Part shown: piece after piece, positions 1 through 64,000 of the stretch
Layout: every line of letters begins with the position of its first letter
Position numbering within the stretch: the stretch's first letter is position 1
Assembly: GCA_002269645.1 (NCBI GenBank)
Contig: NIVC01000636.1
Coordinates: forward strand, 271,646-335,645
Direction of reading: 5' to 3'
Origin: Macrostomum lignano
Lineage: Eukaryota
DNA length: 64,000 nucleotides
The notes under the pieces: generated by a model
What the model was told of the DNA's origin: nothing
The model's input: the letters and a program-made list of their open reading frames with translations, nothing else
Database searches by the model: none
Translations under genes and position numbers: made by a program

Positions 1-256
1 CGCCCCATCAGCTTAAGTTGCATTGAGTTCCCCAGCTTCACCGGAATCCATTATTAATCGATTGTATGGCCACCCCGTGGCGGGCTGTCGTTCTCATAAT
101 AATTTATAATTTACTCATTTAAGCCTGTTTTTCTACTGATAGTAGGATAGTGAAGATGTTTTGCAAAAATTTATCATATCTGACCTATTTTCTTCGCGTC
201 CTACAAACTTAATGTAGATCTCATGGTGCATGGAATCAACTTTGAGGAATGCTTAG

Positions 257-700
257 TCTAGTAGTCCTTGGTCCACTGGATTAGTCTAGCAGTCCTTGGT
301 TCAGTGGATTAGTCTAGCAGTCCTTGGTTCAGTGGATTTGTCTAGTAGTCCCTGGTTCAGTGGATTTGTCTAGTAGTCCCTGGTTCAGTGGATTAGTCTA
401 GTAGTCCCTGGTTCAGTGGATTTATCTAGTAGTCCCTGGTTCAGTGGATTTGTCTAGCAGTCCTTGGTTCAGTGGATTAGTCTAGCAGTCCTTGAGTGGA
501 TTAGTCTAGTAGTCCTTGGTCCAGTGGATTAGTCTAGTAGTCCTTGGTCCTGTGGATTAGTCCAGTAGTCCTTGGTCCTGTGGGTTAGTCTAGCAGTCCT
601 TGAGTGGATTAGTCTAGTAGTCCTTGGTCCAGTGGATTAGTCTAGTAGTCCTTGGTCCTGTGGGTTAGTCTAGCAGTCCTTGGTACAGTGGATTTGTATA
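257..700. repeat. ~28-bp minisatellite (GTGGATTAGTCTAGTAGTCCTTGGTTCA)
   Basis: Tandem near-identical units visible directly. Confidence 0.9.
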
Positions 701-769
701 GTAGTTTCTGGTTAAGCGATTTATTTTGGTTAAAAATTACCTCAAAACTTCTAAATATGGCGTTGAAGG

Positions 770-1309
770 GGTGCCAATCTGTGTGTCAGGAGGCGCCAAT
801 CTGGGTGTCAGAGGTGCCAATCTGTGTGTCAGAGGTGCCAATCTGTGTGTCAGAGGTGCCAATCTGTGTGTCAGAGGTGCCAATCTGTGTGTCAGAGGTG
901 CCAATCTGTGTGTCAGAGGTGCCAATCTGTGTGTCAGGAGGCGCCAATCTGTGTGTCAGGAGGCGCCAATCTGTGTGTCAGGAGGCGCCAATCTGGGTGT
1001 CAGAGGTGCCAATCTGTGTGTCAGGAGGCGCCAATCTGGGTGTCAGAGGTGCCAATCTGGGTGTCAGGAGGCGCCAATCTGGGTGTCAGAGGTGCCAATC
1101 TGTGTGTCAGAGGTGCCAATCTGTGTGTCAGAGGTGCCAATCTGTGTGTCAGGAGGCGCCAATCTGGGTGTCAGAGGTGCCAATCTGTGTGTCAGAGGTG
1201 CCAATCTGTGTGTCAGAGGTGCCAATCTGTGTGTCAGAGGCGCCAATCTGTGTGTCAGAGGTGCCAATCTGTGTGTCAGGAGGCGCCAATCTGGGTGTCA
1301 GAGGTGCCA
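770..1309. repeat. 21-bp minisatellite (GTGCCAATCTGTGTGTCAGAG and AGGAGGCGCC variant)
   Basis: Tandem units; explains the overlapping repetitive ORFs at 652-1476. Confidence 0.92.
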
Positions 1310-1819
1310 AAACGCAGATGCTTCAGAGGTTCTCACGGTTCTGTATTCCTCTTCATCACTTAATTCATTACCGAATGAGTTCCGAACTGAATTTCTTATC
1401 CAGAATCTTCTCAGCTGTCGAGGGTCTCAGGGGCCCCTCATCAGTTGGAGTTGAGAGCCGACTGAAAAGGCTCTGAAGGTGATACGGCTGGCTTGAGTAT
1501 CCATCAGGAACCGGAAATTCCTTATTCTGACAAGTCTTAGGAGTCTGGAACGGATTAAGGATATAGCAGATGAGTCTGATTGCCGCTGCATCCTGAGTCA
1601 GTTTTGGTGGGATTGGAATTTTTATTGCCGTCCATTGCGCAGTTGGTCCTGCGGGCACCAAATGTCGAATTTGATGATGGATGAACTTGACAATGCGATG
1701 GAGGGAGGCTCGGGTGTTAAACTTCACATAATCCCTGGCTTGCGGTATCCGGGGCCGAAACCTCGCTTTAAAAAACACATTAAAGCGGTTGGTAGATCTG
1801 TGTTTTCCTTTTTCGAACA

Positions 1820-3025
1820 CCCTGAATAGACTGGAGCCCTTCTAGAGCCCCTGAATACACACTGGAGCCCTTCTAGAGCCCCTGAATACACACTGGAGCC
1901 CTTCGAGAGCCCCTGAATACACACTGGAGCCCTTCGAGAGCCCCTGAATACACACTGGAGCTCTTCTAGAGCCCCTGAATACACACTGGAGCTCTTCTAG
2001 AGCCCCTGAATACACACTGGAGCCCTTCTAGAGCCCCTGAATACACACTGGAGCTCTTCTAGAGCCCCTGAATACACACTGGAGCCCTTCGAGAGCCCCT
2101 GAATACACACTGGAGCCCTTCGAGAGCCCCTGAATACACACTGGAGCTCTTCTAGAGCCCCTGAATACACACTGGAGCCCTTCGAGAGCCCCTGAATACA
2201 CTGGAGCCCTTCTAGAGCCCCTGAATACACACTGGAGCTCTTTTAGAGCCCCTGAATACATACTGGAGCCCTTCGAGAGCCCCTGAATACACACTGGAGC
2301 CCTTCGAGAGCCCCTGAATACACACTGGAGCCCTTCGAGAGCCCCTGAATACACACTGGAGCCCTTCTAGAGCCCCTGAATATACACTGGAGCCCTTCTA
2401 GAGCCCCTGAATACAATGGAGCCCTTCGAGAGCCCCTGAATACACACTGGAGCCCTTCGAGAGCCCCTGAATACAATGGAGCCCTTCTAGAGCCCCTGAA
2501 TACACACTGGAGCCCTTCGAGAGCCCCTGAATACACTGGAGCCCTTCTAGAGCCCCTGAATACACACTGGAGCCCTTCGAGAGCCCCTGAATACACACTG
2601 GAGCCCTTCGAGAGCCCCTGAATACACACTGGAGCCCTTCGAGAGCCCCTGAATACACACTGGAGCCCTTCGAGAGCCCCTGAATACACACTGGAGCCCT
2701 TCGAGAGCCCCTGAATACACACTGGAGCCCTTCGAGAGCCCCTGAATACACACTGGAGCCCTTCGAGAGCCCCTGAATACACACTGGAGCCCTTCGAGAG
2801 CCCCTGAATACACACTGGAGCCCTTCGAGAGCCCCTGAATACACACTGGAGCCCTTCGAGAGCCCCTGAATACACACTGGAGCCCTTCGAGAGCCCCTGA
2901 ATACACACTGGAGCCCTTCGAGAGCCCCTGAATACACACTGGAGCCCTTCGAGAGCCCCTGAATACACACTGGAGCCCTTCGAGAGCCCCTGAATACACA
3001 CTGGAGCCCTTCGAGAGCCCCTGAA
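1820..3025. repeat. 31-bp minisatellite (GAGCCCCTGAATACACACTGGAGCCCTTCGA)
   Basis: Highly homogeneous tandem array over ~1.2 kb. Confidence 0.95.
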
Positions 3026-3648
3026 CTCAGCTCCAATTCCCTCAAAGGTTTCACTGCACGCGCATCGGAAATCACAGAGCCGGGCACCGGCTCTGCACTG
3101 CCCCGGCAACCAGCTCAGCCGCACGGGGCCGAGCTGGCAGGTGGAGCCGCCAGCGCCCGGATTGGCTGCCCGGCCGGCGTCGAATCTGCTGCGCCGGCTT
3201 CCCCGACACGCGGGAGGGGGAATAAAATCCCCCGCCGGTCCGCCGTCGGGGGGAGCCGCCACTCGGTGGAGCAGCTTCTCGGCAGATCAAGGCAGTCGCC
3301 AATTTTCGAGCTTTGAAAATCTCAGGTGAGATCATTGCTATCTGAAATTATTGCCTTCCCTGGTCTCTGCCCCCTCCCAGGTCCCCACTGACAGCTGCCT
3401 CCAGTGCCCCGCCCTCCCCGCTGACTGGGCAGCGATCTGTCATGCCTAGCGCAGCTTGTCTCCCGAGCACAGGGGGGGATGACCCGGCCATCCATCAGCT
3501 GCCCGGCCAGCTGCTCAAACAGACCCAGCCCTCCTCAAGCTCTCCCGAACCCGTCTCCGCATTGCAGCGATTTAGCGAGCGAACAAGCGAGGCGGAGCCA
3601 AGCGAGTGAAAGTCGAATCGGATCGCACAGCTCGGCAAATCAGGCAAA

Positions 3649-4481
3649 ATGAACTGCGTCGCTGCCCTGGCCGCTCTGGCCCTCCTGGTCGCGCTGGCGC
3701 CCGCCGCCTCCACTACCGACGGCAAGGCGGCTGCCGCCCCAGGTGAGTTTCCGCCGCCTCCTGGCCCTCCTTTTCCATGTCCCACCGAGACCCCGCCGGC
3801 TGCCGCTGGCCCCGCCCCTTGCGTGTCGGGCTCCGCCAAGGAGGCGGCAGCAACCGTCCAGACGCGGCCACTGGGAGGCGCTTCTGAGAGACTCCGACCC
3901 GCCTAAGTCGTGTTTCAGGGAAACCCTCTCTCCCTGCCTGGCAGCTCGCAGGTTCCCGCGGGAACCGCCCCTCCCATGTCCGCCCCTCCCATGTCCGCCC
4001 CTCCCATGTCCGCCCCTCCCATGTCCGCCCCTCCCATGTCCGACCCGGCCCTTCAGCCTCCTCACAGTCCCGCCCCGGTCACTCAACCTCCACTCCAGAG
4101 GCCGAGCAGGCGGAAAAGAGGTACATGCGCTTCGGCCGCTCGGGCGACTCGGCTGCTGACGAAGACGGCCTGGACGGCCTGGACAGCGTGGACGAACACT
4201 GGCCGGTAGAAGCGGACAAGAGGTACATGCGCTTCGGCAAGCGATACATGCGCTTCGGCAAGAGGTACATGCGCTTCGGCCGAAGCAACGAAGACCCGAA
4301 CGCTGAGGTGGACAAGCGGTACATGCGTTTCGGCAAGCGGTACATGCGCTTCGGCAAGCGGTACATGCGCTTCGGCAAGAGATACATGCGCTTCGGCCGA
4401 AGCTACGAAGACCCCGACGCTGAAATCGACAAGCGGTACATGCGTTTCGGCAAGCGGTACATGCGCTTCGGCCGAAAGTAA
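3649..4481 (+). CDS. FMRFamide-like (YMRFamide) neuropeptide precursor
   Basis: Exon 3649-3742 (signal peptide [21 protein letters not shown]..., donor G|GTGAGT, phase 1) joins exon 4099-4481 (acceptor CTCCAG|AG) in frame. The product has 10 copies of YMRFG flanked by KR and KR/R cleavage sites with an amidation Gly. AATAAA at 4609-4614. Confidence 0.95.
3965..4045. repeat. 15-bp intronic minisatellite (CCGCCCCTCCCATGT)
   Basis: About 5 units inside the neuropeptide intron. Confidence 0.85.
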
Positions 4482-4608
4482 TGCCACAATCAAACTGCAG
4501 TTAAACACTGATTGCCGCTGAGCACTGGCAGAGCCCTCCAGCACCCCCTCTTAATCCGCCCTCCGTTCCACAGTTCCGCAGTTCGCTGTTCAATCAATTG
4601 AAATGACA

Positions 4609-4614
4609 AATAAA
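4609..4614 (+). terminator. Putative polyadenylation signal of the YMRFamide precursor
   Basis: AATAAA 128 nt downstream of the stop codon. Confidence 0.55.
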
Positions 4615-5851
4615 CTGGTTCTTCGAGTCCCCAACCTCAGGTGACTCTTGAATCGGGGCCGCCGGTTCCCCCAGCAATACCGATTGTCTTGGAAGTCTGT
4701 TCAATGTAACCCCGCGGATCTGGGCATGTACTATTAGCATTGCCAGGGCTGCAGCAGTGTCTGCTTGACATTAAAAACTGATGTCTGCAAGGCTGCATTG
4801 CCGGATCCGTTCTCCTCGAGTGCAAGTCCCGCTGCCTCTGCAGCACTGACACTGCGGGGTGCTGGCAGCAGAGGGGGCCGGAGCTGGGGAAGCTGGGTAA
4901 GGTAGAGACGCTTCTTAGCCAAGAGAATTTTCCCTTCCACGCGATAGCAGAGCCGCGGAGCACAAGGGAAGAAAATTCGCCCTGAGCGCCATGTGTTGCC
5001 GTGGGATGCCGCGAACGTCTTGGCCATGCGCTGGTAGCTCGTACGCAGAGCTGCTAAGATGACGCCTGCGTCTCCCGGTTACCCAGCGGGTTTGTCAGCC
5101 TCCCAAACACCTGACGGTTCGATGCCCCTCTCCATCCTTCATTGCCCCTCCATCAGCTTGATGCAGCGCCGTCAGCTCAGTTTGAAGAGGCTGGGGTTGG
5201 GGAGGCTCGCTAAACAAGCCTTGTCAATCGCTGGGCCGCTGCCTGACGGGTGTCTCAATTTCCAATTGTTGCTTTTGCGTGTTGAGAAGCAGCTCATAGC
5301 CAGGCTCTTGCCCTGCTTCAGAGATTGCCGCGACACGGCACTCAGAGACCCGCCTGCCGTTCTGCCACTCCATACAGCAGAACAACAGAAGAGCGCGGAT
5401 CAGAGGGGGCCGCCGCCGCCGCGTGGCGGAGGCTGTCAAAGCTGAGAGGCTGCTCTGACGCGGAGCAGCAGAAATCGATGAATTTCGATAGAAAACTCAA
5501 AGGCCTCTCCGCTTTCAGCTGGTGGGACTTTTCCCCTCTCCTAGTTTCACACGGAGCAGTGGGGATCGAGCGGCGCCGTCCAAGTCACTTACGATCTCAG
5601 ATTTCTTCATTTCGAATGACGTGATTTGGCTGCCAATATTGTCACGGTGAGGGGCTCTCTTCTAGAAGAAGATTGCCAATCAAACAGTGGCCGGCATTCT
5701 GAAACTGTTGAGGTTGAGAAATTTGATGCCGATGCTCGGGAGGGACTCATCTGCGATGCTTCAATAATTGCTTTTTTATCACCCTGGCGGGCTGCGGGAC
5801 TCGGATTTCGGCTGGGTTTTCCTGGAAAGAAACAATTGCCAAAGATTGCCT

Positions 5852-6615
5852 GGGGTGATGGGGTGATGGGGTGATGGTGATGGGGTGATGGGGTGATGGG
5901 GTGATGGGTGATGAGGTGATAGGGTGATTGGGTGATGAGGTGATAGGGTGATTGGGTGATGGGGTGATGGGGTGATGGGGTGATGGGGTGATGGGGTGAT
6001 GGGGTGATGGGGCGATGGGTGATGGGTGATGGATGATGGGGTGATGGGGTGATGGGGTGATGGGTGATGAGGTGATAGGGTGATTGGGTGATGGGGTGAT
6101 GGGGTGATGGGGTGATGGGGTGATGGGGTGATGGGGTGATGGGGTGATGGGGCGATGGGTGATGGGGTGATGGGGTGATGGGGCGATGGGTGATGGGGTG
6201 ATGGGGTGATGGGGTGATGGGGCGATGGGTGATGGGTGATGGGTGATGGGGTGATGGGGTGATGGGGTGATGGGTGATGGGGTGATGGGTGATGGGTGTT
6301 GGGTGATGGGGTGATGGGGTGATGGGGTGATGGGGTGATGGGTGATGGAGTGATGGGGTGATGGGTGATGGGGTGATGGGGTGATGGGGTGATGGGGTGA
6401 TGGGGTGATAGGTGATGGGTGATGGGTGATGGGGTGATGGGTGATTGGGCGATGGGTGATGGGTGATGGGTGATGGGTGATGGGTGATGGGTGATGGGGT
6501 GATGGGGTGATGGGTGACGTGGTGATGGGGTGATGGGGTGATGGGGTGATGGGTGATGTGGTGATGGGGTGATGGGGTGATGGGGTGATGGGGTGATGGA
6601 GTGATGGGGTGATGG
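5852..6615. repeat. (GGGGTGAT/GGGTGAT)n G-rich 7-8-bp satellite
   Basis: Visible tandem units. Confidence 0.92.
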
Positions 6616-7254
6616 GGAGACTGTAGTATTGAGGGCAGTAGCCCCAGCCGCAGAGCTGCTGCAGTCGGACGGAGCCGCACAAATGCAGTGATGGAGCCGA
6701 GCCAGATGTCGCATGCAGCTGCCCCACATGATTTCTTGGGAATTCGGTGCAGCCGAGAGTGCTCAAACAGGTGTGTTCTGTATTTCTGCCAGTATTTTCG
6801 TGTACTCACCTTCGCCTCATCCGCCCCAGCCTCCCCCCCCCGATCGCAGCGCATTGATCTCGGGGTTTTTCGGGTCCAAGAAAATTGCAAAATTTTCTGC
6901 CTGACTTGAGCAGGTGACTCTCCTGTGGCAGGTGCACTTTTTCCCTCCCCCGGCGGGCCCGCACCGCCAGCTCCCATTGTCGGCGGAGGAGGCCTGTTAG
7001 CAATTTATTTTGAATTCATTCAGAATGGCTTCATGGCTTTGGAATTTTAGCTCCACTCTGCCTTCTTGTTTTACTAGAGGTAAGTTAAAAATTAAATTCA
7101 TAATTCAATTAATTATTTTCCCCGCTCTTAGTTATGTAGCCATTGCGGGGCTTTCTGAAATATTGCTTTTTGGTCGGAAGCTGAGGCAGACAGTTTTCAT
7201 GCGCTGTCACAATCTCAGCGATCTTGTGATCCCTGCTTTTATCACAAGAGGCTC

Positions 7255-8155
7255 GCGGTCTGGTCATAGCCTGCATGGATCTGGTCATAGCCTGTACGGA
7301 TCTGCTCATATAGTCTGTACAGATCTGATCATAGTCTAAAAATCTGGTCATAGCCTGTACGGATCTGCTCATATAGTCTGTACAGATCTGATCATAGTCT
7401 AAAAATCTGGTCATAGCCTGTATGGATCTGGTCATAGCCTGTACGGATCTGCTCATATAGTCTGTACAGATCTGATCATAGTCTACAGATCTGGTCATAG
7501 CCTGTACGGATCTGGTCATAGCCTGTACGGATCTGCTCATAGCCTGTACGGATCTGCTCATAGTCTGTACAAATCTGATCATAGCCTACAAATCTGGTCA
7601 TAGCCTGTATGGACCTGATAATAGCCTGTATGGATCTGGTTATAGCCTGTACGGTCCGAATCAAAAGTATACACGGTCCTGATCATAAATGTGCACGATC
7701 CTTGTAATAGGTCTGTAGTATATGTACGGTCCCGATCATAGATGTGTACGGTCCTGATCATAGGTGTGTACGATCCTGGTCATAGGTGAGTATGGTCCTG
7801 ATCATAGGTGTGTACGGTCCTGATCATAGGTGAGTACGGTCCCGATCATAGGTGTGTACTGTACCGATCACAGGTGTGTACGGTCCCGATCATAGGTGTG
7901 TACGGTCCCGATCATAGGTGAGTACGGTCCCGATCATAGGTGTGTGCGGCCCTGATCATAGTTGTGTACGGTCCCGATCATAGGTGTGTACGGTCCCGAT
8001 CATAGGTGAGTACGGTCCCGATCATAGGTGTGTACGGTCCCGATCATAGGTGAGTACGGTCCCGATCATAGGTGTGTACGGTCCCGATCATAGGTGTGTA
8101 CGGTCCCGATCATAGGTGAGTACGGTCCCGATCATAGGTGTGTACGGTCCTGCTC
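7255..8155. repeat. 21-22-bp minisatellite whose unit changes along the array
   Basis: GGATCTGGTCATAGCCTGTAC at left grades into GGTCCCGATCATAGGTGTGTAC at right. Confidence 0.9.
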
Positions 8156-8799
8156 ACAGTTACCGCTGTCACCGCTAGCTGTGTACTCACTCGTTGCTCT
8201 CAGATCGAACATGACTGACGCAGGCTGGCTGAAATGCTGAGCCCTAGCGGCTGTCAGCGAGAGTCCCCGTGCTTGGCCAGCACTGACTGACAGGTTGGGG
8301 CATCGCAGGTGTCGCTTGTCAATTCGTTTGCTCAGCAGGCTCTTGGCTGTAATTCAGCTTATCATTCGTATCCTATTCACTGCAAGCCCTGTATAGGCTG
8401 CGGGGCTGATGGGTGAAGAAGCAACAGTGCTGGTGCGATGAGGCGGGGAGGCTGGGGCATTAGCAGCAGACAGCAGGTGTGACGCAGGCAGACGACCAAT
8501 TAAAAAAATCGGGTAAAGTGCCAGGATAAACTGTGAGGATTAAAAAGCGGCCTGGGAATTAGCGAGGCGGACAGAAATTCTCAGGCTGAAACCTGATGTG
8601 TCGGCCGCGCGCCAGGGACTTCTGGAAATAGCACGGTTGGACTGGAAGCCTGAATAAAGTGCGCCCCCGCCTAGCGTTCAGTGGGTCGAAGATTTTTGTC
8701 CTTTTGCACCAAGGAGAGGGGATTAAGGACTGCCACAGTTCAGTCACAACATTAGAGAGGTCACCTTCGGCATGTACACTCTCCGTGCCTTGGGGTTGG

Positions 8800-8877
8800 C
8801 CCTCACGGGTCGGAATCGAACCAGGGGTCGCGGCGCGAGAGTCGGAACGCTTCCAGTCCACCGGTGCCAATTCTAGA
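8800..8877 (-). mobile_element. tRNA-derived (SINE-head-like) sequence
   Basis: Minus strand has an A-box-like TGGCACCGGTGG (8869-8858), a CTCTC anticodon-like loop and a B-box GGTTCGATTCC (8822-8812). Cloverleaf pairing is poor, so it is not a functional tRNA. Confidence 0.45.
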
Positions 8878-9053
8878 AGTCCCTGAGTGTGCTCCGCGAG
8901 CGACCTTGCTCAGGACTTTGCAACTGGCCAGGTTGAAGTGATGAGGTGAGTTGGGATAAAATAGTGATAAATAGGAGGACAATTAGAATATCATATTGCA
9001 GTTTTCTCGAATTTGTTTTTAGTCTCAAAACAGACTCCAGTTCCTCCGCCTCA

Positions 9054-12000
9054 TCACACTGGCTCCTCAGCCTCCTTGTCGTTCAGCGGCACGCTGCCCT
9101 CCCCGCTGAATGGCCTGGCGTCGTAGTTGCTGGGCACGTGCCAGAACTTGTCGTCCTGGAAGAAGTTCTCCATGCGCACCGGGTCCAGGATGGGCAGACG
9201 GAGAATGAAGCCTGCGGATGGGGAGGCGGGGAGGCTAAAGATGATGCTGGTTTGCTGGGTGAGTAGGAATGGGTGGTTAGAATTCAGTGGTGGGCAGCTC
9301 AGCCATCCCAGAGCACAGGGCTGAGCAGCAGGGCAGGTCAGCCATCCCAGAGCACAGGGCTGAGCAGCAGGGCAGGTCAGCCATCCCAGAGCACAGGGCT
9401 GAGCAGCAGGGCAGGTCAGCCAGCCCAGAGCACAGGGCTGAGCAGCAGGGCAGGTCAGCCATCCCAGAGCACAGGGCTGAGCAGCAGGGCAGGTCAGCCA
9501 TCCCAGAGCACAGGGCTGAGCAGCAGGGCAGGTCAGCCAGCCCAGAGCACAGGGCTGAGCAGCAGGGCAGGTCAGCCAGCCCAGAGCACAGGGCTGAGCA
9601 GCCGCCCACCTGTCAGCAGGCCACCCAGGACGGCGCACAGCAGCGTGAGTCCCAGCGCGGCGGCCTGAAAAGCCGCTTGCGACCCGGCGGAGCGGCCGGC
9701 GCCGCCTCCTTCAACTGACAGGGTGCCGTCCTTCACCACGTATTCGAAGGCGCTGCCGTTGGCCGTGACTGGCGCCCTAGCCGGAAAAATCTGGTAGAGC
9801 CTGCGGGGGAGTTTAAATGGGTCCGTGGGTGAGTTTATGGGTCCGTGGGTGAGTTTATGGGTCTGTGGGTGAGTTTATGGGTCCGTGGGTGAGTTTATGG
9901 GTCTGTGGGTGAGTTTATGGGTCTGTGGGTGAGTTTATGGGTCTGTGGGTGAGTTTATGGGTCCGTGGGTGCGTTTATGGGTCCGTGAGTGAGTTTATGG
10001 GTCCGTGAGTGAGTTTATGGGTCCGTGAGTGAGTTTATGGGTCCGTGAGTGAGTTTATGGGTCCGTGAGTGAGTTTATGGGTCCGTGGGTGAGTTTATGG
10101 GTCCGTAAGTGAGTTTATGAGCCCTTGAGTGAGTTTATGAGCCCTTGAGTGAGTTTATGAGCCATGGATTGAGTCTATGAGCACACGAGTGAGTTCATGA
10201 GCTCATGAGCGAGTCTATGAGCACATGAGTGAGTTCATGAGTGAGTTCGGAGACCCATACCACCATCTACCATGTCGCGCAGGATGCAGTCAGGCTGAGA
10301 GCGCGGGGCGGCTCATCCTGCCAGCAGTTCGGCAGCCAATGAGATGCCGATCACTGCGAGCGTCTCGGCGTGTTTTTCATTTTTTCATAGATTTTTTATT
10401 AATGTAAAGCCGGCCCGCCTCCCGCCCCGGAGCTCAGGCGGCTGTTTATGGATTTTAATTTGGTGTAAGGCATTTGTCTGCAACAATGCGCTGCCAGTGC
10501 AGCTGCCAAAGCGGGTGTTTGGAGATGCTGCAGCTCTGGTGCTCTTTTAGCTAAAAAATATGCGAGCTTGCGCTGGGACTGCTCGATTTTTTAAAAGGAA
10601 AGATGATGATGGGAATCTGGGATTGCAATGCTGGAAAAATTGTTTTTTTTCCAAATACTCCTTGATTATGATGAGGGAATCTGGGATCCAAATGATGGGA
10701 TCTGGGATCCAAATGATGGGATCTGGATCCAAATGATGGGATCGATCTGGATCCAAATGATGGGATCTGGGATCCAAATGATGGGATCTGGATCCAAATG
10801 ATGGGATCTGGATCCAAATGATGGGATCTGGATCCAAATGATGGTAGGTGAAATCAATTGAATGAGTGGATCTGGAGAAAGGATGATTGAGGTGCTGAAG
10901 CCGGATGGGGATCTGGAATAAAGACAATCGGGATCTGGGATAAAGGTAAACAGAATGACCGAAGTGCACATAAAGACTGTTGCCATGGCAAGCAGCACCT
11001 CACCCGTTCCCATAGTCATCGAGGCTGGCCGAGGCAGAGTAGATAATGCCCAGGAGGCCGGCCAGCAGACCGGGCATGCCGTGCAGGTTGTTGACCCCGC
11101 ATGTGTCCAGGATGTTGGCGGCGCGCAGCTTTTTCTGCAGATTTTGCGGCAAGGAACTGACTGAGCTACTGACAGTAGGCTGTGGTAGGTTTGCTTCTGT
11201 TAGGCAAATGATAGAAAAAGACAGATCCCAGCATGAATTCCCAGACACTATAAGTTAATTTTCTAATTGGAAAGTAAACTCTTAGAATTTTAAAATGTTT
11301 AATCCTAAATCCTAAATCCTAAATCCCAGATCCCAAATCCCAGATCCCAAATCCCAGATCCCAAATCCCAGATCCAAAATCCCAGATCCCACCTGCAAAA
11401 CCCGCATACCAATTCTTGACTCCCATCCCAAGTCACACATCTCAAACCTCATATCCCCATAACGGGATACCCAATCTCAAATCATAAATCCCAGGTTCCA
11501 AATCCCAGATCCAAAATCCCAGATCCCAAATCCCAGATCCCAAATCCCAGATCCCAAATCCCAGATCCCAAATCCCAGATCCCAAATCCAAAATCCCAGA
11601 TCCCAAATCCCAGATCCCTAATCCTAGATCCCAAATCCCAGATCCCTAATCCTAGATCCCAAATCCTAGATCCCAAATCCCAGATCCCAAATCTTGGATC
11701 CAAAATCCAAGATCCTAGACCCCAGACCCCTAACCCCAGATTCTAATCTCAATCTTCCTATTGCATCAACCCCCCGCAGGCAGGTGAGCAGTGCTCACGC
11801 CAGGTGCTCACAGCAATCACAGCGTAGCCAAACACGCTGAGCAGGCCGGCCAAGCAACCGATGATCAGAGCTCCGTACGGCCGGATCATCATGTCGGCGA
11901 CTGTCCCGACGGCCACCCCGCCGGCCAGCGTGGCGTTCTGAATGTGACTCATCTCGAACTTGCCCTTCTCGAAGAGGGCGGAGGCGGCGTAGGCCACGAC

Positions 12001-14144
12001 GGTGCAGGCGGCCAGGGACAGGTAGGTGTTGATCACCGCCCGGTGCTTGTCGTCTCCCGAGGCCAGGCCGGCGTTGAAACTCGGCCAGTACAGCCACAGA
12101 AAGATGGTGCCTGCGGAAGTGAATGAGTGAGTGAGTGAGTGAGTGAGTGAGTGAGTGTGTGAGTGAGTGAGTGAGTGAGTGAGTGAGTGAGTGAGTGAGT
12201 GAGTGAGTGAGTGAGTGAGTGAGTGAGTGAGTGAGTGTGTGAGTGAATGAGTGAGTGAGTGAGTGTGTGAGTGAGTGAGTGAGTGAGTGAGTGAGTGAGT
12301 GAGTGAGTGAGTGAGTGAGTGAGTGAGTGAGTGAGTGAGTGAGTGAGTGAGTGAGTGAGTGAGTGAGTGAGTGAGTGAGTGATCTCAGCTCACCGATCAT
12401 GGCGAACAGGTCGCTGCTGTAGCCCGAATGGTCGTTGCTGTTCTTGCCGTCGCCCGGCGCGGTCAGCGCCTTGGAGGCGGCGATGCCGAAGTAGGCGCCG
12501 AACACGTGGACAAACATGCTGCCGCCCATGTCCGCGGCCTGGGGATTTTATTGGGATTTGTCAGCGGAACGAGCCTTGACTGCCGCCTCCCCACAGGCTT
12601 CCGGCCGATTGTCGCCATGATCGCCCAGAACCCCCCCCCGCGAACTGAGCAGCACATTGCTGATGAATCGCTCAGATGCAACCCTTCATACCTTGAATAT
12701 GTATAGGCCAACATATTCGTTAGCAACAAAGATGGGGATCTCGACAAGCGACAGCACGAGACACTGCAGTGGCGACAGCCGGCCCAGCATCGCGCCGAAG
12801 GAAATCAGCACGGCGGCGCAAGCGAAGTCGGCAGCCAGCAGTCTGGAGGATTTCGAAGGGGGTATTTTGATGGCTGCAGTGAATATGCCTGCTACACTAC
12901 TCATAACTGGATAGTAGAGTAGTGCGAACTAATTTTTTCATGCAAATTTATTAGGTTTATATCCCACTGCACGTAAGTTAAAAAACACCACCCTGACCCT
13001 AACCCTAACCCTGACCCTAACCCTGACTCATTTCAGCCACGTCTGGGTCACAGCTCACCCCTGAATATCGATGCTGAACTTGGCATCCTTCAGGTGGAAG
13101 AACCCGTTTACCAGCATGCCCCACTGGATGACCAGCGCGGAGATGAGCATGTTGAGGCCTACGCTGCAGAAGCCGTACCACTTCAGGAAGGTCATGAGGA
13201 ACCCGAAGCCGGCGAATATCATCACGTGGACGTCCTGAAACACTGGAAGTTTTATATGGAAGACTATCATATGGAGGTTATTGAGGAGTGACTAGAGATA
13301 GGGCGACCAGACTACCGGGAGGTGACCAGATCACCGGGGAGGTAACCACACTATCGGGGAGGAGAAGGAGACCAGACTACCGGGGAGGTGACCAGACTAC
13401 CGGGAAGGTGACCAGACTACCGGGAAGGTGACCAGACTACCGGGGAGGTGACCAGACTACCGGGGAGGGGACCAGACTACCGGGGAGGTGACCAGACTAC
13501 CGGAGGGGTGACCAGACTACCGGGGTGGTGACCAGACTACCGGGGAGGTGACCAGACTACCGGGGAGGTGACCAGACTACCGGAGGGGTGACCAGACTAC
13601 CGGGAGGTGACCAGACTACCGGAGGGGTGACCAGACTACCGGGGAGGTGACCAGACTACCGGGGAGGTGACCAGACTACCGGGAGGTGACCAGACTACCG
13701 GAGGGGTGACCAGACTACCGGGGAGGTGACCAGACTACCGGGGAGGTGACCAGACTACCGGGGAGGTGACCAGACTACCGGGGAGGTGACCAGACTACCG
13801 GGGAGGTGACCAGACTACCGGGGAGGTGACCAGACTACCGGGAGGTGACCAGACTACCGGGGAGGTGACCAGACTACCGGGGAGGTGACCAGACTACCGA
13901 GGAAGCGACAACGTCGCATTAAATCCCATCAATCCAGCCTTCAGAGCCCCGTGCGCTCACTCGGGTAGTTCGGTCCCAGGCTGTTCTCAGCGCCCACCTC
14001 CGCCGGTCTGAGCCGTCCGGTTGCGTTGCCCCACAGCCCGGCGTCCGCCTGCTCGTCGTACTTGGCGAATGCGGCAAACAGCGCCACAAAAAGCGCCTGC
14101 AGGGCCAGCGCCACGGCGCCGAATTTTGCGTTACCGAATTCCAT
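9054..14144 (-). CDS. Rh50: Rh-family (Rh50, RhAG/RhBG/RhCG-like) ammonium transporter, ~480 aa
   Basis: Eight GT-AG exons with consistent phases: 14144-13961, 13242-13059, 12842-12692, 12538-12394, 12110-11812, 11134-11004, 9800-9610, 9211-9054 (1443 nt). Rh motifs: [102 protein letters not shown]. Confidence 0.96.
9300..9600. repeat. 39-bp minisatellite in Rh intron 7
   Basis: AGCCATCCCAGAGCACAGGGCTGAGCAGCAGGGCAGGTC, about 8 copies. Confidence 0.9.
9819..10245. repeat. 20-bp minisatellite in Rh intron 6 (GGGTCCGTGGGTGAGTTTAT)
   Basis: Tandem units abutting the acceptor, degenerating leftward on the minus strand. Confidence 0.9.
10672..10845. repeat. 20-21-bp minisatellite (TGGGATCTGGATCCAAATGA) in Rh intron 6
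   Basis: Visible tandem units. Confidence 0.85.
11300..11750. repeat. (AAATCCCAGATCCC)n repeat in Rh intron 5
   Basis: Two blocks of 7/14-bp units. Confidence 0.85.
12121..12381. repeat. (GAGT)n microsatellite filling Rh intron 4
   Basis: Direct observation. Confidence 0.97.
13305..13900. repeat. 20-bp minisatellite in Rh intron 1 (GGGGAGGTGACCAGACTACC)
   Basis: Direct observation. Confidence 0.93.
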
Positions 14145-14689
14145 CGTTGCTGCCGCGCTGCCGGGGCTCTGCGGTAAAAATGCGAACGACAGAACTGCAC
14201 TGGCAAGAGGCCGACAGACAAATGCGGGCTAAGCTGATTTTATGCAAAAGTCACTGGCCCGCTGGGGCGCCCGGTCGCCCCACCTCCTGCACAGGCGTAC
14301 AAACCCAGGGGCCTTGACATTTCCTGCTCTGTCTGCCCTCAACACCCCTGGCCTGCAGGTCTTTGCTTGGCTTTCAGGTTGACTTTTTCGCTCTGTCTCA
14401 TTGCTTTTGCGCATAAAAAGCAGCCAGCGGGCCTGTCGCTGCTCTGGAGCGCGCCACACCCTAATTTTTGACACACCTCCGAGCACCTGACCTGCTGCTT
14501 GCTCCAATACAGATAGCAGTGCGTTGCAACATGCAAAACGGTGGGAATGATGGAGATTGTTTGGCGCTGACCGAAGAAGTAAAGCCACTTTTAGCTCGAA
14601 TTGTACTCGTAAATAATTACTGGCAAGAGGGTGAAGTTGACCGGAGCTGTGTCCAGTCACGAAGGGAACAAAGGGGAAGAAAGGACAGG

Positions 14690-15525
14690 GGAGATGAAAG
14701 GATAGAGGGGAGAGAGCGAAGAGAGGGAAGAGAGGGGCGAGGTGGGAGAGAGAGGAGAGAAGGAAGAGAGGGAAGAGAGGGGAGAGAGAGGAGAGAAGGA
14801 AGAGAGGGAAGAGAGGGAAGAGAGAAGAGAGGGAAGAGAGGGAAGAGAGAAGAGAGGGAAGAGAGGGAAGAGAGAAGAGAGGGAAGAGAGGGAAGAGAGG
14901 GAAGAGAGAAGAGAGGGAAGAGAGGGAAGAGAGAAGAGAGGGAAGAGAGGGAAGAGAGGGAAGAGAGGGAAGAGAGGGAAGAGAGGAGAGAGAGGGAAGA
15001 GAGGGAAGAGAGGGAAGAGAGGGAAGAGAGGAAAGAGAGGAGAGAAGAGAGGGAAGAGAGGGGAAAGAGGGGGGAGATGGGAGAGAGAGGAGAGAAGGAA
15101 GAGAGGGGAGAGAAGGAAGAGAGGGAAGAGAGGGAAGAGAGGGAAGAGAGGGAAGAGAGGGAAGAGAGGGAAGATAGGGAAGAGAGGGAAGAGAGGGAAG
15201 AGAGGGAAGAGAGGGAAGAGAGGGAAGAGAGGGAAGAGAGGGAAGAGAGGGAAGAGAGGGAAGAGAGGGAAGAGAGGGAAGAGAGGGAAGAGAGGGAAGA
15301 GAGGGAAGAGAGGGAAGAGAGGGAAGAGAGGGAAGAGAGGGAAGAGAGGGAAGAGAGGGAAGAGAGGGAAGAGAGGAAGAGAGGGAAGAGAGGGAAGAGA
15401 GGGAAGAGAGGGAAGAGAGGGAAGAGAGGGAAGAGAGGAGAGAGAGGGAAGAGAGGGAAGAGAGGAGAGAGAGGGAAGAGAGGGAAGAGAGAGAAGAGAG
15501 GAAAGAGAGGGAAGAGGGGAGAGGC
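14690..15525. repeat. GA-rich 9-bp satellite (GAGGGAAGA)n
   Basis: Direct observation; source of the spurious ERE/KRG/SLP ORFs. Confidence 0.93.
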
Positions 15526-16199
15526 AGAGTGTGGAGCAGAGAGATATGAAATCGAAGAGCACTGAGCAAATAATTGAGGTGATGGCAGAAGCAGATAAGT
15601 TTGCAGCTAATTTGATCAGCTCTAAAAGCTCTCCCTCTACTCAAAACTCCCAGGTCCAAGGCGGAACCGGTCAGGTGGCCGCAGCAACTGCTCTGCAGTC
15701 GGGGCCACCGCTATCTCTGTTATCTGTCTTGTAGTTTTTCAGCTGGACTTTATCAGAAGATTTTGTGCAAACTGAAATCTAAAGAAGCGCTTTATTGCTT
15801 TCGCAATAAAAGCAACAGCGAGGCTCCCTTGCTGATAGCTGCTTCTGGGGAGCTCCGAAAACTTTGCAGCACGCATGCTGTTTAAGACAACAAAGAGGGT
15901 ATTATAAGCGTTGAAATATTGACATTTGACATCGGGGCAAAGCGGTGGATTAAGCGGAGGGGGGCACAGCTGATCCTTCCGGGCAGATCCCCCACAAGAA
16001 GAAAAAGCAAGGCAGTTCTTTAAGCCTGAGTGGCAGCGGGGCTGCACGGGAACTGCACGCAAGGGCGGCTCTGGCTGCTTGGATCCGGCTTTCGGGCTGA
16101 CTGGAAAGACAGGCTGAGACTGAGTTGCTGTTCACCTGGCCTTGTGCCGCCGCTTGTGGTGGGCCAGCACAGACTTTTGTATTTTGTTTCTTCCTGGAT

Positions 16200-17085
16200 T
16201 GTTTGACTCATGGGCTGTTTGAGTCATGGACGGTTTGAGTCATGGATTGTTTGAGTCATGGATTGCTTGAGTCATGGACTGGTTGAGCCTTGGATTGTTT
16301 GAGTCATGGATTGTTTGAGTCATGGGCTGTTTGAGTCATGGATTGTTTGAGCCATGGGCTGTTTGAGTCATGGACTGTTTGAGTCATGGACGGTTTGAGT
16401 CATGGACTGTTTGAGTCATGGACGGTTTGAGTCATGGACTGTTTGAGTCATGGGCTGTTTGAGTCATGGGCTGTTTGAGTCATGGACTGTTTGAGTCATG
16501 GATTGTTTGAGTCATGGATTGTTTGAGTCATGGGCTGTCTGAGTCATGGACGGTTTGAGTCATGGATTGTTTGAGTCATGGATTGTTTGAGCCATGGGCT
16601 GTTTGAGTCATGGGCTGTTTGAGTCATGGGCTGTTTGAGTCATGGACTGTTTGAGTCATGGATTGTTTGAGTCATGGATTGTTTGAGTCATGGACTGTTT
16701 TAGTCGTGGATTGTTTGAGTCATGGACTGTTTGAGTCATGGATTGTTTGAGTCATGGACTGTTTGAGTCATGGATTGTTTGAGTCATGGACTGTTTGAGT
16801 CATGGATTGTCTGAGTCATGGACGGTTTGAGTCATGGATTGTTTGAGTCATGGATTGTTTGAGCCATGGGCTGTTTGAGTCATGGGCTGTTTGAGTCATG
16901 GGCTGTTTGAGTCATGGACTGTTTGAGTCATGGATTGTTTGAGTCATGGGCTGTTTGAGTCATGGATTGTTTGAGTCATGGACTGTTTGAGTCATGGACT
17001 GTTTGAGTCATGGGCTGTTTGAGTCATGGACGGTTTGAGTCATGGACTGTTTGAGTCATGGATTGTTTGAGTCATGGGCTGTCAT
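16200..17085. repeat. 16-bp minisatellite (GTTTGAGTCATGGACT)
   Basis: Direct observation. Confidence 0.95.
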
Positions 17086-17479
17086 AGGCATCCTTCATAA
17101 CGAAGCTGCTCTAATTTACAAAAAAATTATGAGTTTCTTTTCAAAAAAGATCACAAAACCCGAGCAGGCTACTTGAGCAGTAGTGCTGCTCATACAGTGT
17201 TAAAATTTGTGCAGAATTTCGGTCTCAGCTCTCGGGTTTCAGGAAGAGGGCGAGAAGAAAAGAGGAGGCTGATGGGAGATGGCCGGAGGAAAGGGAGGGC
17301 ATCGCTGAGCAAACAAAAAGCTTAGAAATGAGGGCGGAAATCTAAAGAAATGCGCTGATTGCACTGAATAGAGGTGGGGCTGAGTCTTCCTGCTGGCATT
17401 CATCACTGGAGCGCCTTTGCTTGGATTGAAGAGCCTTTGAAAGAGAATTGCGACATTGAAGCATTGCACCATTAGGCAG

Positions 17480-18825
17480 GATACCCGCCATCTATCAAGA
17501 AGATACCCGCCATTCACCGAGAAGATACCCGCCATCTATCAAGAAGATACCCGCCATTCGCCGAGAAGATACCCGCCGTCTATCAAGAAGATACCCGCCA
17601 TTCACCAAGAAGATACCCGCCATTCGCCGAGAAGATACCCGCCGTCTATCAAGAAGATACCCGCCATTCACCAAGAAGATACCTGCTATCTATTAAGAAG
17701 ATACCCGCCATCCATTAAGAAGATACCCGCCATCCATTAAGAAGATACCCGCCATTCATTAAGAAGATACCCGCCATCCATCAAGAAGATACCCGCCATC
17801 CATCAAGAAGATACCCGCTATCCATCAAGAAGATACCCGCCATCCATCAAGAAGATACCCGCCATTCATTAAGAAGATACCCGCCATCCATTAAGAAGAT
17901 ACCCGCCATCCATTAAGAAGATACCCGCCATCCATTAAGAAGATACCCGCCATCCATTAAGAAGATACCCGCCATCCATTAAGAAGATACCCGCTATCCA
18001 TCAAGAAGATACCCGCCATCCATCAAGAAGATACCCGCCATCCATCAAGAAGATACCCGCCATCCATTAAGAAGATACCCGCCATCCATCAAGAAGATAC
18101 CCGCCATCCATCAATAAGATACCCGCCATCCATCAAGAAGATACCCGCTATCCATCAAGAAGATACCTGCCATCCATCAAGAAGATACCCGCCATCCATC
18201 AAGAAGATACCCGCCATTCATCAAGAAGATACCTGCCATCCATCAAGAAGATACCCGCCATCCATCAAGAAGATACCCGCCATCCATCAAGAAGATACCC
18301 GCCATCCATCAAGAAGATACCCGCCATCCATCAAGAAGATACCCGCCATCCATCAAGAAGATACCCGCCATCCATCAAGAAGATATCCGCCATCCATCAA
18401 GAAGATACCCGCCATCCATCAAGAAGATACCCGCCATCCATCAAGAAGATACCCGCCATCCATCAAGAAGATATCCGTCATCCATCAAGAAGATACCCGC
18501 CATCCATCAAGAAGATACCCGCCATCCATCAAGAAGATACCCGCCATCCATCAAGAAGATACCCGCCATCCATCAAGAAGATACCCGCCATCCATCAAGA
18601 AGATACCCGCCATCCATCAAGAAGATACCCGCCATCCATCAAGAAGATACCCGCCATCCATCAAGAAGATACCCGCCATCCATCAAGAAGATACCCGCCA
18701 TCCATCAAGAAGATACCCGCCATCCATCAAGAAGATACCCGCCATCCATCAAGAAGATACCCGCCATCCATCAAGAAGATACCCGCCATCCATCAAGAAG
18801 ATACCCGCCATCCATCAAGAAGATG
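17480..18825. repeat. 22-bp minisatellite (AAGAAGATACCCGCCATCCATC)
   Basis: Direct observation; left end more diverged than right end. Confidence 0.95.
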
Positions 18826-20385
18826 AATTCATTCTGATGCTGAAGAAATCCCCTGATAATTAGTTGATGTTTGCGGCCGCGCTGAGGTCTCACTTAAAAA
18901 ATTGGGCAGTAAAAGTGCGCCCACGAGCGGCATTGTTTGCTTTCATCTCTGCCGCTTTGAGACTGGCCGCTTCAAAGGCAGAAGCCTCCCTTTGAGAGAT
19001 AAAGTAGAGGGAGGGATGGGGGCAGCGCAGGCCGGTCCGCAGCGGTGGGAGCATCCTCGGCAGCAGAATATTTTTAATATACCATTGGTTTTTCTGACTC
19101 CGGCTTATCTGCCAGGCCTCCCCATTGTTTACCCAAGGCCAAGCTGCGAGCTCGGGACCCACCAGACCATGACTGCCGCATCCCAGCAGAAGTTGCCAGA
19201 TGGCATATCCATCGAGATGCACTGGGGTGGGGGGGGGGGCAATCCCGAGCCAGGGAGATCCCCGAACCGGAGTCTGGAGCAGTAAGTCTCCGCCAACTCT
19301 TCACGATGAGTCATCAAAAACTTATTCAACTAGAAGAAGAGCGGCTGGACTCGCACCAATGAGGACCCTCAAGGCACAGAGAGTGCACCTGCGTGACGAT
19401 GGAACTACCTGCCTGGTTGCGGGATGATGTCGCCGAAGGCCTGCGAAGATTTCCTACGAAACGAAGTTCCCTGTTCTAGTTGACACAGACAGCGGCTTTC
19501 TGCCTATCATTGAGTTCTGCTCAGTTCAGCGTCTGAAAATGAAACTGGGGGAAGGCCCGCCACTCCGCACCCTCGTTCAAGGACTCCTTGACCCGGCCAC
19601 CCCCGGCCAAGCCCCGGACAAGCCCCGGACAAAAACTTACCAAAGTCACGCGCAGCGGCTGAGCTCGGATCGCCAGGCTGGCGGGCAGTGACATCGTAGG
19701 TCAAGAGAGCCGCAGACCGGGCGCAACTCGCTGCTCACTGAGTGAGGGAAGTCGGATCGCATTTTATAATCAGTTCGGACTCGAAGGTGGAAAATCCCCC
19801 CCCCCAATTCCCCAAGGTGCACATCGGCAATATTCGAATTCGATTGCCCTGTTCCACCTTGGCTGGGCGAGGCCCCGCACTCCGCTCTAAGTGCTTAGTC
19901 TGGTTGCCGGGGGCGGTGGGAGGGCGGAACTCGCCTGTCAGCAGCTGCGCGGGCTGAGTTCTCCGCTGCTGCTTTAGCCTTGGCTGAGCTGATCCCAGAT
20001 GAGGCGGAGATGGAGGCTGGGTAATGCGGGAAGGGGCTGCAACTCGACCCCGCAGCAGCGGCAGCAGCAATTTTGCGCCTGAAGACCTCAGAGACGCGCG
20101 AGTGATCGGGACGGGGGGTCGACCGCTTGCTAGGCAGCTTGATGAGGCTTCATCTCGCGCCCAGACTCCTTCCCTACGCCCTGGCTCACCTTGGCACGCC
20201 ATGCTTGTCACGGCGGCTTTTTGATACTCAATGCCACTTCGGGCTGCCCGGGCATCGCGTGACGCCCCGGCTTCTCCGGGAGACGCTCGGCTGGCAGCCC
20301 CCCCCACCCAGATTTTACCGAGCCTGCCTGTCTTTCAGTTGCGCCACTTTCTGCAGCCCTGGCTTGCCTTCTGAAGCTCGCTTGA

Positions 20386-20895
20386 GGGAATCTTGCTTGA
20401 GGGAATCTTGCTTAAGGGAATCTTGCTTGAGGGAATCTTGCTTGAGGGAATCTTGCTTGAGGGAATCTTGCTTGAGGGAATCTTGCTTGAGGGAATCTTG
20501 CTTGAGGGAATCTTGTTTCAGGGAATCTTGCTTGAGGAAATCTTGCTTGAGGGAATCTTGCTTGAGGGAATCTTGCTTGAGGGAATCTTGCTTGAGGGAA
20601 TCTTGCTTGAGGGAATCTTGCTTGAGGGAATCTTGCTTGAGGGAATCTTGCTTGAGGGAATCTTGCTTGAGGGAATCTTGTTTCAGGGAATCTTGCTTGA
20701 GGAAATCTTGCTTGAGGGAATCTTGCTTGAGGGAATCTTGTTTCAGGGAATCTTGCTTGAGGGAATCTTGCTTGAGGGAATCTTGCTTGAGGGAATCTTG
20801 CTTGAGGGAATCTTGTTTCAGGGAATCTTGCTTGAGGGAATCTTGCTTGGGGGAATCTTGCTTGGGGGAATCTTGCTTGAGGGAATCTTGCTTGA
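20386..20895. repeat. 15-bp minisatellite (GGGAATCTTGCTTGA)
   Basis: Direct observation. Confidence 0.95.
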
Positions 20896-20951
20896 AATAA
20901 TCTTTATCAGGAATCTTCTTGAAGAAATCTTCAAGGGAATCATGCTTATTC

Positions 20952-21737
<786 letters not shown>

Positions 21738-22419
21738 GAACTGGTGGGCCATGAGCAGCGCAGGGATGGACAGAGGAGGGGGCGCGCATTCAAATCGATT
21801 TATTCGCAACGCACAGCACGGAACCTGCAGGGTCAGAGAGCGCAGTTGAGCAGAGGGGGGGGGGGGTTCTGCTCGAATTCCCCCGGCTGAGATCGAAGAT
21901 TAATTTGGCTTCGACGGCCGGGCGACCGGGAGGCGCGAGGCCCGGAACGGGAAACTTCTTTGACTTCTGGCCTCCCCTCTCGGCCCTCTCCGAACAGGAA
22001 AGCCGGGCCTGCTGCGCACTCGGGCTCGAATTTTCGTCTCAAATCTGAGGTTCGATATTTACGGGTGTTGTGCACTTTTGAGTAGAGCAGCCTCTGCCCT
22101 GGAGACCGGTGGCTAGACGGAAGGACTCACTGAGGCTCTCCATCAGGGCAGCTTACGCTCGTATGACAGCTTAGTGATTGATTGATTGACAGCCTGGGGT
22201 CAGCTGCAATAGGAAAAATATTTAGAGTCGTCCGAAAGAATTTTGGGAAATTGTGACTGTATTGGTTCTCAACTATTCCCCCGAAGACACGCCCTCTTCC
22301 TCGTGCTGAATGCCCCCCCCCCCGAAAAAATTCCTGGTTGGGCGCAACACTGGATCTTCGCACGCACGAAGCACCCCTATTTTTCTAGATCCTATCAGTG
22401 TACATAGTATTGACTCATT

Positions 22420-23340
22420 GGCCCAGCAGTGTACAAAGACACAAGGGCCCAGCAATGTACATACACACAAAGACACATGTACATAGACACATACACAAGG
22501 GCCCAGCAATGTACATAGACACAAAGACACAATGTACATAGACACATACACAAGGGCCCAGCAATGTACATAGACACAAAGACACAAGAGCCCAGCAATG
22601 TACATTGACACAAAGACACAAGAGCCCAGCAATGTACATAGACACAAAGACACAATGTACATTGACACAAAGATACAAGAGCCCAGCAATGTACATTGAC
22701 ACAAAGACACAAGAGCCCAGCAATGTACATTGACACAAAGACACAAGAGCCCAGCAATGTACATTGACACAAAGACACAAGAGCCCAGCAATGTACATAG
22801 ACACAAAGACACAATGTACATTGACACAAAGACACAAGAGCCCAGCAATGTACATTGACACAAAGACACAAGAGCCCAGCAATGTACATTGACACAAAGA
22901 TACAAGAGCCCAGCAATGTACATTGACACAAAGACACAAGAGCCCAGCAATGTACATAGACACAAAGACACAATGTACATTGACACAAAGACACAAGAGC
23001 CCAGCAATGTACATTGACACAAAGACACAAGAGCCCAGCAATGTACATTGACACAAAGACACAAGAGCCCAGCAATGTACATTGACACAAAGACACAAGA
23101 GCCCAGCAATGTACATTGACACAAAGACACAAGAGCCCAGCAATGTACATAGACACAAAGACACAATGTACATTGACACAAAGACACAAGAGCCCAGCAA
23201 TGTACATTGACACAAAGACACAAGAGCCCAGCAATGTACATTGACACAAAGATACAAGAGCCCAGCAATGTACATATACACAAAAGTTCAGCAATGTACA
23301 TAAACCCTTTAGCCCAGCAACATACTTCAATACATAGACC
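22420..23340. repeat. 34-bp minisatellite (GCCCAGCAATGTACATTGACACAAAGACACAAGA) with shorter variants
   Basis: Direct observation. Confidence 0.92.
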
Positions 23341-24584
23341 CAAGAGCCCAGTAAATGTGCATAGACCCCTTATTTATCACGATAGATAAGAAGGCTTCAT
23401 CCCTTTTCACCTTTTATTGGTTTTTACTAGCATGTATTGAAGCCGAATCTCGGGACAAATGTGATGCAGAACACACAGATATTCAATCTTCTGCTGAGCC
23501 ATAGCCAAAGTGTGCTGGGATTTCACTTCAGAATACTACAGTATAGTCTTCATTCCCAAGCAGATCGAAATGATCCAAGGTGAATTCGTGTAATTTGCAC
23601 GGGAGTGAAAAACGTGTTTTATTAATTTAATGCATAACGTTACTGTAAAAAAATAATTTGATCTTAAGAAGCCTCTGACTTCGTATTTCAAATTTCAAAG
23701 CGAGCTGGAGTCTCTCTTAGATAAATTTTAAGGATTTGTTAATTGAGATTCAAAGCAAAGGCAGTGGAAAATCTCCGGCTTTAATTTTCGGCAAGCGCGC
23801 AAAGAGAGAACTGAGCTTGCCTTATTATTCAGTCTCAGACTCTCTGCGTCATCAGCCACTTCTGGCCGGGACTTGAAAGCTTGAATCAAACAAAGAAGAC
23901 TCAAACGAATTTAGACCCAGGTACAGGTAATGCCAGTCAACCAGACCGGACTCAAAGCTCGTGAGCACCAAGTTATCAATAAATCAATAAGGTGTGAATT
24001 TGAATTGCGATTGTTTTGTTTCATTCAACAAAAATATATATTAGAAAGTTATGAAAGTGATTCCCGGATATATACTTAGAAATACTTGTTTTTGTGTACT
24101 TTTATTTTCAACCGCCGTGATATACTTATCTATCCTGGGTAGAAAAACAAAACTGATTTTTGATTACTGAAACTGGAATTAGCATCCAGCATCTGAGATG
24201 CGGCTGGGTTGCTAGGGCCTACAGACTAATCTTGGTCACAAATCGCTGCAGCACAGCTGAGCTCTGCTCCTGCTCTCACTTTGGCTGATTATCTAACTCA
24301 CTGGCTGAGTCCACACTGAGCTTTCCTTGCCTAATCCCCGGGTGTCTGGGGGAGACTGGGAATAGAGAGGCTGGGCGCCTCATCAGTCGGATTGCGCGCT
24401 GAGGCTGGGACTCGGACAGGAGTTGGCGCTGAACTTTTTTGGCATCCCGATGGGATTCGAGCTCTGACAGCGAGATTCGAGATTTGCTCTGGGGATTTGG
24501 GCTGGAGTGACGGGAGACACGCGGTGAGCATTTGCTCCTGCCGTTCATCAATACAATTTCCCCTTTAATCAGTTGGTTTGTTAA

Positions 24585-24975
24585 TGGGATTGAGATTGAT
24601 CAACTGATCTATGGGTGAGATTGATCAACTGATCTATGGGTGAGATTGATCAACTGATCTATAGGTGAGATTGATCAACTGATCTATAGGTGAGATTGAT
24701 CAACTGATCTATAGGTGAGATTGATCAACTGATCTATAGGTGAGATTGATCAACTGATCTATAGGTGAGATTGATCAACTGATCTATAGGTGAGATTGAT
24801 CAACTGATCTATAGGTGAGATTGATCAACTGATCTATAGGTGAGATTGATCAACTGACATATAGTGAGATTGATCAACTGATCTATAGGTGAGATTGATC
24901 AACTGATCTATAGGTGAGACAGATCAACTGATCTGTAGGTGAGATTGATCAACTGACATATAGGTGAGATTGGTC
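24585..24975. repeat. 25-bp minisatellite (ATAGGTGAGATTGATCAACTGATCT)
   Basis: Direct observation. Confidence 0.92.
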
Positions 24976-25406
24976 AGAACGGATTCATAGGTAAGATGAA
25001 ACTTGATATGAGTGCGAATTTGCTGCCAAAAAATCAAAGCACAAGGCGTCATCAAGTTATAGATGCCAGAGCAGTTAACATTGAAAACGGGGTGTATCAT
25101 TTGCCATCATTTTTTCATTTGCCATCGTTGGCAGCTGAACAGCACTTTCACATGGCAACTGTAGCCGCGGAACCATCGGGTCCTTAGCCAGCCTACGGTA
25201 TCGCGTCATTTTCCAATAAGACATATTCTTGTAACCATAGCAACCCACTGAATTCTACTGACTAATACTTTATACTCGCAGATGTAGGCAGTCGGGTGGG
25301 AGTTTGGGAGATTTTTCCCAGATTTTCACAAAACCGGCCTGGTGTTGGAGGAAATGAGGCGGCAAACAACAAAGTCGGCAGTAACGACTAGCGGGCGGGC
25401 GGCTCG

Positions 25407-26321
25407 TCAGTTGCCCCTGACGGTGGCCAGCAGGCGGGCGGCGCACGGCCGGCTGCAGCCGATCACGTCGGCGGCCACGGGGTCGGCAGGCGCGTGTGCG
25501 GCCCGCACGGCGGCCAGCAGGGCGTCGGCCTGGCGGCCGCAGGTCACCGGCTCGGACTCGCGCAAGCAGAGGTCGGCGGCCACGGTGACGAAGGCGCGGT
25601 CGCAGGCGCCGGCTTCGATGCCGTAGTGGCCCGCGCAGGCGGCGCACAGGCGGTGGCTGTCACACAAGGCGGCCGCCTCAGCGTCCATTGCCAGGCCGAA
25701 GCGGCGCCGCACCTGGGCGCAGTTGGCCAGCGGCGTTCCGGCCGGAAAGCAGGCGCCGCCCTCGGCTTCGGCTGCCTCCTCGCCTTCGGCGTCGTGCCGA
25801 GCCAGCATCCCGGCCAGCCGGCGCAGGTCGCGGTCCCGAGCCGCGTTCTCCGCTGCCTGCGGCGGCGGCGCCACGGCGGCGGCCCGCTTCGGCGGAGACG
25901 CGTCGGGGGCCTCGGCGGCCTCGGTGACCTCCGCGGCGGCCTCGGCGGCGGCAGCTGCGGTGGCTGCCACGGAGCGCAGCTCGGCGTTCTCGGCACGCAG
26001 GCGTCGCAGCTCGTGGGCCTGGCGGCGGAGCTTCCGGACGGCGGTGCGGCCGGCCCGGACGGCCTCGGTCAGGGCTTCGTCCAGCTCCAGGCGTCGCCGC
26101 AGGCCACCGAGCGCAGCCTCGCCTGCCAGCTCGGCAGAGTTGGACGCCAACGCCAGCTGGCTGCCCTCGGCCCGACGGTCCAGCGCGAGGTCGCCAGCGT
26201 ACACACCGTCGTCGAAGTCGTCGTCGAAGTCGCCTTCCGCGTCGGAGATTCGGGCGAAGGCACTCAGCAGCAGCAGCAGCAGCAGCGGCAGCGGCCGCAG
26301 GCAGGTGTAGCGGACAGTCAT
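25407..26321 (-). CDS. Secreted protein (304 aa): signal peptide, acidic/coiled-coil pro-region, C-terminal conodipine-like (group IX-type) phospholipase A2 domain, probably catalytically impaired
   Basis: Intronless GC-rich non-repetitive ORF with ATG and stop. Leu-rich signal peptide. Cys pattern C-x2-H-[R]-x-C-x2-C...C-D-x2-F-x7-C...C...C-x3-C resembles the CxxHDxCYxC...CDxxF core of conodipine-type sPLA2, recognised from memory and not by search. Confidence 0.8.
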   Translation of the reverse strand: MTVRYTCLRPLPLLLLLLLSAFARISDAEGDFDDDFDDGVYAGDLALDRRAEGSQLALASNSAELAGEAALGGLRRRLELDEALTEAVRAGRTAVRKLRRQAHELRRLRAENAELRSVAATAAAAAEAAAEVTEAAEAPDASPPKRAAAVAPPPQAAENAARDRDLRRLAGMLARHDAEGEEAAEAEGGACFPAGTPLANCAQVRRRFGLAMDAEAAALCDSHRLCAACAGHYGIEAGACDRAFVTVAADLCLRESEPVTCGRQADALLAAVRAAHAPADPVAADVIGCSRPCAARLLATVRGN

Positions 26322-29084
26322 GTCTCTGCGCTCCGCTGTGTCAATCCGCTCCCCTTCTCGCCAAAAAGCGCCGCTCCAGTCTTTTAAGGCTTTCCCAGAC
26401 TTATCTGAGCTGCACCGGGGCGGGGTGGCGAGATGGCGCGGCGGGTGGCCGTTTGTTTATCCCCACTAGTCCTGTCCCCGCCTGCCCTCGGGCCTGGACC
26501 AATGACAGCCGGCTCGCGTACTGCGGCATGCGGACTGGCACCTGCTGTTTGACTGGGAAGGGGCGGCAGTTCCCCAGGGCTGAGCTGAGGGGAGCAGTTT
26601 GAGCGCTGGGAGAGAGATGAGGAGAGATGAGAGAGATGAGATGAGGATCTGCAGCTGGGAATGCGGAGGGGGCCAGGTCCCATCCCGACACTTACAGGCT
26701 TTTGTTTCCTCACGTGGGGACAGAAAACAGAAGGCAGACAGACAGAAACACTGCACTGCCGGCACTGAATACGGGGGGGGGGGGTACGGGCTGAGAATAA
26801 GGGAACTGCTCAGTCTCACAGGACCTCAGCTCCGACACGACGTATAATTAAGAGTATAATGCAAGACATGCGGGACTGCTGTGCTAATTTCTGCTGCAAT
26901 TTCTGAATTGATCTCCAGCCTCGCAGTTTTTCCCAGCTCTCGAAGCGCCCGCTGACGTCCCACCTCCGTCCCGGAGTGCAGCGGGGTACAGCGGCCCGGC
27001 GGTCAGTCTGGAGTCTGTACTCTGGCATTGGTTTGAGTCAGGTGTGCCAGAAAGCGGAAAACCCTCTGCCTGGGCCAAGATAGACTTTGAGAAGGGCTGG
27101 AATGATGAGGGCTAGGGGAAAGGAGACGCATGCTGACAGCAATATGCATCTTGCTCCATGGCCTGAGTTGCCATGGCAACCGTGACAGAATTGGCGAGGC
27201 GTAGAGGCACGAGCGCGAGCCTGGAAGAAGAGGGAGCGGAAAGAGGGGAGCTGAGCAAACCGAGCCAAACTTTGCAGTTTTGTCCCTGAGAGCATCGGCC
27301 TCGTTGCTGGGAGAGACGGGAGCGACTTGAGCTCAGCTTCAAGCTTTGTTGTCCATGAAAATTAGATGGATGTGCGGCAATTATTCATTTTTTCGAGCTC
27401 TCCTTTGAGCTCGCGGCACCGCCCTCCCAGCAATGTTTGCCTTTCCTCAACGACTCTTTGATGTCCGGGCCGATCGTGGCAATTTTCAGTCAAAAAAGCT
27501 GATCTCGAATGTACTTTAGTGGCCGCTGCCTTCCCAGATTTTTCCCGGGCATTAAGTCGGGGGATCTTGTGGGATTAGGAAAATTGCAGGCCGCATCGTA
27601 AAACTCTGCTGAGCTCGGATCGCCCCGGCGAGCCCATTGTGCAGCTATAATTGGATTCCGAGGGCCGCCGCTGCCGCTCGCTCCGCCGTCCCCGGCCGAA
27701 ATCTCGGCAATCGGATGGCGGCGCGGGGCACCGGGGAACTCTTTGAGGAAGCCGGCCTGTCCCGGCCAAGCTCTGAAACCCTGGGGATTTCAGTCAGTCT
27801 GCTTCCCCTTCCACTCTCTCTCGGTGCTAGTGAGCAGATTTGCCAGCCGCCTAAGGCATCAATTATTCCTCGTGTCCCTGTGTTATCCTCCTTCCTGAGA
27901 GCTGAGGGACCGGCTGCACTATTGCAGCCCCTCAGCCTCTCCAGCTCATGCCCGGCCTCATGTCTTGCATCCGCCGTTCTTGAGCCTCTCATTGTGAATT
28001 TTTAACGGACTTTCAAGCTCACGATTTCAGCCCATTCGCAAGTTCATGTGCGCAATCGGAGTCTGCGTCAATTATCACAGATCTGCAAATGTCTGGTCCA
28101 CGCTCTCTCCTGATGAGGAACAGAGCAACCGCAGCCCCACAATGCATGCAAGTTTTGACGCAGATGAGAAAGCAAGAGCTGGCTGTACTCTGTAAGTGGA
28201 GTGCGCCGACTCGATTGAGAATTTATCAATCAATTCATTTTTAACAGCATGAAAAAAAGCATTTGTCTGCCCACAGATGCCGTCTAGACAGCAACATGGG
28301 TCAGGACATACTCAGCAGAATTGGCAGGAGCAGCAGCCGAGCACTCAGCGCTACTCAGCGATTTGAGTAGCAATCAAAATCCGGCAGGGGCGCTCGGCAC
28401 TAGCTGCAGGGAATTCATCCCATTTTTAATCTCCAATCTGCCATGCAGCGCCCGCTAAGTGATGACGCATCAATGTCAAAATTTTTCAGCCTATAACAAG
28501 CTTCTATTATGAATCCAAAGAAGGTCGCGAGTTCGAGTACCACACTAGACTTGTCGAGAAATTGTATCCTACGCAGGGAATGTGTCCCAAGGCGGAAGTA
28601 TGCGGATGAGCAATTGCCATGGCAACCTCGGCATAAAGCCGTATTTAACAGTCAGATGAAATGACACACACAGGCCGCGCTGGGTGCCATGAAATATAAA
28701 TGCGCAGCGGGCTACTGCAGGCAGCCAGTTGAATAGGGGCAGGCGGGTATTGAGCCAAGCAGCGGCCAGGGCCAACTTGAAGCACCAATAAAATTGAGAA
28801 AAAAACTGTAGCCTGCGGCGTCGCTCCATCATCCTGCCGGAGTCGCCTGCCCAGGTGAGGGGATTGGGCCGTGATAAATTAAATTACAGCTCAGCGAGAG
28901 GTCTATGCGGGCTGGCAAGTACAGTTGGACACAATTAAGCAGGGCAAGTGCTCTACGCTGGTACGAGTATAGAGGCTGAATCGCGGATCATTGGATTTTA
29001 TGCGTTCATTTCTTCTACTTATAGTAACAAAGAAGCGCGAGAAATTCTTTTTTTAATCTTTGATAAATATCATCAATATTTACC

Positions 29085-30570
29085 CCCTCCCAAGTGACTT
29101 GATTCTCGTGAACTGGAACCCCAAGTGACTGGATTCTCGTGAACTGGAACCCCAAGTGACTGGATTCTCGTGAATTCGAACCCCCCAAGTGACTGGATTC
29201 TCGTGAATTCGAACCCCATTAAGTGACTGGATTCTCGTGAACTGGAAACCCCCCTCCCAAGTGACTGCATCCTCGTGAACTGGAACCCAAGTGACTGGAT
29301 TCTCGTGAACTGGAACCCAAGTGACTGCATTCTCGTGAACTGGAACCCCAAGTGACTGCATTCTCGTGAGCTGGAACCCCAAGTCCTGGATTCTCGTGAA
29401 CTGGAACCCCAAGTGACTGCATTCTCGTGAGCTGGAACCCCAAGTGACTGCATTCTCGTGAGCTGGAACCCCAAGTGTCTGGATTCTCGTGAACTGGAAC
29501 CCCAAGTGACTGGATTCTCGTGAATTCGAACCCCCCAAGTGACTGGATTCTCGTGAATTCGAACCCCCCAAGTGACTGGATTCTCGTGAACTGGAAACCC
29601 CCCCTCCCAAGTGACTGCATCCTCGTGAACTGGAACCCAAGTGACTGGATTCTCGTGAACTGGAACCCAAGTGACTGCATTCTCGTGAACTGGAACCCCA
29701 AGTGACTGCATTCTCGTGAGCTGGAACCCCAAGTCCTGGATTCTCGTGAACTGGAACCCCAAGTGACTGCATTCTCGTGAGCTGGAACCCCAAGTGACTG
29801 CATTCTCGTGAGCTGGAACCCCAAGTGACTGCATTCTCGTGAGCTGGAACCCCAAGTGACTGCATTCTCGTGAGCTGGAACCCCAAGTGACTGCTGACTG
29901 GATTCTCGTGAGCTGGAACCCCAAGTGACTGCATTCTCGTGACCTGGAACCCCAAGTGACTGCATTCTCGTGAGCTGGAACCCCAAGTGACTGCTGACTG
30001 GATTCTCGTGAGCTGGAACCCCAAGTGACTGCATTCTCGTGAGCTGGAACCCCAAGTGACTGCATTCTCGTGAGCTGGAACCCCAAGTGACTGCATTCTC
30101 GTGAGCTGGAACCCCAAGTCCTGGATTCTCGTGAACTGGAACCCCAAGTGACTGCATTCTCGTGAACTGGAACCCCAAGTGACTGCATTCTCGTGAGCTG
30201 GAACCCCAAGTCCTGGATTCTCGTGAACTGGAACCCCAAGTGACTGGACTCTCGTGAGCTGGAACCCCAAGTGACTGCATTCTCGTGAACTGGAATCCCA
30301 AGTGACTGCATTCTCGTGAGCTGGAACCCCAAGTCCTGGATTCTCGTGAGCTGGAACCCCAAGTGACTGCATTCTCGTGAGCTGGAACCCCAAATGACTG
30401 CATTCTCGTGAGCTGGAACCCCAAGTGACTGCATTCTCGTGAACTGGAACCCCAAGTGTCTGGATTCTCGTGAGCTGGAACCCCAAATGACTGGATTCTC
30501 GTGAGCTGGAACCCCAAATGACTGGATTCTCGTGAGCTGGAACCCCAAGTGTCTGGATTCTCGTGAACTG
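29085..30570. repeat. 31-bp minisatellite (CCAAGTGACTGCATTCTCGTGAGCTGGAACC) with a higher-order internal duplication
   Basis: Direct observation; rare variants (AATTCGAACCCCC, GGAAACCCCCTCCC) recur ~350 bp apart. Confidence 0.93.
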
Positions 30571-31154
30571 ACTCAGACTTAGTCTCACCAGAGCTAACAC
30601 CTGCTTCTTGTACAGGGAACGGTCAGAATGCCCTATTTAGTGTCTAACCGAGACCTTCTGATTCATTATTACAGTTGCAGCTGCAAAAACTTGGAGCAAC
30701 CTATCAATCAATACCCAGCTCAACTCTATACCGAGAGGAAAGGCAGAGTAACTTGCTCACTAATGCACTTTGAACCCGTGCTCATTCATCACAGCTCCAT
30801 GCCCTCATTTCCGGAGCAGGATTTTCTTTAAGAATGGCAATTGCCTCAGTTATAAGGCTACCAAAATGAAGCAAGGCAATCAATAAGCTGGACTGCATTT
30901 TAGCCAATAGTAAAGACAAAATATTTCCAATTCAATATGCCATATAATTACAGCAATCATGCAATGTACTCGTCATTACAATAGGATTAATAGGCGAAGT
31001 TCACTCTGAACAGAAGAAAAATTAAAATGAAATTTTTAAAACAACAGCTAACGGCACGGCTGCACGGCGTAACAGCGGCAAAGTCTGAATTTTTATGGAC
31101 ACCCAACTGACACCGAACACTAGAGGCTGCGGGCAGCGAGCTGGGGTGGGTGAT

Positions 31155-31510
31155 TGGGGGAGTGGGGGATTTGGGAAGTGGGGGATTGGGAAGTGGGGAT
31201 TGGGGAGTGGGGGATTTGGGAAGTGGGGGATTGGGAAGTGTTGGATTGGGAAGTGTGGGATTAGGAAGTGGGGATTTAGGAAGTGGGGATTGGGAAGTGG
31301 GGGATTGGGAAGTAGGGGATTGGGAAGTGGGGGATTGGGAAGTGGGGGATTTGGGAAGTGGGGGATTTGGGAAGTGGGGGATTGGGAAGTGTTGGATTGG
31401 GAAGTGTGGGATTGGGAAGTGGGGATTGGGAAGTGTTGGATTGGGAAGTGTTGGATTAGGAAGTGGGGATTTGGGAAGTGGGGATTTGGGAAGTGGGGGA
31501 TTGGGAAATG
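31155..31510. repeat. G-rich 15-16-bp minisatellite (GGGATTGGGAAGTGG)
   Basis: Direct observation. Confidence 0.9.
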
Positions 31511-32259
31511 GGGGCTTGAGAGGTGGGAGAACGCGACAATTTTGGGATGCAATCATAGTGTAAGCAGCGAGAAACAGAGAAATGTAATTAAAATAAAGTG
31601 AAAGAGTCAATTCGGGCAAACGAGAGACTTGAGTGCTGTCGCGACTGCTCAAACCGCAGCAGCAAAGATAGGGAGCACAAATGGACAGTAAATAAGCAAG
31701 GACAAAAAGCATTAATCGGGACTTTATTCCCGCAAAAATCCACGCAATGAGCAGAAACAAATAAAGGTACAAAAAGTCCGCACCCGCCGCTGCAGACAAG
31801 AATTTTTGCTTTTGCAGGCACACCTGCGATGGCAGGCTGGGAGATTGGGCAGCAGAGGGGGGGGGGCAAAGCGGCCGCAAGTGAGCAGCTCTGAGTACAG
31901 GGGGAGATTGCAAGTCCCAGAGAGCAAGACTTTTTGCGATCAGGGGGAGGAGGGACAGAAGGAGGAATCCGATTTTATCCCCCCCCCCGAGTGTACACCG
32001 GCTGGACGTCGCTAGCCGCGCAGAGCAAGCGGAGATGCTGCAAAGCGCCGATCTCAGCTGAGGAAGGCGGGCAGGCAGGTGCAAAATCAAAGACAAGACG
32101 ACAGGAAGAGGACTGAGCGCGGGGCCGGCGATGCAAAGCTATTTTGGGACTCTCCGAGCATCACAAGCTCCGAGTCCGCATTGAATTTCGTTGTTAAGCC
32201 CCCCGCCCATCCCCGGCTGCCTCCCCTCGCGGATTATCCCCAGCAGCTGAGCTGGAGCT

Positions 32260-32793
32260 TCATCCCTTGGCCTGTGCGGCCAGCCACTCCAGGCCGGCCG
32301 TGAGGCCCTCGCCGCTCAGGGCGCAGCAGGCCTGAATGTGCCAGGGGTTGGCCCGGATGCTGGTGAGGTCCAGCGCCTGGCTGATCTCGGCCGCGGACAG
32401 CCGGCCGTTGATGTCCTGCTTGTTGGCGAGCACGAGCAGCCGCGCCCGCTTCAGGTGGTCCGAGGCGAGCATCTTGTACAGCTCGTCCTTGATGACGGCC
32501 AGCCGCTGCCTGTCGGAGGAGTCGATGACGAGGATGATGAAGTCGGTGCTCTGGTAGTAGGTCTCCCACGTGGCCCGGATGGAGGTCTGGCCGCCCAGGT
32601 CCCACATCACGAAGTGGATGTTGCGCCAGCGCAGCTGCTCCACGTTGGAGCCGATGGTAGGCGAGGTGTGCACGGCCTCGCCCAGCACCAGCTGGTACAG
32701 CACGGTGGTCTTGCCGGCATTGTCCAGCCCGACCAGCAGTACTTTGTGCTCTTGGGTACCAAAAAGGCTCCACAGCCTGGCTATTATCAGCCC
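32260..32793 (-). CDS. ARL5: ADP-ribosylation factor-like GTPase 5; exon starts at Gly2 and the initiator ATG is not adjacent in the genome
   Basis: [31 protein letters not shown] and [13 protein letters not shown] match ARL5A/B. Acceptor TTGCAG| at 32799-32794 is followed by GGG CTG ATA. In-frame TAA at 32820-32818 with no ATG in between. Confidence 0.95.
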
Positions 32794-35195
32794 CTGCAAG
32801 TTGGCGAGTGCCGTGATTTACTGATAGGCTTCAACTGAACTCGAATTAACAACCAGGTAGGATCCTGGGATTGGGATCCTACTTGACCCTTATTCAATAC
32901 AAGGCTGGATGAGACAAGGAATTAGGCAGGCAGTCAAGATGGAATTGAAAGTTTCATGCTTGCATATCGAACTATTTGACAACAGGGAATAATCTGGTCT
33001 GTTCTTGCCACATTCTCTCAAACAAACCACATGCTAAGAGTTCACCTTCGACCTGCTGAATCATCTTGGGACCAGTCTGGTTCAGTATAAGCTGTGGTCC
33101 ATTTCTCTTCTACTCCCTTGGGTGTGGGATGAGAGATGCTAATGCCAGACCTGGGGAGTTGCAGCTCTCTACAAAAGTACATGTTTTTTGTTATATGGAT
33201 ATATAAGCTTGTAGACAGGACATACAAATACATATATGGCTTTGGGAATGCATATTGCCTATATCTAATTAGTAATATTTGCCAATCAACAACAGAATTA
33301 ATTTAGACTTATTAAAAGATCATTGGAGCCCTTGATTTAATTGGTAAGAAGGGGGGGGGGGTAAAACAGAAGAAATAAATTAATTTTGCCCATTTCAAAG
33401 CTTTTGTAAAGCAGAGGGAACTATCAAATTCTTAGGTTAGGGACTCAAGCAATAGAGATCTTCTAAGCAATTGAGGCTAAAGTTGAGATAAATTCAATCC
33501 TAGCCATTCTTATAATATTAATAAATAATAATTTACAATATTACACTTGCCTTAATGGCCAGATGTGCAACCAACAGCTTAGCTATAGCTATTATGCAAT
33601 TATGAAAAGTTATAGGAAATTAATTAGCTATAGATATAAACATAAGTAAAGAATAAGAAAATGTATAAACTGCTATAGATATAGATACAAGAAAGTTTTT
33701 GTTATGGTTGAGCTCTTGCTTGTTGGATAAGTTCACAATATATAAAATTTTATTTTTGACAAAAAATCTAATATATAGTATTGTATATTAAAAATAATTA
33801 TTAACAATATATTATTACCTATAACTTTAAAGCTATCATCTATTGGAATAAAAAATATTTTAGGACATAAAGGAATCTTAATAGCCAAAGTTAGTGATAT
33901 AATTATTGAATGAAATAAGAAAATCATGCTAAAAAATAGAAAAAAGAAAGAACTCATGATGAACTTATGAAAAGAAAGAGAAAAGATTGTCTATAAATGA
34001 AAGATTGAAAAAATATACATTAAAAGACCTTTCTTTTGCTGATTTGTTTTTTTCATATACTAAAAATGGTTTATCAATAGTGAATAGGTATCTATGCATA
34101 CATGCCCAACCTCAAAATTTCACCTGTCCGATGCAACTTAGTTTTATCTAGATTAGTTAGTTCCTCCTAATTGCAACTTAGTTCTTCTTGATTGCAACTC
34201 AGTTACCCCAATTGCAACTTAATTTTCAATTTGTATGATTTTCCTTGCCTTTTTTCTTTTCTTCTTTTTCTCTTTTCTTTTCTCTCTCTCCTCTCTCCTT
34301 TCTTTTCTTTTTCTCTTTCTCTCCTTCATTCTTTTCCCAATTTTTTCAATTTTCGCTTTTTTGATTTTGCAACTTACCTTGGCTAATGTTCCCAAAGATG
34401 TTCCCAAATCAGTACATGTATTTTTATTAAGCTCTAGCTCATTGCTAATAAATGGATGAAATATTATGCTAGCTAAGACATCAGAAATTATGCTTTTTTA
34501 TAGTTGATATAGCCCATAATAGTAATAATTTTATACTTTTCTACTATGCTAGGCCTAGGGCTAAAAAAGGTCTACATTTTATTTTACTAATTAGCAGATA
34601 ATCAATGTTTAATAGGTTTTAAAATTGTTAGACCTTTAACTTAAATAAGATAAATAGCATAGTAACTAAGTAAGCTGTAGTAGTAGGTAGGCTGTAGTAG
34701 GCCAGTGCAGGCAAAAATAGGCCCACCTAATAGTAATAGAATGGATATTGGATAAGATAAAATTGAATGGTTTAAATTGAACCAACAAAAGTTAAGAGTA
34801 AGACAAAGTGCTGACAAGCAAAAAGAAATATACAGAATAGAGAGTACTCGTATATATATACTAACGTAACCCACTTTTATAGCAGGAACTAAACTAAAAA
34901 GACTAACACTAGTCGCCTACCTTGACTGAGATTAAATTAAGCAAATAAAGACCAACCCTACCTCCTATACATAGTGATGGTGTGACGTACTTGCCTATAT
35001 TTGGAAGATTATTCGGCCTATTTTTTAGCACTTATTATCACACTTAAAATTATTTTGAGATTTACTGAAACAATTAAACTCAAATAGTTAAATTCGTTGA
35101 AATACCATATTGAGTTTCTTTACTTTTGTTTTTTTACACTATTCTGCCATTTTAATTTTAGATTTTACACGAAACAAACGTGAACAATAATGCCA

Positions 35196-35613
35196 GTAAA
35201 GTGTAAAAAGTTACACACCCAGTTTTTTTGGGGAAAACGTTACCTTCAAATTGCGTTCAAAGAGCACAATGAAATTGAAAATAATATTGTATTTTGATTT
35301 CGTTTGTCTAGTTCAAATTAAAATTGCAAGTTAGAAGCTTATAGAATGGGTAAAATAAATCACAAGAGCATTTTTATTTTTTCATTGGGTAAGCGTGTGT
35401 AAACCCTGGGTAATTTCAGGTACGTTTTTGGGGTAATGTCTTACCCAGCAATTAAACACTCATTTATTGGCCTCATCATCTATATTTTATGAATAATTAT
35501 TCTATGATTTATGCTGCATAGGCGATAGCAAGTTATTTTCAATTTCATTGCGCTCTTTGAATGCAATTTGAAGGTAACGTTTTCGGGTAACTGGGTAACT
35601 TTTTACACTTTAC
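35196..35613. mobile_element. Foldback/MITE-like element with ~85-bp inverted arms
   Basis: 35196-35284 (GTAAAGTGTAAAAAG...AAAACGTTACCTTCAAATTGCGTTCAAAGAGCACAATGAAATTGAAAATAA) is the near reverse complement of 35533-35613. No clear target-site duplication. Confidence 0.6.
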
Positions 35614-35829
35614 CATAAAGCTTGAACTGCAGAGCAAACATCTGCAGATAGCAAGCATCCCCAGATATTGTTGAAGCATCCACCCAGATAGCAAGCATCT
35701 TCCGAGATAGCAAGCATCCCCCAGATATTGTTGAAGCATCTACCCAGATATAAAAAATCCTGCAGATAGCAAGAATCCCTAAATTGCAAGCATCCCTGGA
35801 TAGAAAGAATCCGATACATGTAGCCTAGC

Positions 35830-36140
35830 TTATCAAGTGCAATAATCCTTTGTTTGCCAATGCAGTTAATCCTTGGTTTATCAAGCGCAGTAATCCTTGG
35901 TTATCAAGTGCAGAAATCCTTGGTTTATTAAGTGCAGTAATCCTTGGTTTATCAAGTGCAGTAATCCATGGTTTATCAAGTGCAGAAATCCTTGGTTTAT
36001 CAAGTGTAGTAATCTTTGGTTTATCAAGTGCAATAATCCTTGGTTTATCAAGTGCAGTAATCCTTGGTTTATCAAGTGCAGTAATCCTTGGTTTATCAAA
36101 TGCAGTAATCCTTGATATATCAAGTGCAGTAATCCTTGGT
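35830..36140. repeat. 24-bp minisatellite (ATCAAGTGCAGTAATCCTTGGTTT)
   Basis: Direct observation. Confidence 0.88.
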
Positions 36141-36191
36141 TTATTAAGTGAATGAAAAGAAAATTTCACTACTTTTATATACTTTATATAC

Positions 36192-36258
36192 ACTACTAAG
36201 ATTTGAACCTAGGTCGCTGCATTAGTAGTCCAGTATGTTCAGCTCTAGGCTAGCTCTC
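36192..36258 (-). pseudogene. Degenerate tRNA-like sequence (pseudogene or SINE head)
   Basis: Minus strand TAGCCTAGAGCTGAA...CTGGA CTACTAA TGCAG CGAC CTAGG TTCAAAT CTTAG gives an A-box, anticodon arm and T arm with mismatches; the acceptor stem does not pair. Confidence 0.45.
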
Positions 36259-38310
36259 ATTGAAGTTAAATGAATTTGTAGCTCATATAAATCAACACTC
36301 ACACAAAGTCAGGTAGAGTAAAAGTCACATGAAGCAGTTATGATATAATTAATTTCTTAGGCAGTCAGTATCAGTGTCTATACTAACAATATGGTTAGGC
36401 AATATAAATCAAGTACTGTGCTATGCTTCTACACTCAACACTAATGCAATTCAACTAGTATACAGACAATAAATAAAAAGCCTATTGTGATGCAATCTAT
36501 TTCAGAATCAGAATTCAACCAGTCAGTTTTTTTCTTAGCATTCTTATGATGCATTTAAAGTTGAAAGAGCTGCTTGACCTTTGCAAAAAGCATGTTTTTC
36601 AAATATTTAATCCCTTTAGCATCAAGCAATTTCTTAGCAACATTGCAAGTACTGTCATGGAAAAATTTCTGATTGAACAGTGCATGTTCAAAGAAAATTG
36701 GCTTAGCCATTTTTGCTAAAACTGATCACATACTTACCTAGATAGATAGATACCTACCAACAGACCATTTTTAGTATATAGAAAATGTTATTCTTAAAAA
36801 AGTGGCAATTTTTTTCTAGTTCTTTTAATTAAAGCATGTTTAAAGCATTATATGGCATTTTTTTGTTTTACAATACTTGCACTTTGTGTCAATTTTGTTA
36901 TATAATACCCATTGGAAATTAGTGAGAATTGAAATAGATGTAGCTTTGATTGCAAAAATGTTTCAATCATAGCTTGCTAGCACACAATCCTTATATTCAC
37001 TTTCATTATACAATGCCCTTAATGGAGAATTTGTTAAGAATGCATTGTAAAATGAAAGTGAGGAGGTATAGAAGCAAAAATAAGGGAGAATATTAAGAAT
37101 TGGATATAGCCATGAAGAATCTTACAATTTTAGCTTATTAGTGCACAATCCTTATATTCACTTTCATTATAGGCCTACGATGCCCTCAATAGAGAATTTG
37201 TTAAGAATACATTGTAAAATGAAAGTGAGGGGGATATAGCAAATAAATGAAAGACTGAAAAGAAATGGGTATGACTGTTAACAAATTATCCCTTATTTTC
37301 ATTTTTATCCCCCTCACTTTTGTTTTAGAATGCATTCTTAATAAAGTCTTATATATTGGTCTATCTATCAAATTGCAGCCATTTGTTGTCTTGGTATCTA
37401 TTTTCTTAATTAACTAGTATTTCTAAAGCTGCTAAAAATTATCATTGATTTTAAATGAGTGACCAATAGTACAAAATTATATTTACACTACTATAAAAGT
37501 ACAACATAATATTGGTTAAAATTATTTCTATACATACTTCTGAAGAGTCAGAATCAACATTTGAAAATTGACCTTCCATTTTTTGCAAATTGCAAGTGTA
37601 GTGTCCTGATATATTGCTAATCCTTGTTTTGTAAAAGGTTTTGTTTATTCACTCAAATTTTGGATGCAATAATAAAAATATTATGTTGCATCTTTATTTG
37701 AAGAATAACAGCATTGTTTATCTATAGACCAACACATTTTTTTGTTTTTTTTCTACAAAGACATTTAATCACTCTTTAATTGGTGGTTCCTTAAAATTAG
37801 AAAGGATAGGTAGTAGATAATGGATAATGGATAATAGTAAAAGATGGCCGGTAGAGGGGGGGTTGCTACTTTAGATATATTAGATAGGTAAGTACTAGAT
37901 AACACTGTATATTAGTAGCAATTTTAGTGTATATAAGTCACACTTTGGAAGATTTTAAAAGATTAGAAGATTGTATTTTGTCATTTGAACTAGAAATGAT
38001 CAAATAGATTTACATCATGGCTATATTGATATATTGCCATGATAAAACTGGTTTCTTTATATACTTTAGTCAAATTTAATAATAGTAAGAGGCTGCCAAA
38101 GCCACTTTTCAATTCTAAGCAGATCTATAAAAGTATAAGGGATTATGTTATTTAACCTGACAATAATTTAGAGAAATTAGTCTAGTTGTACATATGCAGT
38201 TGGTTACTAGGCCCATTTGCCCATGGGTTAAATATGAGATTTGTCTATTTGTTTTAACTAAAGACAAAGTTATTAACTAATATAGTCATTTGTGGCTATC
38301 GCGCCTGCAG

Positions 38311-40266
38311 CACCGCCTGTGGTGCACTGGCTTAGTGCGCCATCTCTGGCGGCGTCGCAGGCGGCAGGCAGCCATTGTGGCCGCTGCCGTCACCGCCCTG
38401 CTGGCGCTCCTGCTGCTGGCCAGCGCCTCGCTCAGAAGGCCGCTGCCGCCGCCCTTCCAGCTGGAATCCGCCAGCACCATCGAATCCGTTGACCTGTTCG
38501 ACTCTCGCCGCGATGTCATCGTGCTGCTGCACATGCAGAAGACCGGCGGCTCGCACCTCAACCGCCAGCTCGTCTCCGGCTTGCGCCGACCCGACATGCG
38601 CTGCCAGTGCGGCCTCGGCGGCCTCGGCGGTGCGCGCCGGCGGAAATGGCGCTGCAGCTGCCGCAACAGCCGCGGCGACCTGTGGATTGTGAGCCGCTAC
38701 AGCACCGGCTGGCTCTGCGGCCTCCACGCCGACTTCGCCGCGCTGTCTGCCTGCGTGCCCGGCCAGCTGGCCGCGCTCGACTCCGACTTTGAGAGGCCGC
38801 GCCGCCTCCGCTACGTCACCATGCTGCGCCGGCCGGCCGACCGCTTCCTGTCCGAGTGGCAGCACGCGCGCCGCGGCGCCACCTGGCGGAAATCGCAGCC
38901 CACCTGCCGCGGCCGCCGGCCTCCGCCCTGCCGGACTGGCGACGGCGCCTGGCGCGGCGTCTCCCTGGCCGAGTTCGCCGCCTGCCGCGCCAACCCGGCG
39001 CTGAACCGGCAGGCGCGCATGCTGGCCAACGCCAGCGGCCTGCCCTGCCGGGCCGTCTTCGCCAACGGGAATCGAACCGCGGACCTACTGCTGGCCAGTG
39101 CGCTTCACAATCTGGTAGGGATGGCGGCGTTCGGCCTGACAGAGTGGCAGGTGAGCGAGCTGCTGGGAAGCTGGGACTTTTATGGAGTTGAGTATCTGGG
39201 ATATCTGATGGTGTTGAGGATCTGGGATATCTGATGGAGTTGAGGATCTGGGATATCTGGTGGTGTTGAGGATCTGGGATATCTGATGGAGTTGAGGATC
39301 TGGGATATCTGATGGAGTTGAGGATCTGGGATATCTGATGGAGTTGAGGATCTGGGATATCTGATGGAGTTGAGTATCTGGGATATCTGATGGAGTTGAG
39401 GATCTGGGATATCTGATGGAGTTGAGTATCTGGGATATCTGATGGAGTTGAGGATCTGGGATATCTGATGGAGTTGAGGATCTGGGATATCTGATGGTGT
39501 TGAGGATCTGGGATATCTGATGGTGTTGAGGATCTGGGATATCTGATGGAGTTGAGGATCTGGGATATCTGATGGTGTTGAGGATCTGGGATATCTGATG
39601 GAGTTGAGGATCTGGGATATCTGATGGTGTTGAGGATCTGGGATATCTGATGGGGTTGAGGATCTGGGATATCTGAATCTGATGGAGTTGAGGATCTGGG
39701 ATATCTGATGGAGTTGAGGATTTGGGATACTGAGGGAGCTGTAAAGACTCTTCAAGCGGATTTGCTGTTGTCACGCGGATGTCACTCCACCAAGCACCAC
39801 TCTCGGACCCGCGCAGATCCTGACGCAATACCTGCTGAGCAGGCGCCTCGGCCTGAGCTTCAGCCGCCTGTTCTGGCAGCAGGACGCCACCGTCGCCTCT
39901 AATTGGCGCGCCAGCGGCAACTTCAGCCTCGTCGCCGACGCCGGCGACCTCCAGCAGAGGCGACTGGCGGAGCTCGCCAACCCCGCCGACGCCCGCCTGT
40001 ACGCAGCGGCCGAGCGGCTGTTTTTCGGCCAGGCCCGCCGCCTGCTGGCTCGGGAGCCGCTGCTGTCGGCCGGCCAGCGGGCTCGAGTCCGGGACGCCGA
40101 CTCCGCAATCGGCGGCGACGCACTGACCGCGCTGGCCCGCCGGGTGCTGCTGGAGCTGGGCGCCGTTGAAGTGGACGACGCCGAGAAGGCAGACATCCGG
40201 CGCCGGGTGCGCAAGAAGCTCCTGCGGGCTGGCAACGACGAGGCCGAGTCGGATTCGAACTCGTGA
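38311..40266 (+). CDS. HS6ST: Heparan sulfate 6-O-sulfotransferase, 2 coding exons; initiator ATG not adjacent in the genome
   Basis: Exon 38311-39150 (TM anchor, LHMQKTGG 5'-PSB motif, WIVSRYSTGWLCGLHAD, YVTMLRRPADRFLSEWQHARRGATW, FGLTEWQ|GTGAGC) joins exon 39817-40266 (GCGCAG|ILTQYLL..., stop TGA). Begins at acceptor CCTGCAG|CAC. In-frame TAA at 38278. Confidence 0.93.
39185..39730. repeat. 26-bp minisatellite in the HS6ST intron (TGGGATATCTGATGGAGTTGAGGATC)
   Basis: Direct observation. Confidence 0.93.
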
Positions 40267-40424
40267 CTACGGATTCTAGACGGACTACAGCGGGTCCGGC
40301 TTGAGTTTCTGAGCCAGCTGCATGCTCTGTACCGGTAATGCGAACTGGGGATGGAGTTCGGCTGCTTTTGATTTTGTGCTGTGCCTTTATTGTAAGCAGG
40401 ACTGCTGCTGGCGGCTTCTGGCAC

Positions 40425-40795
40425 TGTCTGTTAGACAGACTGTTAGATTATCTGGGTCGGTTAGACAGGCTGTTAGATTATCTGGATCTGTTAGACAGAC
40501 TGTTAGATTATCTGGGTCTGTTAAACAGACTGTTAGATTCTGTAGGTCTGTTAGACAGACTGCTAGATTCTCTAGGTCTGTTAGACAGACTGCTAGACAG
40601 GCTGGATCTGTTAGACAGACTGTTAGATTATCTGGATCTGTTAGACAGACTGTTAGATTATCTGGGTCTGTTAGACAGGCTGTTAGATTATCTGGATCTG
40701 TTAGACAGGCTGTTAGATTCTGTAGGTCTGTTAGATAGACTGCTAGATTTTGTAGGTCTGTTAGACAGACTGTTAGATCATCTGGGTCTGTTAGA
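40425..40795. repeat. 30-bp minisatellite (TGTTAGATTATCTGGGTCTGTTAGACAGAC)
   Basis: Direct observation. Confidence 0.88.
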
Positions 40796-41174
40796 CAGTA
40801 GCTGCCAGGCCCACTAAGCAGCACCTGCTCTCGCTCAGCTCTGTGTACTCACTGTATTGCTTTGTATCGGTTGCAAAAGTACAGCCCCAGATAGTTCATG
40901 TACTGTAAGGCGCTTCATACTTGTACTTTAATATCGTATTGTTTGCGCGAAGATTGCTCAGTTCTGTATGCAGCAATTTTTTTTAAATTACTTTTTTACT
41001 CAGCTTTAATATGTTTTGTAATAACTGAATGCGCTGTGTCATTACTTAGGCTGTAAATTCACCTGCATAAGCGGTTTCCATTGCGCTGGTATTTAAACTT
41101 GTAATCAGCTTCATTTTAATGGGCTTGACTCCCTTCACGGGCAGTCGACCTTTAGGGATCCCAGTCTTCCGGCT

Positions 41175-41470
41175 GATAGTGGAGTAGCTGGTCACAATCT
41201 GCCAACTGATAAAGGGGTAGCTGGTCACAATCTGCCAACTGATAGAGGGGTAGCTGGTCACAATCTGCCAACTGTAGAGTGGTAGCTGGTCACAATCTGC
41301 CAACTGTAGAGTGGTAGCTGGTCACAATCTGCCAACTGTAGAGTGGTAGCTGGTCACAATCTGCCAACTGTAGAGTGGTAGCTAGTCACAATCTGCCAAC
41401 TGTAGAGTGGTAGCTGGTCACAATCTGCCAACTGTAGAGTGGTAGCTAGTCACAATCTGCCAACTGATCT
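41175..41470. repeat. 32-bp minisatellite (GGTAGCTGGTCACAATCTGCCAACTGTAGAGT)
   Basis: Direct observation. Confidence 0.88.
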
Positions 41471-41682
41471 GCCAGCTCAGCCATCTGCCAACTGCCGGTT
41501 CGATTTGCTTTTTGTGCCAGTTTTGAACTGCCGTTTGGCACACGCAATGATGCAGCGCTGAATTCTGGAATGTCCGGAATGTTTTTGACATGACATGACC
41601 GGGGTAGCTGTACGCCTGCTCTGCTTTTGCAGTTGCTGCTTTCTGATCTTTCTTGCTGCCGAAAACTGCGAGCTTGCAGTGC

Positions 41683-42520
41683 CGATCTGACCCACTGGTC
41701 TGATCTGCTGACCAAATCAGCTGATTTACTGACCAAATCAGCTGATCTACTGACCAAATCAGCTGATCTACTGACCAAATCAGCTGATCTACTGACCAAA
41801 TCAGCTGATCTACTGACCAAATCAGCTGATCTACTGACCAAATCAGCTGATCTACTGACCAAATCAGCTGATCTACTGACCAACTGGTCTGATCTGCTGA
41901 CCCAACTGGTCTGATCTGCTGACCAACTGGTCTGATCTGCTGACCAAATCAGCTGATTTACTGACCAAATCAGCTGATCTACTGACCAAATCAGCTGATC
42001 TACTGACCAAATCAGCTGATCTACTGACCAAATCAGCTGATTTACTGACCAAATCAGCTGATCTACTGACCAAATCAGCTGATCTACTGACCAAATCAGC
42101 TGATCTACTGACCAAATCAGCTGATCTACTGACCAAATCAGCTGATCTACTGACCAAATCAGCTGATCTACTGACCAAATCAGCTGATCTACTGACCAAA
42201 TCAGCTGATCTACTGACCAACTGGTCTGATCTGCTGACCCAACTGGTCTGATCTGCTGACCAACTGGTCTGATCTGCTGACCAACTGGTCTGATCTGCTG
42301 ACCCAACTGGTCTGATCTGCTGACCAACTGGTCTGATCTGCTGACCCAACTGGTCTGATCTGCTGACCAACTGGTCTGATCTGCTGACCCAACTGGTCTG
42401 ATCTGCTGACCCAACTGGTCTGATCTGCTGACCCAACTGGTCTGATCTGCTGACCCAACTGGTCTGATCTGCTGACCAACTGGTCTGATCTGCTGACCCA
42501 ACTGGTCTGATCTGCTGACC
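41683..42520. repeat. Compound minisatellite of two related 21-22-bp units in alternating blocks
   Basis: CTGACCAAATCAGCTGATCTA blocks alternate with CTGACC(C)AACTGGTCTGATCTG blocks. Confidence 0.9.
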
Positions 42521-42984
42521 AACAATTTTACGAGCTACTTTACCGGCAAATTGCAATTCATATTCACAAGCTTCGATAACTTTCTGTTGGCACAATTCAC
42601 ACGTACTTTACTGTTTAAATAAAGCACTACTGGCAATGGCAAGCCCGCAAGCATTGCTGGCTCCTGTTGGTTGCTATGCAATAAAATTCTGGCTTTGCGC
42701 TGTCACTCGGTTTGGCTTTCATCATTTCTGCATTCCCACGATTTGCAGCGGAAGTCTGCTTGGAGAGGCTGCATTGTTGAATGGCTTCTGAATGTTTCAG
42801 GAGCCCCCGCCATGAGGATGAAAATGAGGATCGAGCTGAAAAGTCCAGCTATTTCGAGTAGCTTCTGCTACCAGTAAGGGCTGGTGTCAGATTGCACTAT
42901 TGTTGTATGCATTCGCTGTGTGCTGGGGTGGATCCTGCAGTTGCGGACTGGGGCTTTGGAACTGCTGATCTGCGAGAGTAAAAA

Positions 42985-43980
42985 ACAGGCATCTGCCAGC
43001 ACTAGCTACCAGGCATCTACCAGCACTAGATACCAGGCATCTGCCAGCACTAGCTACCAGGCATCTGCCAGCACTAGCTACATGTACCAGGCATCTACCA
43101 GCACTAAGCTACCAGGCATCTGCCAGCACTAGCTACCAGGCATCTCTTAGCACTAGCTACCAGGCATCTGCCAGCACTAGATACCAGGAATCTGCCAGCA
43201 CTAGATACCAGGAATCTACCAGCACTAGATACCAGGCATCTGCCAGCACTAGCTACCAGGCATCTGCCAGCACTAGCTACATGTACCAGGCATCTACCAG
43301 CACTAAGCTACCAGGCATCTGCCAGCACTAGCTACCAGGCATCTCTTAGCACTAGCTACCAGGCATCTACCAGCACTAGCTACCAGGCATCTACCAGCAC
43401 TAGCTACCAGGAATCTACCAGCACTAGCTACCAGGCATCTCTTAGCACTAGCTACCAGGCATCTACCAGCACTAGCTACCAGGAATCTACCAGCACTAGA
43501 TACCAGGAATCTACCAGCACTAGATACCAGGCATCTACCAGCACTAGCTACCAGGCATCTCTTAGCACTAGCTACCAGGCATCTACCAGCACTAGATACC
43601 AGGCATCTCTTAGCACTAGCTACCAGGCATCTACCAGCACTAGCTACCAGGCATCTCTTAGCACTAGCTACCAGGCATCTACCAGCACTAGCTACCAGGA
43701 ATCTACCAGCACTAGATACCAGGAATCTACCAGCACTAGATACCAGGCATCTACCAGCACTAGCTACCAGACATCTACCAGCACTAGCTACATGTACCAG
43801 GAATCTACCAGCACTAGCTACCAGGCATCTACCAGCACTAGCTACCAGACATCTACCAGCACTAGATACATGTACCAGGAATCTACCAGCACTAGCTACA
43901 TGTACCAGGAATCTACCAGCACTAGCTACATGTACCAGGAATCTACCAGCACTAGCTACCAGGCATCTACCAGCACTAGC
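42985..43980. repeat. 24-bp minisatellite (TACCAGGCATCTACCAGCACTAGC)
   Basis: Direct observation. Confidence 0.92.
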
Positions 43981-44113
43981 TACAGTATCAAACAGCCCAA
44001 CCCATCAGACCCTCATGTAGGCGTATAGGCTGCAATTAAAAGCAGATGTAGAGCACAACTCCGAGCAGTGAAAATGACAGCCAGTCTCAAAAGCAGAAGC
44101 TGCAACAAGTGCG

Positions 44114-44310
44114 CGAACTCGGAAGAAATTTGCTGTTAATTTTCACCAAACCGAGAGTTCAGCAGCAGATATTGATACACCGAACTCGGAAGAATTTGCT
44201 GTTAATTTTCACCAAACCGAGAGTTCAGCAGCAGATATTGATACACCGAACTCGGAAGAATTTGCTGTTAATTTTCACCAAACCGAGAGTTCAGCAGCAG
44301 ATATTGATAC
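44114..44310. repeat. Three tandem copies of a 66-bp unit
   Basis: Units start at 44114, 44181 and 44247. Confidence 0.88.
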
Positions 44311-44530
44311 ACGAGAGGCGATGTGCGAGCATGAGGTGCGGTTATTGGAAAAACATTTCTCTTATGCAAAAAGCGGGGGAGGACGATGGTGCAAGTGTGA
44401 CAGAGTCATGCATGAGATGCTACACATCAGGAGTGAGTGGACATGCTGCGAGAGACGAGTTGCCTTCTTGCAGTGAGTATCAAATATTTATCATGTTGAG
44501 CTCCTGTCGAGCGGCCATTGCGCGGCCCGG

Positions 44531-47500
44531 CTAACTGTAATCAATGTAGCCCTTCTCTCGCCCTGTCGGCGACGCCGTGGTCGGCGGCTGCTTCTCCTTC
44601 GGCTTGCGGATCAGCAGGCCGTTGCGGTCGGTCCTGGGGATGATGCCACCCCGGTGGGCGTGGGGCCGCGGTGCCTCCCGGCTCACCGTGCGGTACACGG
44701 CGTGGAAGCCCTTAAAGCTGATCGTGTCGTCGCTGCGGAACCGGATGTGCAGACTCTGCCTGGAGGAGTAGATCGGCCCGTCCGGACCCTGGGGCGCGGG
44801 ATGAAGGGCAATATTTCATGGTGAATTAATTACATTTCGGCAGATTTTATTAAAGAAACACAAATCCTCCAGGATCTCCTGTGGAAATCCCTACTGGGGA
44901 ACACCTTGCAGGTAATCCCTACAGGGGAACACCTTGCGGGAATCCGTACTGGGGAACACCTTGCAGGTAATCCCTACTGGGGAACACCTTGCGGGAATCC
45001 GTACTGGGGAACACCTTGCGGGGGAACCTTGCGGGGGAATCCGTAGTGGGGAACACCTTGCGGGAATCCGTAGTGGGGAACACCTTGCGGGAATCCGTAC
45101 TGGGGAACACCTTGCGGGAATCCGTACTGGGTAACATCTTGCAGGGGAATTCGTATTGGGGAACACCTTGCGAGGAATCCATAGTGGGGAACACCTGACG
45201 GCAGTACGGATTACAGGTGGATACCTTGTAAATCCTCTGCAATGAAGTTTTTGCGAGTCCCCACTGGGATTAATCTCTTTATGGATATTTCGAGAAACCT
45301 TACTGAGAAATAACTACCGATATATGGAATTATCCTTTACCGGAGAAAAACTTTCTTTTTGGTAATAAAAAAGCATGGATTTGGGAATCCATGCAGGGAC
45401 TAACTACCCCGTTTGCTAAAGCTCAATTTAGCGGAAACAGAGTTCGAACCCCAGACGCTGACGCACCTTCCTCTCCCGCAGGTTGCCGCAGTAGCGGCCC
45501 AGCAACACACCTCTGTCGTTGTCGTCATCGAAGATGTCCACGTAGTCGTAGCTGCGGGTTGGCCGGAGCGGCGGGGAAGGTAGTGAGTTCCCCCAATCCC
45601 AATCTGGGAAAAAACTTCCACGCGTTCGGAATCAGAACGCGGCCAACTCACCCGCACTCGATTTCGCTCTCCAGCTCAAATGTCTCCATGTTGAGCACGA
45701 TCACCTCCTCGGGATTGGAGGTGGTGAGGGTCCAGTTGCAATTCTCCCTGGTCCCGTAGTCCTTGTCCCCGAAGCCGGCGTGGCTGTAGAAGCTCGCGTT
45801 CGCGGACGAGGCGATCAGCTGCCCACCGCAGACTGTTGAGTGACAGGTGTGGGGGGAGGCCCTGACTTTCTAATCGGGGTCAGGCAATCGCCTGTACACT
45901 GTTAGAACACTACTTCAGGCTACTGTTAGAACACTACTTCGCCTGAACACTACTTATAGTAGTTTATCAATTCGCGCTCCTCACTGGACGAGTGATCCGC
46001 ATTGAAGCCCTTCCGCTGCAGCGAGGAGTCGCTGACGAAGCCCACAAACATCGAGTTGCCGGTGCTGATCACCGGAGTCGGCGGCATCGCGTCGCCGCAG
46101 AAGACTCCGATTCGCTCCGAGGTGGCATCGGGACCGTCGCGGATCTCCACGTGGTCGTAGGCGCAGTCTGGATGGCGCTCGATTTCAAAGTGCTTGAACA
46201 CCTGGGGTGGGAGGAGGGGATCTCGAAGTGCTTGAACACCTGAGGAGAGGGAGGAGACTTTGACTTGACTTAGCTGCAGGGCTGTCCCGGAGGGGACACA
46301 GCGGGAAGGCGCGGGCGCCCATTCCGCTAGTCCCTGAACGGCCGAGAGGGAGGAGGGGATCTCGAAGTGCTTGAACACCTGGGGGTGGGAGGAGGGGATC
46401 TCGAAGTGCTTGAACACCTGAGGAGAGGGAGGAGGGGATCTCGAAGTGCTTGAACACCTGAGGAGAGGGAGGAGGGGATCTCGAAGTGCTTGAACACCTG
46501 GGGGTGAGAGGAGGGGATCTCGAAGTGCTTGAACACCTGAGGAGAGGGAGGAGGGGATCTCGAAGTGCTTGAACACCTGGGGATGAGAGGAGGGGATCTT
46601 GAAGTGCTTGAACACCTGGGGATGAGAGGAGGGGATCTTGAAGTGCTTGAACACCTGGGGATGAGAGGAGGGGATCTCGAAGTGCTTAAACACCTTGGGG
46701 TGGGAGGAGGGGATCTCGAAGTGCTTGAACACCTGGGGGTGGGAGGAGGGGATCTTGAAGTGCTTGAACACCTGAGGAGAGGGAGGAGGGGATCTCGAAG
46801 TGCTTGAACACCTGAGGAGAGGGAGGAGGGGATCTCGAAGTGCTTGAACACCTGGGGAGAGGGAGGAGGGGATCTCGAAGTGCTTGAACACCTGAGGAGA
46901 GTTAGGAGGGGATCTTGAAGTGCTTGAACACCTGAGGAGAGGGAGGAGGGGATCTCGAAGTGCTTGAACACCTTGGGGTGGGAGGAGGGGATCTCGAAGT
47001 GCTTGAACACCTGAGGAGAGGGAGGAGGGGATCTCGAAGTGCTTGAACACCTGGGGGTGGGAGGAGGGGATCTCGAAGTGCTTGAACACCTGAGGAGAGG
47101 GAGGAGGGGATCTCGAAGTGCTTGAACACCTGAGGAGAGGGAGGAGGGGATCTCGAAGTGCTTAAACACCTGGGGGTGGGAGGAGGGGATCTCGAAGTGC
47201 TTAAACACCTGGGGGTGGGAGGAGGGGATCTCGAAGTGCTTAAACACCTGGGGGTGGGAGGAGGGGATCTCGAAGTGCTTAAACACCTGGGGGTGGGAGG
47301 AGGGGATCTCGAAGTGCTTAAACACCTGGGGGTGGGAGGAGAGGATCTCGAAGGACTTGTAACTGCGATCCCCAGCTCCCTACTCAGAGTAGCCAAGCTC
47401 TGCTCATACCAGTTTGATGCGGTGCCCCGGCGTGGTGCGGAAGTTCCAGCTGCACCGCTTTTCCAGCGGGTACCTGCGGGGATAGTTGGGGCTGGAGAAC

Positions 47501-50500
47501 TCGCCGCTCAGCCGGGTGATTCGGTGCTTGCAGCCGCCCTCCTTGCACTGGTGGTTGCCGTACAGCACGTAGCCGCTGTGGCAGGCGCACACGTAGGAGC
47601 CGATGGTGTTCTTGCACAGCTGGTCGCAGCCGCCGTTCATCATGGCGCACTCGTCCCGGTCCACCATGAAGCTGGCCGAGAACCCGCCCTTAGACACCTG
47701 CGGGGCGGGGACGGGTCCACGGGTGAATGGGGCGGGTAGAGTGGGTGCGGAGGAGTGGGGAGAGCGGCGGATGGAGAGGGAAGAGGGGCGGATGCTGTAG
47801 CGAGAGGGGCGGATGGAGAAGGGGGCGGATGGAGTGAAGACAGGGGCGGATGCAGTGGGGAGATGGGCGGGTGCAGTGGGGAGAGGGAGGTAGAGGGGGT
47901 GGAATGCAGTCGGTTGAAGTAGTTGATAAGGGAAAAGTTGAGCACTAATCAAGCATAAACACAAGAACAATTCAGATAAACACATGAATATTTTAGATAA
48001 ACACAAGAGCATGTGTTTATATGCGGGTGCAGAGAATAAACGCAAGCATCTTCGCGAGCTCACAGTGCCGTCAGAGATGAAGCTGATCTTCATCGTATTA
48101 TTCTCCGAGGTGATGGACTCGGGAGGCTGGTCGCCGCAGTATCTGCCGATTCGTTTCGAGGTGGCCTCGTCGACACCGTCGAAGATGTCCAGGTAGTCGT
48201 ATTCGCACCTCTGCGGGCCGGCAATGGATTAATGAGAGCAGGTGCGTCACGTGACCGGAGCTCGGTGCCCGGGCAGGGGATGAGATTAATGAGAGCAGGT
48301 GCGTCACGTGACCGGAGCTCGGTGCCCGGGCAGGGGATGAGATTAATGAGAGCAGGTGCGTCACGTGACCGGAGCTCGGTGCCCAGGCAGGGGATGAGAT
48401 TAATGAGAGCAGGTGCGTCACGTGACCGGAGCTCGGTGCCCAGGCAGGGGATGAGATTAATGAGAGCAGGTGCGTCACGTGACCGGAGCTCGGTGCCCAG
48501 GCAGGGGATGAGATTAATGAGAGCAGGTGCGTCACGTGACCGGAGCTCGGTGGCCTGGCCAAACTCACATCGCGTCCTTCGATATCAAAGGCGGTGAAAT
48601 TGAGCAGAATCTTGTGCCCGATGGGGGCGATAATGTGCCACTTGCAGTGCTTGTTGGGCGGGTACTTGTCCGGGTAAGAGGGCGATGTGACGGTGCCCCG
48701 CATGGCCACCAGGGTGCCTCCGCAGGTGTCTTCGCAGGTGCGACCGTCTCGGTGCAGGTGGAAGCCGGGCCGGCAGTCGCAGTGGTAGCCGCCCAGCGTG
48801 TTCACGCAGATGTGCTGGCAGCCGTGCTGCTGCCCGCCGTGCAGCGCCATGCACTCATCGTACTCTGGGTGGGTAGGTTTGGTAGGTAGTGTAGGGTGTT
48901 TTGGGTAGGGTGAATTGGGTAGGGTGAATTGGGTAGGGTGAATTGGGTAGGGTGAATTGGGTAGGGTGAATTGGGTAGGGTGAATTGGGTAGGGTGAATT
49001 GGGTAGGGTGAATTGGGTAGGGTGAATTGGGTAGGGTGAATTGGGTAGGGTGAATTGGATAGGGTGAATTGGGTAGGGTGAATTGGGTAGGGTGAATTGG
49101 GTAGAGAGACTCGGGTAAGGTGGGCTGAATATTGGTATGCTCACAATCATGGATTAAGCAGGGTTCGAACCCGGCCAGCTCACCCTTCTCGAAGGTGGCC
49201 GCAAAGCCAATCTTGTTGACGGAGTTGTCCGACTTGAACCGCACCGTCATCCGGTTGCCGGTGCTCTTCACCGGCTTCGGGACCGTCTCGCCGCAGAACT
49301 TGCCCAGCGATACGCCGTCCTGCGACCAGCCCTCCAGCACCTCAACGAAGTCATACACGCACTGGGTGTGCGTCTCCAGCTGCGGGTGGGTCGATGAACT
49401 GCAGACCTGACCTGATCTCATCTTACCTTGACCCAATCTGACCTGACCTGACCTGACCTGACCTGACCCGACCTGACCTGACCCGACCTGACCCTGACAT
49501 GACCTGATCTGATCTGATCTGATCTGACCTGACCTGACCTGACCTGACCTGATCTGACCTGACCTGACTCAGAGGTTTATTAATCAGTGGTTAAATCGGG
49601 GTTCAGGCATGGAATTTTGGCTTGAGGCTCGTGCAATTCACCCTGCTAATAGGAGGAAGCAGGACGTCCCCATGCCCCATCCTCCCCCAGACTCACCTCA
49701 AAAGAGAAGAACTTGAGCGCCACTGAGTAGCCGTTGGGAACCTCAATCTTCCAAATGCACTCCTTGTCACCGCGGTAGGCGCTGGGGTAGTTGGGGCTGG
49801 AGATCTGGCCCTCGTCACTGATTCGATAGCCGCCGCAGATGGCTGCTCGCGTTAAAATGAAAATGGATCGATTGATTTCTGATTGGCAAATCAGAATTCT
49901 GCCTGCAACCTTCGCCTCAAATGGAAAGATATGAGCACCTACGAACTTTTTAAGCACAGCCTTTTTTGAGAGGACAGCAAAGAGATACCGCATCTTGTGA
50001 CAATGTTTGCCGATTGCAATTCAAAATGAGTTGATTGTAACTGATAATGGCAGATTGCAATGATACACTGGCAGATTGCAATGATACACTGTCAGATTGC
50101 AATGATACACTAGCAGATTGCAATGATACACTGGCAGATTGCAATGATACACTGTCAGATTGCAATGATACACTAGCAGATTGCAATGATACACTGTCAG
50201 ATTGCAATGATACACTGGCAGATTGCAATGATACATTGTCAGATTGCAATGATACACTGGCAGATTGCAATGATACATTGTCAGATTGCAATGATACACT
50301 GGCAGATTGCAATGATACACTGGCAGATTGCAATGATACATTGTCAGATTGCAATGATACACTGGCAGATTGCAATGATACACTGGCAGATTGCAATGAT
50401 ACACTGTCAGATTGCAATGATACACTGTCAAATTGCAATGATACACTGGCAGATTGCAATGATACATTGTCAGATTGCAATGATACACTGGCAGATTGCA

Positions 50501-53500
50501 ATGATACATTGTCAGATTGCAATGATACACTGGCAGATTGCAATGATACACTGGCAGATTGCAACAATACACTGGTAGATTGCAATGATACACTGGCAGA
50601 TTGCAATGATACACTGGCAGATTGCAACAATACACTGGCAGATTGCAATGATACACTGTCAAATTGCAATGATACACTGGCAGATTGCAATGATACACTG
50701 GCAGATTGCAATGATACACTGGCAGATTGCAATGATACACTGGCAGATTGCAATGATACATTGTCAGATTGCAACAATACACTGGTAGATTGCAATGATA
50801 CACTGGCAGATTGCAATGATACACTGGCATATTGCAACAATACACTGGCAGATTGCAATGATACACTGTCAGATTGCAATGATACACTGGCAGATTGCAA
50901 TGATACACTGGCAGATTGCAATGATACACTGGCAGATTGCAATGTTACATTGTCAGAATGCAATGATACACTGGCAGATTGCAATGATACACTGGCAGAT
51001 TGCAATGATACATTGTCAGATTGCAATGATACACTGGTAGATTGCAACAATACACTGGCAGATTGCAACAATACACTGGCAGATTGCAATGATACACTGG
51101 CAGATTGCAATGATACACTGGCAGATTGCAATGATACACTGGCAGATTGCAATGATACATTGTCAGATTGCAACAATACACTGGTAGATTGCAATGATAC
51201 ACTGGCAGATTGCAATGATACACTGGCAGATTGCAACAATACACTGTCAGATTGCAATGATACACTGGCAGATTACAATAATACACTGGCAGATTGCAAT
51301 GATACGCTGGCAGATTGCAGCTGTCAACTCACAGGTGTACTGCGCGAAGAATCCCCTGCTGCGGCTGGCGGGCGGCAGCCGGTACTCGATCCACACCCTT
51401 GAGCTGTTCGAGGTCACGCTGCGCGGGGTCAGCGAGCCACAGAATCGGCCTGGAACGAAAAGCGGGAGAGGCCGGCCGCTCAGTCTCGGATGGTCTTGGA
51501 ATTCACCAGCTGCGGCTACTCACAGTAGAAAGGGGAGATTGTTAGCCTGCTCACACTAGCAACTAGTGAGTCACTGGGAATCATTCACGCCTGTTCACAT
51601 TAGCACCCAGTGAGTCACTGGGAATCATTCACGCCTGTTCACATTAGCAGCCAGTGAGTCACTGGGAATCATTCACGCCTGTTCACATTAGCAGCCAGTG
51701 AGTCACTGGGAATCATTCACGCCTGTTCACATTGACACCCCAGCGGTCACCGTGACCCACCCAGCAGCGGTGAGCCCCTGTAATATCCGTCCCGAATCTC
51801 CAGGTAGTGCGCCACGCAGTTGCGGTTGTGCTCAGCCTGAATGTCCAGCCACTTGATGTCGATTTGCACTTTCTCCCCCTGCGTGGCCGAGATCTGCCAT
51901 TCGCAGCGAACCTCGCCACTGCCACTGCCGCGGCCGCTGCCGCTACTCAGCTCCGACGTCGCGGCCGCCGACCCGAACTCGCCGGATTCCTGCGTTAAGA
52001 TTCGGGTGTTTTTATGCACAGCGCGCCTACTCTAAGTAAAAAAGCGCGAATTCCTACGGCTTTTTAAAGGAATGTCAATCAAAAGGAAGAAGCTTGAATT
52101 CTGAAAAACTGAGCTGTGCCTCACTCTCTGAGCTGTGCCTCACTCTCTGAGCTGTGCCTCACTCTTTGAACTGTGCCTCACTCTCTGAGCTGTGCCTCAC
52201 TCTCTGAGCTGTGCCTCACTCTCTGAGCTGTGCCTCACTCTCTGAGCTGTGCCTCACTCTCTGAGCTGTGCCTCACTCTCTGAGCTGTGCCTCACTCTCT
52301 GAGCTGTGCCTCACTCTCTGAGCTGTGCCTCACTCTCTGAGCTGTGCCTCACTCTCTGAGCTGTGCCTCACTCTCTGAGCTGTGCCTCACTCTCTGAGCT
52401 GTGCCTCACTCTCTGAGCTGTGCCTCACTCTCTGAGCTGTGCCTCACTCTCTGAGCTGTGCCTCACTCTCTGAGCTGTGCCTCACTCTCTGAGCTGTGCC
52501 TCACTCTCTGAGCTGTGCCTCACTCTCTGAGCTGTGCCTCACTCTCTGAGCTGTGCCTCACTCTCTGAGCTGTGCCTCACTCTCTGAGCTGTGCCTCACT
52601 CTCTGAGCTGTGCCTCACTCTCTGAGCTGTGCCTCACTCTCTGAGCTGTGCCTCACTCTCTGAGCTGTGCCTCACTCTCTGAGCTGTGCCTCACTCTCTG
52701 AGCTGTGCCTCACTCTCTGAGCTGTGCCTCACTCTCTGAGCTGTGCCTCACTCTCTGAGCTGTGCCTCACTCTCTGAGCTGTGCCTCACTCTCTGAGCTG
52801 TGCCTCACTCTCTGAGCTGTGCCTCACTCTCTGAGCTGTGCCTCACTCTCTGAGCTGTGCCTCACTCTCTGAGCTGTGCCTCACTCAATGGGTAGCTCTG
52901 AGTCAGCTATTCATATTTCTATACAGCTTCCTCAGTCTGAGAGATGACCTCGCCTCCTAAAAAGATCTCTGATGCCCCTACATGCTACTTGAAGTAGGCA
53001 AAATCCGAACAAAATCCAGTTCGAGACGTCCGAGCGCACCTGCAGCAGCGAGCCGCCGCACTTTCTGCAGCCGTACAGCTTGTGCACCTGGCGGATGTCA
53101 CCCGCTGAGATGTAGGACCGCTGGCCGATGTTGGGCCTCGGGCAGCACTGCACCGGCCGCATGGCGTCCAGGTTCGGCGAGGTGGCGAAGGTGCTGCGCG
53201 CGTAGTGCATGATGGAGTCGAAGTCGTACGGCTCGCCCAGCGAGTCCACGTCCATGCTGGTGAGCACCTTGAAGTTGTACTTCTGGCCTGGTGTGGGGGC
53301 GGCCGGTGCTTGCGTCAGGAACTCACCACTAGTAGCAATAGATTAGTGTCAGAAAGAATTTTCTAGTAGGCTACGTTTGTGTCAGCACTATTCTGTCAAT
53401 AAGCTACATTTGTGTCAGCACTATTCTGTCAATAAGCTACATATGTGTCAGCACTATTCTGTCAATAAGCTACATATGTGTCAGCACTATTCTGTCAATA

Positions 53501-56500
53501 AGCTACATATGTGTCAGCACTATTCTGTCAATAAGCTACATTTGTGACAGCACTATTCTGTCAATAAGCTACATTGGTGTCAGCAATATTCTGCCAATAA
53601 GCTACATTTGTGTCAGCACTATTCTGCCAATAAGCTACATTTGTGTCAGCACTATTCTGTCAATAAGGCTACATTTGTGACAGCACTATTCTGTCAATAA
53701 GGCTACATTTGTGTCAGCACTATTCTGTCAATAAGCTACATTTGTGTCAGCACTATTCTGTCAATAAGCTACATATGTGTCAGCACTATTCTGTCAATAA
53801 GCTACATATGTGTCAGCACTATTCTGTCAATAAGCTACATTTGTGACAGCACTATTCTGTCAATAAGCTACATTGGTGTCAGCAATATTCTGCCAATAAG
53901 CTACATTTGTGTCAGCACTATTCTGCCAATAAGCTACATTTGTGTCAGCACTATTCTGTCAATAAGGCTACATTTGTGACAGCACTGAAGCCACCTGAGG
54001 CCGCCACTATCAGCTGCTCATTGTCTGCAGCCTGTGCGCATATCCGCTTCCCAGTTCGGGAGAAAACAGCCCACAACAAATCTCCCACCTCTGGCATTTC
54101 TGGCTGGAATTTGGGGAACCGAGAGGCGCCGGTTTATCCCGTGGATCAAAGAAATCCCCTCCGCCCCAGACTGCACGGGATTTCCGCAGCGGAATGAAAT
54201 ATTGGGTGCCGGGGGTCCGCTGGCTCGCCTTGCTGCCCCCCCCCCCCCGGCAAGTGCACTGGCGATCATCAGCTCGTCAGCGGTTTATGAAAATCCCCCT
54301 GGTTTTCCTTGGCTTACTGACTGGGAGCAGCAGGTGAAAGTCTCCCCGTCTGTGAGAGCCTCTTGGTTAACGGCTGACCTGCAGTGCTCTGAGCACTCAG
54401 ACCGGGCCTGAGTCACACAGGCTCCCCGACTCACTCTCCATACCGGGCCTGAGTCACACAGGCTCCCCGACTCACTCTCCATACCGGGCCTGAGTCACAC
54501 AGGCTCCCTGACTCACTCTCCATACCGGGCCTGAGTCACACAGGCTCCCCGACTCACTCTCCATACCGGGCCTGAGTCACACAGGCTCCCCGACTCACTC
54601 TCCATACCGGGCCTGAGTCACACAGGCTCCCCGACTCACTCTCCATACCGGGCATGAGTCACACAGGCTCCCCGGCTCACTCTCCATACCGGGCCTGAGT
54701 CACACAGGCTCCCCGACTCACTCTCCAGAATGTTCTCCTCGATGATCTCGATGTACTTGTCCCTGTCCGGCCTGGTGTGCTCGTGCCAGAAGCCGATCAC
54801 GTGACCCAGTTCGTGCATCACGATGCCCAGCTTGTCGCAGTTCTTGCCGATGCTGACGCTCTGGACGCCGCCTTTTCGGCCGACGTAGCTGCAGCAGCCG
54901 CAGTCCAGGGCGGTGAACTCGATGTAGGAGCTGTGCGAGTTCTCCTTCTCCACAAACCGGATGCAGCTCACGTTCTCCCACTGCCGCATGGCCAGCTTGA
55001 ACAGAGCCTGCTGCTTGCCTGCGGGTGCAGGGGGCTGCTGACTGACTTGCTGACTGACTGACTGACTGACTGACTGACTGACTGACTGACTGACTGACTG
55101 ACTGAATGACTGACTGACTGACTGACTGACTGACTGACTGACTGACTGACTGACTGACTGACTGACTGACTGACTGACTGACTGACTGACTGAATGACTG
55201 ACTGACTGACTGACAGGCAGAGATGGACAGGCAGGGATGGACAGGCAGAGATGGACAGGCAGAGATGGACAGGCAGAGATGGTCAGGCAGAGATGGACAG
55301 GCAGAGATGGACAGGCAGAGATGGACAGGCTGATCATCTCTCCTTACCTGTCATCTCTGCTCTGATCATCTCTGCCTGTCCATCCCTGTCCTAGATGGAC
55401 AGGTAAGGATGGACAGGCAGAGATGGACAGGCAGAGATGGACAGGCAGAGATGGACAGGCAGAGATGGACAGGCAGAGATGGACAGGCAGAGATGGACAG
55501 GCAGAGATGGACAGGTAGAGATGGACAGGCAGAGATGGACAGGCAGAGATGGACAGGCAGAGATGGACAGGCAGAGATGGACAGGCAGAGATGGACAGGC
55601 AGAGATGGACAGGCAGAGATGGACAGGCAGAGATGGACAGGCAGAGATGGACAGGTAGACCGCAAACGACCTGGCGCCAGCCGCAGGTTCACCCTGAGTC
55701 AAAGACACGCGCATCCAGATTTGCATAATCGGGCATTTCTCTTCCCAGTTCCCATCTCGATTAATCCTCAGAGGTTTTCCACGAGTTGAGTGAAAGGTCA
55801 ATAATTTGGGGAGTGGGCTGGCCGGCTTTGATTGGGAACTCTCGCTGTGCTGATTGGGATGAAGCAGACAGGAGGGAAGCTGGGGGTTCGGCTGTATGAG
55901 GGGGCACAGACTGGCAGAATGGAGGAGTCGGGGTGAGAGTCGGCCGATATATTTATGAGTTGAAGATTGAATCAGCCACTGAGCAGTTCGAAACAGTCGG
56001 GGACTGATGTAGTCAGGGGACGGATAAACAGGGAGCAGACTGAGATAAACAGGGAGCAGACTGAGATAAACAGGGAGCAGACTGAGATAAGCAAGGAGCA
56101 AGGAACAGACTGAGATAAACAGGGAGCAGACTGAGATAAACAGGGAGCAGACTGAGATAAGCAAGGAGCAAGGAACAGACTGAGATAAACAGGGAACAGA
56201 CTGAGATAAACAGGGAACAGACTGAGATAAACAGGGAACAGACTGAGATAAACAAGGAACAGACTGAGATAAACAGGGAACAGACTGAGATAAACAAGGA
56301 ACAGACTGAGATAAACAGGGAACAGACTGAGATAAACAGGGAACAGACTGAGATAAACACGGAAGAGGCTGAGGTACGCAGGGACCTTAGAAGTCAAACA
56401 GCGAGGCTTTATGGATGCCATCGGGCTGCTCACTGGTGAAGTTGGCGGGGATCCGGTACGGGATGACTCCGTGCGGCCACAGCCGCTTTTTGTCGGCCGT

Positions 56501-58964
56501 GGCGGCCCGCTTGAACCGCGACACGCTGCGCTCCGGGTAGGCCGCAGCCCGGCGGACCCGGCCGACCCGCTGCTGCCGGAGCCGCCGCTGTCGTCGCCGC
56601 TCCCGACGTCGCTGCCGACGCCGCTGCCGACGCCGCTGCCGCCGGCGCTCTTCGTCTGCGCCGCCGCCGCGGCCGCCTCTGCCGCCAGCCGGCCTTCGAC
56701 CGCCTCGTTGCCTGCGGCGGCGTCTGCCGCGCCTGCGGCTCCGGTCCCGATGTCGGGGCCGCCTGCCTCGAGGTCGCGGTGTCGTCGCGCTTGTCAACAG
56801 GTCGCTGTCGATGTCGGCGAACTGGCCGAGGTGGGCCTGCAGTTCCTCGGCTGTCGTCGCCTTCTTGGCCGACGCTGGTGGCTCCTTGCCGTCCAAAACT
56901 CCATTTCGACGCAAAATCCGCACGTCATCTTCGTCAAGGGCGATGTCGCCCATGAACATCACTGCGGGACAGGGGATCGGAGTGTCGTGACTGAGTTTTT
57001 AAGACCAATGTGAGCATGGCAGGGGACTGTGATCCCTGAGCAAGCACACGGATGCCAACACTGCTGTTTGTGTTCAGGGAACTGTAGTTTGCGTGTTTAG
57101 GAGGCTGTAGTTTGTGTTTAGGAGGCTGTAGTTTGTGTGTTTAGGAGTCTGTAGTTTGTGTGTTTAGGAGTCTGTAGTTTGTGTTTAGGAGGCTGTAGTT
57201 TGTGTGTTTAGGAGTCTGTAGTTTGTGTTTAGGAGGCTGTAGTTTGTGTGTTTAGGAGGCTGTAGTTTGCGTGTTTAGGAGGCTGTAGTTTGTGTTTAGG
57301 AGTCTGTATTTTGTGTGTTTAGGAGGCTGTAGTTTGTGTGCTTAGGAGTCTGTAGTTTGTGTGTTTAGGAGGCTGTAGTTTGCGTGTTTAGGAGGCTGTA
57401 GTTTGTGTGTTTAGGAGGCTCTAGTTTGTGTGTTTAGGAGGCTGTAGTTTGTGTGTTTAGGAGTCTGTAGTTTGTGTGTTTAGGAGGCTGTAGTTTGTGT
57501 TTAGGAGGCTGTAGTTTGTGTGTTTAGGAGGCTGTAGTTTGTTGTGTTTAGGAGGCTCTGGTTTGTGTGTTTAGGAGGCTGTAGTTTGTGTGTTTAGCTC
57601 GTAGGAGGCTGTAGTTTGTTGTGTTTAGGAGGCTGTAGTTTGCGTGTTTAGGAGGCTGTAGTTTGTGTTTAGGAGGCTGTAGTTTGTTGTGTTTAGGAGG
57701 CTCTGGTTTGTGTGTTTAGGAGGCTGTAGTTTGTTGTGTTTAGGAGGCTCTGGTTTGTGTGTTTAGGAGGCTGTAGTTTGTGTGTTTAGCTCGTAGGAGG
57801 CTGTAGTTTGTTGTGTTTAGGAGGCTGTAGTTTGCGTGTTTAGGAGGCTGTAGTTTGTTGTGTTTAGGAGGCTGTAGTTTGTGTTTAGGAGGCTCTGGTT
57901 TGTGTGTTTAGGAGGCTGTAGTTTGTGTTTAGGAGGCTGTAGTTTGTGTTTAGGAGGCTGTAGTTTGCGTGTTTAGGAGGCTCTGGTTTGTGTGTTTAGG
58001 AGGCTGTAGTTTGTGTTTAGGAGGCTCTGGTTTGTGTGTTTAGGAGACTGTAGTTTGTGTTTAGGACGCTGTAGCTCATATTTGAATTATTAACACTGAG
58101 GGCAGCTTTGTGGCAGATCGAAGTGTTTCCTGTGTGCAAGTCTCGCGGTTGAGTCAGCGAGGCCGGTGCGGCATCGGAACTGCAGTAGGAGCAGCTGGGG
58201 CCACGGGGGGACGCTGGGGATTCGTGGGAGCTCGGCCTGTACCCGCTCGGATGTAGCCAGCCAGCCTCACCTGTCCATCGGGGCGTGAGAATTTGGGAAC
58301 AGCTGGGCGAGCGAGCTGGCAGCTGCTACAGTTCTCCCCGTGTACCGAAGTGCGAGCCGCGATATTCATTTGCCATCCCGGGTCGATTTATGGCGACCCG
58401 AAGGGCCTCGCTCGGTGAGGGGGGGGGGGCGCAGGAACCGCGTGCCGAATCACTTTTTGGAAAGACGAGTTTCTCATAGGCATCACCCGGGTCACTCACC
58501 GGCATCACCCGGTTCACTCACCGGAATCACCCGAGTCACTCACCGGCATCACCCGGTTCACTCACCGGCATCACCCGGTTCACTCACCGGCATCACCCGG
58601 GTCACTCACCGGCATCACCCGAGTCACTCACCGGCATCACCCGGGTCACTCACCGGCATCACCCGGGTCATTCACCGGCATCACCCGGGTCACTCACCAG
58701 CCTCACCCGAGTCACTCACCAGCCTCACCCGAGTCACTCACCAGCCTCACCCGAGTCACTCACCAGCCTCACCCGAGTCACTCACCAGCCTCACCCGAGT
58801 CACTCACCAGCTTTGCAGGGGTTCGCATGGTCGTCCTCGGCCTCGGACCATGGCTTCTGCGGCTGCAGCGGTGGTGGCCGCGCCTCGGTGGGAGGCGGCG
58901 GGGCCACCGCATCGGTTTGAAGGCAGCGGACCGACAGCAGCAGCGACATCGTCTGCAGCAGCAT
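44531..58964 (-). CDS. tld: Tolloid/BMP1-like astacin metalloprotease (pro-astacin-CUB1-CUB2-EGF-CUB3-EGF-CUB4-CUB5), ~1130 aa
   Basis: Phase-consistent GT-AG exons: 58964(ATG, tentative)-58808, 56961-56434, 55018-54722, 53287-53040, 51989-51761, 51449-51333, 49842-49697, 49379-49184, 48864-48569, 48210-48064, 47697-47410, 46201-45985, 45832-45652, 45551-45467, 44788-44531 (3390 nt). Motifs: [18 protein letters not shown] furin site, [13 protein letters not shown] zinc motif, SIMHY Met-turn, two EGF and five CUB domains. The N-terminus is uncertain. Confidence 0.95.
44888..45197. repeat. 27-bp minisatellite in the last tolloid intron
   Basis: CGGGAATCCGTACTGGGGAACACCTTG units. Confidence 0.85.
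46202..47352 (-). repeat. 39/40-bp minisatellite made of the tolloid 3' splice site plus the first 21 nt of the next exon
   Basis: Minus unit CCCTCCTCCC(TCTCCT/ACCCC)CAG|GTGTTCAAGCACTTCGAGATC, ~26 copies; ~90-bp unique interruption at 46256-46342. Confidence 0.95.
48227..48550. repeat. 57-bp minisatellite in a tolloid intron
   Basis: About 5.5 copies. Confidence 0.9.
48880..49100. repeat. 14-bp G-rich repeat (GGGTAGGGTGAATT) in a tolloid intron
   Basis: Direct observation. Confidence 0.9.
49404..49570. repeat. (CTGAC)n pentanucleotide repeat in a tolloid intron
   Basis: Direct observation. Confidence 0.88.
50049..51320. repeat. 21-bp minisatellite (GCAGATTGCAATGATACACTG) in a tolloid intron
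   Basis: Direct observation, ~60 units. Confidence 0.95.
51560..51730. repeat. 44-bp tandem repeat, ~4 copies, in a tolloid intron
   Basis: Direct observation. Confidence 0.85.
52110..52888. repeat. 19-bp near-perfect minisatellite (CTGAGCTGTGCCTCACTCT)
   Basis: Direct observation. Confidence 0.96.
53370..53985. repeat. 33-bp minisatellite (AAGCTACATTTGTGTCAGCACTATTCTGTCAAT)
   Basis: Direct observation. Confidence 0.92.
54400..54726 (-). repeat. 41-bp minisatellite containing the tolloid 5' splice site
   Basis: Minus unit GGAGA|GTGAGTCGGGGAGCCTGTGTGACTCAGGCCCGGTAT; the true donor plus ~7 copies. Confidence 0.92.
55040..55660. repeat. (CTGA)n microsatellite followed by a 14-bp repeat (ACAGGCAGAGATGG)
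   Basis: Direct observation in the tolloid intron. Confidence 0.9.
56025..56360. repeat. 21-bp minisatellite (CAGACTGAGATAAACAGGGAA)
   Basis: Direct observation. Confidence 0.9.
57065..58075. repeat. 22-24-bp minisatellite (GTTTAGGAGGCTGTAGTTTGTGT)
   Basis: Direct observation. Confidence 0.92.
58480..58810 (-). repeat. 22-bp minisatellite containing the tolloid first-intron donor
   Basis: Minus unit CTG|GTGAGTGACTCGGGTGAGG / CCG|GTGAGTGACCCGGGTGATG; the true donor plus ~14 copies. Confidence 0.92.

Positions 58965-64000: not shown

What the first reader, a model, noticed from the sequence alone, without database searches (positions are those of the whole stretch)
32760..32820. ARL5 has no genomic start codon: its exon begins exactly at the myristoylation Gly2, consistent with an AUG donated by the spliced leader
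Seen: the minus strand reads ...AACTTGCAG|GGG CTG ATA ATA GCC ([11 protein letters not shown]), there is an in-frame TAA at 32820-32818, and no ATG occurs before the G3-region Met. Known: Arf/Arl proteins need Met-Gly for N-myristoylation, and flatworm spliced leaders end in AUG, which can act as the initiator Met (shown in schistosomes). Inference: trans-splicing at 32793 creates AUG-GGG, so translation and membrane targeting of this GTPase would depend on SL trans-splicing.
Basis: partly seen in the sequence, partly recalled or inferred. Interest (0 to 1): 0.82.

Follow-up and report, generated by a model that had tools for sequence, protein, structure and literature searches.

The report
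ARL5 gene that borrows its start codon
This flatworm (Macrostomum lignano) ARL5 GTPase gene has no start codon of its own and almost certainly gets its AUG from the spliced leader, a mechanism known in flatworms since 2006, so it is a clean new example and not a new kind of thing.

Summary
On the minus strand the ORF begins at 32793, directly after TTGCAG. It starts with GGG (Gly2 of ARL5) and runs 177 codons to TGA without an intron. An in-frame TAA lies 9 codons upstream. The first in-frame ATG is codon 63, in the DLGGQ motif.

The window is Macrostomum lignano contig NIVC01000636.1. The published spliced leader (SL) of this species ends in ...TTGCATG, and its trans-splice acceptor motif is [T/C]TNCAG, which this site matches.

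All five ARL5 loci in the assembly have an acceptor exactly at Gly2, an upstream in-frame stop and no ATG. They fall into two paralog groups with saturated synonymous divergence. All five are deposited as ATG-less coding sequences starting at or next to that boundary. Fasciola and Taenia orthologues have a genomic ATGGG and introns.

I saw no SL-joined read or cDNA, so the junction itself is inferred. The mechanism was shown by Cheng et al. 2006, so this is a new member of a known kind. The divergent neighbouring sulfotransferase gene (exon start 38311) shows the same pattern.

The parts
32794..32799 (-). Trans-splice acceptor TTGCAG. It matches the M. lignano SL acceptor motif [T/C]TNCAG and ends immediately before Gly2.
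   Evidence: Sequence. Motif from PMC8629364. The same position holds an acceptor in all five ARL5 loci.
32263..32793 (-). Single-exon ARL5 coding sequence without an ATG: 177 codons, from [12 protein letters not shown]... to ...AAQAKG. P-loop [13 protein letters not shown] and NKQD are all intact.
   Evidence: Translation. Pfam Arf PF00025, 217 bits. Best named hits are ARL5A/5B at 64-67% identity. The deposited protein P0001 starts at G.
32260..32262 (-). Stop codon TGA of ARL5.
32818..32820 (-). In-frame TAA 9 codons upstream of Gly2. It closes the reading frame, so no acceptor further upstream could give an SL-AUG fusion to ARL5.
32605..32607 (-). First in-frame genomic ATG (exon codon 63, FVMWDLGGQ). 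Starting here would delete the myristoylated helix, the P-loop and switch 1.
32800..38310 (-). Upstream intergenic region, which must contain the promoter and the outron. It is AT-rich (GC 0.31), full of repeats and transposable-element (TE) remnants, and bounded by a divergently transcribed gene. The transcription start is unknown.
   Evidence: No minus-strand ORF of 130 aa or more lies here.
35614..35616 (-). It is not supported: it lies inside a repeat array, is no more than chance, and is off the donor consensus.
   Evidence: 3 ATG|GT observed against 5.96 expected; none is GTRAG. (tandem repeats at 35642-35812).
31723..31728 (-). AATAAA, a putative polyadenylation signal about 530 nt after the stop codon. 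This is inferred only.
   Evidence: Sequence.
38305..38310 (+). Acceptor CTGCAG of the divergent neighbour. The exon starts at 38311 (CAC CGC CTG...), and this gene also lacks a usable genomic ATG.

Best explanation
The locus is an intact, expressed ARL5 gene of Macrostomum lignano whose genomic copy starts at codon 2. The pre-mRNA is transcribed from somewhere in the AT-rich region upstream. The spliceosome joins the 35-nt spliced leader, which ends ...UUGCAUG, to the acceptor TTGCAG| at 32794/32793 and discards the outron. The mature mRNA then reads ...UUGC AUG GGG CUG AUA..., where the SL AUG is the only upstream AUG. Its context is favourable, with G at -3 from the SL and G at +4 from the Gly codon. 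Translation gives Met-Gly-Leu-Ile-Ile-Ala-Arg. After removal of Met, Gly2 is N-myristoylated, and the amphipathic N-terminal helix anchors ARL5-GTP on trans-Golgi membranes. Any transcript that is not trans-spliced at this site cannot make functional ARL5. Shown here: the sequence anatomy, the species, the SL sequence, the motif match, conservation across paralogs, purifying selection, and the absence of a supported cis donor. Inferred: the SL junction in RNA, use of the SL AUG by ribosomes, and myristoylation.
For: 1. Anatomy: acceptor, Gly2, upstream in-frame stop, and no ATG before codon 63.
2. Species and SL: the window equals M. lignano NIVC01000636.1. The SL ends in ATG and the acceptor motif is [T/C]TNCAG. 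An SL RNA gene-like sequence with exon...ATG|GTAAG was found independently in L013.
3. All five ARL5 loci share an acceptor exactly at Gly2, an in-frame TAA upstream and no ATG. They are the window, its 98.7%-identical duplicate, and three copies of a 70%-identical paralog with TTTCAG|GGT GTA.
4. The paralogs form one clade (200/200 NJ bootstraps), sister to the neodermatan ARL5 sequences. Their divergence is pS 0.83 (saturated) and pN 0.18. The window and its duplicate differ by 4 synonymous and 0 nonsynonymous changes. The ATG-less genes have therefore been kept functional for a long time.
5. The deposited coding sequences of all five loci start at or next to the acceptor boundary without Met, and the three paralog-group entries are named 'partial'. 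The annotation pipeline cuts transcripts at peaks of SL-containing reads and then calls ORFs. Neighbouring CSRNP_N genes in the same annotation start with a normal ATG.
6. The N-myristoylation pattern is met by GLIIAR and GVALAK. Gly aligns with Gly2 of MG... in 14 other animals. ARL5 is described as using a myristoylated helix at the TGN.
7. The upstream neighbour is divergent, so no same-strand upstream gene could supply an exon.
8. Precedent: SL AUG has been shown to act as initiator in schistosomes and inferred in Echinococcus.
Against: No RNA evidence was seen directly. The protein with a leading Met is not on record in the assembly collection, and the gene was not found in the supplementary tables that could be searched. 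A 'partial' annotation alone does not prove SL use: the downstream 340-aa gene is also 5'-extended without an ATG but has no acceptor at its annotated start. The polypyrimidine tract before the acceptor is weak. The comparison with the duplicate contig cannot test the upstream ATG|GT candidate, because the whole intergenic region is 98.7% identical.
Confidence: 0.85

Rival explanations
1. A cis-spliced upstream exon ending in ATG, such as ATG|GTAAAG at 35616-35614, supplies the initiator. The acceptor at 32794 would then be an ordinary intron acceptor.
For: The acceptor is sequence-wise indistinguishable from a cis acceptor. Three ATG|GT sites exist within 5.5 kb upstream, and the candidate is preserved in the duplicate contig.
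Against: Three sites is below the chance expectation of 5.96 +/- 2.6, and none fits GT[G/A]AG. The candidate sits in a tandem-repeat array. None of the five deposited gene models has an upstream coding exon, although the pipeline is RNA-seq guided. The only upstream sequence shared between paralog loci is a TE-like element with terminal inverted repeats.
Confidence: 0.07
2. Translation starts at a non-AUG codon or at the internal Met on transcripts that are not trans-spliced. Candidates are TTG or ACG upstream, CTG at codon 3, or Met63.
For: Near-cognate codons ATC, ACG and TTG lie in frame between the TAA and GGG, and CTG is codon 3.
Against: The paralog has no near-cognate codon in the equivalent stretch (CCT CTC CAA TAT AAT TTT CAG), and its codon 3 is GTA. 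These starts would either bury or remove Gly2, which is invariant in the ARL5 alignment. Starting at Met63 removes the P-loop.
Confidence: 0.03
3. The locus is a dead copy, for example a retro-pseudogene that lost its ATG, or the missing ATG is an assembly or annotation artefact.
For: The coding sequence is intronless, whereas the Fasciola and Taenia orthologues have introns. There is no ATG.
Against: The ORFs are intact in five loci on five contigs, with all GTPase motifs. pN is 0.18 against a saturated pS, and recent copies differ by 0 nonsynonymous changes. No other ARL5 with an ATG from M. lignano appears among the top hits, so these loci are the species' ARL5 complement in that collection.
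Confidence: 0.03

Closest known systems
Flatworm mRNAs that use the 3'-terminal AUG of the spliced leader as initiator Met. Source: Cheng, Cohen, Ndegwa & Davis 2006, J Biol Chem 281:733, as cited in PMC12582326, PMC9851317 and PMC3510090. These are the 'slORFs' of PMC9851317.
   Same: The SL ends in AUG. The acceptor is in phase 0, directly before a conserved codon 2. No genomic AUG could give the conserved N-terminus. The AUG-less state appears to be conserved between related genes, as reported for Neodermata.
   Different: The species is a free-living macrostomorphan. I found no gene-level analysis of SL-AUG use for it in the searchable literature. The neodermatan ARL5 orthologues checked have their own ATG. 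In this gene the donated Met is also the precondition for Gly2 myristoylation. RNA and protein evidence is missing here.
ARL5 (ARL5A/ARL5B) subfamily of Arf-like GTPases, which recruit GARP and ARMH3 at the trans-Golgi network.
   Same: 64-67% identity over the full length to ARL5A/B of insects, echinoderms, cephalochordates and vertebrates. The Arf domain and G motifs are present, and so is the Gly2 plus amphipathic N-terminus.
   Different: The coding sequence is a single exon and has no genomic Met codon. It is duplicated in the Macrostomum lineage into two divergent paralogs with very different GC3, 0.92 against 0.46.
SL trans-splicing that resolves operons (downstream genes of polycistrons) in M. 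lignano (PMC8629364).
   Same: It uses the same SL and the same acceptor motif.
   Different: No annotated same-strand gene lies within 5.5 kb upstream, and the neighbour is divergent. This looks like trans-splicing of a monocistronic or first-in-unit transcript.

Membership tests
SL-AUG-initiated flatworm mRNA (Cheng et al. 2006 type) | The organism's spliced leader ends in AUG. | tested here: met
   The window is M. lignano. The published SL is ...TTATTGCATG. The same exon followed by GTAAG occurs in contig L013.
SL-AUG-initiated flatworm mRNA (Cheng et al. 2006 type) | A 3' splice acceptor directly precedes the ORF, in phase with the SL AUG, with no stop in between. | tested here: met
   TTGCAG|GGG fits [T/C]TNCAG and is in phase 0. 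The same holds in four other loci.
SL-AUG-initiated flatworm mRNA (Cheng et al. 2006 type) | No genomic in-frame AUG can produce the phylogenetically conserved N-terminus. | tested here: met
   In-frame TAA 9 codons upstream; first ATG at codon 63; Gly aligns with Gly2 of the orthologues.
SL-AUG-initiated flatworm mRNA (Cheng et al. 2006 type) | cDNA or reads with the SL joined at that acceptor. | not testable with these tools
   Support is indirect only. The deposited coding sequences start at or next to the acceptor in five loci, and they come from a pipeline that cuts at SL-read peaks. The Met-prefixed protein is not on record.
SL-AUG-initiated flatworm mRNA (Cheng et al. 2006 type) | Translation actually starts at the SL AUG. 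| not testable with these tools
   This needs ribosome profiling, a reporter assay or N-terminal proteomics.
ARL5 subfamily, Arf family GTPases | Arf-family GTPase domain with intact G1, G3 and G4 motifs. | tested here: met
   PF00025, 217 bits, E 1.3e-64. [13 protein letters not shown] and NKQD are present.
ARL5 subfamily, Arf family GTPases | The closest named relatives are ARL5A/5B and not other ARLs. | tested here: met
   Nearly all named proteins among the top 120 hits, apart from 'hypothetical' or 'unnamed' entries, are called ARL5/5A/5B, at 61-70% identity over 97-100% of the length. It clusters with flatworm ARL5.
ARL5 subfamily, Arf family GTPases | N-terminal Met-Gly with an N-myristoylation motif. 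| tested here: inconclusive
   Gly plus the motif G-{EDRKHPFYW}-x2-[STAGCN]-{P} is present, but the Met is not encoded in the genome. The feature is met only if the SL supplies the AUG.
Downstream gene of an SL-resolved operon | An upstream gene on the same strand at a short (repeat-adjusted, under 1 kb) distance. | tested here: not met
   The nearest annotated upstream gene is 5.5 kb away on the opposite strand. There is no minus-strand ORF of 130 aa or more in between.
Processed pseudogene or retrocopy of an SL-bearing mRNA | An SL relic upstream, together with a disabled ORF. | tested here: not met
   The 40 nt upstream match the SL no better than 413 background acceptor-like sites (empirical p 0.90, 0.42, 0.23). 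The ORF is intact and under purifying selection. Only the intronless state fits.

The most novel reading that the evidence does not exclude
The common ancestor of the Macrostomum ARL5 paralogs may have arisen by retroposition of an SL-bearing ARL5 mRNA. That would explain why the coding sequence is intronless. The SL-derived 3' end ...TTGCATG|GG would then have been converted by loss of one T into the acceptor TTGCAG|GG. The copy would be trans-spliced again at exactly codon 2 and locked into obligate SL dependence. This is 'spliced-leader recycling', of the kind described for dinoflagellate genes (my recollection, not checked here). One consequence is that SL trans-splicing would be the only route to any functional ARL5 in this animal.
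Probability: 0.06. Interest if true: 0.55.

Novelty: new member of a known kind. Interest (0 to 1): 0.28.

Why it matters
The locus is a very clean, sequence-level case in which trans-splicing is needed to create the protein's start, and with it the Met-Gly signal for lipid anchoring of a conserved Golgi GTPase. It is more than a 5'-UTR modification.

In practice, such genes appear as 'partial' proteins in the public M. lignano annotation. They will be mis-scored as incomplete by ATG-requiring gene finders and orthology pipelines. Adding the SL ATG fixes them.

M. lignano is the one flatworm with stable transgenesis, so this short acceptor-plus-Gly2 cassette would be a convenient reporter for testing SL-AUG initiation in vivo.

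It does not open a new question, because the mechanism has been known for 20 years.

Tried and rejected
1. SL relic or retrogene test. I aligned the 35-nt SL to the 40 nt upstream of each ARL5 acceptor. The scores were no better than those of 413 background [CT]TNCAG sites, so the idea is rejected as unsupported.
2. Direct transcript evidence. An exact look-up of Met+P0001 in the assembly collection found nothing. Cluster look-ups returned only genome-derived entries without Met. The supplements of the M. lignano papers either were not held or did not list the genes.
3. Using the duplicate contig to test the upstream ATG|GTAAAG candidate. This was uninformative, because the intergenic region is 98.7% identical.
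4. Conserved upstream exon. The only block shared between the window's upstream region and the paralog loci is 79% identical over 270 nt and begins AGCCAAG|GTAAGT. It turned out to be a MITE-like repeat element. In the paralog loci it is flanked by the terminal inverted repeats (TIRs) CATACATGCCCAAC / GTTGGGCATGTATG and contains internal 21-nt tandem repeats. It is not an exon.
5. SL RNA gene in the window. There is none: the 16-mer search with 2 mismatches gave 0 hits.
6. Metagenome scan for SL 3' end + G. It gave three hits. Two are chance matches and one is an SL RNA gene, not an SL-ARL5 junction.
7. Cheng et al. 2006 could not be read, so its content is cited through other papers.

Full report
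**What is in the sequence.** On the minus strand the window reads ...CACTCGCCAACTTGCAG|GGG CTG ATA ATA GCC AGG CTG TGG..., with the first exon base at 32793. Translating from the in-frame TAA at 32820-32818 gives *ITALANLQ followed by [30 protein letters not shown]... The frame runs 177 codons to TGA at 32262-32260 with no interruption. The first in-frame Met is exon codon 63, in FVMWDLGGQ (32607-32605). The acceptor AG is the only AG between the TAA and GGG. It is therefore the only place where a leader ending in AUG could be fused in frame.

**What the gene is.** The product scores 217 bits against Pfam Arf. Its best named relatives are ARL5A/ARL5B of many animals, at 61-70% identity over essentially the full length. 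In an alignment with 14 orthologues that all start MG, the first residue encoded here aligns with Gly2 without a gap. GLIIAR satisfies the PROSITE N-myristoylation pattern. ARL5 is described as binding the TGN through an N-terminally myristoylated amphipathic helix (PMC6829661).

**Where the window comes from.** The exact protein, starting at Gly, is on record on two contigs of GCA_002269645.1, the Macrostomum lignano Mlig_3_7 assembly. The window is base-for-base identical to NIVC01000636.1 over the 12.5 kb compared. The other contig, NIVC01000637.1, is a recent duplicate. Its intergenic region is 98.7% identical, and its coding sequence differs by 4 synonymous and 0 nonsynonymous changes.

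**The spliced leader.** The published M. lignano SL is CGGTCTCTTACTGCGAAGACTCAATTTATTGCATG. It is attached to about 30% of genes. The top motif at trans-splice acceptors is [T/C]TNCAG, positioned exactly at the junction (PMC8629364). TTGCAG at 32799-32794 fits this motif. The SL contains no other ATG. Joined to the exon, it gives G at -3 and G at +4 around the AUG. A scan of metagenome contigs for the SL 3' end turned up a contig (L013) carrying the whole 35-nt exon followed by GTAAG. This is an SL RNA gene-like sequence and confirms the ATG|GT boundary independently. No SL RNA gene lies in the window.

**Comparative evidence.**
- M. lignano has a second ARL5 group, 70% identical in protein, with three loci: Mlig003408g1, Mlig001563g1 and Mlig024902g1. 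All three are named 'partial' and start at G or V.
- Their DNA reads ...AAC TAA CCT CTC CAA TAT AAT TTT CAG|GGT GTA GCC... This is again an acceptor fitting the motif exactly at Gly2, an in-frame TAA upstream and no ATG.
- Between the two groups, synonymous sites are saturated (pS 0.83) while pN is 0.18.
- The M. lignano sequences form one clade in 200 of 200 NJ bootstraps, sister to the neodermatan ARL5 sequences.
- The simplest history is one loss of the genomic ATG before an old, lineage-specific duplication, followed by long retention under purifying selection.
- Fasciola hepatica and Taenia crassiceps ARL5 have a genomic ATGGGC and multi-exon genes. The ATG-less, intronless state is therefore not general to flatworms.
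- A [CT]TNCAG site occurs about once per 310 positions in the window. Two independent coincidences with the codon-2 boundary have a probability of the order of 1e-5.

**What the public annotation implies.** The coding sequences deposited for the five loci start at the first base after the acceptor, or one codon in for Mlig024902. The annotation came from a genome-guided transcript assembly. Its 5' ends were set by the TBONE pipeline at peaks of reads that carried the SL, and ORFs were then called by TransDecoder (PMC5730564). A transcript model beginning exactly after CAG in five loci is what that pipeline produces at a trans-splice site. A cis-spliced ATG exon would have produced a complete ORF. 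This inference comes from the described method, not from reads I saw. 'Partial' alone is not sufficient evidence. The downstream gene (26429-25407, minus strand) is also annotated without an ATG, but it has no acceptor at its start, and its real start is probably the ATG at 26321.

**Rivals.**
- Cis-spliced ATG exon. The 5517 nt upstream contain 3 ATG|GT sites against 5.96 +/- 2.6 in shuffles. None fits the species' donor consensus GT[G/A]AG.
- Conserved upstream exon. The only upstream block shared with the paralog loci begins with a perfect-looking AAG|GTAAGT. It is a MITE-like element, which in the paralog loci is flanked by 14-bp terminal inverted repeats.
- Non-AUG initiation. This is not conserved in the paralog and would destroy the Gly2 signal.
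- Pseudogene or artefact. This is excluded by five intact, selected copies.
- Operon downstream gene. This is unlikely because the upstream neighbour is divergent.
- Retrocopy of an SL-bearing mRNA. The idea is attractive because the coding sequence is intronless and TTGCAG differs from the SL end TTGCATG by one T. However, the upstream sequence resembles the SL no more than background acceptor sites do.

**What is known already.** All reported flatworm SLs end in AUG, and the AUG can act as the initiator. According to later papers, Cheng et al. 2006 found it in frame in 28% of S. mansoni trans-spliced transcripts and required in more than 40 cDNAs. In Echinococcus, use of the SL AUG appears to be conserved between orthologues. 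For Macrostomum, Wiberg et al. 2023 note that the SL's final ATG is probably a start codon and kept it on reads for that reason. I found no paper that analyses SL-AUG use gene by gene in Macrostomum, or that links it to N-myristoylation.

**Verdict.** The finding is a new, tidy member of a known kind. Interest is modest.

Noticed in passing
window 38278-38535, + strand (exon start 38311): The divergent neighbour is a Sulfotransfer_2-family protein (PF03567) whose ...HMQKTGGS... stretch resembles, from my recollection, the PAPS-binding motif of heparan-sulfate 6-O-sulfotransferases. It shows the same pattern as ARL5. The acceptor CTGCAG| is followed by CAC CGC CTG..., which encodes a basic tail and a transmembrane (TM) anchor (HRLWCTGLVRHLWRRRRRQAAIVAAAVTALLALLLL). 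An in-frame TAA lies 11 codons upstream, and the first in-frame Met is exon codon 75, beyond the anchor. The deposited CDS starts at the acceptor in the duplicate contig and one codon in for the window. It is a second likely SL-AUG-dependent gene, sharing the intergenic region with ARL5.
   Followed up: partly
window 26429-25407, - strand: The annotated 340-aa CDS starts at a non-ATG codon with no acceptor in front of it (ccatctc|GCCACC). The ATG at 26321 is followed by a signal-peptide-like MTVRYTCLRPLPLLLLLLLSAFA. The deposited 5' extension therefore looks like an ORF-calling artefact. The protein has no Pfam match.
   Followed up: partly
window 32263-32793 versus L001/L004/L005 6001-6534: The two ARL5 paralog groups have very different codon composition: GC3 is 0.92 in the window gene and 0.46 in the paralogs. 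The window gene's upstream intergenic DNA has a GC of only 0.31. The cause is unexplained (biased gene conversion, expression level or regional effects are possibilities).
   Followed up: no
window 32263-32793; L006 3001-12536; L007 3001-6347: The ARL5 coding sequence is a single exon in all five M. lignano loci. In Fasciola the gene spans 9.5 kb and in Taenia 3.3 kb, with introns in both. So the Macrostomum lineage lost the introns as well as the ATG.
   Followed up: partly
window 34097-34384 (- strand); L004 4570-5093; L001 about 4634-5093: A MITE-like element is present 1.3-1.6 kb upstream of ARL5 in the window and about 0.9-1.4 kb upstream in two of the three paralog loci, in the same orientation and at 79% identity. 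It has a GA-rich core and 21-nt AACTAAGTTGCAAT... tandem units, and in L004 it is flanked by the TIRs CATACATGCCCAAC / GTTGGGCATGTATG. No other copy was found in the 64-kb window. Its position next to both paralogs is probably coincidental, but this was not tested against the genome-wide copy number.
   Followed up: partly
window 28039-28111 versus L008 14146-16799: A 72-73-nt unit is present once in the window but about 37 times in tandem on the duplicate contig NIVC01000637.1. This is a large minisatellite copy-number difference between two otherwise 97-99% identical copies.
   Followed up: no
window 31146-31527; 35830-36150; 29100-30570: There are long tandem arrays. A 15-nt unit GTGGGGGATTGGGAA occurs x25 about 0.7 kb downstream of the ARL5 stop. 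A 24-nt unit occurs x13 upstream. A roughly 31-nt periodic array underlies the long 'ORFs' at 29073-30600.
   Followed up: no
L013 634-668 (JGI metagenome contig Ga0302322_100095745): An environmental metagenome contig carries the complete 35-nt M. lignano SL exon followed by GTAAGACACCGG... This looks like an SL RNA gene of Macrostomum or a close relative in an environmental sample.
   Followed up: no
window 14229-15734, 19735-23343: Several long ORFs (up to 492 aa) lie in a stretch of which 15.4-25.4 kb has no CDS in the deposited annotation. They may be transposable-element remnants and were not examined.
   Followed up: no

What the first reader, a model, noticed from the sequence alone, without database searches (positions are those of the whole stretch)
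32794..38310. Head-to-head pair of ATG-less genes sharing a 5.5-kb AT-rich spacer: candidate bidirectional promoter with two outrons
Seen: ARL5 (-) and HS6ST (+) diverge from a sharply AT-rich island unlike the GC-rich, minisatellite-laden surroundings, and both start with a phase-0 acceptor. Inference: this is one bidirectional unit producing two outron-bearing pre-mRNAs that both need the SL AUG. Both products are Golgi-associated (established for ARL5 and HS6ST), which hints at co-regulation. Two independent phase-0 ATG-less starts facing away from one spacer are the strongest sign of an unusual expression system in this window.
Basis: inference. Interest (0 to 1): 0.72.

Follow-up and report, generated by a model that had tools for sequence, protein, structure and literature searches.

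The report
Divergent flatworm genes borrowing leader AUG
Two neighbouring, oppositely oriented genes of the flatworm Macrostomum lignano (ARL5 and HS6ST) lack a start codon and almost certainly take it from the AUG that ends the trans-spliced leader, which is already known in flatworms; the AT-rich DNA between them looks like ordinary transposon-bearing intergenic sequence, and nothing shows that it is one two-way promoter.

Summary
ARL5 (-) begins at Gly2 (32793) directly after cTTGCAG. HS6ST (+) begins at 38311 directly after cCTGCAG. Neither has an in-frame ATG before essential residues. The 5,517 bp between them has GC 0.315, against 0.53 for the rest of the window.

The window is Macrostomum lignano assembly GCA_002269645.1. 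Its published spliced leader (SL) ends in ATG, and the published trans-acceptor motif [T/C]TNCAG fits both sites. An RNA contig from a related species carries the SL tail joined exactly at the orthologous HS6ST acceptor, with the SL ATG in frame. A 70%-identical ARL5 paralogue also starts at Gly2 after TTTCAG. Dependence on the SL AUG is therefore well supported, but it has been known in flatworms since 2006.

The "single bidirectional unit / co-regulation" inference is not supported:
- AT-rich 4-6 kb upstream regions occur at every other M. lignano locus I fetched.
- The spacer contains a MITE and other repeats.
- The ARL5-HS6ST pairing is absent at both paralogous loci and in two other flatworms.
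- 5.5 kb is far wider than known bidirectional promoters.
- TSS positions cannot be tested here.

Verdict: real, ordinary, low interest.

The parts
32260..32793 (-). ARL5 (ARL5B-like) complete CDS minus the Met codon. Single exon, 177 codons from Gly2, stop at 32260-32262, GC3 0.92.
   Evidence: Pfam Arf 1.3e-64. Aligns to residues 2-176 of human ARL5. The annotated protein P0001 is 177 aa with no Met.
32794..32800 (-). ARL5 trans-splice acceptor cTTGCAG, read on the minus strand. It fits [T/C]TNCAG. The exon starts in phase 0.
   Evidence: Motif from PMC8629364.
32818..32820 (-). In-frame TAA upstream of the ARL5 acceptor. No ATG lies between it and the exon.
32794..38310 (.). AT-rich intergenic spacer, 5,517 bp, GC 0.315. 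It must contain the promoter(s) and both outrons. No coding capacity or known RNA family was found.
32800..33199 (.). Zone of intermediate GC (0.42-0.46) next to ARL5. It includes a 9-bp-stem palindrome GTAGGATCC...GGATCCTAC near 32858-32885.
   Evidence: Function unknown.
34097..34432 (.). MITE copy. It has a perfect 14-bp terminal repeat CATACATGCCCAAC at 34097-34110 and a degenerate far end. Internally it has 21-bp repeats and a CT/AG-rich run.
   Evidence: The same family sits at L003/L007 8632-9093 with perfect TIRs and an 8-bp TSD TTCCTTCT. The site is empty in L008.
35204..35613 (.). Palindromic MITE-like element. The core arms are 35233-35284 and 35533-35584, 52 nt each and 96% complementary.
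35642..36150 (.). Tandem arrays: 19/60-bp units at 35642-35812 and a 24-bp minisatellite x13.4 at 35830-36150.
36954..37349 (.). Direct and inverted repeat cluster forming a hairpin. It gives only sub-threshold hits to plant miRNA families.
38278..38280 (+). In-frame TAA upstream of the HS6ST acceptor. No ATG lies between it and the exon.
38304..38310 (+). HS6ST trans-splice acceptor cCTGCAG. It fits [T/C]TNCAG.
   Evidence: The orthologous RNA contig L004 has the SL tail joined at exactly this point.
38311..39150 (+). HS6ST exon 1, 280 codons, phase 0. It encodes a basic cytoplasmic tail, a type-II membrane anchor, and the PAPS loop HMQKTGGS.
39151..39816 (+). HS6ST intron. It contains a 26-bp minisatellite at 39182-39738 whose copy number differs between assembly copies.
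39817..40266 (+). HS6ST exon 2, 149 codons plus the stop codon.

Best explanation
The window is Macrostomum lignano DNA. ARL5 and HS6ST are two head-to-head genes, each the first or only gene of its transcription unit.

Each primary transcript starts somewhere in the AT-rich spacer. Its 5' part (the outron) is removed by spliced-leader trans-splicing at a YTNCAG acceptor that abuts codon 2. The 35-nt SL ends in AUG, so the splice itself creates the initiation codon in frame.

For ARL5 this gives Met-Gly-Leu-Ile-Ile-Ala-Arg, the usual N-myristoylation start of ARL5. The genome therefore encodes the whole mature protein, and the SL supplies only the Met. For HS6ST it gives Met-His-Arg-Leu..., a basic tail ahead of the type-II signal anchor.

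Shown: the anatomy, the SL sequence and motif (literature), SL joining at the orthologous HS6ST acceptor, and the same ATG-less start in a diverged ARL5 paralogue.

Inferred: SL joining at ARL5 in this species, translation from the SL AUG, and outron extent.

The spacer is ordinary M. lignano intergenic DNA, AT-rich and enlarged by MITE and tandem-repeat insertions. It most likely holds two separate promoters, one nearer each gene, rather than one shared bidirectional promoter.
For: Source of the window.
- It is identical to GCA_002269645.1 contig NIVC01000636.1.
- The nearest named proteins are M. lignano BOX15_ entries flagged 'partial'.

SL system (PMC8629364).
- The M. lignano SL is CGGTCTCTTACTGCGAAGACTCAATTTATTGCATG.
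- About 30% of genes are SL trans-spliced, and the acceptor motif is [T/C]TNCAG.
- Gene 5' boundaries in this assembly were cut at peaks of SL-containing reads (PMC5730564). The annotated CDSs start at 32793 and at 38311-38314.

HS6ST transcript evidence.
- Logan RNA contig L004 encodes an HS6ST orthologue with 75% aa identity.
- It begins CAATTTATTGCATG|CACCGCCTGCGG. These are the last 14 nt of the SL followed by the orthologue of window 38311 onward, with the ATG in frame.

ARL5 comparative evidence.
- The paralogue family (70% aa identity) starts at Gly2 after TTTCAG in three copies, all without ATG.
- Taenia and Fasciola ARL5B have a genomic ATG.

No cis alternative.
- No in-frame ATG lies upstream.
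- ATG|GT occurs only 3 times on the minus strand and 6 times on the plus strand of the spacer, and none has the GT[A/G]AG consensus.

The genes are functional.
- ARL5 shows 4 of 4 synonymous differences between copies.
- GC3 is 0.86-0.92.

SL AUG as initiator is an established mechanism: Cheng et al. 2006, cited in PMC9851317 and PMC12582326.

The spacer is ordinary.
- AT-rich upstream regions: L003 4001-10000 has GC 0.29-0.41. The L005 spacer has GC 0.24-0.38. L007 is similar.
- In four of five cloned functional M. lignano promoters, the ~400 nt of sequence held in the supplement has GC 0.33-0.39.
- A MITE with TIR, TSD and an empty site, plus palindromic and tandem repeats, lies inside the spacer.
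Against: - No M. lignano transcript or SL read for either gene could be inspected here.
- For ARL5, no SL-bearing transcript from any species was found. The exact 178-aa Met-form is not in the protein collection.
- A 'partial' flag alone is weak evidence. The neighbouring 340-aa gene is flagged partial yet has its own ATG.
- The claim of two separate promoters is a prior drawn from spacing: C. elegans outrons have a median of 369 nt and a 90th percentile of 2.1 kb. It is not a measurement, and M. lignano outron lengths are unknown.
- The three assembly copies are about 99% identical, so they give no footprinting power.
Confidence: 0.75

Rival explanations
1. One bidirectional promoter in the spacer fires both ways and makes two long outrons that together span about 4.5-5.5 kb. 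The two Golgi-related genes are co-regulated.
For: - The genes are head-to-head with no annotated gene between them.
- Both are trans-spliced at their first codon, so both TSSs must lie in the spacer.
- Divergent outron TSS pairs exist in C. elegans, about 694 candidates (PMC3730108).
- MITE insertions could have stretched outrons that were once short.
Against: - The acceptors are 5.5 kb apart. Known bidirectional promoters have TSSs 60-160 bp apart (C. elegans) or, from general knowledge, less than 1 kb apart. This model would need both outrons at or beyond the C. elegans 90th percentile.
- The pairing is not retained at the ARL5 paralogue locus, where the upstream gene is on the same strand.
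- It is not retained at the HS6ST paralogue locus, where the neighbour is a Ras/Ral-like GTPase.
- It is not retained near Taenia or Fasciola ARL5B.
- Even in C. elegans such pairs show almost no expression correlation, r < 0.066.
- Shared Golgi localisation is weak evidence by itself.
Confidence: 0.15
2. Both genes have conventional upstream first exons ending in ATG, hidden in the AT-rich spacer and cis-spliced to these acceptors. Missing annotation makes them look ATG-less.
For: - A few ATG|GT sites exist in the spacer: minus strand at 36768, 35616 and 35108; plus strand at six sites.
- No M. lignano transcript data were available to me.
Against: - None of those sites has the GT[A/G]AG donor consensus, which is present at about 65% of M. 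lignano donors.
- The orthologous HS6ST mRNA carries the SL at this acceptor, not a cis exon.
- The ARL5 paralogue shows the same ATG-less acceptor start in a completely different upstream sequence.
- Annotation boundaries in this assembly derive from SL-read peaks.
Confidence: 0.05
3. The ATG-less starts reflect pseudogenes, non-AUG initiation, or an assembly chimera. In the chimera version the AT-rich block is foreign or mis-joined DNA.
For: - The composition break at 38300 is very sharp.
- An in-frame TTG precedes each exon.
Against: - The same arrangement occurs on three separate contigs at 98.4-98.7% identity.
- The ORFs are intact, and ARL5 shows only synonymous differences between copies.
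- Equally sharp GC steps occur at other M. lignano gene starts, for example L005 at 10001 with 0.38 -> 0.68.
- The TTG codons lie in the outron or acceptor. For ARL5, starting there would destroy the Met-Gly myristoylation start.
Confidence: 0.03

Closest known systems
[quoted passage not shown]
   Same: - The SL ends in AUG.
- The acceptor lies in phase directly before codon 2.
- The gene has no usable AUG of its own.
[quoted passage not shown]
   Different: - The species differs: a free-living macrostomorph rather than a schistosome.
- Neither gene has been described as such a case in the papers I found.
- For ARL5 the SL supplies only a residue that is normally removed before Gly2 is myristoylated.
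- That dependence is shared by two old paralogues.
SL trans-splicing and its annotation in Macrostomum lignano (Wudarski 2017, PMC5730564; Ustyantsev & Berezikov 2021, PMC8629364)
   Same: - Same assembly, SL sequence and acceptor motif.
- Both genes behave as SL-trans-spliced genes outside operons. The nearest same-strand genes are more than 5 kb away, against an operon cut-off of 1 kb.
   Different: Those papers do not discuss use of the SL AUG as a start codon, or divergent gene pairs (no mention of ATG or bidirectional).
Bidirectional promoters with divergent outron TSSs in C. elegans (Saito et al. 2013, PMC3730108; also Chen 2013, Kruesi 2013)
   Same: Head-to-head trans-spliced genes whose TSSs are hidden because the outrons are discarded.
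   Different: - In C. elegans the paired TSSs are 60-160 bp apart and the median outron is 369 nt.
- Here the acceptors are 5.5 kb apart and no TSS is known.
- The C. elegans SL does not supply the start codon.
MITEs (non-autonomous DNA transposons) with 8-bp target-site duplication, hAT/P-like
   Same: - 14-bp perfect terminal inverted repeats.
- An 8-bp TSD.
- 336-462 bp long with no ORF.
- Filled and empty sites among paralogous copies.
   Different: - The superfamily is not assigned, and no autonomous partner was seen.
- It has internal 21-bp tandem repeats of variable number.
- The window copy has one degenerate end.

Membership tests
SL-AUG-dependent trans-spliced gene (flatworm type) | The organism has a spliced leader ending in AUG | tested here: met
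   The window is the M. lignano assembly. The published SL ends in ...TTGCATG. No SL gene lies in the window.
SL-AUG-dependent trans-spliced gene (flatworm type) | A 3' splice acceptor of the trans-splice type lies directly at the start of the ORF, in phase 0 | tested here: met
   cTTGCAG|GGG for ARL5 and cCTGCAG|CAC for HS6ST. Both fit [T/C]TNCAG.
SL-AUG-dependent trans-spliced gene (flatworm type) | No in-frame genomic AUG that could give a functional protein | tested here: met
   - An in-frame TAA lies 8-10 codons upstream of each acceptor, with no ATG between.
- The first downstream ATG removes the ARL5 P-loop, or the HS6ST membrane anchor and part of the PAPS loop.
SL-AUG-dependent trans-spliced gene (flatworm type) | mRNA carrying the SL joined at that acceptor | tested here: inconclusive
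   - HS6ST: met in the orthologue of a related species. L004 begins with the SL tail followed by the exon, in frame.
- ARL5: no transcript found. There is only indirect support from annotation boundaries and the paralogue.
SL-AUG-dependent trans-spliced gene (flatworm type) | Translation actually starts at the SL AUG | not testable with these tools
   Needs ribosome profiling or N-terminal proteomics. Supporting detail: the 22 codons between the SL AUG and the first internal AUG of the orthologue are conserved as protein, with synonymous changes.
Bidirectional promoter | Divergent (head-to-head) orientation with no gene in between | tested here: met
Bidirectional promoter | The two TSSs lie close together (<1 kb; 60-160 bp in C. 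elegans) | not testable with these tools
   - No TSS data were available, and the acceptors are 5,517 bp apart.
- TATA-like words are scattered on both strands, 18 in the spacer, so they carry no information.
Bidirectional promoter | Conserved pairing or co-expression of the two genes | tested here: not met
   - Pairing is absent at the ARL5 paralogue locus and the HS6ST paralogue locus.
- It is absent near Taenia and Fasciola ARL5B.
- Co-expression was not testable.
ARL5 (Arf-like GTPase 5) | Arf fold with full-length similarity to ARL5A/B and a Gly2 myristoylation start | tested here: met
   Pfam Arf 1.3e-64. Human ARL5B/5A match at 1e-77 and 6e-73 from residue 2. With the SL Met the N-terminus reads MGLIIAR, against human ARL5B MGLIFAK.
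Heparan-sulfate 6-O-sulfotransferase | HS6ST catalytic domain with PAPS-binding loop and a type-II membrane anchor | tested here: met
   Match to 5t03 (zebrafish HS6ST3) at E 1.5e-54, with HMQKTGGS aligned to HIQKTGGT. Named HS6ST homologues at 37-46% identity. An RRRRR tail is followed by a 22-aa hydrophobic stretch.
MITE | Terminal inverted repeats, target-site duplication, no ORF, and a filled versus empty site | tested here: met
   L003/L007 8632-9093 has TIR CATACATGCCCAAC/GTTGGGCATGTATG and TSD TTCCTTCT. L008 has the empty site. The window copy is 34097-~34432 with one intact TIR.

The most novel reading that the evidence does not exclude
The AT-rich spacer holds a single divergent promoter whose two multi-kilobase outrons tolerate transposon insertions. 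ARL5 and HS6ST would then be a co-regulated Golgi module in which both proteins depend obligately on SL trans-splicing for their start codon, so SL availability would gate both at once. This would be the first documented bidirectional outron promoter in a flatworm.
Probability: 0.12. Interest if true: 0.4.

Novelty: new member of a known kind. Interest (0 to 1): 0.2.

Why it matters
This is a clean worked example of genes that cannot be translated without trans-splicing.

For ARL5, the genome encodes every residue of the mature protein, and the spliced leader provides only the initiator Met. That dependence is shared by two old paralogues but not by tapeworm or fluke orthologues.

The practical value lies in annotation. 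Proteins flagged '5'-partial' in M. lignano and other flatworm assemblies can be complete once the SL AUG is added. In the other direction, some 'partial' flags are artefacts.

It adds no new mechanism. The bidirectional-promoter idea would be of modest interest for designing flatworm transgenes, if existing RAMPAGE data confirmed it.

Tried and rejected
1. Searched the window for the SL sequence or an SL RNA gene: none, allowing up to 3 mismatches.

2. Searched the spacer for known RNAs and coding capacity.
- Rfam gave only sub-threshold hits to plant miRNA families on hairpin repeats.
- No tRNA was found.
- Ten spacer ORFs had no Pfam match.

3. A 290-nt similarity lies 1.0-1.6 kb upstream of both ARL5 paralogues, in the same orientation. 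I first considered it a conserved promoter element. I rejected this because it is a MITE with TIRs, a TSD and an empty site in a third copy.

4. The neighbour of the HS6ST paralogue was listed with an Arf Pfam hit, which suggested a conserved ARL-HS6ST block. I rejected this because its first exon is Ras/Ral-like (GSGGVGKSALTLQF) and tblastn with ARL5 found nothing.

5. I guessed that the 'g2' suffix in the locus tag meant the second gene of an operon. That was wrong: g1, g2 and so on number near-identical copies.

6. Footprinting between assembly copies had no power. Substitutions were 0.55% in the spacer and 0.75-0.83% in the exons, and the third copy is 98.4% identical.

7. Searches for an ARL5 transcript failed.
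- The exact Met-form is not in the collection.
- No close Logan relative appeared.
- Supplement searches for the gene IDs were empty.
- The run accession SRR28338166 is not in the literature library, so the species of L004 is unnamed.

8. A TATA-word scan found 18 of 21 window matches in the spacer, on both strands. That reflects AT content and gives no position.

9. I did not use the sigma-70 promoter and terminator scanner, because it does not apply to an animal genome.

10. I considered a retrocopy origin for the acceptor (TTGCAG versus the SL's TTGCATG). I dropped it because nothing further upstream matches the SL and the paralogue has TTTCAG.

Full report
**Where the window comes from.** The ARL5 protein encoded at the left edge of the finding is found on two contigs of assembly GCA_002269645.1. 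The window matches contig NIVC01000636.1 at 100% over 20.5 kb. The nearest named proteins are Macrostomum lignano BOX15_ entries. This is the Mlig_3_7 assembly of the DV1 line described in PMC5730564.

The ARL5-spacer-HS6ST block occurs three times in that assembly, on NIVC01000636, NIVC01000637 and NIVC01001494, at 98.4-98.7% identity. That fits the known duplication of the large chromosome in DV1.

**The observation.** It is correct to the base.
- The spacer 32794-38310 is 5,517 bp with GC 0.315, against 0.532 for the rest of the window. It is the only long AT-rich block in the window.
- The surroundings are GC-rich and 44.5% tandem repeat.

ARL5 lies on the minus strand as a single exon.
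- Its first codon, GGG at 32791-32793, follows cTTGCAG directly.
- An in-frame TAA lies nine codons upstream, with no ATG between.
- The translation aligns from its first residue to Gly2 of human ARL5A/B, so exactly the Met codon is missing.

HS6ST lies on the plus strand.
- Exon 1 starts at 38311 after cCTGCAG, in phase 0.
- An in-frame TAA lies ten codons upstream, with no ATG between.
- The gene has a second exon at 39817-40266. The intron between the exons carries a 26-bp minisatellite.
- Identity as HS6ST is firm: E 1.5e-54 to the zebrafish HS6ST3 crystal-structure sequence, and named homologues.

The first genomic in-frame ATGs would delete the ARL5 P-loop, or the HS6ST membrane anchor and part of its PAPS loop. 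Neither would give a working protein.

**What supplies the start codon.** M. lignano has a single 35-nt spliced leader, CGGTCTCTTACTGCGAAGACTCAATTTATTGCATG. It is attached to about 30% of genes at acceptors with the motif [T/C]TNCAG (PMC8629364). Both acceptors fit that motif.

The strongest evidence here is an RNA-seq contig from a related organism (Logan SRR28338166, locus L004). It encodes an HS6ST with 75% amino-acid identity. It begins CAATTTATTGCATG|CACCGCCTGCGGTGC. Those are the last 14 nt of the SL, followed immediately by the orthologue of window 38311 onward, with the SL ATG in frame. The 22 codons between that ATG and the orthologue's first internal ATG are conserved as protein (HRLRCVGLVRHLWRRRRQ against HRLWCTGLVRHLWRRRRRQ) and include synonymous changes.

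For ARL5 I found no transcript, so the evidence is comparative.
- A second M. lignano ARL5 family (70% identity, three copies) also starts at Gly2 directly after TTTCAG. It has no ATG, and its upstream sequence is otherwise unrelated.
- The Taenia and Fasciola orthologues have introns and a genomic ATG.
- With the SL Met, the N-terminus becomes MGLIIAR, close to human ARL5B MGLIFAK, which restores the Met-Gly myristoylation start.

The annotation of this assembly cut gene 5' ends at peaks of SL-containing reads. The annotated CDSs begin at these acceptors.

A cis alternative is disfavoured. The spacer has only 3 (minus strand) and 6 (plus strand) ATG|GT sites, and none has the GT[A/G]AG donor consensus.

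One caution: the 'partial' flag alone proves nothing. The neighbouring 340-aa gene is flagged partial but has its own ATG and a signal peptide.

**Is this new?** No. The 3'-terminal AUG of flatworm spliced leaders acting as initiator methionine was shown in 2006. In Schistosoma it is in frame in 28% of trans-spliced mRNAs and is required by more than 40 cDNAs (Cheng et al. 2006, as summarised in PMC9851317 and PMC12582326).

In a small sample of ten gene families in the M. lignano loci I fetched, three start at an acceptor without ATG. Two such genes side by side is therefore not remarkable.

**What the spacer is.** It has no ORF with a Pfam match, no tRNA, and no Rfam family above threshold. 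It does contain repeats:
- a MITE at 34097-~34432;
- a 410-bp palindromic element at 35204-35613, with 52-nt arms 96% complementary;
- tandem arrays at 35642-36150;
- a direct and inverted repeat cluster at 36954-37349.

The MITE deserves a note because it first looked like a conserved regulatory element. It lies 1.3-1.6 kb upstream of ARL5. A 77-79% identical copy lies 0.9-1.3 kb upstream of the ARL5 paralogue in the same orientation. In the paralogue locus it has perfect 14-bp terminal inverted repeats (CATACATGCCCAAC), is flanked by an 8-bp duplication (TTCCTTCT), and is absent from a third copy of that locus, which shows the empty site. It is therefore a mobile element, and the similarity in position is coincidence.

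AT-richness is not special to this spacer.
- The 6 kb upstream of the ARL5 paralogue has GC 0.29-0.41.
- The 4.2-kb spacer upstream of the HS6ST paralogue has GC 0.24-0.38, with an equally sharp step to 0.68 at the gene start.
- In four of five cloned, functional M. lignano promoters, the ~400 nt of sequence held in the supplement has GC 0.33-0.39.

In this genome, GC-rich exons and minisatellites sit in AT-rich unique intergenic DNA.

**One promoter or two?** This cannot be measured here. Several results lean against a single bidirectional unit.
- The acceptors are 5.5 kb apart. Bidirectional outron promoters in C. elegans have TSSs 60-160 bp apart. Outrons there have a median of 369 nt and a 90th percentile of 2.1 kb, and even those pairs are barely co-expressed.
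- The ARL5-HS6ST pairing is not kept at the ARL5 paralogue locus, where the upstream neighbour is on the same strand.
- It is not kept at the HS6ST paralogue locus. There the divergent neighbour is a Ras/Ral-like GTPase with its own ATG, not an ARL.
- It is not kept near ARL5B in Taenia or Fasciola.
- The three assembly copies are too similar to reveal constrained blocks: 0.55% substitutions in the spacer against 0.75-0.83% in the exons.
- TATA-like words are scattered over both strands.

I put a shared bidirectional promoter at roughly 0.12-0.15. Two separate promoters, each nearer its own gene, are the more likely arrangement. Both genes are first or only genes of their units: no same-strand gene lies within the 1-kb repeat-adjusted operon distance used for this species.

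**Verdict.** That inference is now supported by an orthologous SL-bearing transcript for HS6ST and by paralogue comparison for ARL5. The mechanism is already established for flatworms. The locus lies in a published, SL-annotated genome, and the AT-rich "island" is ordinary transposon-bearing intergenic DNA. The bidirectional-promoter and co-regulation ideas remain untested and are weakly disfavoured. Existing RAMPAGE and SL-read data for M. lignano would settle both points quickly.

Noticed in passing
window 34097-34432; L003 and L007 8632-9093; empty site in L008 near 9100: A MITE family with a 14-bp perfect TIR CATACATGCCCAAC and an 8-bp TSD (TTCCTTCT). Internally it has 21-bp repeats (GGAGGAACTAAGTTGCAATTA) and an AG-rich run. 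Independent copies sit upstream of both ARL5 paralogues, and a filled versus empty polymorphism exists between paralogous copies.
   Followed up: yes
window 35204-35613: A 410-bp palindromic element with 52-nt core arms 96% complementary. It is probably a second MITE. No TSD or other copy was found in about 138 kb of M. lignano sequence.
   Followed up: partly
window 4128-4480 (+): An exon of a neuropeptide precursor with ten KRYMRFG[KR] units, predicting YMRFamide-type FMRFamide-like peptides. It coincides with a 117-bp-period tandem repeat.
   Followed up: partly
window 47407-48228 (-) and 52935-53342 (-): Exons with CUB plus calcium-binding EGF domains and an astacin protease domain. These are pieces of a tolloid/BMP1-like gene on the minus strand, interrupted by many minisatellites.
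   Followed up: partly
window 11798-12547 (-): An ORF with an ammonium transporter/Rh family match (Pfam PF00909, E 1.2e-6).
   Followed up: no
window 25407-26429 (-): A 340-aa gene with no Pfam match, about 5.8 kb downstream of ARL5 on the same strand. It is annotated as 5'-partial but has its own ATG at 26321 followed by a signal-peptide-like LLLLLLL stretch. This shows that 'partial' flags in this annotation are not all SL-AUG cases.
   Followed up: partly
whole window: 65 tandem-repeat arrays with periods of 4-218 bp cover 44.5% of the 64 kb. Copy numbers differ between the assembly copies, for example in the HS6ST intron array at 39182-39738 and the array at 29089-30570.
   Followed up: partly
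L003/L007/L008 10001 (ARL5 paralogue); L009 and L010 (Taenia, Fasciola ARL5B): Both Macrostomum ARL5 families are intronless and lack an ATG. The tapeworm and fluke orthologues have introns (3.3 and 9.5 kb gene spans) and a genomic ATG. Taenia has a TTTCAG acceptor 27 nt upstream of its ATG.
   Followed up: partly
L005 5690-5787 (-) and 10001 (+): The HS6ST paralogue (46% identity, own ATG) is head-to-head with a Ras/Ral-like GTPase gene written in AT-rich codons. This contrasts with GC3 of about 0.9 in ARL5 and HS6ST, so M. lignano genes differ sharply in codon composition.
   Followed up: no
L010 9806-10001: In Fasciola hepatica, ARL5B lies only 195 bp head-to-head with another small-GTPase gene. 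That spacing is far more typical of a bidirectional promoter than the 5.5 kb seen here.
   Followed up: no
window 38311-38314 vs L001 and L006; L008 10001: In some assembly copies the annotated CDS starts one codon after the acceptor (428 aa against 429 aa for HS6ST; 176 aa against 177 aa for the ARL5 paralogue). The acceptor also shows a C/T difference at position -5 (cctgcag against cccgcag). This is probably a 1-2 nt offset in the read-defined 5' ends.
   Followed up: no

What the first reader, a model, noticed from the sequence alone, without database searches (positions are those of the whole stretch)
38278..38540. HS6ST also lacks an ATG and starts in phase 0 at a 3' splice site
Seen: CGCCTGCAG|CAC CGC CTG TGG opens the frame encoding the basic cytoplasmic tail and TM anchor (HRLWCTGLVRHLWRRRRRQAAIVAAAVTALLALLLL). 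There is an in-frame stop at 38278, and the first in-frame ATG is inside the catalytic HMQKTGG motif. Inference: an SL-derived AUG would give MHRLW..., a complete type II Golgi protein. Without it the anchor and PAPS-binding motif could not be made.
Basis: partly seen in the sequence, partly recalled or inferred. Interest (0 to 1): 0.75.

Follow-up and report, generated by a model that had tools for sequence, protein, structure and literature searches.

The report
Flatworm sulfotransferase gene borrows its start codon
This Macrostomum lignano heparan-sulfate 6-O-sulfotransferase gene has no start codon of its own and almost certainly gets its AUG from the spliced leader added by trans-splicing, a mechanism already known in flatworms, so it is a clean example and not a new phenomenon.

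Summary
A TAA lies at 38278-38280. A CTGCAG acceptor ends at 38310. The reading frame opens at CAC (38311) in phase 0. The first in-frame genomic ATG is codon 75 (38533), inside HMQKTGG. The window is Macrostomum lignano DNA, collinear with GenBank NIVC01000636.1, gene Mlig029954g1. The gene has two exons (38311-39150 and 39817-40266) and encodes a clear HS6ST (PDB 5t03, E=1.5e-54).

The M. lignano spliced leader (SL) is 35 nt and ends in ATG. A spliced cDNA contig of the ortholog (75% identical, species not identified) starts with the last 14 nt of that leader. It is joined at the homologous site (…TTGCATG|CACCGCCTG…), with the leader ATG in frame. The 22 codons after the junction evolve like coding sequence (dN/dS about 0.25). 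All three M. lignano copies are annotated as 5'-partial in GenBank, with models starting at or 3 nt after the acceptor. The divergent neighbour, an ARL5-like GTPase, also opens directly after a TTGCAG acceptor, at the conserved Gly2.

The mechanism is known (Cheng et al. 2006). No SL-containing M. lignano reads or translation data could be reached here.

The parts
38278..38280 (+). In-frame TAA that closes the reading frame 10 codons upstream of the acceptor
38305..38310 (+). 3' splice (trans-splice) acceptor CTGCAG. It fits the [T/C]TNCAG motif reported for M. lignano SL acceptors.
   Evidence: motif from PMC8629364
38311..39150 (+). HS6ST exon 1, 280 codons in phase 0, with no initiator ATG. 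It holds the basic tail, the TM anchor, the stem and most of the sulfotransferase domain. It ends at the donor CAG|GTGAGC.
38368..38433 (+). Predicted type II signal-anchor helix (AAIVAAAVTALLALLLLASASL), preceded by RRRRRQ
   Evidence: Kyte-Doolittle maximum 2.56
38513..38515 (+). First genomic ATG downstream of the acceptor, in frame +1, opening a 59-codon ORF. A ribosome scanning an mRNA without the leader AUG would meet it first.
38533..38535 (+). First in-frame genomic ATG (codon 75), inside the HMQKTGG 5'-phosphosulfate-binding motif
   Evidence: alignment to HS6ST3
39151..39816 (+). Single intron (GTGAGC...GCGCAG). Most of it is a 26-nt tandem repeat of 21 copies (39182-39738).
   Evidence: The ortholog cDNA reads TEWQ|ILTQ without interruption.
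39817..40266 (+). HS6ST exon 2, ending at the TGA stop at 40264-40266
   Evidence: 100% coverage by the GenBank protein P0001
32260..32793 (-). Divergent neighbour, an ARL5-like GTPase in a single exon. The ORF opens directly after a TTGCAG acceptor (32799-32794 on the minus strand) at the conserved Gly2, with no genomic ATG. This is a second gene in the window that depends on the leader AUG.
   Evidence: query residue 1 aligns to residue 2 of ARL5 chains; annotated product of 177 aa

Best explanation
The HS6ST pre-mRNA is transcribed from a promoter somewhere in the AT-rich 5.5 kb between it and the divergent ARL5-like gene. Its 5' outron is removed by SL trans-splicing at the CTGCAG acceptor ending at 38310. 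The 35-nt M. lignano spliced leader (…CAATTTATTGCATG) is joined directly to CAC at 38311. The leader's 3'-terminal AUG, 32 nt from the cap, becomes codon 1. Translation gives MHRLWCTGLVRHLWRRRRRQ, then the TM anchor, stem and sulfotransferase domain: a complete 430-residue type II Golgi enzyme.

Shown here: the gene structure, the lack of any usable genomic ATG, the SL-to-acceptor junction in an ortholog cDNA, and coding-type conservation of the N-terminal peptide. Inferred: the same junction in M. lignano, and ribosomal initiation at the leader AUG.
For: 1. Organism and gene. The query is 99% identical over 100% of its length to M. lignano BOX15_Mlig029954g2. The window is collinear with the Mlig029954g1 locus. 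The match to HS6ST3 structure 5t03 has E=1.5e-54 and conserves QKTGG and LSEW-H-RGATW.
2. Spliced leader. The M. lignano SL is CGGTCTCTTACTGCGAAGACTCAATTTATTGCATG, with a single ATG at its 3' end (PMC8629364).
3. Ortholog cDNA. L001 (Logan SRR28338166, spliced) begins CAATTTATTGCATG|CACCGCCTGCGG. That is the last 14 nt of the SL joined at the homologous position. The ATG is in frame and no stop follows.
4. Substitution pattern. Codons 2-23 show 8 synonymous and 8 nonsynonymous differences over 17.2 and 48.8 sites, giving dN/dS about 0.25, against 0.27 for the whole gene. There is one in-frame 3-nt indel. The binomial p for synonymous excess is 0.034.
5. Annotation. All three M. lignano copies are 'partial' in GenBank. 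Their models start at the acceptor, exactly in two copies. That annotation placed mRNA 5' ends at SL-read peaks where such reads existed (PMC5730564).
6. No alternative start. No in-frame ATG occurs before codon 75, and the first ATG met is out of frame.
7. Internal control. The neighbouring ARL5-like gene starts at Gly2 right after a TTGCAG acceptor.
8. Precedent. The flatworm SL 3'-terminal AUG serves as initiator Met. This is Cheng et al. 2006, as cited in PMC9851317 and PMC12582326. The Macrostomum SL ATG is called a translation start codon in PMC10468722.
Against: - No M. lignano transcript or SL-containing read across 38311 could be retrieved. The exact protein, with or without Met, is not in the collection, and an N-terminal search found no M. 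lignano cDNA fragments.
- The GenBank model for this very locus starts 3 nt downstream of the acceptor, at 38314, where there is no AG. This is unexplained.
- The AUG context fixed by the leader (U at -3, C at +4) looks weak by the vertebrate Kozak rule (my own knowledge; not tested for this species).
- The ortholog has an extra in-frame ATG at codon 23, so in that species the leader AUG is not strictly required.
- The two other M. lignano copies have CCGCAG, which fits the published acceptor motif less well than CTGCAG.
- The dN/dS test on 22 codons has little power.
Confidence: 0.88

Rival explanations
1. An unannotated upstream cis exon with its own ATG, phase 0, is spliced to the acceptor at 38311. 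The gene would then be conventionally initiated.
For: The acceptor is an ordinary CAG. Parasitic flatworms are reported to share acceptors between cis- and trans-splicing (PMC12582326). No M. lignano reads were examined here.
Against: The ortholog cDNA carries the SL directly on this junction. The 5 kb upstream is 20-41% GC with no exon-like GC-rich block, while the exons are 60-78% GC. No gene or exon is called between the ARL5-like gene and HS6ST in any of the three copies. The upstream neighbour is on the opposite strand. All three GenBank models are 5'-partial and start at or 3 nt after the acceptor.
Confidence: 0.05
2. The mRNA is trans-spliced, but translation does not use the leader AUG. 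It starts instead at a near-cognate codon (for example GTG at codon 24, which is ATG in the ortholog) or at the internal ATG at 38533.
For: The leader AUG has U at -3 and C at +4. The ortholog has an ATG at the position of the M. lignano GTG.
Against: The leader AUG is 5'-proximal and in frame. The 22 codons before the ortholog's internal ATG are conserved with dN/dS about 0.25 and include the basic stretch that orients a type II anchor. Starting at 38533 would remove the anchor, and an out-of-frame ATG at 38513 precedes it. Use of the flatworm SL AUG as initiator is experimentally documented (Cheng et al. 2006, as cited).
Confidence: 0.05
3. The locus is a 5'-truncated pseudogene or an assembly artefact, and no full protein is made.
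For: There is no start codon in the genome. The UniProt models of this gene are fragmentary and partly in the wrong frame (P0003, P0026).
Against: Three separately assembled copies all keep the full 428-432-codon ORF, both splice sites and the acceptor. The ortholog is expressed and spliced. Whole-gene dN/dS is 0.27. The catalytic motifs are intact.
Confidence: 0.02

Closest known systems
[quoted passage not shown]
   Same: The SL ends in AUG. It is trans-spliced to an acceptor directly in front of an ORF that lacks its own AUG, and the leader AUG is in frame and completes the protein. [quoted passage not shown]
   Different: The species differs: this is a free-living basal rhabditophoran, not a parasite. 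The SL body also differs. Translation from the SL AUG was shown experimentally in schistosomes but not here. This particular gene, HS6ST, was not found named as such a case in the papers searched.
M. lignano SL trans-splicing as annotated in Mlig_3_7 (Wudarski et al. 2017, PMC5730564; Ustyantsev & Berezikov 2021, PMC8629364)
   Same: The genome and the 35-nt SL are the same. The acceptor fits the [T/C]TNCAG motif. The gene model's 5' end lies at the acceptor. The gene is monocistronic and trans-spliced.
   Different: Those papers, as far as the passages read here show, do not discuss the SL ATG as start codon or list genes that depend on it. GenBank simply labels these proteins 'partial'.
Heparan-sulfate 6-O-sulfotransferases (HS6ST1-3; zebrafish HS6ST3 structure 5t03)
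   Same: The sulfotransferase domain aligns over residues 47-352 (E=1.5e-54). The QKTGG and LSEW-H-RGATW motifs are conserved, and an N-terminal type II anchor is present.
   Different: Other animal HS6STs retrieved here (P0004-P0009) encode their own initiator Met. This one has a very GC-rich, Arg/Ala-rich sequence and a short Gly/Arg insert after the PAPS loop.
slORFs: ORFs created by SL addition in nematodes, ascidians and kinetoplastids (slORFfinder, PMC9851317)
   Same: The SL supplies the start codon for an ORF in the recipient mRNA.
   Different: Those are mostly new or alternative ORFs, often with near-cognate starts. Here the SL AUG completes the conserved main ORF.

Membership tests
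SL-AUG-initiated flatworm mRNA (sensu Cheng et al. 2006) | The species' spliced leader ends with AUG immediately before its GU donor | tested here: met
   The published M. lignano SL is CGGTCTCTTACTGCGAAGACTCAATTTATTGCATG, followed by GTAAG in the SL RNA gene (PMC8629364). It has one ATG, at the 3' end. No SL RNA gene lies in this window.
SL-AUG-initiated flatworm mRNA (sensu Cheng et al. 2006) | A 3' splice acceptor sits directly in front of the ORF | tested here: met
   CTGCAG|CAC at 38305-38310|38311. It fits [T/C]TNCAG. The AG is conserved in all three homeologous copies.
SL-AUG-initiated flatworm mRNA (sensu Cheng et al. 2006) | The SL is physically joined to that acceptor in mature mRNA (ortholog) | tested here: met
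   The L001 cDNA starts with the last 14 nt of the SL, joined to CACCGCCTG…. The contig is spliced, with no intron at TEWQ|ILTQ.
SL-AUG-initiated flatworm mRNA (sensu Cheng et al. 2006) | The SL is physically joined to that acceptor in M. lignano itself | tested here: inconclusive
   The evidence is only indirect. The GenBank models start at the acceptor and are 5'-partial, and that annotation placed 5' ends from SL reads where available. No M. lignano cDNA or read was retrievable.
SL-AUG-initiated flatworm mRNA (sensu Cheng et al. 2006) | The SL AUG is in frame with the main ORF, with no intervening stop | tested here: met
   The exon starts in phase 0 and frame 0 has no stop through exon 1. 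The same holds in the ortholog.
SL-AUG-initiated flatworm mRNA (sensu Cheng et al. 2006) | No genomic AUG can encode the complete protein, so the gene depends on the SL AUG | tested here: met
   An in-frame TAA lies upstream. The first in-frame ATG is codon 75, within HMQKTGG, and an earlier out-of-frame ATG lies at 38513.
SL-AUG-initiated flatworm mRNA (sensu Cheng et al. 2006) | Ribosomes initiate at the SL AUG | not testable with these tools
   This needs ribosome profiling, N-terminal proteomics or a reporter assay. The indirect support is the coding-type conservation of codons 2-23.
Heparan-sulfate 6-O-sulfotransferase (Pfam PF03567 Sulfotransfer_2; HS6ST subfamily) | Sequence homology across the sulfotransferase domain to characterised HS6STs | tested here: met
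   5t03 HS6ST3: E=1.5e-54, query residues 47-352. Animal HS6STs score E=1e-36 to 1e-50. Pfam PF03567 scores 22.4 bits on exon 1 alone, just above the 22-bit cut-off.
Heparan-sulfate 6-O-sulfotransferase (Pfam PF03567 Sulfotransfer_2; HS6ST subfamily) | PAPS-binding loop (h-h-H-x-Q-K-T-G-G) and the conserved SEW-x-H-x-x-RGATW block | tested here: met
   VLLHMQKTGGS and FLSEWQHARRGATW align with identical residues in HS6ST3.
Heparan-sulfate 6-O-sulfotransferase (Pfam PF03567 Sulfotransfer_2; HS6ST subfamily) | Type II topology: short basic cytoplasmic tail followed by a single N-terminal TM anchor | tested here: met
   RRRRRQ is followed by a 22-residue hydrophobic stretch with a Kyte-Doolittle maximum of 2.56. 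Homologs P0004, P0006 and P0009 show the same layout. This rests on hydropathy only; no dedicated topology predictor was run.
Heparan-sulfate 6-O-sulfotransferase (Pfam PF03567 Sulfotransfer_2; HS6ST subfamily) | 6-O-sulfation of glucosamine in heparan sulfate | not testable with these tools
   This needs an enzyme assay.

The most novel reading that the evidence does not exclude
In M. lignano, dependence on the leader AUG could be more than an annotation nuisance. It could act as an obligatory gate: HS6ST and the divergently transcribed ARL5-like gene, both Golgi/endomembrane proteins sharing one 5.5-kb intergenic region, can be translated only after SL trans-splicing. The level of trans-splicing would then control their protein output. 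The paralog Mlig021069g1 has its own ATG, and its 5' UTR contains a sequence resembling the acceptor and first codons of this gene. That would record an evolutionary switch between leader-supplied and genome-encoded start codons.
Probability: 0.15. Interest if true: 0.45.

Novelty: new member of a known kind. Interest (0 to 1): 0.25.

Why it matters
The practical value lies in annotation. Genes of this kind are labelled 'partial' in GenBank. In UniProt/WormBase-style models they are given wrong-frame N-termini (P0003 and P0026 start in another frame of the same DNA). This hides the signal anchor and would mislead localisation, orthology and transgene design.

The case also extends use of the spliced-leader AUG from parasitic flatworms to a basal free-living model species. 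The support is an ortholog cDNA and a neighbouring gene that shows the same feature. It does not reveal a new mechanism.

Tried and rejected
- Exact look-up of the window protein, with and without an added Met: neither is in the protein collection.
- A second homology search with only the N-terminal 169 residues, meant to catch M. lignano cDNA fragments: it returned only UniProt fragments and unrelated animals.
- A search for the SL tail in the window, up to 2 mismatches, and an Rfam scan: there is no SL RNA gene here.
- Supplement and full-text searches for Mlig029954/Mlig024635 and for the run id SRR28338166: nothing found. The species of the ortholog cDNA therefore stays unidentified.
- Alternative nearby AG acceptors (ATAG ending at 38285, TTAG ending at 38335): both would put the leader ATG out of frame (read), and neither matches the ortholog junction.
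- TTG/GTG 'starts' listed by the bacterial-code ORF tool: not relevant for a eukaryote.
- Structure prediction: judged unnecessary because sequence homology to a solved HS6ST is unambiguous.
Full report
**Observation**

- A TAA at 38278-38280 is in frame with the ORF.
- Ten codons later the AT-rich upstream DNA ends in GCGCCTGCAG.
- A very GC-rich reading frame (60-78% GC) opens at CAC, position 38311, in phase 0.
- Frame 0 has no stop through the 280 codons of exon 1. The other two frames have 5 and 2 stops.
- The translation starts HRLWCTGLVRHLWRRRRRQAAIVAAAVTALLALLLLASASL.
- The first in-frame ATG is the 75th genomic codon (38533-38535), inside VLLHMQKTGG.
- The only earlier ATG downstream of the acceptor (38513) is in frame +1 and opens a 59-codon dead-end ORF.
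- Hydropathy peaks at 2.56 (19-residue window) over AIVAAAVTALLALLLLASA. This stretch directly follows the basic run, as expected for a type II signal anchor.

**What the gene is**

Exon 1 ends at CAG|GTGAGC (39150|39151). A 666-nt intron follows, made largely of 21 copies of a 26-nt tandem repeat. Exon 2 runs from 39817 to the TGA at 40264-40266.

The joined 429 codons are 99% identical over their full length to GenBank 'hypothetical protein BOX15_Mlig029954g2, partial [Macrostomum lignano]'. They match the solved zebrafish HS6ST3 (5t03) at E=1.5e-54 over residues 47-352. QKTGG and LSEW-H-RGATW are conserved in that alignment. The window is collinear with NIVC01000636.1 of assembly GCA_002269645.1, gene Mlig029954g1.

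M. lignano carries three near-identical copies: Mlig029954g1, Mlig029954g2 and Mlig024635g1. All three are labelled 'partial', and all keep the acceptor AG, the frame and the full ORF.

**Evidence for the spliced-leader start codon**

1. The single M. lignano spliced leader is the 35-nt CGGTCTCTTACTGCGAAGACTCAATTTATTGCATG. Its only ATG is at the 3' end, immediately before the GTAAG donor (PMC8629364).

2. A 1550-nt contig from a public sequencing run (Logan SRR28338166, locus L001) encodes the ortholog at 75% identity. It is spliced at the same exon junction, so it is cDNA. It begins CAATTTATTGCATG|CACCGCCTGCGGTGC. That is the last 14 nt of the leader joined at exactly the homologous position. 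The ATG is in frame and no stop follows.

3. The 22 codons between that junction and the ortholog's first internal ATG read MHRLRCVGLVRHLWRRRRQAVT, against MHRLWCTGLVRHLWRRRRRQAAI here.
   - They differ by 8 synonymous and 8 nonsynonymous changes over 17.2 and 48.8 sites, giving dN/dS of about 0.25. The whole gene gives 0.27.
   - There is one in-frame 3-nt indel.
   - The synonymous excess has binomial p=0.034. The sample is small, but it fits translated sequence.

4. In two of the three M. lignano copies the GenBank model starts exactly at the base after the AG. The Mlig_3_7 annotation placed mRNA 5' ends with the TBONE pipeline, using peaks of trimmed SL-containing reads where such reads were available (PMC5730564). 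A model that starts exactly at an AG and is 5'-partial is what such a cut would produce. I could not confirm that SL reads were the evidence used for these particular models.

5. CTGCAG fits the [T/C]TNCAG motif reported for M. lignano trans-splice acceptors (PMC8629364).

6. No exon is annotated upstream in any copy. The 5 kb upstream is 20-41% GC with no exon-like block. The upstream neighbour is on the opposite strand.

**An internal control in the same window**

The divergent neighbour is an ARL5-like GTPase on the minus strand (32793-32260). It reads …CCAACTTGCAG|GGG CTG ATA ATA GCC AGG CTG TGG…. Its first residue after the acceptor aligns with residue 2 of ARL5 chains 1yzg and 1z6y (E=1e-77 and 6e-73). 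Only the initiator Met of the MG… N-terminus is missing from the genome. The annotated product is 177 aa and starts at that Gly. Two adjacent genes therefore show the same architecture.

**Mechanism**

Shown: the architecture, the absence of a usable genomic start, the leader-acceptor junction in the ortholog, and coding-type conservation of the N-terminal peptide.

Inferred: the outron is removed, and the leader is joined at 38311 in M. lignano. The leader AUG, 32 nt from the cap, then starts translation of MHRLW…, a 430-residue type II enzyme. Without trans-splicing, a scanning ribosome would first meet the out-of-frame ATG at 38513. Even the in-frame ATG at 38533 would give a protein without the anchor, the stem or the strand preceding the PAPS loop.

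**Comparison with what is known**

Use of the flatworm leader's 3'-terminal AUG as initiator methionine was established for Schistosoma mansoni by Cheng et al. 2006 (J Biol Chem 281:733). I read this only as cited in PMC9851317 and PMC12582326. [quoted passage not shown] All reported flatworm leaders end in ATG. [quoted passage not shown]

This finding is therefore a further, well-supported member of a known kind in a free-living species. It is not a new mechanism.

**Weak points**

- I could not retrieve M. lignano transcripts or reads spanning the junction.
- The species behind SRR28338166 is unidentified.
- The GenBank model of this very locus starts 3 nt after the acceptor, where there is no AG. 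I cannot explain this.
- The leader fixes U at -3, and the exon gives C at +4, which is a weak context by vertebrate rules.
- The ortholog has an additional in-frame ATG at codon 23, so the strict dependence seen in M. lignano is not shared.

**Rivals**

- An upstream cis exon: about 0.05.
- Initiation elsewhere on the trans-spliced mRNA: about 0.05.
- A pseudogene or assembly artefact: about 0.02. Three intact copies, an expressed ortholog and a dN/dS of 0.27 argue against it.

**Verdict**

The mechanism is already known, so interest is low to moderate. The main value is correct annotation: the UniProt models P0003 and P0026 have wrong-frame N-termini for this gene.

Noticed in passing
window 32260-32799 (minus strand): An ARL5-like GTPase gene has no genomic ATG. 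Its ORF opens right after a TTGCAG acceptor at the conserved Gly2, and residue 1 aligns with residue 2 of ARL5 PDB chains. It is a second gene dependent on the leader AUG, divergently oriented 5.5 kb from the HS6ST acceptor.
   Followed up: yes
L004 6001 = window 38314: The GenBank model for this exact locus (Mlig029954g1, P0025, 428 aa) starts 3 nt downstream of the acceptor and so lacks the His codon. The two other copies start exactly at the acceptor. No AG precedes 38314. This is probably an annotation quirk, but it is unexplained.
   Followed up: partly
proteins P0003 and P0026 (UniProt A0A1I8I7P…, A0A1I8I9G…), mapping to window ~38290-39150: These UniProt models of the gene begin in a different reading frame of the same DNA (…AIAPAAPPVVHWLSAPSLAAS…). 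They rejoin the true frame only near RKWRCSCRNSRGDLW. Gene prediction was evidently forced off frame by the missing ATG.
   Followed up: partly
L006 2925-3003 (paralog Mlig021069g1, NIVC01000903.1): The HS6ST paralog has its own ATG. About 70 nt upstream, its 5' UTR contains TATGCAG|CACCGATGGCACTGCAAGCTGTAA, which resembles this gene's acceptor and first codons (CAG|CACCGCCTGTGGTGC). If trans-spliced there, the leader AUG would open only an 8-codon uORF. This may be a trace of a switch between leader-supplied and genomic start codons.
   Followed up: no
window 35642-36150, 39182-39738, 40426-40798, 41184-41466, 41700-42522, 42986-43983, 44114-44312, 44886-45196: The gene is surrounded by dense minisatellite arrays with periods of 21-66 nt and up to 40 copies: in the intron, just beyond the stop codon and in the flanks. 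They create long spurious ORFs on both strands.
   Followed up: no
window 33250-38290: A sharp compositional boundary separates 20-41% GC intergenic/outron DNA from 60-78% GC exons. The step falls within about 20 nt of the acceptor, so GC content alone marks exon starts in this genome.
   Followed up: partly
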